The position numbers and the translations under genes were made by a program. Positions 1 to 40,000 of a DNA stretch of 40,000 bases are shown in pieces (within the stretch, counting starts at the first letter, position 1; each line of letters starts with the position of its first letter). The notes below the pieces were generated by a model. It did no database searches. It worked only from the letters and a program-made list of their open reading frames with translations, and was not told the origin of the DNA. This stretch comes from Shewanella khirikhana. Lineage in GTDB: Bacteria; Pseudomonadota; Gammaproteobacteria; Enterobacterales; Shewanellaceae. The stretch is from NCBI RefSeq assembly GCF_003957745.1, contig NZ_CP020373.1:43763-83762 (forward strand). Direction: 5' to 3'.

Positions 1-2139
1 CTTGGTCGCACCCGTATGGTGCAGTTTGAACGCATCGGCCCCGACCTGATTTTGCGTGAACTCAACACCCGCTACCGCGCCGGCAGCGACTATGCCCCCG
101 AGCAGCGGGCAGTAAAAGAAGCCTTTGCCGATTCCATTTTGTGGCGCGCCCCTGTAGTCGATGGCAAGACGGCGCTGGCTCCGCTCAACGCGCTGGTGCT
201 TAATGATTTGCACGGCGTTACCGACTCGCTGAAAGCCAGCGGGCAGGGCAATTTCAGCCTGGATAGCTCACGCTCGCTCATCATCCCCGAGTACGTGAAA
301 TCCTTCCCCAATAACAGCGATGTGGATGTGCAGCTCACCTTCGCCTCCGGCGAGCCCGGCGCCTATGTGGCCCAGGTGACGCCAGACCCCAAGGCCATCT
401 CCATCCGCATGCGTTTCTCCTTTATTGCCTTGCCTGAGGCCGGTTATCTGGCCCGCGACTATCACCCCCAAAGCGGCTATCTGTCTGATGAATATCTTGA
501 TTACGCCACCGGCATCGACCAGAGCGTAGTTAAGCGTCATCTGCTGCGCCACCGCCTGCAGAAAAAGACCCCCGGCGCCGCACCTTCCGAGGTGGTTGAG
601 CCCATAGTCTATTACCTCGACCCGGGCGTGCCCGAGCCTATCCGCAGTGCGCTGCTTGACGGCGGCCGCTGGTGGGAAGAGGCCTTCAATGCCGCCGGTT
701 TTATCAATGGCTTCAAGATGGAGCTGCTCCCTGAAGATGCCGACCCCCAGGATGTGCGCTTTAACGTGGTACAGTGGGTGCATCGCGCCAGCCGTGGCTG
801 GTCTTACGGCTCGGCCATTGCCGATCCGCGCAGCGGCGAAATCATCAAGGGCCATGTAACCCTGGGCAGCCTGCGTGTGCGTCAGGACCACCTGATTGCC
901 CGCGGCCTCACCGCCGGTTGGGAAGACAGAGACGCCGCCGCCAAGGCGTCTGAACATCTGGCGCTTGAGCGTATCCGTCAGCTGTCGGCTCATGAGATTG
1001 GCCACACCCTTGGCCTTGACCATAACTTTGCCGCCTCCAGCAACAATAATGCCTCTGTGATGGATTACCCCCATCCCATGATCAGCCTCAATGGCGGCAA
1101 GATTGATATCTCAAAGCCTTACACCCCGGGCATAGGCGAGTGGGACAAGTTTGCCATCGCCTATGGCTACGGCGACTTTGGCGCCGACGAAGCGGCGGGG
1201 CTGTCGAAACTGCTGATGGACGTGCAGACCAAGGGCCTCAGATACATAGGCGAGAGCGACTCCCGCAGTGCGGATGCCAGCCACGCCTACGCCAGCCTGT
1301 GGGATAACGGCAGCGACCCTGTGGCCGAGCTTACCCGCCTGCAGGAGGTGCGCCGCAAGGCGCTGGCCGACTTTAACCCCGAGGCCTTGCTTAAAGGCGA
1401 GCCTTTGGGCGAACTGGCTGATGCGCTGGTGCCCCTGTATCTGTTGTCGCGCTACCAGATTGAAGCCGCCACCAAGGTGATTGGTGGCGCCGATTATGGC
1501 TACGATGGTACCTACAGCTGGCACTATATGGCGCCTGAGCTGCAAAAGCAGGCATTGGGCACAGTGCTGGCCACCCTGGATACCGCCGAGCTGACCTTGC
1601 CGCGCGAACTGGTAGAAAGCCTGCTGCCCAAGCAGGGCAACTATCAGGCCAGCCGTGAAAGCTTTGCCTCGGGCCTTGGCATTCTGCCAGACCCCATCGG
1701 CATGGCCGAAGTGCTGTCCCGCCACACGGTCACTACGCTGCTTAAGCCCAAGCGCCTTAACCGGGTCGAGCAGGGCTTCCAGGGCGACAGCGAGCAGCTG
1801 TCGGTCACCACGTTAGTGGACCGCCTGTTTGCCGTGACCCTGTTCCAGGAGGGCAAGATTGGCCTTGAGCGTGGCGTCTGGATGCGCCTCAATGCCGTGA
1901 CCGTGGATGCGGTGCTGGATGCCTTCCACCACGACGACACCTCGGCCGAGGTCAAGGCGGTGCTGGGTGCCAGGCTCGCCTACGCCCAAAAGCAGCTGGA
2001 ACGTAAGTCCAGCCGCTCCAGCGAGGCCGATGCCGCCCATTACAAGTATCTGGCGCTGGGCATTGCCCGCGGCCTCGATGACGCCACTGCCCGCATCATC
2101 AAAAAGCCACTGCCAATGCCGCCGGGCTCGCCTATCTAA
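1..2139 (+). CDS. Zinc-dependent metalloprotease (DUF5117/DUF4953-type), probably 5'-truncated by the window edge
   Basis: The frame is open from base 1 (ctt ggt cgc acc cgt atg). The first in-window ATG is at 16. It carries an HExxH zinc motif, SAHEIGHTLGLDHN, followed by SVMDYP. A strong hairpin terminator lies just downstream. Confidence 0.8.
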   Translation, partial: LGRTRMVQFERIGPDLILRELNTRYRAGSDYAPEQRAVKEAFADSILWRAPVVDGKTALAPLNALVLNDLHGVTDSLKASGQGNFSLDSSRSLIIPEYVKSFPNNSDVDVQLTFASGEPGAYVAQVTPDPKAISIRMRFSFIALPEAGYLARDYHPQSGYLSDEYLDYATGIDQSVVKRHLLRHRLQKKTPGAAPSEVVEPIVYYLDPGVPEPIRSALLDGGRWWEEAFNAAGFINGFKMELLPEDADPQDVRFNVVQWVHRASRGWSYGSAIADPRSGEIIKGHVTLGSLRVRQDHLIARGLTAGWEDRDAAAKASEHLALERIRQLSAHEIGHTLGLDHNFAASSNNNASVMDYPHPMISLNGGKIDISKPYTPGIGEWDKFAIAYGYGDFGADEAAGLSKLLMDVQTKGLRYIGESDSRSADASHAYASLWDNGSDPVAELTRLQEVRRKALADFNPEALLKGEPLGELADALVPLYLLSRYQIEAATKVIGGADYGYDGTYSWHYMAPELQKQALGTVLATLDTAELTLPRELVESLLPKQGNYQASRESFASGLGILPDPIGMAEVLSRHTVTTLLKPKRLNRVEQGFQGDSEQLSVTTLVDRLFAVTLFQEGKIGLERGVWMRLNAVTVDAVLDAFHHDDTSAEVKAVLGARLAYAQKQLERKSSRSSEADAAHYKYLALGIARGLDDATARIIKKPLPMPPGSPI

Positions 2140-2158
2140 GCATTAACAGCATTGTTCT

Positions 2159-2184
2159 AAAGCCCGCATTTGCGGGCTTTTTTG
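2159..2184 (+). terminator. Rho-independent terminator of the metalloprotease gene
   Basis: GC-rich hairpin aagcccgca-tt-tgcgggctt followed by a T-run (tttttg), 20 nt after the stop codon. Confidence 0.8.
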
Positions 2185-2328
2185 TGATGGGTTGCGTCAA
2201 TCCGCTTATCTCAATCTTTCGGCGCACGCGGGGTAGGCGAAAAGGCTGCTAAAATTCAGCCTGTATAAGTTCAAAGCATGCCCCGTGGCGTCGTTGGGGC
2301 GTGATTGTGGTCAATTTCAAAGGATTGA

Positions 2329-2871
2329 ATGATGACAAGACTGGTATTTTTGCTGCTGGTACTGGCAGCGAGCTTTTTCGGCTATCGCCACTTTCTGGCG
2401 CCCATCCCCCTCGAAAGTCACTTCCTCGCCAGCATTCCGGTGAAGGTGCGTATGTTGCCTGAGCCCAATACCGCCTCGCGTATGACCGGCCAGGTGAGCG
2501 TAGAGCAGGTGGTGAACCAAAAGGCTGACAACCGCGATATGACCCTGGTGGTGCTGGCCATGGGCACTGCCTTCGATGTGTTCGACGAGCAGGACATCAA
2601 CGAGCTGTCGCTGGAAGATTTCGACAGTATCAGCCGCCGCTTTGGTACCGACTATGGCATCAATGCCTCCATCATCCGCCGTGGTTTTATTCAGCACAAT
2701 GGCAAAAAAGGCTACGAGCTGGTGATTAACCTCGGCGCCGAGAAGGGCGAGTTGGTGCAGCATATCTACACCCACGACAATCACTTACTGCTGCTGATGG
2801 CAAGCTACGCCGGTAATGACAGAGAAAAGCAAACCGCGCTGGCCTTCCTGGATTCGGTGGAGTTTCTCTGA
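2329..2871 (+). CDS. Hypothetical exported or membrane-anchored protein
   Basis: 180-aa ORF with a hydrophobic N-terminus (MMTRLVFLLLVLAASFFGY). It sits in its own intergenic context. I recognise no family motif. Confidence 0.55.
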   Translation: MMTRLVFLLLVLAASFFGYRHFLAPIPLESHFLASIPVKVRMLPEPNTASRMTGQVSVEQVVNQKADNRDMTLVVLAMGTAFDVFDEQDINELSLEDFDSISRRFGTDYGINASIIRRGFIQHNGKKGYELVINLGAEKGELVQHIYTHDNHLLLLMASYAGNDREKQTALAFLDSVEFL

Positions 2872-2925
2872 CCGGCTCTTTGCCGGTGATCCACTAAAAC
2901 TGCCTGCCCACTCCCATAAATGAAA

Positions 2926-2951
2926 CGACCGAACAGCTTGCTGTTCGGTCG
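2926..2951. terminator. Hairpin between convergent genes (possible bidirectional terminator)
   Basis: Perfect 11-bp stem cgaccgaacag / ctgttcggtcg with loop cttg. It is flanked by an A-rich stretch upstream on the plus strand, which gives a T-rich tail on the minus strand. It lies between the 3' ends of the 2329..2871 (+) gene and the RND gene (-). Confidence 0.55.
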
Positions 2952-3011
2952 CGCCGGGAAGCGTTTTTCTGTGGCGACGCCCCTTGGCCGCCGCCGGTTT
3001 AGCTTATGGGA

Positions 3012-6000
3012 CTATGGCCGTGGGTCACCTCCCATCTCGATTTTAAAGAACAGGCTGTAAATCAGCGGCAGTACTATCAGGGTCAGCAGCGATGCAAACC
3101 CCAGACCGAAGATGATGGTGACCGCCATGGATCCGAAAAAGGCGTCTGTAATCAGAGGAATCATCCCCAGCATGGTGGTAATGGCCGCCATCATTACCGG
3201 ACGTACCCGGCTGACACAGGAGTCCACCAGGGCGGCCAGGGCCGACTTGCCTGAACTGAGCTCCAGATTTATCTGATCCATCAGAACTATGCCGTTTTTG
3301 ATAACCATGCCCGACAGGCTCAAAAGCCCCAGCAGTGCCATAAAGCTGAAGGGGGCATCGAACAGCAGCAATCCTGCGGTCACGCCTATCAGGGCCAGGG
3401 GAACTGTCAGCCAGATGACCAGGGGTTGGCGCACCGAGTTGAACAGAAATACCGTGATTAAAAACATCACCAGATAACCCATGGGTATGGAGCTGAATAC
3501 CGCTTCCTGTGCTTCGCCCGAGGACTCAAATTCGCCGCCCCATTCCAGGCTGTAGCCCGCAGGCAGGGGGATGGCTTCTACCTTGGCCTTAACCTTTCTC
3601 AGTACAGAGTCGGCGGTTTCATCCGAACCCAGTTTGGGATCGGCCATCACCGTCAGTACCCGCTTGCGATCCCGGCGCATCAGCAGCGGGTTTTCCCATT
3701 CGGTGGCAAAGTCGCTCACCAACTGGGACACGGGCACAAAGCTGGCGTGCTCCTGACTCCAAATCTGTAACTCCCACAGGTTGTCGGCCTGCAGTCGCTC
3801 GTCTGCCGGCGCTCTGGCTAATATGGGCAGCGAGTGGCTGGTCTCGCGATAGAGACCTATCTGCTTGCCGCTGAAGTTGAGCAGCAGCGCCTGATCGAGA
3901 TCCTGCTTGCTGATACCACTCTCCCGCGCCCTGGCGGTTTGCAGTTGTGGCCGGATAAGCGCCACCTGATTGCGCCAGTCGTGGCGTATGGCATCCATGG
4001 TGGGCTCGGCGCTGAAAATGGCCTCTGCCTGGGCAGCCAGACTCCTTAAGGTCTCGGGGTTGTCACCGTAGAAACGGGCCTCAATCTTGGCCGCCGGTGA
4101 GGGACCGTTCTCCATCTTGGTTAACCTGAATTGAGCCTGGGGATATTCCTGGCGCAGGAAGTCTTCCAGCAGTGGCATATAGGCCCCGAGTGACGCCAGA
4201 TCCCGCATCTCCACTATCAACTGTGCATAGGCTGGGTAGGCCTTCTCCGGCTGATAAGGCAGCACAAAGCGCTGGGCGCCCTGGCCTATGACTGTGGTTA
4301 TTTGCTGCAGGCCCTGGTCTGCCTGCTGGCTACGGCTCAGCAGTGTCGTTTCTATTGCGGCGGTGAAACGCTCGGTCGCCCTGATATCCGTGCCCTCAGG
4401 CATCCAGACATCGACGAAGAAGATAGGGGTGTTCGATGCCGGAAAGAACACATTCTTGATATGGCCAAAACCCATCACCGCCGATACCAGCATGGCCAGC
4501 ACCAACGCCAGGCTCGCGAGCCGAAAGCGCAGGGCGAACATCAGCACAGCGCGGTACAGGGTAAAGAACCAGCCCTTATAGGGATCGGCCTCATCCTCCG
4601 CTGGCGGCGTATCTTTGAACAGCAGATGGCAAAAGAAGGGCGTGATGGTGATTGCCGTTATCCAGCTGATAAACAGAGAAATCATCAGCACCTGGAACAG
4701 GGAGCGGCAAAATTCACCGGCGGCATTCTGCGACAGGCCTATGGGGGCGAAGGCGATAATGGCGATGACGGTTGCTCCCAGCAGCGGCCACTGGGTCTGG
4801 GCAACTATCTGGCTGGCGGCTTCGAGGCGGCTCTTGCCCCGGCGCAGACCTATGAGGATGCCCTCGGTAACCACAATGGCGTTATCCACCAGCATCCCCA
4901 GTGCGATAATCAGCGCCCCCAGTGAAATGAGCTGCAGCTCTATGTTCAGCAGCTTCATCACTATGAAGGTGCCCAGAATTGTCAGCAGCAGAATCAGCCC
5001 CATCAGCAGGCCGGATCTCAGCCCCATGAACAGCAATAGCACGGCTATCACGATGGCGATGGATTCGAGCACATTGATAAGAAAGCCGCTGACCGTCTCG
5101 TCCACCGCCAGACCCTGGTTGTAAACGGTATCCAGCTTCATGCCCAGGGGCCGCTCGGACTCCAGTTCCACCAACCGTTTTTGTATGTCGGCCGCTACCT
5201 CAACCACGTTCACGCCGCCGGAAAAGGCGATTCCCAACGACAGGGCATTCTGGCCCTGGCTGCGATACAGCTGCTCCGGGGTCTCGTCATACACCTTGTC
5301 AATATGGGCAATATCACCCAGATGGATAAGCTCCGGGCTGCCCTGGGGGCTGACAATCAGCCGCGCCAGATCCTGCACGCTGGTGAACTCACCGGTGGGG
5401 TGAATACGGATGCGATTATCACCCACCAGCAGGCTGCCGGCGTTGGACACCACGTTTTGATTCTGAATAAGGCCATGGATATAGCTTTGATCCAAACCAA
5501 GGGCCGAGAGCTTTTGCTGGGATATTTCGACCACGACCTGTTCGGTCACCTTACCGGCCACCGACACCTTTTTCACTCCGGGAACCAGCACCAGCTCACG
5601 GCGCAGTAAATCGGCATAGTTGCTCAGCTCGCGGTTGCTGTAATCGGGCCCGGACAGATTAAGCAGTATGCCGAACACGTCGCCGAAGTCGTCCATCACC
5701 CTGGGGGTGCCCGTGCCCGGCGGCAATAGTCCGGCACTGTCATTGACCTTGCGACGCACCTCATCCCACACCTGTGGCAGGCTATGCTTGTCATACTTGT
5801 CTTTGATTTCTATGCGGATCTGCGACAGCCCAGCGCTGTTGATTGAGTTGATGTGCTTGATGCCGTCCAGCTGCTGCAGGGCGTCTTCAAGGGGCAGTGT
5901 CACCTCTTCTTCCACCTGCTCCGGTGAGGCGCCCGGATAGGGGGTAATGACCAGGGCTTCCTTGATGGTGAACTCTGGAAACTCCAGCTGGCCCAGGCCG

Positions 6001-6089
6001 CTGAAGGCAATGGCGCCGCCCAGGAGCAACAGCAAGGCGAACATCCAACTGATGACCTTGTGGCGAATCGAATATTCAGCAAGATTCAT
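3012..6089 (-). CDS. RND efflux transporter permease (AcrB/HAE1-like inner-membrane subunit)
   Basis: About 1025 aa with the typical N-terminus MNLAEYSIRHKVISWMF. Hydrophobic TM clusters alternate with two large periplasmic loops. It lies immediately downstream of an MFP adaptor gene. The ORF track starts at 6101, but the ATG at 6089 gives the canonical N-terminus and abuts the adaptor stop codon. Confidence 0.9.
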   Translation of the reverse strand: MNLAEYSIRHKVISWMFALLLLLGGAIAFSGLGQLEFPEFTIKEALVITPYPGASPEQVEEEVTLPLEDALQQLDGIKHINSINSAGLSQIRIEIKDKYDKHSLPQVWDEVRRKVNDSAGLLPPGTGTPRVMDDFGDVFGILLNLSGPDYSNRELSNYADLLRRELVLVPGVKKVSVAGKVTEQVVVEISQQKLSALGLDQSYIHGLIQNQNVVSNAGSLLVGDNRIRIHPTGEFTSVQDLARLIVSPQGSPELIHLGDIAHIDKVYDETPEQLYRSQGQNALSLGIAFSGGVNVVEVAADIQKRLVELESERPLGMKLDTVYNQGLAVDETVSGFLINVLESIAIVIAVLLLFMGLRSGLLMGLILLLTILGTFIVMKLLNIELQLISLGALIIALGMLVDNAIVVTEGILIGLRRGKSRLEAASQIVAQTQWPLLGATVIAIIAFAPIGLSQNAAGEFCRSLFQVLMISLFISWITAITITPFFCHLLFKDTPPAEDEADPYKGWFFTLYRAVLMFALRFRLASLALVLAMLVSAVMGFGHIKNVFFPASNTPIFFVDVWMPEGTDIRATERFTAAIETTLLSRSQQADQGLQQITTVIGQGAQRFVLPYQPEKAYPAYAQLIVEMRDLASLGAYMPLLEDFLRQEYPQAQFRLTKMENGPSPAAKIEARFYGDNPETLRSLAAQAEAIFSAEPTMDAIRHDWRNQVALIRPQLQTARARESGISKQDLDQALLLNFSGKQIGLYRETSHSLPILARAPADERLQADNLWELQIWSQEHASFVPVSQLVSDFATEWENPLLMRRDRKRVLTVMADPKLGSDETADSVLRKVKAKVEAIPLPAGYSLEWGGEFESSGEAQEAVFSSIPMGYLVMFLITVFLFNSVRQPLVIWLTVPLALIGVTAGLLLFDAPFSFMALLGLLSLSGMVIKNGIVLMDQINLELSSGKSALAALVDSCVSRVRPVMMAAITTMLGMIPLITDAFFGSMAVTIIFGLGFASLLTLIVLPLIYSLFFKIEMGGDPRP

Positions 6090-6090
6090 C

Positions 6091-7167
6091 TCAAACCCCA
6101 CGTTGCCAGTGCAATGGCTTTACCTGCATGCCCGCACTGAGCTGGCTTATACCGGCGCTGACGATTTGATCCCCGCGTTGCAGACCGCTGAGCACTTCTA
6201 TGCCCTCGGCGCGCACCCGTCCCAGGGTAACGGGTACGGCATCGACCTGACCTGAAGTGGGCTGGTAACGCCATACCCGCACCAAACCGTCGGCATCGCT
6301 CTTATCCAGTGCCGACACAGGCACTACGGCGATGGGCTGGCCATCGCCATCAAGACGGAAGCTCAGCTCGGCACTCATGCCGGGCAGCAGTTGGACAGCG
6401 TCCGGCTGGGGCAGGGAGAACACCAGTTCATAGGCCTGGGTGCCCGGGGTTATTTCAGTGGAGTATTCCTTGAAATTGGCCTTGAAGCTGTGGCCGGGAA
6501 AGGCGCTGAAGCTCACATTGGCATCCAGTTTCGCAAGCCCGCTGGCTTGTTTCAGGTCGGCCAACAGGCTCTCGGGCACCTGCACACTGACATCCAGCAG
6601 GCGGTTATTTTGCAGCGTCAGCACCGTCTGATTGGGCTGAACCTGCTGGTGATTGTCCACCAGACGCTTGGCAACCGTGCCGGAAAAGGGCGCCGTCAGC
6701 TGGGTGTAGCTTAGCTGGTCCCGAGCGGCAGCCAGCGCCGCTTTGGCGGATTTCAGTTGGGCCTGGATGGTGTCAAATTCGGCCTGGGAAATCAGCTTGC
6801 GTTTGAGCAGCTCAGCCTTGCGCTCATAATCGGCGGCCAGCAGCTCATGCTCCGCCTCCCGGGCCATCAGATTATTGCGTGCATCCCTGTCATCGAGGCG
6901 GGCGAGCAGACTACCGGCGCTGACACCCTGACCCTCCACCAGCGTCAGCTCGGTCAACTGGCCCGCAATCCGGAACGCCAGGTCGGCGCGACTGTTGGCC
7001 GTTACCCGCGCCGGGAAACTGCGCTGCCCCCCCGCGAGGGGATCTTCGATGGCGATGAGTTTCACCGGACGGATTGTCGGCGCGGGTATGGCGCTCTCGG
7101 CCTCCATACAGCCGCTGACGAGCAGGGGCATGGCGAGTGCGAGTGGAATTATCAAGCGGGTTCTCAT
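6091..7167 (-). CDS. RND efflux periplasmic adaptor (membrane fusion protein), lipoprotein
   Basis: 358 aa with a lipoprotein-type signal ending LLVSGC. It has a coiled-coil-rich middle (LLKRKLISQAEFDTIQAQLKSAKAALAAARDQLSYT) and HlyD-like barrel segments. It is translationally adjacent to the RND permease. Confidence 0.88.
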   Translation of the reverse strand: MRTRLIIPLALAMPLLVSGCMEAESAIPAPTIRPVKLIAIEDPLAGGQRSFPARVTANSRADLAFRIAGQLTELTLVEGQGVSAGSLLARLDDRDARNNLMAREAEHELLAADYERKAELLKRKLISQAEFDTIQAQLKSAKAALAAARDQLSYTQLTAPFSGTVAKRLVDNHQQVQPNQTVLTLQNNRLLDVSVQVPESLLADLKQASGLAKLDANVSFSAFPGHSFKANFKEYSTEITPGTQAYELVFSLPQPDAVQLLPGMSAELSFRLDGDGQPIAVVPVSALDKSDADGLVRVWRYQPTSGQVDAVPVTLGRVRAEGIEVLSGLQRGDQIVSAGISQLSAGMQVKPLHWQRGV

Positions 7168-7299
7168 CGGCGCTGTTCCTTGTGGGGCATGTTCAACAGG
7201 CGCGAAGATAGCAGTTTAATCTGTTGCTAAAAACGGGATTGTTTGGAATTATTGGTTCCGAAAAATGCAACTGTTGTTGGGCGTGGAGAGTGCTGAAAC
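7168..7299. promoter_or_regulatory. Divergent promoter/operator region between the efflux operon and the LysR regulator
   Basis: 132-bp AT-enriched spacer between divergent starts. It contains the dyads ggaa-N7-ttcc (7244-7258) and caac-t-gttg (about 7268-7276), which could be LysR-type boxes. This is purely positional and pattern inference. Confidence 0.3.
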
Positions 7300-8232
7300 A
7301 TGAAAACCGAAGATATTGCCCTGTTCCACCGCATCGTTGAGACCGGCAGTTTGGTGGCGGCGGCGGACCTGCTCAACCTGCCCAAGTCCACCCTGAGCAG
7401 GCGTCTGCAAAGCCTGGAGGAAGAACTTAAGGTCAAGCTGTTCCATCGCCAGGCCCGGGTCATCAGCCTGACTGCCGCCGGAACTCATTTCTACCAAAAG
7501 TCTCTGGGGATACTCTCACAACTGGATGAGACCCTGATCGAGCTGACCGGGGATGATGCCGAACTCACTGGTCACCTGAGGATCCAGATGTTCCCCCTGC
7601 CTGAAACCGCTATCCTGAACCGGCTGATTTTCCGCTTTATGGCGCTGCATCCCAGGTTGACGGTGGAAGTGATAGACAGCACCGAAGTGGTCGACATGGT
7701 CAAAGCCCACCTGGATGTGGCCTTTCTGATTGAAAACTCCATCGAAGAGCAGGACCTGGTGGCAAAACCTGTGCTGACCACAGAGCTGGGGTTCTTTGCC
7801 AGCCCGGAATACCTGGCCCGCTGCGGCGAGCCCCGTACCCTTAGCGATATGGCTGACCACAATGTCGCCCTGTATCGGCTGGTCAACGGCCGGATATTCA
7901 ATGAATTTGAGGTGGGCATGGGGCCGGAGGTGGTCAAGGTCAAGGTGCAGGGCAACTTCTGCACCAACAATCTGGTATTGACGAGGGAATATGCCCTGCT
8001 GGGCAAGGGCATAGTCTATTTACCGGCGGAAATGTGTGACGCCTATCTGGCCACGGGACAACTGCGGCAGTTGTTGCCGGATTTCCAACCCTATGTGGGC
8101 GAGTGCTTTCTGGTGTATCCGTCAAGGCGCTTCGTCAGCCAGGCGTGTCGCCGTTTTATCGACTTTGTTCTGCAGGAGCTGACGCCGGACGGCAAACCCA
8201 TGTCGATGCGCAGCGCCGTCGAGCCAGGTTAA
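7300..8232 (+). CDS. LysR-family transcriptional regulator
   Basis: 310 aa with an N-terminal wHTH (IALFHRIVETGSLVAAADLLNLPKSTLSRRLQSLEEEL) and a LysR substrate-binding-type C-terminus. It is divergent from the efflux operon. Confidence 0.9.
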   Translation: MKTEDIALFHRIVETGSLVAAADLLNLPKSTLSRRLQSLEEELKVKLFHRQARVISLTAAGTHFYQKSLGILSQLDETLIELTGDDAELTGHLRIQMFPLPETAILNRLIFRFMALHPRLTVEVIDSTEVVDMVKAHLDVAFLIENSIEEQDLVAKPVLTTELGFFASPEYLARCGEPRTLSDMADHNVALYRLVNGRIFNEFEVGMGPEVVKVKVQGNFCTNNLVLTREYALLGKGIVYLPAEMCDAYLATGQLRQLLPDFQPYVGECFLVYPSRRFVSQACRRFIDFVLQELTPDGKPMSMRSAVEPG

Positions 8233-8283
8233 TTGGCGCCCGATAAGCTTTCAAAGGCCGGAATCCAGGGTGCTGAGGGGGAT

Positions 8284-8346
8284 GGTGAATGGTGGGTTGT
8301 GAAGGGTGAAGGGTGAATGGTGAAGGGTGAATGGTGAAGGGTGAAT
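8284..8346. repeat. Heptamer microsatellite (GGTGAAK)x9, followed by (GGTAGAC)x2 at 8355-8368
   Basis: Read directly as ggtgaat ggtgggt tgtgaag ggtgaag ggtgaat ggtgaag ggtgaat ggtgaag ggtgaat. It lies between the convergent 3' ends of the LysR and MATE genes. Confidence 0.9.
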
Positions 8347-8374
8347 TGGGAATAGGTAGACGGTAGACGAGGGC

Positions 8375-9742
8375 CTAGCTCCTCGCCTTCGCGTCCGCGC
8401 CCAGCACATTGTCTGGCTCTGTCACACGTCCTGCCAGCAAATAACAGGCAATGCCCATCAGGGCGTTGGTCAGCGGCAGTGCCAGCATCAGTCCCTTTAC
8501 CCCATAGAGGAAAGAGCCCAGGGCGCACAGCGGCAGCATCAGTAAAAACAGCCGGCACACATTGATAATCAGCGACGCCATCGGCCGGTGGAAGGCGTTA
8601 AAGGAGGTGGCCACTATGATCACCACCCCCAGCGGGCCGTAGGCGGCGGGCAGGGCGATAATGTAGAAGGTTAGCCATTCCACCACCTGTGGGTCATCAC
8701 TGAAGAGCCCGGCAATGGGGCCTGCCAGCAATGCCAGTGGTATATACAACAGGAACTGGAACAAGAGCACAAAGCGCAGCGACATCATCAGCGCTTCCCG
8801 CGCCCGCTGTGGCTGACCCGCCCCCAGGTTTTGCGCCACAAAGGGCATCAGGCTCGATGACAGCGCCATCACCACAATGAGCAGCACAGACTCGAGCCGG
8901 GTACCGGCACCGAAGGCCGCCACAGCGCCGTGGTCGATACGGGCCAGCATGGCCATGATCACGGCATTGGCAATGGGGTTCATCAGGTTCATCAGCGCCG
9001 CTGGCTGGGCAATGTGCGCCAGCCGTTTCCAGTTATCCCTAAGCCGCGACCACACCACTTCGGTGAGGGTCAGCATCCGCCGTTTGACGATAAGCAGATA
9101 ACCCGAGAGCGACATGGCCACCACCCAGGAAATCACGCTGGCAATGGCGGCGCCTTCGATTTCGAGCCGTGGGAAGGGACCAATACCGAAAATCAGCAAG
9201 GGGTCGAGAATAAGGTTGATAATGGCCGCCAGCGCCATGATTTTGGCCGGTGACTTGGTATCGCCGGTGGCGCGAAGCCCTTGATTACCCACCATTAACA
9301 GCACCAGCAGCGGGCAGCCCAGATACCACACCAGCATGTATTCATGAATGAGCGGCAGGCTTTTTTCGTTGGCCCCAAGCAGGCTGAACAGCGGGTCGAT
9401 AAATACCAGTCCCAGCGAGGCGAGGGTGCCTATCAGGGCAAAGGTCAGCAGCAATGCATCGTGCAAAAACACCTTGGCTTCGGGGGCACTGCCCGAACCA
9501 ATTAAACGGCCAAGATTGGTGGAAACCCCGGCGCCTATGCCCACGGCAATACTGGACAGCACCAGGGTAACGGGAAAGGTAAAGCTGATGGCGGCCAGGG
9601 CTTCGGTGCCCAATTGGCTGATAAAAAAAGTGTCGACCAGACTGAACCCCAGAATGGTCAAAATCCCCAGCATGTTGGGCAGGGTCATTTTTAACAGTAC
9701 AGAGCCAATCGGCGCTGTTAAAAGGCCGTGTCTGTCTTTCAT
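8375..9742 (-). CDS. MATE-family multidrug/toxin efflux transporter
   Basis: About 455 aa and highly hydrophobic, with a 12-TM pattern. The typical MATE N-terminus is present (LLKMTLPNMLGILTILGFSLVDTFFISQLG). The ORF-track start at 9751 is a TTG, so the ATG at 9742 (MKDRHGLL) is preferred. Confidence 0.85.
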   Translation of the reverse strand: MKDRHGLLTAPIGSVLLKMTLPNMLGILTILGFSLVDTFFISQLGTEALAAISFTFPVTLVLSSIAVGIGAGVSTNLGRLIGSGSAPEAKVFLHDALLLTFALIGTLASLGLVFIDPLFSLLGANEKSLPLIHEYMLVWYLGCPLLVLLMVGNQGLRATGDTKSPAKIMALAAIINLILDPLLIFGIGPFPRLEIEGAAIASVISWVVAMSLSGYLLIVKRRMLTLTEVVWSRLRDNWKRLAHIAQPAALMNLMNPIANAVIMAMLARIDHGAVAAFGAGTRLESVLLIVVMALSSSLMPFVAQNLGAGQPQRAREALMMSLRFVLLFQFLLYIPLALLAGPIAGLFSDDPQVVEWLTFYIIALPAAYGPLGVVIIVATSFNAFHRPMASLIINVCRLFLLMLPLCALGSFLYGVKGLMLALPLTNALMGIACYLLAGRVTEPDNVLGADAKARS

Positions 9743-9844
9743 GGGGGCCAAAATACTCTTATTGCGGTGCGAGGCGCGATTCTAACAGGAATGATGACGG
9801 CGAACGAAAAGCCAGGCCAAAAAAATCCAAAAAATTTTGTAAAT

Positions 9845-9880
9845 CCCCCTTGAGTCCCTTGGCCCCTGTCCCCATATAGA
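9845..9880 (+). promoter_or_regulatory. Sigma-32 (RpoH) heat-shock promoter of groESL
   Basis: ccccCTTGAG (9849-9854), a 15-nt spacer, then CCCCATATA (9870-9878). This matches the consensus CTTGAA-N13-17-CCCCATNT. It lies about 90 nt upstream of groES. Confidence 0.75.
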
Positions 9881-9966
9881 CTTCATCGAGCGGCATGCCC
9901 GTAAGGGAAGCTGCGACTTCAAAAACCGCTCATTGCTGGGCAAAAAATCTTTAGGAGAATCCATAG

Positions 9967-10257
9967 ATGAATATTCGTCCATTACATGACCGCGTAATCG
10001 TTAAGCGTCTGGAAGTGGAATCCACTTCAGCTGGTGGCATTGTGCTGACCGGCAGCGCGGCTGAAAAGTCTACCCGTGGCGAAGTGCTGGCGGTAGGCAA
10101 TGGCCGGATCCTTGAGAACGGCACCGTACGTCCACTGGATGTAAAAGTTGGTGACCAGGTGATCTTCAACGAAGGTTACGGCGTGAAGAAAGAAAAAATC
10201 GACGGTCAGGAAGTGCTGATCCTGTCCGAAATGGATCTGATGGCTGTAGTGGAATAA
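9967..10257 (+). CDS. groES: Co-chaperonin GroES
   Basis: 96 aa, [47 protein letters not shown]..., the canonical GroES sequence. It lies directly upstream of groEL. Confidence 0.98.
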
Positions 10258-10299
10258 TCCACTCCAATTGTGAAATTTCAGTCTAACGCAAATATTTAA

Positions 10300-11949
<1,650 letters not shown>

Positions 11950-12005
11950 TCTGCCCCGCCGCAGATTGATCAAGGCGGTTGCCTTGGTCTCTCTGAGACC
12001 ACAAC

Positions 12006-12040
12006 AAAACCCCGGACTTGTTCCGGGGTTTTGTTTATTC
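12006..12040 (+). terminator. groEL rho-independent terminator (hairpin family copy 1)
   Basis: aaaaccccgga / tccggggtttt stem with loop cttgt, followed by ttgtttatt. Near-identical hairpins recur at 16801-16826 and 28312-28337. Confidence 0.85.
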
Positions 12041-12047
12041 CAAGAAA

Positions 12048-12475
12048 GGAAAAGGCCCGCGTATCGAACGCGGGCCTTTTCCATTTCAGTGGATTCTGCC
12101 GAGGGTGGGGGAGTGGTTTGGGGTAGTCATGGCTGCCGGTTTTGGGGGAGATATGAGGGCGTTGCGTGCCGCAGGCTCAGATAAATTGAGAGTCGCTTGC
12201 AGCGGCTTAACGTCGTGGAGCTTCGCCCCACACCCGAGGAAAGGGGGCAGTATCGACTTGCCCCCTTGTCCAATCCCCTAGCGACCCGCAACGAAGCGGA
12301 CAGCCCCTTGGGCGTTTTTGAGCCCATTGGCTACACGAGAGACTCGCATCCTGCTCGACCCTCGAGCTTCGACGTCCTGTCTCAGCTACGCCATGTGCTC
12401 AAACGCCCTGCGGCCGCTTCGGGCGGGAATGGTGTATTCATCGGCATAAGTGTTTTGGGTGTCCTGAGTTTTTTA
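12048..12475. repeat. Composite non-coding repeat block (copy 1, forward orientation)
   Basis: It starts with the hairpin ggaaaaggcccgcgtatcgaacgcgggccttttccatttcagtgg, which is almost identical at 20817-20883. It ends with the core cgaagcggac...ggctacacgagagactcgcatcctgctcgaccctcgagcttcgacgtcctgtctcagctacgccatgtgctcaaacgccctgcggccgcttcgggcggg...gggtgtcctgag, which is nearly identical at 20976-21153. An inverted degenerate copy lies at 15885-16330. Confidence 0.85.
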
Positions 12476-14128
12476 TTTCAGCGCTGCCGCACCGGTATCA
12501 TCAGGCACATGCATGTCAGGTACATTGATGGTGTGTTCACCTAACCACTTGTTAGAGTCCAACGGTTCGTAGCGTCCCTTCTCCTCGACCGGGAAGCGGA
12601 TCGGCTGACCGGGCTTTACCGGCAAAACCTTTCCTTTGTTGACGACTATCGTGCCATTAACGATCACAAACGGAATACCCACAGGCTGAAGCCCATTTTC
12701 GCCATTCTTGTAGGTTGCACGCGGTGCCACTTTATCCGGATCAAAGAGGGTAAGGTCAGCAATTTTGCCAACCTGTACGCGACCACGCTGTTTCATCGCC
12801 TCTAACCCTGTGTCGCCCAGATGTTTGGCTGTCCAGTAACTCAGTTGCGATAAGGTGAACATCAGCGGTACGCCATTGTCGCGGGCCATTTGCAAGGTCG
12901 TAGAATAGGACGATGCAGTGCGCGGGTGTCCTGCATATTTACTGACATCCGCGTCCCAGGGCAGTAGATTTCCATCTTTATCCACTCCTTGCATTGCATC
13001 TGATGCGACAACCATTTCAGGAATCGTCAGCCAGTACTTCATCCACTGCTTGCGCGGCGGAAAGTGCACGACGACGAAATATCCCGGTTGCTCCTTCACC
13101 AATTTAAGGTATTCGTCTTTTGACAGAAACTTGTCGGTGCCAGGGTTATAGATAGTTTCCTCATACTTATTGCCAAGGGTTTCTTCCCATAATTCCGGTC
13201 GCAGGAAGTCTGCGCTGACAAGGGTGGAACCGGCAGCAAAGGGGTAATACTCGCTCCACACATTGAAGCCTTGCTTGCGGGCCAATTGCAGTTTTTCTTC
13301 GTTCTCCCACCAGCCGTAATCGTTGTCATGCGCCATTAGCAGCGGCGCCTTCAACAACATGGCATTAACCAGCACCTCATCAAGTGAGATCGGGGCTTCG
13401 TTAGGTGTTTGCGTATTCAGGTGATAGCGGGTGTGCACGGAGGTCAGGCGACCGTAACGTGCCGCAGTACGCTGCGCCTCGAACTGCTCGTAACTCGTAA
13501 TACCACGTGCCGCATAGGCAGCCGGAACACCGATACCAATGGCACCATCTCGCAATCCATCATCGAGCAACTGCATGATCTGGTTCATCTGCGGGATCGA
13601 GCTGCGCGTTAACGACCAGCCCTGCACACCGTCTTTGGCGCTTTCGTTGATGTAGTGCCCACCGTTAGCCGCGTCAATCGGTTCATTGATAGTCACTTCT
13701 GAATCATGAACCAGCATCCGCGCCAGGTTCATACCTACCGTGGTGCCGTAGTTGACCTGCCAGCCCGCCTTTTCCTTGTTGGCATACCACTGGGCAATAC
13801 GTGTTGCACCTGCCTCTAGGTCCATGCCGGTTGTGACGCCATCGGCCACCACGAGTTTGGTCGCAAACGGATCCACTGAGTGAAAGTGGGTATCAATAAA
13901 CCCCGGCGCAACTACCAGACCTTTTGCATTGATGGTCTGTTTGCCTTTTATTTTTTCCTTGGTAATTGCCGTGATCACACCATCCTTAATCCCGACGTTC
14001 GCCACGGCATCGTAATTGGTTTCCGGGTCCATCACCCGGCCGTTATTGATGACTAGGTCGTAGTCATTAGCGAGCGCCATGGAAGGCAAGCCAAGTGAAA
14101 CCATGAGCATGGCTGTCAGCTTATTCAT
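12473..14128 (-). CDS. Secreted amidohydrolase-superfamily enzyme (D-aminoacylase / N-acyl-D-amino-acid deacylase-like)
   Basis: 551 aa with a signal peptide (MNKLTAMLMVSLGLPSMALA). It has the metal-binding HxH motif in GFIDTHFHS and a D-aminoacylase-like N-terminal beta-sandwich (YDLVINNGRVMDPETNYDAVANVGIKDGVI). A strong SD (aggagg) precedes the ATG. Confidence 0.8.
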   Translation of the reverse strand: MNKLTAMLMVSLGLPSMALANDYDLVINNGRVMDPETNYDAVANVGIKDGVITAITKEKIKGKQTINAKGLVVAPGFIDTHFHSVDPFATKLVVADGVTTGMDLEAGATRIAQWYANKEKAGWQVNYGTTVGMNLARMLVHDSEVTINEPIDAANGGHYINESAKDGVQGWSLTRSSIPQMNQIMQLLDDGLRDGAIGIGVPAAYAARGITSYEQFEAQRTAARYGRLTSVHTRYHLNTQTPNEAPISLDEVLVNAMLLKAPLLMAHDNDYGWWENEEKLQLARKQGFNVWSEYYPFAAGSTLVSADFLRPELWEETLGNKYEETIYNPGTDKFLSKDEYLKLVKEQPGYFVVVHFPPRKQWMKYWLTIPEMVVASDAMQGVDKDGNLLPWDADVSKYAGHPRTASSYSTTLQMARDNGVPLMFTLSQLSYWTAKHLGDTGLEAMKQRGRVQVGKIADLTLFDPDKVAPRATYKNGENGLQPVGIPFVIVNGTIVVNKGKVLPVKPGQPIRFPVEEKGRYEPLDSNKWLGEHTINVPDMHVPDDTGAAALK

Positions 14129-14144
14129 ATTTGAATCCTCCTGT

Positions 14145-15707
14145 TTATTTATTCGCTATCGCGCGGCGAATCGGTTTACCGGGCGCAGCATCCAGCACTA
14201 ATTGTCCATCTGTTACCACGAGCTCGCCATTCACCACCACCGTTTGCACACCCACGGCAGGCTGGTTTGGCTTTTCATAGGTTCCAACGTCACTAATGGT
14301 TTCAGGATTGAAAACCACAATGTCGGCATCCATACCTTCTTGAAGGCGTCCCTTCTTCTTCATCTGTGGCACAAAGCCCTCTATGGTCTGCGCCGGCATC
14401 AGGCTCATTTTGCGCAGAGCATCCTGCATGCTCATCAGCTTGCGCTCTCTAACGTACGAACGCAGTATTTTCGCGAATGTACCGTTTGATCGCGGATGCG
14501 AGAATAAATCTTCGGGCAGCGGCCAGTTGTCGCCAGCGTAATTTTCGACATTGCCCTTACTGTCCATAGACATCCAGAACATCTCGTCTGACTCGATCAG
14601 CACATTCGGGTGAAGGATAGATGCATCGAGAAGAGCCAGGTCATCTGGATTGCTCTCATCGAGAAAATGCCAGGTAATGAAGGTGCCAGGTTTATTTTTC
14701 TGGTAGTCACTCAGCTGCTCTTCTGTCATACGCTGGGTACCCAACTGAAAGTTTTGCGCCGTTGAGCCCATTCGTTCACGCCAGCCGTCGCCGGAAAACA
14801 TGGCAGCGCCCACCACAGTGCTGGCAGCTCCCCAGGGGTAGGCACCGACGGTAATGTTAATGTTCTTCGCGATGGCATCGTCCACCAGTTCGAGTGTGGA
14901 ATGAATGTCTTTCAGAGAGTTACTGTTGATATGACAGATATGCATGTGCGCGCCCGTGAGCGCGGCGTTGGCAATCAGTTCCTGAATCGCCTCAAAGGAA
15001 CTTTGGGGCTCCATATTGCTGGCGTAGCGGGCATGGGTGAAGGTGGCGACCCCCCGCTTCGCGGCCAGCTTTGCAAGGGCGTAATATTCTTTCTGCCCAT
15101 ACCCCGGCGCATAACCGGCGTTGATGCCAATGCCGAGGGCGCCTTCATCAAGGCCCTGCTCGACAAGCTTCATGATTTTATCTTGCTGCTCTGGTGTGGC
15201 AATGTTCATTTTCCAGTCTGCCCGCCCTTGAACGCCCTGAAAATACTCGGCTGTCGCCTCAGGTGGTTTTTCGGTGAACGTGGCTATGCGGGCATAGGTC
15301 CACGCTGCGGCTGCCCCATAGTTAAGCGGGAGCTTCTTCTTCGCCTGGCCTTCGTACCAGTCTGAGACCGGCAGAATGCCCGACTCCAGCTCGAGCATGG
15401 TCGTTACACCCTGCATAGCCTGCATGCGGTAGTCGCCGATATTCAACCCGTGGGCGTGAAGATCGATAAAGCCGGGCGCGACAATATGATCGGTGGCATC
15501 GATGATCTTTTTTCCGCTGATGCTGTTTGAGGTAATAACAGCTATTTGACCATCCTTGATGCCGACGTTGCGGACGCCATCAAATTTCGTCTCCGGATCC
15601 ATGACCCGGCCATTCTGGATGACAACATCGTAGTGCTGCGCAAATGCAATGAATGGCGTAGTTACGCTCAACGTAAACGCAAAAGCCATTTTAAGGCAGG
15701 TTCTCAT
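14145..15707 (-). CDS. Secreted amidohydrolase-superfamily enzyme (D-aminoacylase-like paralogue)
   Basis: 520 aa with a signal peptide (AFAFTLSVTTPFIAFA) and the motif GFIDLHAHG. Its N-terminus parallels the downstream paralogue (YDVVIQNGRVMDPETKFDGVRNVGIKDGQI). A 16-nt gap to the next gene indicates an operon. Confidence 0.8.
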   Translation of the reverse strand: MRTCLKMAFAFTLSVTTPFIAFAQHYDVVIQNGRVMDPETKFDGVRNVGIKDGQIAVITSNSISGKKIIDATDHIVAPGFIDLHAHGLNIGDYRMQAMQGVTTMLELESGILPVSDWYEGQAKKKLPLNYGAAAAWTYARIATFTEKPPEATAEYFQGVQGRADWKMNIATPEQQDKIMKLVEQGLDEGALGIGINAGYAPGYGQKEYYALAKLAAKRGVATFTHARYASNMEPQSSFEAIQELIANAALTGAHMHICHINSNSLKDIHSTLELVDDAIAKNINITVGAYPWGAASTVVGAAMFSGDGWRERMGSTAQNFQLGTQRMTEEQLSDYQKNKPGTFITWHFLDESNPDDLALLDASILHPNVLIESDEMFWMSMDSKGNVENYAGDNWPLPEDLFSHPRSNGTFAKILRSYVRERKLMSMQDALRKMSLMPAQTIEGFVPQMKKKGRLQEGMDADIVVFNPETISDVGTYEKPNQPAVGVQTVVVNGELVVTDGQLVLDAAPGKPIRRAIANK

Positions 15708-15884
15708 TCTCTATTTCTCCATCCTGGTGTAAGTGTATTGGTCGCGGTAGGCGTTACAGCGCCTAATGTTTATACCTGGGGGCGAACAGGTGGCGATACC
15801 GCTAGCCTGTTTGGGACCCTGTGCTGCTTTGGTGCATGCCATAATTTGATTGTTATTTTTCGTTTTAAATTTAGTACAAATCGC

Positions 15885-16150
15885 AAAAAGTCAGGACAGC
15901 CAAAACATATCACTCACAGATTGCACCGGCACTTACCCCCATCGAAGCCGCTTTGGCGGTTGGGCTGAGTGAAACGGCCAAGCCGAGATAGGGATATCGA
16001 GGCAATGACCGGTGAGCTGGGAGCGAATCGGTCATGGTGGTCGTTTTCAGCCTATAAGGCCAAAGTGCTCGACTTCGTCAGGGGTCGATGGGGATTGGAT
16101 AAGGGGGCCAGTCGAAACGGTCCCCTTTCCCCGGGTGTGGGTTGGAGACC
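15885..16150. repeat. Inverted degenerate copy of the 12230-12475 repeat segment
   Basis: aaaaagtcaggacagccaaaaca (15886-15908) is the reverse complement of ttttgggtgtcctgagttttt (12452-12473), allowing a few mismatches. ggggattggataagggggccagtcgaaacggtccccttt (16090-16128) is likewise the reverse complement of aaagggggcagtatcgacttgcccccttgtccaatcccc (12240-12278). The middle has diverged but is of similar length. Confidence 0.75.
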
Positions 16151-16860
16151 CACGACTTTCGCCAAGCGCAGCTTGGCACCCACTCTTACCGCCGAAGGAC
16201 GCAAACATCACTTTAGCGATAGCTACCGCACGGCGCGTTTCGTCTGTGAAACGTACCTTCTTCAAAAAATCATGTTAAAACAACGTCAAAGCTAACAGTT
16301 TGGCGGTGGCTAAACCTTGGTAAAGGTCAAAAAAGCACGCCCTTATCAGCAACATCAGCAGTTGCGTTTAAGTGGCAGGAATCGAGGAGGGGGTATTTGA
16401 AAGCCTTCCTTGCTGCTTAGAGCCGAAGCTAACGGCGCTGCGCATCTTCCCTGATCCACATTGTTGATTTATTAATTGCCTGACTCTTAGTGAAGAGCCT
16501 TGATTGCGACCTTCGCTTTTGCCTGCAAAGCCTATGGCTAACCTGAACTGCAACTGATTTAGCAAACCCTTAAGCTGGCTTAATAATCAGATGCTTATCA
16601 GCAGAAAGTACATCAATCAAAAAGTGGAACCAGACTACCGTATGGTGTTTTAACAGGCAAGTGTTGGCTGCGGTAAATCATGAAGCTGATAAGGAGCTGG
16701 TGCTTGCTGCTTTCTTTGCTTTTTACTTTGTTTCTTTCTTCCTTCCTTGAGATAGGGAAGCTCTGCAAACGGCTGCTATCGACTTTCGGACCGTAAAAAG
16801 AAAACCCCGGACTGTGCCGGGGTTTTGCTTGGTGTAACTGCGTGGCAAAGAGCATGCTAC
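16120..16860. repeat. Left copy of a roughly 0.7-kb direct repeat (partner at 27665-28371)
   Basis: Long colinear near-identity. cacgactttcgccaagcgca occurs at 16151 and 27698, and agctaccgcacggcgcgtttcgtctgtgaaacg and gctaacagtttggcggtgg occur in both copies. The stretch cccttaagctggcttaataatcagatgcttatcagc...gtggaaccagactaccgtatggtgttttaacaggcaagtgttggctgcggtaaatca...gaaaaccccggactgtgccggggttttgcttggtgt...gtggcaaagagcatgctac is also shared. The copies end at 16860 and 28371, with several indels. Confidence 0.9.
16801..16826 (-). terminator. Terminator-type hairpin (family copy 2)
   Basis: aaaaccccgg-actgtg-ccggggtttt. On the minus strand it is followed by ctttttac. It is identical to the hairpin downstream of the Tim44-like gene and has no gene immediately upstream, so it is probably a duplicated relic. 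Confidence 0.5.
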
Positions 16861-16942
16861 GGATAAAGCGGTCGGAGTTAATTAAACCCAATCAGGTGCT
16901 ACACATCTTCAACCTGGTCAATGCCCAAGGAATAGAAAAGAG

Positions 16943-17280
16943 TGAGGACACCCACACCTTTTCTTAAACCCGCGCCCAAAGATTTCACTTCCTTACAGCC
17001 CTATCGATGCCGCTTTGGCGGCTGGGCTGAATACCCAAGATGTCTATATCTGAGCCAGATAGTTGTCAGTTGCTTTAACCAACATTCTGAAAAAGAACAG
17101 GTGCTTATCAAGGTTTGTATAAGAGTACGGACATTCACAGCTCTCTATACGGTCGCTTCGGACGGGATGGGTGTATTCCTCGGCAAAAGTGTTGTGGGTG
17201 TCCGCACTCTTTTCGGCACTCTTTTCCTGTCTTTTCCTTCATGACGAAGGCGCCAACAATTATGGGTGTCTGAGTTATTG
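16943..17280. repeat. Palindromic pair of partial repeat-core copies (MITE-like arrangement)
   Basis: The left arm, gaggacacccacaccttt...cgatgccgctttggcggctgggc (16943-17030), is an inverted-orientation core. The right arm, ggtcgcttcggacgggatgggtgtattcctcggcaaaagtgttgtgggtgtccgc (17150-17206), is a forward core. A further partial end, ttatgggtgtctgagtt, lies at about 17261-17277. Confidence 0.6.
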
Positions 17281-17303
17281 TCATTCACCCTATCTTTCAT
17301 AAG

Positions 17304-20183
17304 TTACAGTTGATACTTCAGCTTACCCTTTAACTCAGCAACATCCGTTACCTTCAGCTGATTAGGCAGTTTGGCAAAAGGCTTATCCTGATACTTAGTG
17401 CCCCGCAGCTGCACATTAATACGGGCAGCTTTGGGGTTAAGCATGGTCTGTGCATAAAAGGCTTTGATATCATCCAGGCTCACCAGCTCAATCGCTGCAA
17501 TCAGCTTGTCTTTTGAATCGTATTGCCACTTTTCAGCGAACCAATCCCCCCTTAGTGGTTCCACTTCCTCAAGCATATTCTTGGGTGCCTCTTTCAGTCC
17601 CACCAGCACACCATTCTTGATGTCAGCAAACTCCTGCTCAGACAATGTATCCAACTTGGCCTGATACTCTTTTTTGAAGCGGTCAAACCTGTCCTGAGCC
17701 TGTGACAAGTCCATTACCGGAGACTGAATGTAGATACCCACAGCTGCGTACTCATCGATGGGGTAGTCCCGCGCGCCTACTGAATAGGCCAGCTGCTCTT
17801 CTGTCCTGAGCTGATTAAACACCTCATGACGGAAATGCGCTGCCAGCACCTTGGCCATCGCCTTTTGCTCCACACCCGGTTGGGCATGTACCGTCAAATC
17901 GGCCAGTGCGATATCTGCCACTGCGGTATCCTGCTGATAGCTGAGCACCTGTCCCGGCTGTGGCACCACCCCCACCCCTTTAACGAAATCAATCTGCTGG
18001 TGCTCAGCTCCCAGAGCATTGGTAACCTCTTTGGCCACCAGTTCAAGCTCGGCATTGTCATAGTTACCAAAGGCCAGAATACGGGGTTGGTTGTGCTTAA
18101 TTAGCCCGCTAACTCTAGTGTTAAAATCTGCCAGTGACATTTTGTCAGCCGCAGCACTCAGCGCCTTATCTTCAAACTGATGCTGTTGGGTCAATTTCTG
18201 AAGCACCGGGAATAGCTGATAGATGGCAAGCTGCTTTTGCTTGTTGGCCAATGCCCGCACATATCTGTCTTTAGCTTGCTCGAAACTGGTTTCATCCACT
18301 GTGGGTTGCAGCCTCAGCATCTCCTGGAGCAGCAGCGGCTGCTTGTCGGTAAAGCCAAAAATCTGCAAATACATGCCCTGACCGACAATGGGCGAGGCAT
18401 AAATACCTGCCGCTCTTGCCTCAGCGGTCAGCTGACTTTGCTGCAGTTCATACAGATCCTCCCACAACTCCAGCGCCACCTGGTTTTCTATCTGTTCAAT
18501 GGCGTCGCCGACATTCAGATGAACAACCAACCCCCCTTTGGGCTGCTGAGAAAATTGCTGACTGGGGTAATGCCACACGTTCACGCCGTCTTTATCCACT
18601 TTAAGCTCAGGTTTTGCCTGCTGCATCCCCTGGGTTTTCAAAGTAAAGCGCTCCGGCATCATGCGGTTAACCCGGGGCAGAGCCAACGCGGTATTTGTTC
18701 CTTGCCAGCTGTCAAACTGGCTTTGTGGGATATCCTCAATTCGGTACTCGCCAGTGTAGAAGTGTTGGCTATCAGCAACCTCTTCATCTTTACTGATATA
18801 CCAAACTCTGAGCGTTTGCGGGGTTAGCTGCTCAAGCAGCCGATTAATGGCGTCTGCATTGAACTGACCGTAATAGTAATTGGCATTAATCGCATAATTA
18901 ATTGGATAGTCCTGCATGGTGTTAGCCAGGGCGAAGGCATAGTCGAACTCTTCCACCTTGCGTAGGAAGCGGAAATCGTTATCCAGCGAGGTTTTGATCT
19001 CGTTGAAATACTTTTTATCCACACCCTGTTGCTTCACCAGTTCTATGTACTGCATCACCAACGCCAGAGCTTCATCTCTGTGTTTCATGCCCTCATCGGT
19101 CAGATCCATGGTGATACTCAGTTCGCCATAGTTGCCGTAGTTCTTAGGGCTGGAGCTGGCATAAAGCGAACTTATCCAGCCCTTCTCTTTCAGCAGCTGT
19201 TCAGGCGTGCCCGGCATTTCAGAACCCAGCAGATAAGTCACAAAGCGATTGGGTTGATACATGAACTCATGGATATTGTTGCGTATGGTGAAATCCAGCT
19301 TTAGCTGTTTCACGTCTTTATTGGGCTTGTAATACACCTTCTTGCCGCCCACATCCGCAAAGTTTATTTCAGCGGTAATGCCAGGTTTGTCTATCTGCTT
19401 GTCTTTGATTGGGGAGAAGTGTTTGCGCGCCAACTTTTCCATTTCATCCAGTGGCAGATTACTGATCAGCGCCACCTTCATAATATTGGCCGAGTAGTAC
19501 TTGTCGTAGAAGGCTACTGTTTCGGTGTGTAACTTACTGCCCTCTTTATCACCCAGCGTTTCAAGGTTACCAATCAGGAAACGGTTGGCGGGATGCTCTC
19601 CCATCATTTGCCGTGAAAGCTTGAACTGACCGAAATAATCCAGCTCACGGCGCATGGACCATTCGGCATTCAGCGCACTCTTCGCTTTCTCAGAGGATTC
19701 AGGATAAAGCTTGGGAGACTTAAAGAAATCGGAGAAGCGGTCCAGCGCTTCATCGTAGGCGTCATTCTTCACCTTGAACATGTAACTGGTGCCGGTCATC
19801 CCGGTAGAGGCATTGGACGTACCGCCATTTTGAGACAAAAACTCTTTATATTCAGCGGTACCCGGGTACTTCTCAGTGCCCAGAAACAGCAAATGCTCCA
19901 GGTAATGTGCCAACCCCTGCTGAGTCATGGGGTCTTGTAATAAACCCACTCCCACAGTCAATGCTGCAGCTGACTTATCTGTGGAAGGATCAGATACCAG
20001 AATCACTTCAAGGTTATTGTCCAGCTTCAAGGTGCGATAACCACGTTGGTCATTGGGGCTGACCGCTAACTCAGTCAGAGGAGCCAACTGCTGAACCGAG
20101 GAAGTCTGTGAACTTTGATTTGTGCTGCTGCAACCCGACGTTATTGCCAAGAACAAGGTGCTCAGTGCCAGTGTTTTTTTCAT
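17304..20183 (-). CDS. M16-family zinc peptidase (pitrilysin/insulinase-like), probable lipoprotein or secreted
   Basis: It has the inverted zinc motif HxxEH in GLAHYLEHLLFLGTEKYP and, at about 959 aa, the two-lobed M16 size. The preferred start is the ATG at 20183 (MKKTLALSTLFLAITSGCSS), which has an upstream aaaggaa SD. The ORF-track start at 20243 adds 20 unlikely residues. Confidence 0.88.
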   Translation of the reverse strand: MKKTLALSTLFLAITSGCSSTNQSSQTSSVQQLAPLTELAVSPNDQRGYRTLKLDNNLEVILVSDPSTDKSAAALTVGVGLLQDPMTQQGLAHYLEHLLFLGTEKYPGTAEYKEFLSQNGGTSNASTGMTGTSYMFKVKNDAYDEALDRFSDFFKSPKLYPESSEKAKSALNAEWSMRRELDYFGQFKLSRQMMGEHPANRFLIGNLETLGDKEGSKLHTETVAFYDKYYSANIMKVALISNLPLDEMEKLARKHFSPIKDKQIDKPGITAEINFADVGGKKVYYKPNKDVKQLKLDFTIRNNIHEFMYQPNRFVTYLLGSEMPGTPEQLLKEKGWISSLYASSSPKNYGNYGELSITMDLTDEGMKHRDEALALVMQYIELVKQQGVDKKYFNEIKTSLDNDFRFLRKVEEFDYAFALANTMQDYPINYAINANYYYGQFNADAINRLLEQLTPQTLRVWYISKDEEVADSQHFYTGEYRIEDIPQSQFDSWQGTNTALALPRVNRMMPERFTLKTQGMQQAKPELKVDKDGVNVWHYPSQQFSQQPKGGLVVHLNVGDAIEQIENQVALELWEDLYELQQSQLTAEARAAGIYASPIVGQGMYLQIFGFTDKQPLLLQEMLRLQPTVDETSFEQAKDRYVRALANKQKQLAIYQLFPVLQKLTQQHQFEDKALSAAADKMSLADFNTRVSGLIKHNQPRILAFGNYDNAELELVAKEVTNALGAEHQQIDFVKGVGVVPQPGQVLSYQQDTAVADIALADLTVHAQPGVEQKAMAKVLAAHFRHEVFNQLRTEEQLAYSVGARDYPIDEYAAVGIYIQSPVMDLSQAQDRFDRFKKEYQAKLDTLSEQEFADIKNGVLVGLKEAPKNMLEEVEPLRGDWFAEKWQYDSKDKLIAAIELVSLDDIKAFYAQTMLNPKAARINVQLRGTKYQDKPFAKLPNQLKVTDVAELKGKLKYQL

Positions 20184-20245
20184 ACTAATTCCTTTTAAAT
20201 GAATATTTAGAGTTTGTATCACGCACCACGAGGACATCCACAATT

Positions 20246-20308
20246 CTCTGCGGCCGCCTCGAGCGGGATTGGGTGCATTCCTTGGCAGAAGTGCTATGGC
20301 TGGCCTTA
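20246..20308. repeat. Partial repeat-core copy (forward)
   Basis: ctgcggccgcctcgagcgggattgggtgcattccttggcagaagtgctatggctggcc matches the core seen at 12408-12465, 21098-21153, 21398-21460 and 22940-23000. Confidence 0.75.
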
Positions 20309-20402
20309 CTTTCCCCTATGATTTCAAAGGAAAGCAGGCAAATTTTGTCTGGTAATCGGAGTAGCTTCCAAGCATATTTGAAAACACCGCTAAACGAGAA
20401 TC

Positions 20403-20786
20403 TTGCTGTCTATGCTGAAACATGTGCTTTTGATACTGCTGATATGTGGCCTTGTTATTGGGTGTGAAACACCCGATCCCCAAATGGGAGCAGTCATGGC
20501 GCAAAAGGCTCTTTGGCAAAAACGTGTCGATCAGCAGCTGAGATTTGATAACAAGCATGATGTTTTCTTGCTCTGGATAAGCAACGAATATGGTGTTGAG
20601 CCGCTTCGTTTCGAACATTACTCGAATAAGGTTCCCACCTATTTACAGTTGGAAAGTATTCCCAGCGATAGAGATGCAGGCTGTGAATATCACATAGTGC
20701 TAAGTATGAAACTCACAGATGATCTACGCATTAGCTCAACGAGCACCTCAGTTATGAAGACGTGTTCTTTTAAGCCAAAAGGGTAG
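20403..20786 (+). CDS. Small hypothetical lipoprotein
   Basis: 127 aa with a lipobox LVIGC after a hydrophobic leader (MLKHVLLILLICGLVIGCETPD). It is moderately AT-rich and is the only plus-strand gene in the accessory region. A repeat-block hairpin follows at 20817. Confidence 0.55.
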   Translation: MLSMLKHVLLILLICGLVIGCETPDPQMGAVMAQKALWQKRVDQQLRFDNKHDVFLLWISNEYGVEPLRFEHYSNKVPTYLQLESIPSDRDAGCEYHIVLSMKLTDDLRISSTSTSVMKTCSFKPKG

Positions 20787-20816
20787 AACCAGGCAGGGTT
20801 AAGCCTCTGTAGTTAA

Positions 20817-21475
20817 GGAAAAGGCCTGCGTATTGAACGCGGGCCTTTTCCATTTCAGTGGTATCTGCCGAGGGCGGGGGAGTGTGAGATTTGGCCGTTC
20901 TCGGCGGCCCAAAATCGCCGCCTCCGGGCAAGGGGCTTTGCTTGTACAAAGCCCCTTGCATCCCAAAGGACACCCGCGACGAAGCGGACGACTCCTTGTG
21001 CGTTTTTGAGCCCATTGGCTACACGAGAGACTCGCATCCTGCTCGACCCTCGAGCTTCGACGTCCTGTCTCAGCTACGCCATGTGCTCAAACGCCCTGCG
21101 GCCGCTTCGAGCGGGATTGGCGTAACCCTCGGCATAAGTGTTATGGGTGTCCTGTCTTTTTTGCGCGACGAAGCGGACGACCCCTTGGGCATCAGGTGTC
21201 CTTTTGCTCTCGCGTCAGACGCTCGGATTTACATCCATCCCGGCTCGGCGTCAGTGCCTCGCGCTCGTGAGCTTGTCACTGCGTGACACACGCCCCTGAT
21301 TGACTGGCGCTGGTAAGCATCTGCCGGACAGGAGTCCCAATGCCGTGAAGGGCAGGACGCCCGTGAACGGCCATGCCTCGCTACGCCATTTTCAGCAACG
21401 CCCTGCGGCCGCTTCGAGCGGGATTGGGAGTATTCCTCGGCAAAGGCGTTTTGGGTGTCCTAGCTTTTCGACGAG
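20817..21475. repeat. Composite repeat block (copy 2, forward) with 1.5 tandem units
   Basis: The hairpin ggaaaaggcctgcgtattgaacgcgggccttttccatttcagtgg (20817-20860) starts the block. A unit then starts at cgcgacgaagcggacgactcc (20975) and ends at gggtgtcctgtctttttt (21145-21162). A second unit restarts with the same cgcgacgaagcggacgacccc (21165) and ends at gggtgtcctagc (21453-21464). Confidence 0.85.
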
Positions 21476-21479
21476 TTTG

Positions 21480-21914
21480 TTAGTTGCCTTTTTTATGGAA
21501 TATAAGGCTATAAGATGCAATAGAGATCATTAAAATTTGTACTAGAGATATAGCAACAGCCACTACTACCCATGGCATTAAACCGGTAAACACAACAGTT
21601 ATTGATGAGAGTATGAAGGTTAACAGTAACGTTATCAGCGTTACTAAGTAAAGTTCACCAAAAACTCTGAAGTAACCGTACTTTGCATAGCTCAATATTC
21701 TTGGTTTATCACTCATACCCACGATCACGGCTAAAGCCGTGATCAAGAAACCTAACATCGTAAAGCTGAATGTTGCCAGTATTGTCAGCAAAACATCTGA
21801 TTTGCTAGCTAGCTTCCCCAGCAGAGGCTTCGATATCCCCGCTTTCAGAAGGAAGTGCAAACCGATCCCAGGCGCTAGCATTACAGTAACTAGCAACATC
21901 CTCAAGCCTATCAT
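21480..21914 (-). CDS. rexB: RexB-like four-TM membrane protein (abortive-infection ion-channel component)
   Basis: It has four predicted TM helices. The preferred start is the ATG at 21914, preceded by aaaggt with 7-nt spacing, which gives 144 aa, the same length as lambda RexB. The central segment GMSDKPRILSYAKYGYFRVF resembles my recollection of lambda RexB ...GSRTRRLAKIREYGYMTSV.... It lies directly downstream of a RexA-like gene. Confidence 0.6.
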   Translation of the reverse strand: MIGLRMLLVTVMLAPGIGLHFLLKAGISKPLLGKLASKSDVLLTILATFSFTMLGFLITALAVIVGMSDKPRILSYAKYGYFRVFGELYLVTLITLLLTFILSSITVVFTGLMPWVVVAVAISLVQILMISIASYSLIFHKKGN

Positions 21915-22761
21915 TTGAATACCTTTCATCGTTTCTATATTCTGCCAGCTTCAAGCTCAATGGTTGATTCGCTAGCTTTTTCTCTGCAATCCTAGTCGCT
22001 ATACTCATTTCAGACGATTCAAGGTAATCGTTTATAAAGCCATTACCTGCGATATAAAAGTCTGACAACGACTCATCTAACGACTCTTTGGCCCTAACCA
22101 TGTACTTCTCAAGACCATCACCTGAAATCACATTTGTTAGAGCTGGAATATGTTCCTTAATATCACAACCGCGACGCGGTTTAAATGTAACTTCTATAGC
22201 ATCAATCTCATCAGGAAGAGTACCGCCAAAAAACTGCCCAAACTGCACGAACGCATTATTTGAGGCAGATACTTCAAAAGTTGTTCTACCAACTGAGTTC
22301 ATAGTCATGACATCACTTGAGCTAACCTGCACAGGAAATGGAGTAGCAATAAATTCATACGTCAATGACAGCGTTGAAAGCAGTTGTTCTATGAAGTAAA
22401 CAAAACTAGAGTTTTTTGGTCCTTGGCTAGTTGATGCAATCGCATAATGATCATTCTCGATATAGACATAGCTGGCGAAACCTACTTTTTCGTTGTCGTC
22501 TAAGTCATCTCTGATGTCTTCATATGTAAAGCTTTCGGAATTTATGATTTTTATAAGCTCGTTATTTTTTGTAGTAATCAGGGTAAACAAATGAGCATTA
22601 TTGCTAGGAATCAAGAAAATTGTTTCACCTGAACGAGATACAAATGACCGCTTCAAATGTGCAGGAGCATTCTGAACGTATGCTCGCAGTAAGTCTAAGA
22701 CGGTATGACGATACTTATTATCATTACGCTTAAAGTGATAAGAATAGTAAGTTAGTTTCAT
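21805..22761 (-). CDS. rexA: RexA-like protein (abortive-infection sensor component)
   Basis: 318 aa. Segments align with lambda RexA as I recall it. HLFTLITTKNNELIKIINSESFTYEDIRDDLDDNEKVGFASYVYIENDHYAIASTSQGP aligns with FLFTKTNDKSLVQKINRSKASVEDIKNSLADDESLGFPSFLFVEGDTIGFARTVFGP. VGRTTFEVSA aligns with IGRTTVKVEA, and TFKPRRGCDIKEH aligns with VIKPKFKRDIKKV. An SD (aaaggtg) precedes the ATG. The 3' end overlaps the RexB-like gene. Confidence 0.62.
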   Translation of the reverse strand: MKLTYYSYHFKRNDNKYRHTVLDLLRAYVQNAPAHLKRSFVSRSGETIFLIPSNNAHLFTLITTKNNELIKIINSESFTYEDIRDDLDDNEKVGFASYVYIENDHYAIASTSQGPKNSSFVYFIEQLLSTLSLTYEFIATPFPVQVSSSDVMTMNSVGRTTFEVSASNNAFVQFGQFFGGTLPDEIDAIEVTFKPRRGCDIKEHIPALTNVISGDGLEKYMVRAKESLDESLSDFYIAGNGFINDYLESSEMSIATRIAEKKLANQPLSLKLAEYRNDERYSNDRLEDVASYCNASAWDRFALPSESGDIEASAGEAS

Positions 22762-22844
22762 TGAAATTAGACACCTTTATTTTTTGGGGGATTTTACAAG
22801 TTAACCACCAAAAAACCAAATGAAATACCGTAAATTGATGGGTG

Positions 22845-23010
22845 AGGCAACTAACAGTTGTATAGTGCGCATGGGGAGAGAGAGAGGACACCTACAACAC
22901 TTCGAAGTCTTGTCGCAGCTAAGCCATGTGCTCAAACGCCCAGCGGCTGCTTCAAGCAGCGGGATTTGTGTATTCCTCGACAGAAGTGCTATGGCTGTCC
23001 TGAGTTTTCT
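22845..23010. repeat. Repeat-core copy separating the Rex-like module from the MTase/HerA/NurA operon
   Basis: cttcgaagtcttgtcgcagctaagccatgtgctcaaacgcccagcggctgcttcaagcagcgggatttgtgtattcctcgacagaagtgctatggctgtcctgag is a diverged copy of the core at 12366-12468. It begins with aggcaactaaca (22845-22856), the inverted partner of tgttagttgcct at 21478-21489. Confidence 0.8.
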
Positions 23011-23028
23011 TTTGACTTGTTTCTGGTA

Positions 23029-24417
23029 CTAACCTGAGTTTCCGTTTATAGCTTCTTTGGCAAAACGCTGAAGTATTTTTGAGCTTGGCAAATCAGCAAG
23101 GGATACAAGCTTATTAGCCATAGCTACTGGAATTAATGCGCTATCATACATGTCGCACTTCAATCTAGCTATTGTATTCAAAACTTTGTCTAAATATCGA
23201 TAATCACTAACTGAAGGTGTTAACTTCTTTTGTTGCATAGGTAGTGTGACTACATACATATTTTCAGAATCAGATTTGAATATTATTTTTCCACCGTAAT
23301 AGCTTGTACTACCAAATGGAGTTTTAGAATTTGGGTCACCTGGATATACATATTTATAAAGATATGGTGTAGATAATATAAGAGCTGTTCCTTTTTTTAC
23401 ATATCCTTCAATTAACGATGCGTGCTCAACACATTGGCCACTTTTCTCTACTCCAGCCAGCTTGAGACCATATTTCATCTCCAAGTAAGAAACCATTCTT
23501 CTCATTGGCTTATGAATATTGGCTGTTTGCCCTGGGAAGCTGAGTGGACCATCTTTCAAAAATAAAGTGTTCTTAAGTAAATCTGGTTTTACAGCTTTTA
23601 ATAACTTAAAAATGTGGGCTAGCATTAACTGCTCTGTTGCCGATGTTACATAACCCATAACGCCCCCAGCACCTAGGATGTCATCTACCGCTTCATGTAA
23701 TCGGAATACATCTGTAATTCTTATTTCCTCACCACATGCAGTACAGGGAGTTAAAAATTTACCCTCAAAGTTGCTTCTATATAATTCTATATCCTTTGTT
23801 GAGCAGTGAGGGCAAGATGCCAATATCCATTTATCATCCCGCTCTTGGTCGTTGAACGTGCTTCCGTCTTTTCTTTCTTCATTTGGAAGATATTCAGAAA
23901 AAAGTAACCACTTTAAAGTTTGACATAGATTTGAACTATCACCTAAATCAGAAGAAAGAAAAAACTCAAACAAAGTTTTTGATATTGTCTCTGTAAGTGT
24001 TCTGCAATCTTTTCTACATACATGATTAGATGGTAACACTAGTTTCAATCTATCGATTTTATTTAATTTTGCAATATCTTCAGGATCAATAAACTTACTA
24101 CTGTCTAATTCCTTTAAATCAGACATCTTCAACATCATCGCACCAAATTGAAAGAAACAGACATTTGAAGATGGGTATCCCTTATCTACTTCAACATCAG
24201 TGTAACCGCCGTCAATTACAACAATTTGGTCAATGCCCGTGCTACCACCTCTGATTAAATGGTGCTCTATACTCTGCAGCTCAATGTCATTCTTCTTTAT
24301 CGGAAGTCTACAGTTTTCTAACAGAGACTTCATTTTTGGATCATTTATAAGCTGACTATGGGCAGATTTGCTGGCAGATTCAAATGGCTTGTATCCTTTT
24401 CCACTGGAGTAGGCCAT
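23029..24417 (-). CDS. NurA-like nuclease with an inserted CxxC...CxxC zinc ribbon
   Basis: 462 aa from the ATG at 24417, which sits 1 nt after the HerA stop (TAAcATG). The ORF-track start at 24483 would overlap HerA by 65 nt. NurA-type motif series: QIVVIDGGYTD, LFLKDGPLSF, LAGVEKSGQ and ALIPVAMANKLVSL. A zinc ribbon (CPHCSTKD...CTACGEE) is inserted. It is partnered with a HerA ATPase, as in archaeal and bacterial HerA-NurA operons. Confidence 0.6.
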   Translation of the reverse strand: MAYSSGKGYKPFESASKSAHSQLINDPKMKSLLENCRLPIKKNDIELQSIEHHLIRGGSTGIDQIVVIDGGYTDVEVDKGYPSSNVCFFQFGAMMLKMSDLKELDSSKFIDPEDIAKLNKIDRLKLVLPSNHVCRKDCRTLTETISKTLFEFFLSSDLGDSSNLCQTLKWLLFSEYLPNEERKDGSTFNDQERDDKWILASCPHCSTKDIELYRSNFEGKFLTPCTACGEEIRITDVFRLHEAVDDILGAGGVMGYVTSATEQLMLAHIFKLLKAVKPDLLKNTLFLKDGPLSFPGQTANIHKPMRRMVSYLEMKYGLKLAGVEKSGQCVEHASLIEGYVKKGTALILSTPYLYKYVYPGDPNSKTPFGSTSYYGGKIIFKSDSENMYVVTLPMQQKKLTPSVSDYRYLDKVLNTIARLKCDMYDSALIPVAMANKLVSLADLPSSKILQRFAKEAINGNSG

Positions 24418-24418
24418 G

Positions 24419-26464
24419 TTAGCATCCTTTTTCGTCGTGTACTTTAGGGAATTTGTGGATTTGAACAGGAATAACAAAAGCACTAGAGTAGGTCTTCATT
24501 CGAACGAAACCTTTATCATTTCCAGAGCTGAATTTTGTTAATGCTGAAGTGAAATCGGCAAAGTCATAGTATTTTTTAATTTCCCTTGTTTCATCATCAT
24601 TGTTCAAATGTGCAATAAACCAGTTTTGTGTGTTTTTAAGAATGTTGGAACTTATTGAGCTAACTTCTTGCGTGGCATAAACCATACCCAAATTAAGCTT
24701 GGCTCCTTCTTTTGCGATTCTGTTGTATATTTGTTTTAGATCTTTGTCGTCTTTTTTGGGGAATAGGTTGTGAGCTTCTTCGAAGTAAAATTGTATGAAA
24801 TTATTTGCATTCATACTAATGAAGTTTTCCATGGCGTCATTGAATATAGCTCGGCATATTCGCTCTGAGTATGTTGCTTGTATCTCAGGATCACCTTGAG
24901 AAAGGTCGACAATAACAATTTTTCCTCTACGTAATGACTTTAATATGTCGATGTCGAAACTAATGTCACTTTTCGATGTGTGCAGACCTTTAAGTGGTGA
25001 AAGCATTTTGAAGCCGCTGACGGAGTTGTTTAACTGTCTCTTTCCTGTAAGCATAACTAGTACAGCTTTCAGGCTCTCATCTGCCCAATCTTTTCCATTT
25101 TTATTTTTATATTTTGTAAAAAATTCGTTCCCTTCTAGCATGCTTGTCCAAACATTTTCAAACCAAGTACATGCGGCGCTCAAACTAATCCCTTTACTTG
25201 GATCTTTTTCGTCGTCTGGAAAGGCAATTTTATTGAGATCTTTGTTGCCAGAGAACTTAATTGTTGTAAAGTTATCGGGTACCTTGAATCCTGATTTGTA
25301 TAGACAGCAAATATAGGCAGCTTTTAGTCGATCGTACCGCGTTGTTATAGATCTACCTTCGTCATCGTTCTTGCCATATCCTTCCGGAGTATCGAGACTT
25401 ATCGAGGTGAAGCTCCCAATATAATGTGAGCTTTCACCATTTTGGCTAAAATGAGAGCATATAAGTTCAAATCCGTCACTGAGGTCTTTAAAGAAATTAA
25501 CCTTCATGACTTTAAAACCATCTTTCTCTATTGTACTAAATCTGTCAGTCCTATTTTCGTAAATTTCAAATATTGCAGTACCCTTGTCCTGGGCATTCGG
25601 ATTGGCATACTCACCATTGATGTCAAAGATTAGTTGACCGGATTTGAACTTTGGAGTGCCATCTTCAGTAAATGGCTCTAGTAGCTCTAAAGGATTGCTT
25701 GGTCTATAAGATTCAACGTCCAGAGTTGCTTTGTCGCTCATATCACAACATGCTGATATAATGGTTTTTACCGTATTAGACTTACCTGTTCGAGTCATCC
25801 CAAATAACGCAGTTCTTTTACCTAGAAAGTCAGTAGGAGTTACATAAACAGGTACATCTTTTTCAGCAGAAGAGAATCTTCTTGATGAACTGTATCTTAC
25901 TTTTCCGATTTCAATATCAGTTGGTCTCCCTACGATATTATCGTCCCTGAAGTTTGCTAGCAATGTTAATACACGAACATTGGGCTTCACTACAGTGTAA
26001 TTATGAGCACTAAAAAAATTTTCTAAATCAGCACCAAATAAAGTGTCATCTCCCTCATTGTAGAAAGTTCCCAGTACACGGCATTCTATTCCTGAAAAGC
26101 CCATTTCATATCTGGTGAAACTATCAATCTTATCTGGTTCAGACTTTAGGTCCACTCCCTCTTTGTAGTAGTCAATCATTGACGCGATAACGTCATTGTC
26201 CGTCGGTAATTTTGCCGGACCAATAACTCTTAACAGCACTGCTTCTTTTACATCTATATCATGCTCATAATAAGCCAAAAGAAAACAACCTTGAGGGATC
26301 CCATTCGCCTTGTATTTTCTAGCATCAGCAACCAATACATTTACCTTGTCATAGTCAATGTAAAATGGTCTGCCAACCTCTATCCCTGTTGCGTACGTTC
26401 CATCTTGTTCTCGCTGAAACATATCTGTTTTTGCAAGATTAATTACTTCGTTGAAGATCCCCAT
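24419..26464 (-). CDS. HerA/FtsK-superfamily ATPase (DUF87-type, HerA-like translocase)
   Basis: 681 aa. Motifs: Walker A FGMTRTGKSNTV, the HerA-typical FDINGEYANP, Walker B GKIVIVDLSQGD, FYFEEAHNLFP, and the sensor region GMVYATQEVSSISSNILKNTQNWFIAHLNN. An N-terminal barrel-like region runs ATGIEVGRPFYIDYDKVNVLVAD...LLRVIG. An SD (aaggag) lies inside the 3' end of the upstream MTase gene, 5 nt from its stop. Confidence 0.8.
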   Translation of the reverse strand: MGIFNEVINLAKTDMFQREQDGTYATGIEVGRPFYIDYDKVNVLVADARKYKANGIPQGCFLLAYYEHDIDVKEAVLLRVIGPAKLPTDNDVIASMIDYYKEGVDLKSEPDKIDSFTRYEMGFSGIECRVLGTFYNEGDDTLFGADLENFFSAHNYTVVKPNVRVLTLLANFRDDNIVGRPTDIEIGKVRYSSSRRFSSAEKDVPVYVTPTDFLGKRTALFGMTRTGKSNTVKTIISACCDMSDKATLDVESYRPSNPLELLEPFTEDGTPKFKSGQLIFDINGEYANPNAQDKGTAIFEIYENRTDRFSTIEKDGFKVMKVNFFKDLSDGFELICSHFSQNGESSHYIGSFTSISLDTPEGYGKNDDEGRSITTRYDRLKAAYICCLYKSGFKVPDNFTTIKFSGNKDLNKIAFPDDEKDPSKGISLSAACTWFENVWTSMLEGNEFFTKYKNKNGKDWADESLKAVLVMLTGKRQLNNSVSGFKMLSPLKGLHTSKSDISFDIDILKSLRRGKIVIVDLSQGDPEIQATYSERICRAIFNDAMENFISMNANNFIQFYFEEAHNLFPKKDDKDLKQIYNRIAKEGAKLNLGMVYATQEVSSISSNILKNTQNWFIAHLNNDDETREIKKYYDFADFTSALTKFSSGNDKGFVRMKTYSSAFVIPVQIHKFPKVHDEKGC

Positions 26465-26469
26465 AAGTC

Positions 26470-27417
26470 TTATCTCCTTTGACTAAATCTTATTTTTGAA
26501 TGTTTCAAGTACTCTTCTTGTGCTTCTATTGAAATCCATCGCCTTCCTAGAGTTTGGGCTGTATATCCTGTTGTATTGCTTCCTCCAAAAGGATCTAAGA
26601 CAAGATCATTTTCGTCTGTAAGCATTTGAATAAAAAATGCTGCTAACCCCTCAGGCATTCTCGCTGGATGGGGGATGATTCCTAGATCTCTGCACTTTCT
26701 ATGATAGTAATCATTAGAACTGGTGTTCGAAAATGCAAATGAGTTCGGTAATCGCACATCTCTACTTGAATCCATTACTTCTAATTCAAAGAAGTTATGA
26801 GCTATACTTCCACCATTATCTTTTAAAAATCCTGTTTCACTTATATCATGCTCAGATGGACGTTTTCCCGCATTGTAAGAACCTTTTGCTTGGAGCTGTT
26901 TTTGCTTTTTGCTATAAGGTCTAAGGACCTTACTGTTATCAGCTTTAGGAAAATCCGATTTAGACATCCACCACACATTAGTATAGCTGTCAGTCGCTCT
27001 TATTCTTTTTTGAGTGACCCAAGGAGCTGGCGAAGGTAATCTTGATGGGTTATAGCAGATAAATTGCTGACATAGACGAAATCCAGCTTCTTCATTTTTG
27101 ACAAAACCCATTAAAGATTCTAATGGAAGTAGGGATTGCACAGGTCGCTTTGGCTCCCATGAATTTCCCAACTCAATTACAACAGAACCATCATCAGTCA
27201 ACAGGCGTGAAAATATAGGAGCCATACTTATAAACCACTCTAAGTATTCTTTTTCAGTTAAATTTCCATATTTCTTTTTTCTATTTAATAGATAAGGTGG
27301 TGAGGTTAAAATTAGGTTTACCGAGCCTTCTATTTTCTTCCCGAGGTTTCCACTGAGGAGCTTAATTGAGTCTCCGATGTGGTATTGTCCTAGTTTAGTT
27401 TTTTGTCTAATTGCCAT
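26470..27417 (-). CDS. Beta-class amino-DNA methyltransferase (N6-adenine or N4-cytosine; N6_N4_Mtase family)
   Basis: 315 aa. The catalytic motif IV, LILTSPPYLL, is near the N-terminus. The AdoMet motif I, LVLDPFGGSNTTGYTAQTLGRRWISIE, is near the C-terminus. This IV-to-I order defines the beta class. It is the first gene of the AT-rich three-gene operon. Confidence 0.85.
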   Translation of the reverse strand: MAIRQKTKLGQYHIGDSIKLLSGNLGKKIEGSVNLILTSPPYLLNRKKKYGNLTEKEYLEWFISMAPIFSRLLTDDGSVVIELGNSWEPKRPVQSLLPLESLMGFVKNEEAGFRLCQQFICYNPSRLPSPAPWVTQKRIRATDSYTNVWWMSKSDFPKADNSKVLRPYSKKQKQLQAKGSYNAGKRPSEHDISETGFLKDNGGSIAHNFFELEVMDSSRDVRLPNSFAFSNTSSNDYYHRKCRDLGIIPHPARMPEGLAAFFIQMLTDENDLVLDPFGGSNTTGYTAQTLGRRWISIEAQEEYLKHSKIRFSQRR

Positions 27418-27664
27418 ACTTATTTATTAATCCCTAAAAGACAGTCGATTTTTCTGTATCGCATTTTTTTTGATAATCTTCATTTAATTTTACTCATGTA
27501 AAAAGGTAACAGGGGCCTACGGTGTACTATTTAACTACAAAAGTAAGTACTCCTATTTTTTGCCCCATTGTACCGAATCTACAGGTTGCACCAAGATGCC
27601 ATATTGGTTTGTGATTGTTTCAGCCCATAAGTCCAAGGGGCTGTCGGCGTCACCGGGAATTGCT

Positions 27665-28371
27665 GTTGATTCCCTCTTGCCCTGTGTGAGCGGAGCTCAC
27701 GACTTTCGCCAAGCGCAACTTGGCATTAACCCCTAAACCGTAGTTAGGGCGGTAACCCTTATCTCCAGGCATAGCTACCGCACGGCGCGTTTCGTCTGTG
27801 AAACGCATCTTCAACAAAAAACATTTTTAAAACAACATCAAAGCTAACAGTTTGGCGGTGGCGAAACCTTGGTTGAGGTCAAAAAACACGCCAAAGCCCA
27901 TAGTGGCTGATTGGAGGGAAAAACGAGGAGGTTAAGTAACAGAAAGCCTTCCTTGCTGCTTAGAGCCGAATAGCCAGACGCTAACGGCGCTGCGCATCTT
28001 CCCTGATCCACACTGTTGATTTGATAGCTTGATTGCGACCTGCAAAGCCTATGGCTGACCTGAACTGCAAGTTGATTTAGCAAACCCTTAAGCTGGCTTA
28101 ATAATCAGATGCTTATCAGCTGAAAGTACATCAATCAAAAAGTGGAACCAGACTACCGTATGGTGTTTTAACAGGCAAGTGTTGGCTGCGGTAAATCACG
28201 AAGCAGATTAAGGAGCTGGTGAGTGCTTCTTTCTTTGTTTATTTCTTTCTTCCTTCCTTGAGATAGGGCGGCTCTGCAAACGGCTGCTATCGACTTTCGG
28301 ACCGTAAAAAGAAAACCCCGGACTGTGCCGGGGTTTTGCTTGGTGTCACTGTGTGGCAAAGAGCATGCTAC
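27665..28371. repeat. Right copy of the roughly 0.7-kb direct repeat (partner at 16120-16860)
   Basis: See the left-copy entry. The copies are colinear with an offset of about 11.51-11.55 kb. This copy ends 10 nt before the stop codon of the Tim44-like gene. Confidence 0.9.
28312..28337 (-). terminator. Rho-independent terminator of the Tim44-like gene (hairpin family copy 3)
   Basis: aaaaccccgg-actgtg-ccggggtttt. On the minus strand it is followed by ctttttac. It lies about 45 nt downstream of the stop at 28381. Confidence 0.75.
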
Positions 28372-28380
28372 TGCGCGCTT

Positions 28381-29268
28381 TTATTGCTGGATGCCCACAA
28401 TCAGCCAGGGGGCGTTGGCATGCAGCAGGTTTCGCTCCAAATGCCAGACTTCCTTGATGTCTTCTTCTACCCCTTCAACGGCATCGCGGTAGCGGCCGCT
28501 GAATTTTACGCTCACTTCGGCAAGCGCGTTGTTGTAGGTGGCGCGCACCAGTTCGGCGTCGAGGAACATCACTTCGGTGTGCTGCTGGCCATCGAGTTCA
28601 CGGCGTTGCTGGCTGAGTTCGTTAAAGAGCTCAATCGACACGTATTCCTGAATTTTGTTCAGATCGCCCTCATTCCAGGCCTGTTGCAGGGTTTTGTAGT
28701 GGCCGCGGGCGCCTTCCAAAAAGGCGGCTAAATCGAAACCCGGCGGCAAGTGAAATGGCACTGTGCTCTGGGGCTGGGCAAAACCGCTGTTGCCGCTATG
28801 GCCACCAAAGGCGGCAGGCTCAGACTGCTGGCGATAAAGGTCCTGGCCAGGTGCGGCGCTGGCTTGCCCTACACCTGAATAGGCTGGTCTTGGCTGCGCC
28901 TGTGCTTTGGAGGCCATCAGCATGCGGATGACTTTAAACAGCACGAAGGCAAGCAAGGCGATGATCACTATGTCCATAATCTGGATGTTTTCAAAACCTT
29001 CGCCCATAAAGAGTGCCGCCAGTAAGCCACCCGCCAGCAGGCCGCCGAGCATACCGCCCATCATGCCTTTTTTAGCCGCAGGTGCTGCCGTGGCAGGTGC
29101 AGCAGGGGTATTGGTAGCAGTGGTATTGGTGGCCGCAGGCTGCGACTGTGCCGTTTGCTGAGTCTTACCGGCAGATTTATTGCTGCCGAATTTCTTTGCT
29201 TCCACCACAGGGCTGGTTGCCAGGCTGACGGCAAAAAACATCGCCAGCATAATGAATAACTTTTTCAT
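28381..29268 (-). CDS. Tim44-like domain protein (membrane-anchored)
   Basis: 295 aa with a signal/anchor (MKKLFIMLAMFFAVSLA), a low-complexity T/A/P-rich linker and a glycine-zipper TM (MMGGMLGGLLAGGLLAALFMG). The C-terminal Tim44-like region runs FDLAAFLEGARGHYKTLQQAWNEGDLNKIQEYVSIELFNEL...VWHLERN...PWLIVGIQQ. Confidence 0.75.
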   Translation of the reverse strand: MKKLFIMLAMFFAVSLATSPVVEAKKFGSNKSAGKTQQTAQSQPAATNTTATNTPAAPATAAPAAKKGMMGGMLGGLLAGGLLAALFMGEGFENIQIMDIVIIALLAFVLFKVIRMLMASKAQAQPRPAYSGVGQASAAPGQDLYRQQSEPAAFGGHSGNSGFAQPQSTVPFHLPPGFDLAAFLEGARGHYKTLQQAWNEGDLNKIQEYVSIELFNELSQQRRELDGQQHTEVMFLDAELVRATYNNALAEVSVKFSGRYRDAVEGVEEDIKEVWHLERNLLHANAPWLIVGIQQ

Positions 29269-30022
29269 TTATTCCATCTCTATTTTGAACGCCGAATGGC
29301 AGGCATCATAACGTCATGTTAGTTCATGTCAATGGTGATAAAAGTCGCATTAATAAGAAAACGCTGAATATTAAAAACCCTGCAGTTTAATTTAAGGTTG
29401 ATTTAAGCTTTAGGGTGTTTAAACCCGTTAGGTAAAGTGCCTGAGTCGTGCTGCGTCTTTTTTTTGCTATCAAGGTTGCAGGTATTTAATGTGTGATTGT
29501 TTAGGGTAAATTTAATTAAAAATTAAATGATATCAGTGCTATATCGGATTTCTTTTTTGGTTTTATCAAGTTTTTATTAATTGGTGGGATCGGATTGTTA
29601 TATTTTTAATGAGTAAGATGGCTGTGGCTCGCCAAGCTCTATATGGCGTATTGAACTTTTATCTTGCTACTAAGGTGTTGTGTATTAAGTTGGTTTGATT
29701 TTAGTCAGCATTGTGATTATAAAACGTCTTGTCTGGATTATTAAATTAAACCTTGATGAATGCTTGGTAGCCATAAAAATATAAAGACGCGCCTTAATAA
29801 TACTGTGGCACCAGCGAAATCGAGTGTTTTTTGGCGAGCCACAGGCGTAGGGCTGGCTGCTGTCGTTTGTGTTGAGGCCTGTGGATTAGGGAAGGTGCAG
29901 CTTGTCCGGTGCGCGCCATCAGTTTCTAGCTGTGCTAAAGTGCGCAGAGTCTCGCCGCTGACAGCCAAATGCTGAAAGCCTACTCGTCTTTAATATGAAT
30001 CGGCCTGTTATAAGAATCGCCC

Positions 30023-30496
30023 GTGAAAAAAATCGCCCTGTTTGTCGATGTACAAAACATCTATTACACCTGCCGTGAGGCGTATCAGCGCCAGTTTAAC
30101 TATCGCAAACTCTGGCAGCAGCTCTGTGCTGAGGGGGAAATTGTCAGCGCCTTTGCCTACGCCATTCATCGCGGCGACGATGGCCAGTTAAAGTTTCAGG
30201 ATGCCATGAGGCATATTGGGTTTGAGCTTAAGCTTAAACCCTTTATTCAGCGCAGCGACGGCTCGGCCAAGGGCGATTGGGATGTGGGCATTACCATAGA
30301 TGTGCTGGAGACAGCGCCCGAGGTGGATTGCGTGATACTGCTGTCGGGCGATGGTGATTTTGCCCTATTGCTTTCAAAGATAAGGCAAAAATATGGCGTT
30401 GAAGCCGAGGTGTATGGCGTGCCTACGCTCACCGCAAAATCCCTGATGGATGCGGCAAGCCGCTTTCATCCCATCGATGAGTCCTTACTGCTCTAA
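30023..30496 (+). CDS. NYN-domain (LabA/DUF88-like) putative RNase
   Basis: 157 aa with a GTG start. The motifs IALFVDVQNIYYT and VILLSGDGDFALLL are the acidic-residue motifs typical of NYN/LabA proteins. Confidence 0.75.
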   Translation: MKKIALFVDVQNIYYTCREAYQRQFNYRKLWQQLCAEGEIVSAFAYAIHRGDDGQLKFQDAMRHIGFELKLKPFIQRSDGSAKGDWDVGITIDVLETAPEVDCVILLSGDGDFALLLSKIRQKYGVEAEVYGVPTLTAKSLMDAASRFHPIDESLLL

Positions 30497-30555
30497 ACTC
30501 ACGCGCCTGCGTGCATCTGCTTTTCCGCCTTCGCTCTTTGCTTATTCCCCCGCGC

Positions 30556-30621
30556 TATCCACTTAGCCGCATACGCTTATCCACTTAGCCGCATACGCTT
30601 ATCTGGTTAGCCGCCTGCGTT
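30556..30621. repeat. 22-bp tandem repeat, 3 units (third degenerate)
   Basis: tatccacttagccgcatacgct occurs twice exactly (30556-30577 and 30578-30599), followed by tatctggttagccgcctgcgtt (30600-30621). It lies between the convergent NYN and globin genes. Confidence 0.9.
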
Positions 30622-30709
30622 CGTCTGCGTCGCCGCAGTTGCGCTGGTACTTGCCACTAAAAACCTGACTCTTGCGATATAGAATCTGTCGCAAGCGGCT
30701 TAAAAGTGG

Positions 30710-31123
30710 CTACTGATAGGTCACGTCGCCATACATGGGGGCAAGGCGTTTTAACAGGGCGTTGCGGGTCGATGTCGGAACGTCTGCATCCTTCATGGAT
30801 TCAATCAGGTGCCCCACCAGGGCATCAAAGTCGGCCTGAGTGATATTCAAACCCCGATGGCTGTCGGCCATATTTTCGCCCTGATAGACACAGCCACCAT
30901 CGGTAACAGCACACAGATGCTCGATAAGGCGCTCGCGGAATATCGCAATATCCGTTTCGTCGAAGTGGTGCACTATGCGGGGATCCCGTGCGATCCGCTC
31001 AAGTAATCCATCGACAATCTGGACGACGCCCACCTCGCCACCGAGGGCCTGATATAGGCTGGGCCGGCTGGTGTGTGGCGGGTGCCTGAGTATCGTTAGG
31101 CATAGCGCAGCCTGTGAGAGCAA
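30710..31123 (-). CDS. Group I truncated hemoglobin (trHbN-like)
   Basis: The globin 2-on-2 signature is SLYQALGGEVGVVQIVDGLLERIARDPRIVHHF...HRGLNITQADFDALVGHL. There is no in-frame ATG upstream of the globin core. The ORF-track start is a TTG at 31123 and an in-frame stop lies at 31181-31183, so the true start is uncertain. Confidence 0.7.
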   Translation of the reverse strand: MLSQAALCLTILRHPPHTSRPSLYQALGGEVGVVQIVDGLLERIARDPRIVHHFDETDIAIFRERLIEHLCAVTDGGCVYQGENMADSHRGLNITQADFDALVGHLIESMKDADVPTSTRNALLKRLAPMYGDVTYQ

Positions 31124-31460
31124 GTGCTGAGCGGCGCGATGGATCCCCAGTAATCGAGTGGCGCCATGGAACCCCAGTAATCAGCAGTCACAGCGGTTGC
31201 CAAGCTCAGGGCCAGCGGCAGTTTTGGTTAGCCGTTGCCGAATTGGCTGTCAGGACCAGATCCTGGCAACACCCGCAGCCATATGTACGAAAGTGCTAGT
31301 GTCTAGCCCTTAAGTGGCAATCCCGCCGATGTCGACTACCCTTATCCGTTCTCCTTGACCAAGGCAGGAGGGGTTGTTGTGGCAGGATGCGTTCGCGAAA
31401 CTCTGACCTGCATTCGTCTGGTTAGCAGGAGCTTATTCAAAGACGAAAAGGGAAATCAGT

Positions 31461-33752
31461 ATGCAAGTCAAATCACTCTCCACGGCATGGGGGCTGGGTG
31501 CGCTGGCGCTTTGCTCCGGCCTCACATTCAGCGGCGCTGCGCTTGCCGAGCAAATCAAAATCCAGAATGTGCACTTTGATGCCGACACTAATCAACTGTT
31601 GGTGAAAGCCAAAATCGATGGTCATCACCACAGGCAGGACAGCGCCGGTGATGCCTATATCGAGATTGTGGATGCGGCCAATCCGGGCTTTGTATTAAGT
31701 GCCTTTCAAACCCCAAAGCAAATCCACAGTAAAATCGATGCCGCGAGTCTCGCGTTTCTGCCGTGCCAGGTCGGCATAGTGGTTAATGGCGATATGGCCA
31801 ATATGGCGGTTGCCGATGTGAAAAACGTGCCCGCCAGTTGCGGCGGTTTTGCGGCCACCATCACCGGCTTGGTGACCGACGAGCCTATTCCTTATGCCAC
31901 AGTGTCTGTCACCCTCAATGGCAACACCTTTACCACGGTGGCGGATGAAAACGGCGCGTACAGCCTGGATGTGCTCACCACCAACATTGAGCAGCTGTTG
32001 CTGATTGAGTCGTCGGCCACCAATGCCGAAACCGGCGACAGCATCGACTTTGTCAATCTGGTGGGCAGCTTTTCCAGGGTGCTCAGTGAAGATGACCCCA
32101 TCAATGTGACTAACCTGACCACGGCCAAATACAGCCTGGTGCTTGAGGCCAATGGCGGCGAGCAACCGGCCACGCTGGCGGAACTGGAACAGGCCGAAAC
32201 CGCGGTGGACGCCACCGAGCTGTTTCAGCTGGCGGCCATTATCAAGTTGATTGTGGATGACCCCAATTATCAGCTGCCGGAAGGCTTTGACAGTATCCTC
32301 AGCTTTATCGCTGACGACGCCGCAGTAGAGACCTTTGTCGCCAGTACGCCACCTGAGACGCTGGAGCAGGCGCTTGCGGACATTCTGGCCGACAGCAATC
32401 TGGTGGCCGGGTTCAGTGCCGCCGATGTGCCCAGCCTCTATTACGCCATCAGCACCACCAGCCCAGGCTTTATGGCGCGAAGTGGTGCGGCGCTGGAATT
32501 TGATAATGTCACTATGACGGGCACAGATCTCAGGTTTCAGCAGTGGAACGGGCAGGCCATCAACGAAAGCTTTAACTGGCAGATAGCGAATGGCCGCATC
32601 GAGGCGAGCTACCCCAATGCGACCGTGACCGAGGAGCTGACCGACAGTATCGAATATGTGACCGACGACCCGGCAGAAATCGCCGCATACTATGCCGGGG
32701 GCGGCGTGACAGATCTGTTTGTGACCCGTCGCAGCCTGGTCCAGCGGGCCTACACCCGGGTGGTGGATGGCAGCCTGGTGGATCTGGTGTCGGTGGAGTC
32801 CCGCAGTGAAATTAACACCCCACCGATTTTGCTTAACGATGGCAGCACCCTCACCATAGCTCAGCCGAAACTACTGCTGGAAACTGCGACCCAAAACTTC
32901 CGGGCCAACTACGATATCGACAATATTCCCTTCGTTACCGGCTGCAGCTCGGGTGATACCTGCCTGGCTGGGCTTTGGGGCGGGCAATACCATTATTCTG
33001 AAGGGTTAAGGGTCTACGACGACTATCTGTTCCCCCATACTGCCTACGCCGATGCACTGCAGTTTGCTGCCAACGGCACAGTAATGGGCAAGCACTCCAA
33101 CGTGAGCGCCAATTGGCAGGTGGATGGGGCAGGAAGGCTGGTTATCACTTACGCCGATGGCATGACCCAGACCAGCCAAATTCTCGATAAGCTCGGCATT
33201 GAGTTGGGGGTGTTTTCGGTATTCGAGCACGGCGGTCAGCGTTTTGCCGTGTATGACATTTGGGTGAAGGGCGATGCCAGCATGCAACTGGGGGCGGCCG
33301 AGTTGCAGCCCAGTTCCGCCAGCCGTTTCTGGGTGGGGGAAATCAACAGCTGGCTGCCGGGCTCGGTGGATGCCATGGGGCTGCTCAGTTACGAGCGCCT
33401 GTGGGGCTGGCAGTTCAATGGCGCTGAAGTGCAAAACACCTTTGCCAGCGGCGATTGGAGCGCGCCGGATGAAAATGGCCTCAGCAGTATTCCCTTCGTT
33501 CAGGCCGCACCTGTGCCCTATCAGGTCGAAACTGACTATGTGCGAATCGATCGCTTACCCTTCGCGCAGCGCTACTGGTACCCGATTAACAGCCAGATGA
33601 TTGATGGTGAGCGGGTGTTTTATGTGGTGGAGCGTGAGGAGCGGGATGGCGAGGTCTATGGTCGTGCCCCCGGCTTTCGCACCTTTATTCCCGCCCGTAT
33701 CAACATAGAGCGTGAGCGGGATATGGCGGATTACACCAACGTGGCCCGTTGA
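31461..33752 (+). CDS. Large secreted hypothetical protein with a CarboxypepD_reg-like beta-sandwich
   Basis: 763 aa with a signal peptide (LGALALCSGLTFSGAALA). The segment ITGLVTDEPIPYATVSVTLNGNTFTTVADENGAYSLDV is typical of carboxypeptidase-regulatory-like domains. I do not recognise the rest. Confidence 0.7.
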   Translation: MQVKSLSTAWGLGALALCSGLTFSGAALAEQIKIQNVHFDADTNQLLVKAKIDGHHHRQDSAGDAYIEIVDAANPGFVLSAFQTPKQIHSKIDAASLAFLPCQVGIVVNGDMANMAVADVKNVPASCGGFAATITGLVTDEPIPYATVSVTLNGNTFTTVADENGAYSLDVLTTNIEQLLLIESSATNAETGDSIDFVNLVGSFSRVLSEDDPINVTNLTTAKYSLVLEANGGEQPATLAELEQAETAVDATELFQLAAIIKLIVDDPNYQLPEGFDSILSFIADDAAVETFVASTPPETLEQALADILADSNLVAGFSAADVPSLYYAISTTSPGFMARSGAALEFDNVTMTGTDLRFQQWNGQAINESFNWQIANGRIEASYPNATVTEELTDSIEYVTDDPAEIAAYYAGGGVTDLFVTRRSLVQRAYTRVVDGSLVDLVSVESRSEINTPPILLNDGSTLTIAQPKLLLETATQNFRANYDIDNIPFVTGCSSGDTCLAGLWGGQYHYSEGLRVYDDYLFPHTAYADALQFAANGTVMGKHSNVSANWQVDGAGRLVITYADGMTQTSQILDKLGIELGVFSVFEHGGQRFAVYDIWVKGDASMQLGAAELQPSSASRFWVGEINSWLPGSVDAMGLLSYERLWGWQFNGAEVQNTFASGDWSAPDENGLSSIPFVQAAPVPYQVETDYVRIDRLPFAQRYWYPINSQMIDGERVFYVVEREERDGEVYGRAPGFRTFIPARINIERERDMADYTNVAR

Positions 33753-33776
33753 CCCGTTGACCCGTTGACCCGTTGA
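33745..33776. repeat. 8-bp tandem repeat (CCCGTTGA)x4 overlapping the stop codon
   Basis: cccgttga cccgttga cccgttga cccgttga, read directly. The first unit contains the TGA stop of the 763-aa gene (33750-33752). Confidence 0.9.
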
Positions 33777-33788
33777 TTCTTAAGCCAA

Positions 33789-33818
33789 TAAAAAACCTCG
33801 CTGCGGCGAGGTTTTTTA
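33789..33818. terminator. Bidirectional rho-independent terminator
   Basis: aaaaaacctcgc-tgcg-gcgaggtttttt has an A-run on one side and a T-run on the other. It lies between the convergent 763-aa gene (+) and the MFS gene (-). Confidence 0.85.
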
Positions 33819-33839
33819 TTGATGGCAGGAGTCTGGCGG

Positions 33840-35381
33840 TTAGCTTTTGGGGCTCAGCGTCCCGGTCTTGTCGGCGCCGGGCTCTGCTTCAGGTGCTTTA
33901 TCCTGTGCGGCTTCGGCCGAGGGCGCTTGTTCGGTGACAAAGTCCTGCGCTTCGATAAAGCCGTTGCTGTTGTCGCTGCTGTTATCGCGAACACTGTCGC
34001 TGTCAATGTCATCGCGACTGTCATGGCCACTGTCTTGGTCGTCATCGCCATCATGCTCGTCTGAGTTGTTATCAGTGCTGTCGTCAGTGTCGGCCTGGCT
34101 GTCGGCATCTGCGCTATCGTCGCTGTTTGGGGTCATCTGTTCCTGCACAGATTCAATATCCACCCGCGGGTCGAGGGCGGCGGCAAGCGGTGAGGATACC
34201 AGATCGCCCGTTGCCATAATGTAGTCGTCGGTGGAGGGCACTTCGGCTTTCTGGCGGGCGCTGATGTAATTCAGCCCGGCAAACAGCACCAGGGTACAGG
34301 CAGACATAAAGCCGTAGAGCATGCTGTTGCCAAACCACTGCATCAGGGTAGAGGCGATTAATGGGCCGATACAGGCGCCAAGACCGAAGGTGAGCAAGAT
34401 GGTGGCCGACAGTCCCACCCGCTCGCTTTGTTCTACCCGCGAATTGGCCAGCGCCGTGGCCAGCGGATACAGGGTAAAGCCGAGAATACCGAACAGGAAG
34501 GTCATCACCAGCGCCAGCGTGGGCTGGTAAGGGGTGATGGCAATGCCGAGGGTGAGCACGCCCAGCAACAGGCAGTTGCTGCGAATAAGGCGGCTGCGGG
34601 ACATCTTGTCCGACAGCTTGCCCATGGGCCACTGGGCCAGCAGGCCTGCGGCTATGGTGGCGGTCATAAAGGTGGCCACCTGCTGAGGGTCCAGTCCAAG
34701 GTTACTGGCGTAGGCGGGCGCCAGGCCGTAAAAAGAGCCCACAATCATGCTGCCGATGGCAACTGTGGTCAGCGCCTGGGGCGCCTTTTTAAAGTAGTGA
34801 GTTACGTTGAGCGGCGCAGGCACCAGCGGCGCCGGGTGAATGCGGCGGGTAATGGCAATGGGCACAATACACAGGGCAAAACAGATGGCGATAAGCAAGA
34901 GTGGCTCAAGGCCCAGATCCGGATACAGACTGATGGCGCCCTGACCCAAAATCAGCGCCAGGTACGAGACAATCATATAGCTTGCGAACACGGCGCCGCG
35001 CTGGCTGTTGTCGGCCTGCTCGTTGAGCCAGCTTTCCAGCACCATGTACTGGCACATCATGCCAAGGCCGACCAAGAGGCGCAGCACAATCCAAATCGAC
35101 AGGTCGTCTACCAGTGCATGCCCAAGCGCCGAGGCGGTGACTATCCCGGCACTGGCGACAAAGGCGCGGATATGGCCAACCCGTGCAATGAGTTTGTGGC
35201 CAATTTTGGAGCCCGCCACCAGACCGGCGTAATAGGCCGACATCATGGCACCAATCCAAATCTGGGGCACAGCCATGGCCGAAAGCTTAAGGCCCAGATA
35301 GGTGGTCAACAGACCCCCGGCAAGAACCGTCAACAGGGTGGTACTGTACAGCGACGCGAAGGTGCGCAGTGGGTTAGTCAT
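33840..35381 (-). CDS. MFS transporter (YcaD-like) with a roughly 125-aa acidic, disordered C-terminal extension
   Basis: It has a 12-TM pattern over about 390 aa with motifs resembling E. coli YcaD (GLLAQWPMGKLSDK, FTLYPLA). The tail is PNSDDSADADSQADTDDSTDNNSDEHDGDDDQDSGHDSRDDIDSDSVRDNSSDNS.... Confidence 0.8.
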   Translation of the reverse strand: MTNPLRTFASLYSTTLLTVLAGGLLTTYLGLKLSAMAVPQIWIGAMMSAYYAGLVAGSKIGHKLIARVGHIRAFVASAGIVTASALGHALVDDLSIWIVLRLLVGLGMMCQYMVLESWLNEQADNSQRGAVFASYMIVSYLALILGQGAISLYPDLGLEPLLLIAICFALCIVPIAITRRIHPAPLVPAPLNVTHYFKKAPQALTTVAIGSMIVGSFYGLAPAYASNLGLDPQQVATFMTATIAAGLLAQWPMGKLSDKMSRSRLIRSNCLLLGVLTLGIAITPYQPTLALVMTFLFGILGFTLYPLATALANSRVEQSERVGLSATILLTFGLGACIGPLIASTLMQWFGNSMLYGFMSACTLVLFAGLNYISARQKAEVPSTDDYIMATGDLVSSPLAAALDPRVDIESVQEQMTPNSDDSADADSQADTDDSTDNNSDEHDGDDDQDSGHDSRDDIDSDSVRDNSSDNSNGFIEAQDFVTEQAPSAEAAQDKAPEAEPGADKTGTLSPKS

Positions 35382-35684
35382 CTACCGCTCCTTGTAAAAA
35401 TGCCTGGGAGAGTATAACAAGAATGCACCATTAGCTTATTGGATTTTCTACCAAAAGCCGATCTGGCGCTAACAATCCACTGGCAAAGACAACAGCAAAG
35501 CGCCGTGCCTGAGCGGCTTTACAACTTTTCACTGCAATTGCTGGACCCGACCTCGCGGCCGCAAATGCTAATCGGCTTGTGGTCTGTTATATCGGCAGTT
35601 GTTCTGTTGCCAAAAATGCCCCATCATAAATCCGTCATTTTTCCCGCCTAGGATGGCGGCTATTTATTTCTTTTTATTGGGCTT

Positions 35685-37322
35685 ATGTCGTTAACGCAAA
35701 AGTCGGTTTGGGCAATCTTACATTGGTTGGCGATAGCGGCCGTGCTGGTCAGTCTGGGCTCCGGGCTGCGTATCGCCGTGCTGGAATATCCCTGGCTGCT
35801 GCGGCTCAATGCCTTGCTGCCACAGGGGGAGATGCATGGGCTGCATCTGATTGCCGGCTGGTCATTGACCTTGCTGCTCGTCACTTATACCGGCTTGTTG
35901 CTGCTTGGGCGTCAGGCGGGGCTCATGCCCCATAAAAAGCCCGGCGGTTTTAGCCGTTTTCATTTCAACGTGGGCTGGGCACTGCGGCTTGTTGTGCTGC
36001 TTCTGCTCGGCAGCGGCTGGCTTTTGTACATCGAGGCGCCCTGGCTGGCTGCAGGTGCGGCCAAGCTGCTGCATTTCATTTGCGCCCTGTGCGCAGTATT
36101 GGTGGTGTTTCTTCATGGCAGCGGCTTTCTGCTGCAATCGGGTCGGCGTCTGTTGAGGCTGCTGTTTCAGCCGCTGCAGCAGGCCAGAATTACCCTGCTC
36201 GCGGGCGCCTTGCTGCTGTGTGTGGCCGGGGCGGGGGCCATGGCGCTGCTTGCGCGGGAGACAAACCACAGGCTGCAGGTAGCCACTATCAAAGACGATA
36301 TCTTTATCGAGATAGATGGCCGCGCCGATGAAGCGGTTTGGTCGCAGGCTAAGCCCTTGACCCTGACCACCCACGGCGGCGCCAATTTCGATGAGGGCGC
36401 CACCCCGGTTACCCTGCGGGCGCTGCAAAATGGCAGCGATATGTTTATGCATTTTCGCTGGCAGGACGCCACCGAGAGCCTGGAGCATCTGCCACTGGTG
36501 AAAACCGACAACGGCTGGCAGGTGAGGCAGGATGGTTTTCAGGACTTCGATGAGAAGTCATGGTACGAAGACAAGTTTGCGGTAATAGTCTCAAACAGCT
36601 GTGAATGGGATGCCGCCGGCACCGCCCATCTGGGACCAAAGCCCCTTGATGATAAGCCCAAACACTGGACCGGCCAGGGCTATCATTACCGCGAGCAAGG
36701 GCTGGTGGACCTGTGGCAGTGGAAGGCGGTGCGCACCAATGCCATGAAGCTGATGGACGATAATTACATCTCAACCCCGGCCGAGGCCCGCGCCGGTGAC
36801 AGGCGTTATACCGCGGGTTATCAGCAGGATGCCAACGAGTCCGGGGCCTATAAGATGAATTGGCGCTGGTACAGCGCGGCGGGCATAGTGCCCAAGCGAC
36901 TGCCCCTTGCGGCTGAGCAGCTATCGCTCTATCAAGCTTCTGCACAAGAAGGCGCTGGCATAGCACAAGAAGGCGCAGCTGTGGCGCCCGCTACGACGCC
37001 CGTTGCGGCAGACATACCCTGGGTGATGCCCTGGTTCGATACTGAGCCCTATCAGCAGGGGAAAGACAATTACCCCGTAGGCACTGTGATGCCGTCTATT
37101 CTCTACAGCTCCAATCAGTTCGAGGGCGACCGGGCCCATGTACGTGCCTATGCCCGCTGGCAGGACGGCTATTGGTCGCTGGAAGTGTTTCGCCGTCTGG
37201 ACACAGGCTCGGATAAAGATGTAGCGCTCAGGGATGGGGTATGTCTGTGGGTGGCGGCATTCGATCGAGCTCAAATTCGCCACACCCGCCATGTCAGACC
37301 CATAGCGCTGGAGTTCCAATGA
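35685..37322 (+). CDS. Fusion protein: N-terminal cytochrome b561-like membrane domain plus C-terminal EB_dh/CBM9-like (heme-binding-type) domain
   Basis: 545 aa. The N-terminal TM helices carry conserved-looking His residues (ILHWLAIAAV, MHGLHLIAGW, LLHFICALCAVLVVFLHG). The C-terminal part has DIFIEIDGRADEAVWSQAKPLTLTTHGGANF...LQNGSDMFMHFRWQD, typical of the ethylbenzene-dehydrogenase-like/CBM9 fold. Confidence 0.6.
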   Translation: MSLTQKSVWAILHWLAIAAVLVSLGSGLRIAVLEYPWLLRLNALLPQGEMHGLHLIAGWSLTLLLVTYTGLLLLGRQAGLMPHKKPGGFSRFHFNVGWALRLVVLLLLGSGWLLYIEAPWLAAGAAKLLHFICALCAVLVVFLHGSGFLLQSGRRLLRLLFQPLQQARITLLAGALLLCVAGAGAMALLARETNHRLQVATIKDDIFIEIDGRADEAVWSQAKPLTLTTHGGANFDEGATPVTLRALQNGSDMFMHFRWQDATESLEHLPLVKTDNGWQVRQDGFQDFDEKSWYEDKFAVIVSNSCEWDAAGTAHLGPKPLDDKPKHWTGQGYHYREQGLVDLWQWKAVRTNAMKLMDDNYISTPAEARAGDRRYTAGYQQDANESGAYKMNWRWYSAAGIVPKRLPLAAEQLSLYQASAQEGAGIAQEGAAVAPATTPVAADIPWVMPWFDTEPYQQGKDNYPVGTVMPSILYSSNQFEGDRAHVRAYARWQDGYWSLEVFRRLDTGSDKDVALRDGVCLWVAAFDRAQIRHTRHVRPIALEFQ

Positions 37323-37966
37323 AACGGCCGCGTCGACTGCTGCTGATATTATTGCCGCCGCTGACCTTGGCCACGGCGCTGCTGTTTGGTTATCGCCATG
37401 AGCCTTCGGCGCCCGAGGCATCGCGCTTTATTAAGCTCGATAGTCAGGGGGCGCCGCTGGCGCCCTGGCAGGGCCCTTGGAGCTGCGTGTATGACAGCCA
37501 AACCCAGCTGGTGTGGGAGAATAAAACCGATGATGAATCTATCCACGATGCGCTGTGGACCTACTCCTGGTACCGGGACGGCGCCGGGGTAAGCAACGGC
37601 GGCGATTGTTATTTCGAGAAAGATCGCTGCGATACAGATGATCTGCTGCGCCGCGCCAACCGCGAGGCCATTTGCGGCATCAGCGACTGGCGCCTGCCGA
37701 CGCTCAAAGAGCTCTCGACCCTGGTGAAGGCCAACCCCAAGACCGGCATGGCCAGCATCCACAATGATTACTTCCTGCACACCAAGCGCGGCGATTACTG
37801 GAGCCAGGATCACCGGGTGCCCCTCAGTGGCGTCTATGCCCATCTGGGAGAGGGGGCCCTGGCACTGGACTTTATTACCGGTGAGCCCCGCGCTATTCCC
37901 TATCGCAATGCCGCCTTTGTACGCCTGGTATCATCCAGCCAACCCGCCGCTATCTCATCTCAATAA
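37319..37966 (+). CDS. DUF1566 (Lcl C-terminal domain) protein, exported
   Basis: The start ATG overlaps the upstream stop (ATGA at 37319-37322). It has a signal/anchor (MKRPRRLLLILLPPLTLATALLFG) and the DUF1566 signature WRLPTLKELSTLV. The ORF-track start at 37241 adds an unlikely overlapping extension. Confidence 0.7.
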   Translation: MKRPRRLLLILLPPLTLATALLFGYRHEPSAPEASRFIKLDSQGAPLAPWQGPWSCVYDSQTQLVWENKTDDESIHDALWTYSWYRDGAGVSNGGDCYFEKDRCDTDDLLRRANREAICGISDWRLPTLKELSTLVKANPKTGMASIHNDYFLHTKRGDYWSQDHRVPLSGVYAHLGEGALALDFITGEPRAIPYRNAAFVRLVSSSQPAAISSQ

Positions 37967-38188
37967 CACCTTGATGTGTCAGGTGAAAATTTTTCGCACG
38001 CTGCTTTGTAGTTTATTTGTTAAAACCATTCTTCACCGGATTGTCATGTCTATACTCTAGGATGCTTTACCGGGACGCAGTTCCACAACTCAAAAATGCT
38101 TTATCGGGACGTCAGTCCCTTACCCTGAGCTCGGCGCAGTGGACGCCCCGCGGCGCCGATATAATAAAAAAACTTCAAGGAGGATGTG

Positions 38189-40000
38189 ATGAGAAACACA
38201 CTCTTATTGACAGCTTCACTCGTAAGTACCCTGCTGATGGCACCCCAGGCCACGGCTGGCAGTAAATGGGTTCGTCTGGGATGGCTTGGCGATGCCAGCA
38301 GCGAAGCCATTGTGAGCTTTACCCCCGATGGCACCAACAACAACCCCTATGTGGCCTGGGGATACAGTACCAACGAAAGCAGTTGGTCGTTCCAGCCGGT
38401 GGCGCTGACCACCACCATGGTCTCTATCACCAGCAAGCACGCGCGGCTGGAAAACCTGACCCCGAACTCGGAAGTCTATTTCCGCATTTGTGACGATGCC
38501 GGCTGCGGCGAGCGTTTCTGGTTCAAAACAGCCCCCACCGATAACAGCCCCTTTGTGTTTGTGGCTGGTGGCGATACCCGCACCGGCTGGACCAATCGTC
38601 AGGATGGTAACCGTCTTATCAGTAAAATCCGGCCGCTGTTTGTGATGCATGGCGGCGACTTTACCGACAGTAACAACAACTCCCAGTGGACCCAGTGGCT
38701 GATTGACTGGGAGCTGACTTATTCCAGCGACACCATAGATGGCCTGGCCTACAAGCGCATCTACCCCATGCTGGGCACCCACGGCAACCATGAAGACGGT
38801 GACTTTGCCACCATCTGCAACATGTTCGGCATAGATGCCGATGGCAATGGCAGCTGTTCGGCCAACGACACCTACTACGGGGTGGCCGTGTCGCCGCTGC
38901 TGCGGGTTTATACCCTTAACTCTCAGTTTATGAGCCAGAGCTCGGCGATGCAGAATGCCCAGAACAACTGGCTGGATGCGGATCTCAGCGGTAACGGCGG
39001 CAGCGCCGCCTGGCGGGTGGCCCAGTACCATAAGCCCATGTTTCCTCATTACAGTGGCAAGGCCGATAACCCAACCCTGTTTAACTGGTGGGCGCAGAGA
39101 TTCTTTGACCATGGCATGAATCTGGTGGTGGAGTCAGACACCCACCTGACCAAGATCACCGAGGTGGTGGCGCCCAGCGGCAGCACCTTTGTGGGCAGCG
39201 CCGAAGGCATCAGTGCCGGAACCGTCTATGTGGGTGAGGGCAGTTGGGGCGCACCAGCCCGCTCTGCCAACGACCCCAAGCCCTGGACTGTGGATCTGGC
39301 CAGTATTCAGCAGTTTAAAGTGGTAACCGTATCTGCCGGGCAGATGCAGCTGCGTACCGCCCAGTTTGATGGCTCGCCATCGACCCTCACCAAGGCCCAG
39401 CGCGACGCCGACAGCACCCTGCTGCCCGCCAATATCAACTGGTGGCTGGCCAATGGTGTGGGTGAGGCCATGTTGCTGGAAACCGATAGCAACGGCCGCA
39501 CTGTGCTGGCCGGTGGCGACAATGGCGGCGGTGGAAACAGCGTTACTGTGAATCTGACCGCCACCGACGACACCTTTATTTCCAGCACCAATGGCAGCAG
39601 CAACTATAACGGCTCCGCCGAGCAGCTGTTGGCCGATGGGGTGGATGCCACTTACGGCGAGATGAAGACCCTGATCAAATGGGATCTGGCATCGATCCCG
39701 GGCTGCGCCACCGTGGAAGTGGCCAAGGTACAGCTGAATATCTTCAACCCCTCGGCGGGCAGCTACAACCTCTACAGCGGGGTGAACGGCTGGAGCGAAT
39801 CGACGGCGACCTGGCTGTCGGTGGGGGGCGCTGCCCAGCAGGGCAGTCAAGTCGGTGGCTTTACCCCGGGCTCCAACGGCAATTACGGTATTCAGCTTAA
39901 CGCCACTGGTATCGCCGCGGTGCAAGGCTGGCTGCAGGGCAGCAATAACGGCATCATCATCAGCTCTGCGGGTACTTCCGACGGTATCGATATTAACGAT
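38189..40000 (+). CDS. Secreted purple-acid-phosphatase-like metallophosphoesterase with a C-terminal DNRLRE/CBM-like region, 3'-truncated by the window edge (absent from the ORF track)
   Basis: An SD (aaggagg) lies 7 nt before the ATG at 38189. The frame is open for 604 codons to base 40000. It has a signal peptide (MRNTLLLTASLVSTLLMAPQATA). Metallophosphoesterase motifs: FVAGGDTR, VMHGGDFTD, GTHGNHE, QYHKPMF and VVESDTH. The C-terminal part reads TDDTFISSTNGSSNYNG...TLIKWDLASIP...VQLNIF. Confidence 0.85.
   Translation, partial: MRNTLLLTASLVSTLLMAPQATAGSKWVRLGWLGDASSEAIVSFTPDGTNNNPYVAWGYSTNESSWSFQPVALTTTMVSITSKHARLENLTPNSEVYFRICDDAGCGERFWFKTAPTDNSPFVFVAGGDTRTGWTNRQDGNRLISKIRPLFVMHGGDFTDSNNNSQWTQWLIDWELTYSSDTIDGLAYKRIYPMLGTHGNHEDGDFATICNMFGIDADGNGSCSANDTYYGVAVSPLLRVYTLNSQFMSQSSAMQNAQNNWLDADLSGNGGSAAWRVAQYHKPMFPHYSGKADNPTLFNWWAQRFFDHGMNLVVESDTHLTKITEVVAPSGSTFVGSAEGISAGTVYVGEGSWGAPARSANDPKPWTVDLASIQQFKVVTVSAGQMQLRTAQFDGSPSTLTKAQRDADSTLLPANINWWLANGVGEAMLLETDSNGRTVLAGGDNGGGGNSVTVNLTATDDTFISSTNGSSNYNGSAEQLLADGVDATYGEMKTLIKWDLASIPGCATVEVAKVQLNIFNPSAGSYNLYSGVNGWSESTATWLSVGGAAQQGSQVGGFTPGSNGNYGIQLNATGIAAVQGWLQGSNNGIIISSAGTSDGIDIND

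Follow-up and report, generated by a model that had tools for sequence, protein, structure and literature searches.

A compact three-gene cassette on the minus strand of a 40,000-nucleotide stretch of Shewanella khirikhana DNA (hereafter the window) combines a predicted M.PvuII-type DNA methylase with a HerA-family ATPase and a NurA-like nuclease, and we consider it probable (roughly 0.62) that these genes constitute a self-contained, horizontally mobile restriction-modification-like defence system. The features of restriction-modification that can be recognized in its sequence are a methylase with intact catalytic and AdoMet-binding motifs and a co-inherited nuclease of the NurA fold. The cassette represents an already known principle in a new form, as the combination of a HerA/NurA arm with DNA modification exists in TdpABC. 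Its features are as follows:

23029-27417, minus strand: the tightly packed three-gene cassette (methylase, HerA-like, NurA-like), from the list of open reading frames
27473..27502, minus strand: promoter-like TTTACA-18-GATTAT, a weak hit of a consensus scan about 55 nt 5' of the methylase ATG
26470..27417, minus strand: gene 1, DNA methyltransferase of 315 aa (open reading frame and M.PvuII homology)
27292..27303, minus strand: SPPY catalytic motif of gene 1, residues 39-42, aligning with SPPF of M.PvuII
26566..26595, minus strand: DPFGGSNTTG AdoMet-binding motif of gene 1, residues 275-284, aligning with DIFGGSNTTG of M.PvuII
26462..26479, minus strand: methylase/HerA junction, with AAGGAG at 26474-26479, TAA at 26470-26472, a 5-nt spacer and the HerA ATG at 26462-26464
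24419..26464, minus strand: gene 2, HerA-family ATPase of 681 aa (open reading frame and Pfam DUF87)
25778..25801, minus strand: Walker A motif GMTRTGKS of gene 2, residues 222-229, with G222-S229 invariant in 28 homologues
24770..24790, minus strand: Walker B region FYFEEAH of gene 2, residues 559-565, with F559-H565 invariant in 28 homologues
24415..24421, minus strand: HerA/gene 3 junction TAA-C-ATG, read directly from the sequence
23029..24417, minus strand: gene 3, NurA-like nuclease of 462 aa with a predicted RNase-H-like fold and a zinc ribbon (open reading frame and fold)
23734..23814, minus strand: zinc ribbon CPHC...CTAC of gene 3, residues 202-228, inserted in the NurA fold (conserved cysteines)

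The first-pass annotation had described three packed minus-strand genes with a ribosome-binding motif inside the methylase end, and direct reading of the junctions bears this out: at the first (...CAAAGGAGATAAGACTTATG) the AAGGAG lies within the 3' end of the methylase gene, and at the second (...TGCTAACATG) the HerA TAA, a single C and the gene 3 ATG follow one another. The longest open reading frame of gene 3 spans 23029-24483, with the sensible ATG at 24417 yielding the 462-aa product. Its description of the block as AT-rich was likewise reproduced, the 60-nt samples at 24001-24060 and 33001-33060 having 30% and 55% G+C; the block as a whole has 37.2% (36-38% in the individual genes), against 54.9% (positions 1-20000) and 56.0% (28400-40000) in the flanks. 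Within the Shewanella chromosome the cassette forms an island of foreign, low-G+C DNA. All other open reading frames of at least 60 aa in the block run antisense inside the three genes and none resembles an endonuclease or a specificity subunit, in agreement with the earlier claim that no conventional form of either is present. The list of open reading frames also contains no R.PvuII-type endonuclease or C protein in the block, and no Type IIG enzyme or integrase in the island.

The identities first given to the three genes on the basis of their motifs, namely a beta-class amino-methylase, a HerA-type ATPase and a NurA-like nuclease with a zinc ribbon, stood up to profile and fold searches. 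Gene 1 matches Pfam N6_N4_Mtase (5e-36), the PADLOC model MTase_II PDLC03323 (1.8e-85) and, over its full length, the structure of M.PvuII (1boo, 4e-72), and is about 42% identical to the copy on pPvu1. These matches, together with the SPPY and DPFGGSNTTG motifs, place it among the beta-class amino-methylases as an M.PvuII homologue, and its predicted product is N4-methylcytosine. Elsewhere, PvuII-like methylases with 42-55% identity are partnered with an HNH protein, with R.PvuII or with a DEAD helicase and an AAA ATPase.

Gene 2 is recovered by Pfam DUF87 (7e-15, 56 bits against a curated cutoff of 23) and by the PADLOC HerA models with values down to 3e-20, and it contains all the previously quoted motifs in the order given (GMTRTGKS from residue 222, FDINGEY from 280, IVIVDLS from 516, EEAH from 562 and ATQ from 597). 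Ten HerA-family proteins in the PDB match it by sequence, the best solved relative being TdpA (8wet, 9e-18), followed by anti-phage and archaeal HerA. Given that the structural model is poor (pLDDT 60, falling below 50 at the C-terminus of the ATPase, with unreliable TM-scores of 0.25-0.3), only its Foldseek ranking was used; TdpA chains occupy its first six places, in agreement with the search by sequence. The protein appears to consist of a beta-rich N-terminal part and a RecA-like core, plus a helical insertion at residues ~301-510 (about 200 aa). Gene 2 is accordingly an ATPase of the HerA clade.

Gene 3 on its own gave no match in Pfam, PADLOC, NCBIfam or PHROGs, and sequence searches of the PDB with either the single protein or a family profile recovered nothing, NurA included. 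It was hence placed by fold search alone: its AlphaFold model (pLDDT 78.5, pTM 0.79) finds a TdpB chain (8wfd_G, 2.7e-7) as the best match in the PDB, after which rank four NurA structures, with values of 9e-6 for Deinococcus radiodurans, 3e-4 for Sulfolobus and 7e-4 for Pyrococcus. Weak matches to Pfam NurA (best 3e-7) are seen in 20 of 28 close relatives, though not in the window protein itself. The motifs noted earlier are present (IDGG at 68, KDGPL at 288, VEKSG at 323, CPHC at 202 and CTAC at 225), and D69, D236, E262, D289 and H332 do not vary in any subfamily, making them candidate catalytic residues. C202, C225 and C228 of the zinc ribbon are also invariant across subfamilies, and relatives show weak Pfam Zn-ribbon matches in this region, where conservation of the protein is lowest (mean identity 41%). 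Gene 3 is thus modelled as a NurA/RNase-H-like fold with an inserted zinc ribbon.

Whether the three genes co-occur elsewhere, a check proposed with the first-pass annotation, was addressed with a sample of 80 genome loci spanning some 19 phyla, archaea included, and the trio proved syntenic across them. In 77 of 77 loci the HerA gene immediately precedes the NurA gene, and a PvuII-like methylase adjoins the pair in 60 of 67, with the same gene order in 58; no fourth gene is conserved across the sampled loci. Pairwise divergences of the three proteins are correlated (r = 0.79, 0.82 and 0.91; Mantel p <= 0.001), and relatives from different bacterial and archaeal phyla remain ~45-60% identical, implying horizontal transfer. 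Relatives of the cassette occur on plasmids and a prophage and, in one case, beside a temperate-phage integrase; a scan of IMG/VR with patterns of the close family recovered nothing. The suspected defence-island setting is borne out by relatives' neighbourhoods rich in defence and mobile-element genes, with ResIII (7 loci), Septu PtuAB (4), AbiEii-type ATPases, integrases and IS elements. In the remaining 7 of the 67 loci intact HerA and NurA genes lack an adjacent methylase, indicating that the pair is tolerated without a linked one; where the methylase would be, five Nostocales loci and a fully annotated Tolypothrix plasmid carry a gene for an XRE-type HTH protein of 82 aa. In five other loci HerA is disrupted by an IS insertion or a frameshift.

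More distant pairs of HerA and zinc-ribbon NurA, 23-37% identical to those of the cassette, are linked to other methylases, a D12/Dam-class enzyme in Wolinella, Chlorobium, Paramagnetospirillum, Pantoea and a Vibrio temperate phage, and an N6_N4 methylase of ~400 aa in Deferribacter and Halorarius. The modification gene has been exchanged between these branches, and its position and orientation vary, including placement on the opposite strand or downstream. The superfamily of zinc-ribbon NurA proteins comprises 966 clusters at 50% identity; two of its branches exceed 1400 and 1100 clusters, respectively, when the threshold is 90%, and public annotation describes relatives as 'DNA double-strand break repair nuclease NurA'.

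Among known systems the nearest parallel is TdpABC, reportedly a system of thermophiles whose restriction half is TdpAB, a ring that pumps DNA with a docked nuclease that cuts it. Both that system and the cassette combine one modification gene with a HerA-type ATPase and a NurA-type nuclease, and TdpA and TdpB (8wet, 8wfd) are the closest solved relatives of genes 2 and 3, albeit remote ones (11-18% identity); TdpA is ~17% identical to gene 2, with the sequence match confined to residues 506-669. PMC12914056 lists TdpABC as a phosphorothioate-based restriction-modification system with one modification gene (citing An et al., Nat Chem Biol 2025). The mark predicted for the cassette is a methyl group placed on bases by an M.PvuII-like enzyme, as opposed to the backbone phosphorothioation attributed to TdpC. 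TdpA (586 aa) and TdpB (358 aa) are each ~100 aa shorter than their counterparts in the cassette, where the helical insertion (HerA) and the zinc ribbon (NurA) account for the difference. As the sole further gene conserved beside the pair encodes an amino-methyltransferase rather than TdpC, the cassette is not a Tdp system. The PvuII system of pPvu1 shares a full-length homologous methylase; unlike the PvuII family of Type II systems, in which an R.PvuII-type endonuclease and usually a C protein accompany the methylase, the cassette has HerA and NurA in the place of the restriction gene. SIR2-HerA and DUF4297-HerA (Gao_Her/Nezha) similarly pair a HerA-family ring ATPase with an effector, and their solved HerA chains are significant, though weaker, matches of gene 2; they differ in that the effector here is NurA-like and a methylase is present. 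Membership in these systems was rejected, as no match to SIR2 or DUF4297 was found in the cassette by Pfam, PADLOC or fold search and gene 2 scores 42 bits against cutoffs of 800-850 for the NCBIfam anti-phage HerA equivalogs. MADS (methylation-associated defence system) was set aside because the mad1-mad8 set is absent, a partial mad8 match of gene 2 (1.4e-12, PADLOC) being accompanied by no other mad model, and Hma because components are missing (PADLOC, NCBIfam).

The claim that the trio is unnamed stands, in that neither PADLOC (2023) nor the open literature supplies a name, full-text searches turned up no account of an anti-phage system of methylase, HerA and NurA, and two reviews from 2026 mention neither NurA nor Tdp. 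Its novelty was nevertheless overstated, for it is preceded by TdpABC (PMC12914056) and by an operon of the Thermus thermophilus element ICEth1 (PMC5365140). In the PADLOC search suggested earlier, no model of PADLOC-DB 2.0 covered gene 3, and without one for the nuclease such a system would escape recognition.

In the restriction-modification reading that we favor, the M.PvuII-type methylase would be translated first and would mark a fixed target sequence in host DNA with N4-methylcytosine, while the HerA and NurA genes would be translationally coupled to it. The HerA-like protein would form a ring pumping double-stranded DNA at the expense of ATP, and the NurA-like nuclease would dock on this ring and cut the DNA that it delivers, such that incoming unmethylated phage or plasmid DNA is degraded and methylated host DNA is spared. 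The reading draws on the identities of the parts, their synteny and correlated divergence, the swapping of modules between branches, the low-G+C setting beside RexAB and the TdpABC precedent; the anti-phage role and the self-marking by methylation are inferences from comparative genomics. Against it weigh the loci that keep the nuclease pair with no adjacent methylase, the donation phenotype of the ICEth1 operon described below, the lack of a PADLOC match for gene 3 and the low scores of gene 2 with the anti-phage HerA equivalogs. No methyl- or sequence-reading domain was recognized in HerA or NurA with Pfam, PADLOC or NCBIfam. Our best guess for the reader of the mark is the helical insertion of HerA or the zinc ribbon of NurA, as these are the clade-specific and most variable inserts; a further guess is that the methylase itself serves as the site sensor. 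More tentatively, the cassette might belong to a restriction-modification class that has no sequence-specific endonuclease, with HerA-NurA as a processive motor-nuclease that shreds incoming DNA unless methyl marks on the bases halt it or keep it off. It is similarly conjectural that loading occurs, for instance, at free ends and that the marks (m4C here, m6A in the Dam-linked forms) are read during translocation as a Chi-like 'self' signal.

The idea of the methylase as sensor has a fuller version resembling the logic of Type III and BREX systems, in which it detects unmethylated sites and recruits or licenses a HerA-NurA pair that has no reader of its own. Consistent with this, no specificity domain is detected in either partner, the methylase co-evolves with both (r ~0.8), and its target-recognition region shows no less conservation than the catalytic parts (67% versus 58-65% in 53 loci), which would fit a constraint imposed by partners. 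Nevertheless, a conserved protein-protein interface is hard to reconcile with the methylases of unrelated class, on the opposite strand or downstream, in the distant branches, and the loci that keep HerA-NurA without a methylase also speak against it; we regard it as unlikely. Classical Type II systems, the PvuII family included, act as addiction modules, and a compact, mobile unit that has spread horizontally into varied flanks and onto plasmids and a prophage could be a selfish element of this kind, eliminating any cell from which it is lost, as the nuclease would outlast the decaying methylation, with phage defence secondary or absent. The loci with disrupted HerA and those without a methylase suggest that either half can be lost with no obvious lethality, and addiction is in any case compatible with defence rather than exclusive of it; as the primary explanation it appears quite improbable.

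The archaeal and Deinococcus HerA-NurA is an established end-resection machine, in which the ring pumps DNA and the nuclease cuts it, and the cassette resembles it in the adjacency of the genes, the Walker A/B ATPase and the RNase-H-like nuclease fold. Together with the repair annotation of its relatives, this could point to housekeeping repair of double-strand breaks beside which the methylase lies by chance. However, mre11 and rad50 are absent both from the window and from the conserved or immediate neighbours of relatives, the cassette is a mobile island of low G+C, its NurA carries a zinc-ribbon insert and is too diverged for Pfam NurA, transfer across phyla is implied, and the link to a methylase is conserved in several independent branches. 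We therefore find this explanation hardly credible. The ICEth1 operon offers a different precedent: it consists of NurA-like TTC1878, the HerA/FtsK-family tdtA TTC1879 and the pfam01555 methylase TTC1880 (PMC5365140), and DNA donation depends on its NurA-like and HerA-like genes, with only minor effects upon loss of the methylase (PMC5365140, PMC7767461). It has the same composition as the cassette and also resides on a mobile element; the reported phenotype is donation (transjugation), so that HerA and NurA might push chromosomal DNA out to a neighbour with the methylase as an accessory. It differs in its gene order (NurA-TdtA-methylase), its 377-aa NurA, its 410-aa methylase and an additional Type IIG enzyme, and neither that enzyme (Tth111II), the integrase, the att repeats, the gene order nor the short NurA is conserved here. 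Moreover, the cassette is found in ~19 phyla of unrelated lifestyles and beside a temperate-phage integrase, TdtA is membrane-associated whereas the cassette proteins have no hydrophobic stretch (maximum Kyte-Doolittle 0.8-1.1), and the exchange of methylase classes between branches fits self-marking better than an accessory role. A donation module is hence a highly unlikely description of the cassette; if the cassette works as proposed, the Thermus operon would itself be worth re-examining as a possible defence module.

If the restriction-modification reading is right, a widespread three-gene immune system is at present hidden under the labels of DNA repair and of an orphan methylase, and HerA-NurA would be a general restriction module that pairs with phosphorothioation in Tdp, with m4C in the cassette and probably with m6A elsewhere, raising the question of how a ring-shaped translocase-nuclease could recognize a methyl group on a base. 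Should the more tentative shredding mechanism hold, the TdpAB principle would extend from backbone sulphur to ordinary base methylation, and thousands of genes labelled 'DSB repair NurA' or 'DUF87' would become immune genes.

Some further observations concern the surroundings. Promoter-like sites in the region are no more numerous in the consensus scan than expected from shuffled sequence, and a search for structured RNA in the 960-nt gap 5' of the methylase gave no Rfam match and a fold z of -1.3. The idea that the flanking repeats belong to integron cassettes gained no support, with no GTTRRRY cores by eye, no integrase and folding z of only -0.9 to -1.6. The PvuII site, CAGCTG, occurs 32 times in the window against 16.5 expected and is absent from the 7.5-kb island; these counts are uninformative on specificity. 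The adjacent Rex-like pair noted at the outset was recovered by profile searches, RexA with Pfam (5e-44) and RexB with PADLOC (2e-10).

The cassette consists of three genes, all on the minus strand:

26470-27417, minus strand: gene 1, M.PvuII-like methylase (ORF of 315 aa)
24419-26464, minus strand: gene 2, HerA-like ATPase (ORF of 681 aa)
23029-24417, minus strand: gene 3, NurA-like nuclease (462 aa, from the ATG one base past the HerA stop)

Inspection of the sequence bears out the account given of this block in the first-pass annotation. At the methylase/HerA junction an AAGGAG within the methylase 3' end is followed by TAA, 5 nt and ATG, while HerA and gene 3 are joined as TAA-C-ATG. Every motif quoted for the three genes was found in the translated sequence, and the block described as AT-rich has a G+C content of 37.2% vs 54.9% and 56.0% in the flanks. 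The annotation had also stated that no conventional restriction endonuclease or specificity subunit is present, and an ORF survey of 23029-27417 found no endonuclease-like or specificity-subunit-like ORF besides the trio. Sequence inspection together with domain and fold matches thus confirms the underlying observation of three packed genes with these identities and this composition. No membrane-like hydrophobic stretch occurs in any of the three proteins.

The assignment of gene 1 as an amino-methyltransferase with an SPPY motif is upheld by matches to Pfam N6_N4_Mtase (5e-36), to the PADLOC Type II methylase model (1.8e-85) and to the N4-cytosine methylase M.PvuII (1boo; 4e-72), the last being a full-length alignment that includes the central target-recognition part. 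It shares about 42% identity with the homologue on the original Proteus vulgaris plasmid, and given the SPPY motif it is best read as a predicted m4C enzyme. In a comparison across the family the mean identity of the target-recognition region (67%) is as high as that of the catalytic parts (58-65%), which suggests a single fixed specificity throughout the family.

Gene 2 likewise belongs to the HerA clade, as had been proposed: it passes Pfam DUF87 (the HerA central domain), and its closest solved sequence relative is TdpA (8wet, 9e-18), the HerA-type ATPase of the phosphorothioate-based TdpABC system, followed in order by DUF4297-HerA, Sulfolobus HerA and SIR2-HerA. AlphaFold models it poorly (pLDDT 60), but TdpA chains still take the top six Foldseek places, and all 50 matches listed are HerA proteins. 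The Walker A (GMTRTGKS) and Walker B (FYFEEAH) motifs are invariant in the 28 homologues compared, and the least conserved segment is a helical insertion (301-510; 50% mean identity). The HerA gene is broken in several homologous loci (L028 8296-9708, L082 3515-5294, L081 1309-3502, L002, L023 and L057), in L028 by about 1.4 kb of inserted sequence; in Deferribacter it carries an IS200/IS605 element (tnpA and tnpB), and in a Vibrio phage and three metagenome-assembled genomes it is divided into two ORFs. Some of these breaks may be assembly errors and others may mark an inactivated restriction arm.

Sequence searches of Pfam, PADLOC, NCBIfam, PHROGs and the PDB gave no match for gene 3. Its AlphaFold model is usable (pLDDT 78.5, pTM 0.79), and the top Foldseek match is a TdpB chain of the TdpAB complex (2.7e-7), with further matches to NurA of Deinococcus, Sulfolobus, Pyrococcus and Thermococcus and to TM1739. 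The model hence favors the NurA/RNase-H-like fold with a zinc ribbon claimed earlier; the ribbon (CPHC...CTAC, residues 202-228) is inserted within the fold. Pfam NurA is weakly matched by 20 of 28 close relatives (best 3e-7). D69, D236, E262, D289 and H332 do not vary, nor do three of the four cysteines, even across subfamilies at 23-28% identity; the least conserved segments are the zinc ribbon (41% mean identity) and the N-terminus (42%).

A scan for gene 3 relatives, with one genome per species, found 190, from which 80 loci were kept. These span about 19 phyla, including Cyanobacteria, Chloroflexota, Bacillota, Bacteroidota, Patescibacteria, Planctomycetota, Acidobacteriota, Actinomycetota, Deinococcota, Spirochaetota, Synergistota, Thermotogota, Omnitrophota and Pseudomonadota, with Methanosarcinales and Methanotrichaceae as archaeal carriers. 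The expectation that the trio would be syntenic elsewhere held: HerA lies immediately upstream of NurA in all 77 loci with enough sequence, and the methylase-HerA-NurA order of the window recurs in 58 of the 67 loci having at least 3 kb upstream, with one more in the same order bearing an insertion in HerA and one with a divergently oriented methylase. Clustering all ORFs of the loci revealed no fourth conserved gene. Among the 53 loci with three intact genes pairwise divergences are correlated (methylase-HerA r = 0.79, methylase-NurA 0.82, HerA-NurA 0.91; Mantel p <= 0.001 for each), and the roughly 45-65% identity between bacteria and archaea shows horizontal movement of the cassette as a single piece.

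Both the methylase and the HerA-NurA pair are also found with other partners. In five Nostocales loci (L001 6116-6376, L012 7655-7903, L015, L035 and L045) a gene for an XRE-type helix-turn-helix protein of 82-86 aa replaces the methylase upstream of HerA-NurA, as it does on a fully annotated Tolypothrix plasmid (L091 8663-8911); these Nostocales pairs belong to the same subfamily as that of the window (about 60% identity). In L015 a CBASS pair (DncV-like cyclase and SAVED) directly follows. Distant gene 3 relatives (23-28% identity) adjoin full-length gene 2 homologues (32-37%) and a methylase of another class. This is a D12/Dam-like enzyme in Wolinella, Chlorobium and Paramagnetospirillum, where the gene order is unchanged, and in Pantoea and a Vibrio temperate phage, where it lies downstream on the opposite strand; in the phage the cassette adjoins an integrase. 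An N6_N4 methylase of about 400 aa takes its place in a Deferribacter megaplasmid, lying upstream, and in a Halorarius plasmid, where it lies downstream. Conversely, PvuII-like methylases 42-55% identical to gene 1 occur with an HNH endonuclease, with R.PvuII, or with a DEAD helicase, a small protein and an AAA ATPase. Such exchange of methylases on one side and of restriction partners on the other is the signature of a putative modification module and a putative restriction module. Downstream of the closest plasmid homologue of gene 1 (55%), in the Aurantiacibacter plasmid locus L088 (3875-8834), come a DEAD/DEAH helicase, a "DNA modification system-associated small protein" and an AAA ATPase, which together with this methylase of the gene 1 family make up another multi-gene system.

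The trio differs from each known system with which it was compared: it lacks the TdpC of Tdp, the R.PvuII of PvuII Type II systems, components of MADS, and the mre11 or rad50 of the archaeal HerA-NurA repair operon, and its effector is unlike those of SIR2-HerA and DUF4297-HerA. PADLOC-DB 2.0 contains no gene 3 model, and no methylase-HerA-NurA defence system turned up in full-text literature including 2026 reviews, with subscription journals mostly outside its scope; that the trio already bears a name somewhere is rather unlikely, if well short of negligible. TdpABC has been described as a phosphorothioate-based restriction-modification system needing just one modification gene (PMC12914056). 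We classify the trio as a predicted restriction-modification-like system of the TdpAB type, using base methylation. The novelty, while real, is smaller than first thought, since TdpAB-type restriction-modification is already known.

By homology with HerA-NurA and TdpAB, the ATPase would form a ring translocating duplex DNA into a NurA dimer, which would cut it. An et al. 2025 reportedly found that on self DNA the sulphur mark blocks TdpAB, and by analogy we propose that m4C would protect self DNA from HerA-NurA. With the methylase gene first and the two downstream genes translationally coupled to it, protection could be set up before restriction, and both features fit such an order of events. 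Candidate readers of the mark are the helical insertion of HerA and the zinc ribbon of NurA, inserts that are among the least conserved segments of the two proteins and that TdpA (586 aa) and TdpB (358 aa) either lack or have in shorter form; alternatively, the methylase itself might sense unmethylated sites.

The comparative evidence supports defence as the predicted function, and the loci that keep HerA and NurA intact without an adjacent methylase (7 of 67), together with the XRE-type gene in its place in Nostocales, count against it. A real rival is DNA donation, as in the Thermus mobile element ICEth1, whose operon of Tth111II, a NurA-like gene, TdtA and a pfam01555 methylase is, set beside the trio by description, alike in composition. 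Its nuclease and ATPase are needed for donation in transjugation and its methylase is nearly dispensable (PMC5365140, PMC7767461), and this is the sole genetic study of a similarly composed operon; however, the ICEth1 operon is unlike the trio in gene order, sizes and additional genes, and possibly itself deserves reinterpretation. A pure addiction module, or a repair role of the HerA-NurA pair, is less likely than defence or else compatible with it.

In the window the cassette shares one low-G+C island with a RexA/RexB-like abortive-infection pair, and a family of repeats occurs around them:

21480-22761: RexA/RexB-like pair, G+C 39-40%, like the trio
20241-20312, 21040-21170, 21345-21470 and 22885-23015: four repeat copies of about 110-130 nt

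The Rex-like pair noted beside the trio at first pass is substantiated by Pfam (RexA, 5e-44) and PADLOC (RexA, 4e-43; RexB, 2e-10), and adjoins the trio in none of the 80 other loci. Immediate neighbors elsewhere include ResIII helicases (seven loci), Septu PtuAB (four), AbiEii-type and OLD-type ATPases, PD-(D/E)XK nucleases, TnsA-like proteins, integrases and IS elements, a tally that is descriptive only, having no matched background. The repeats have inverted ends (AGGACA...TGTCCT) enclosing a GC hairpin; one copy directly follows the trio 3' end, standing between it and RexAB, one directly follows RexB, and a partial copy touches the start of an M16 peptidase gene. This layout looks like cassettes separated by repeats; inspection by eye found no attC-type GTTRRRY cores in them, there is no integrase, and their single-strand folding is only marginally better than that of shuffles (z -0.9 to -1.6). 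The PvuII site CAGCTG occurs 32 times in the whole window against 16.5 expected from shuffles, with none from 20541 to 28116, i.e. in the island. The stretch of about 960 nt from the methylase start to the next gene (27418-28380; G+C about 42-52%) holds no ORF of more than 79 aa, matches nothing in Rfam (best E 0.11) and is unremarkable in its RNA folding (z -1.3); it may be a decayed gene or an insertion scar of the island.
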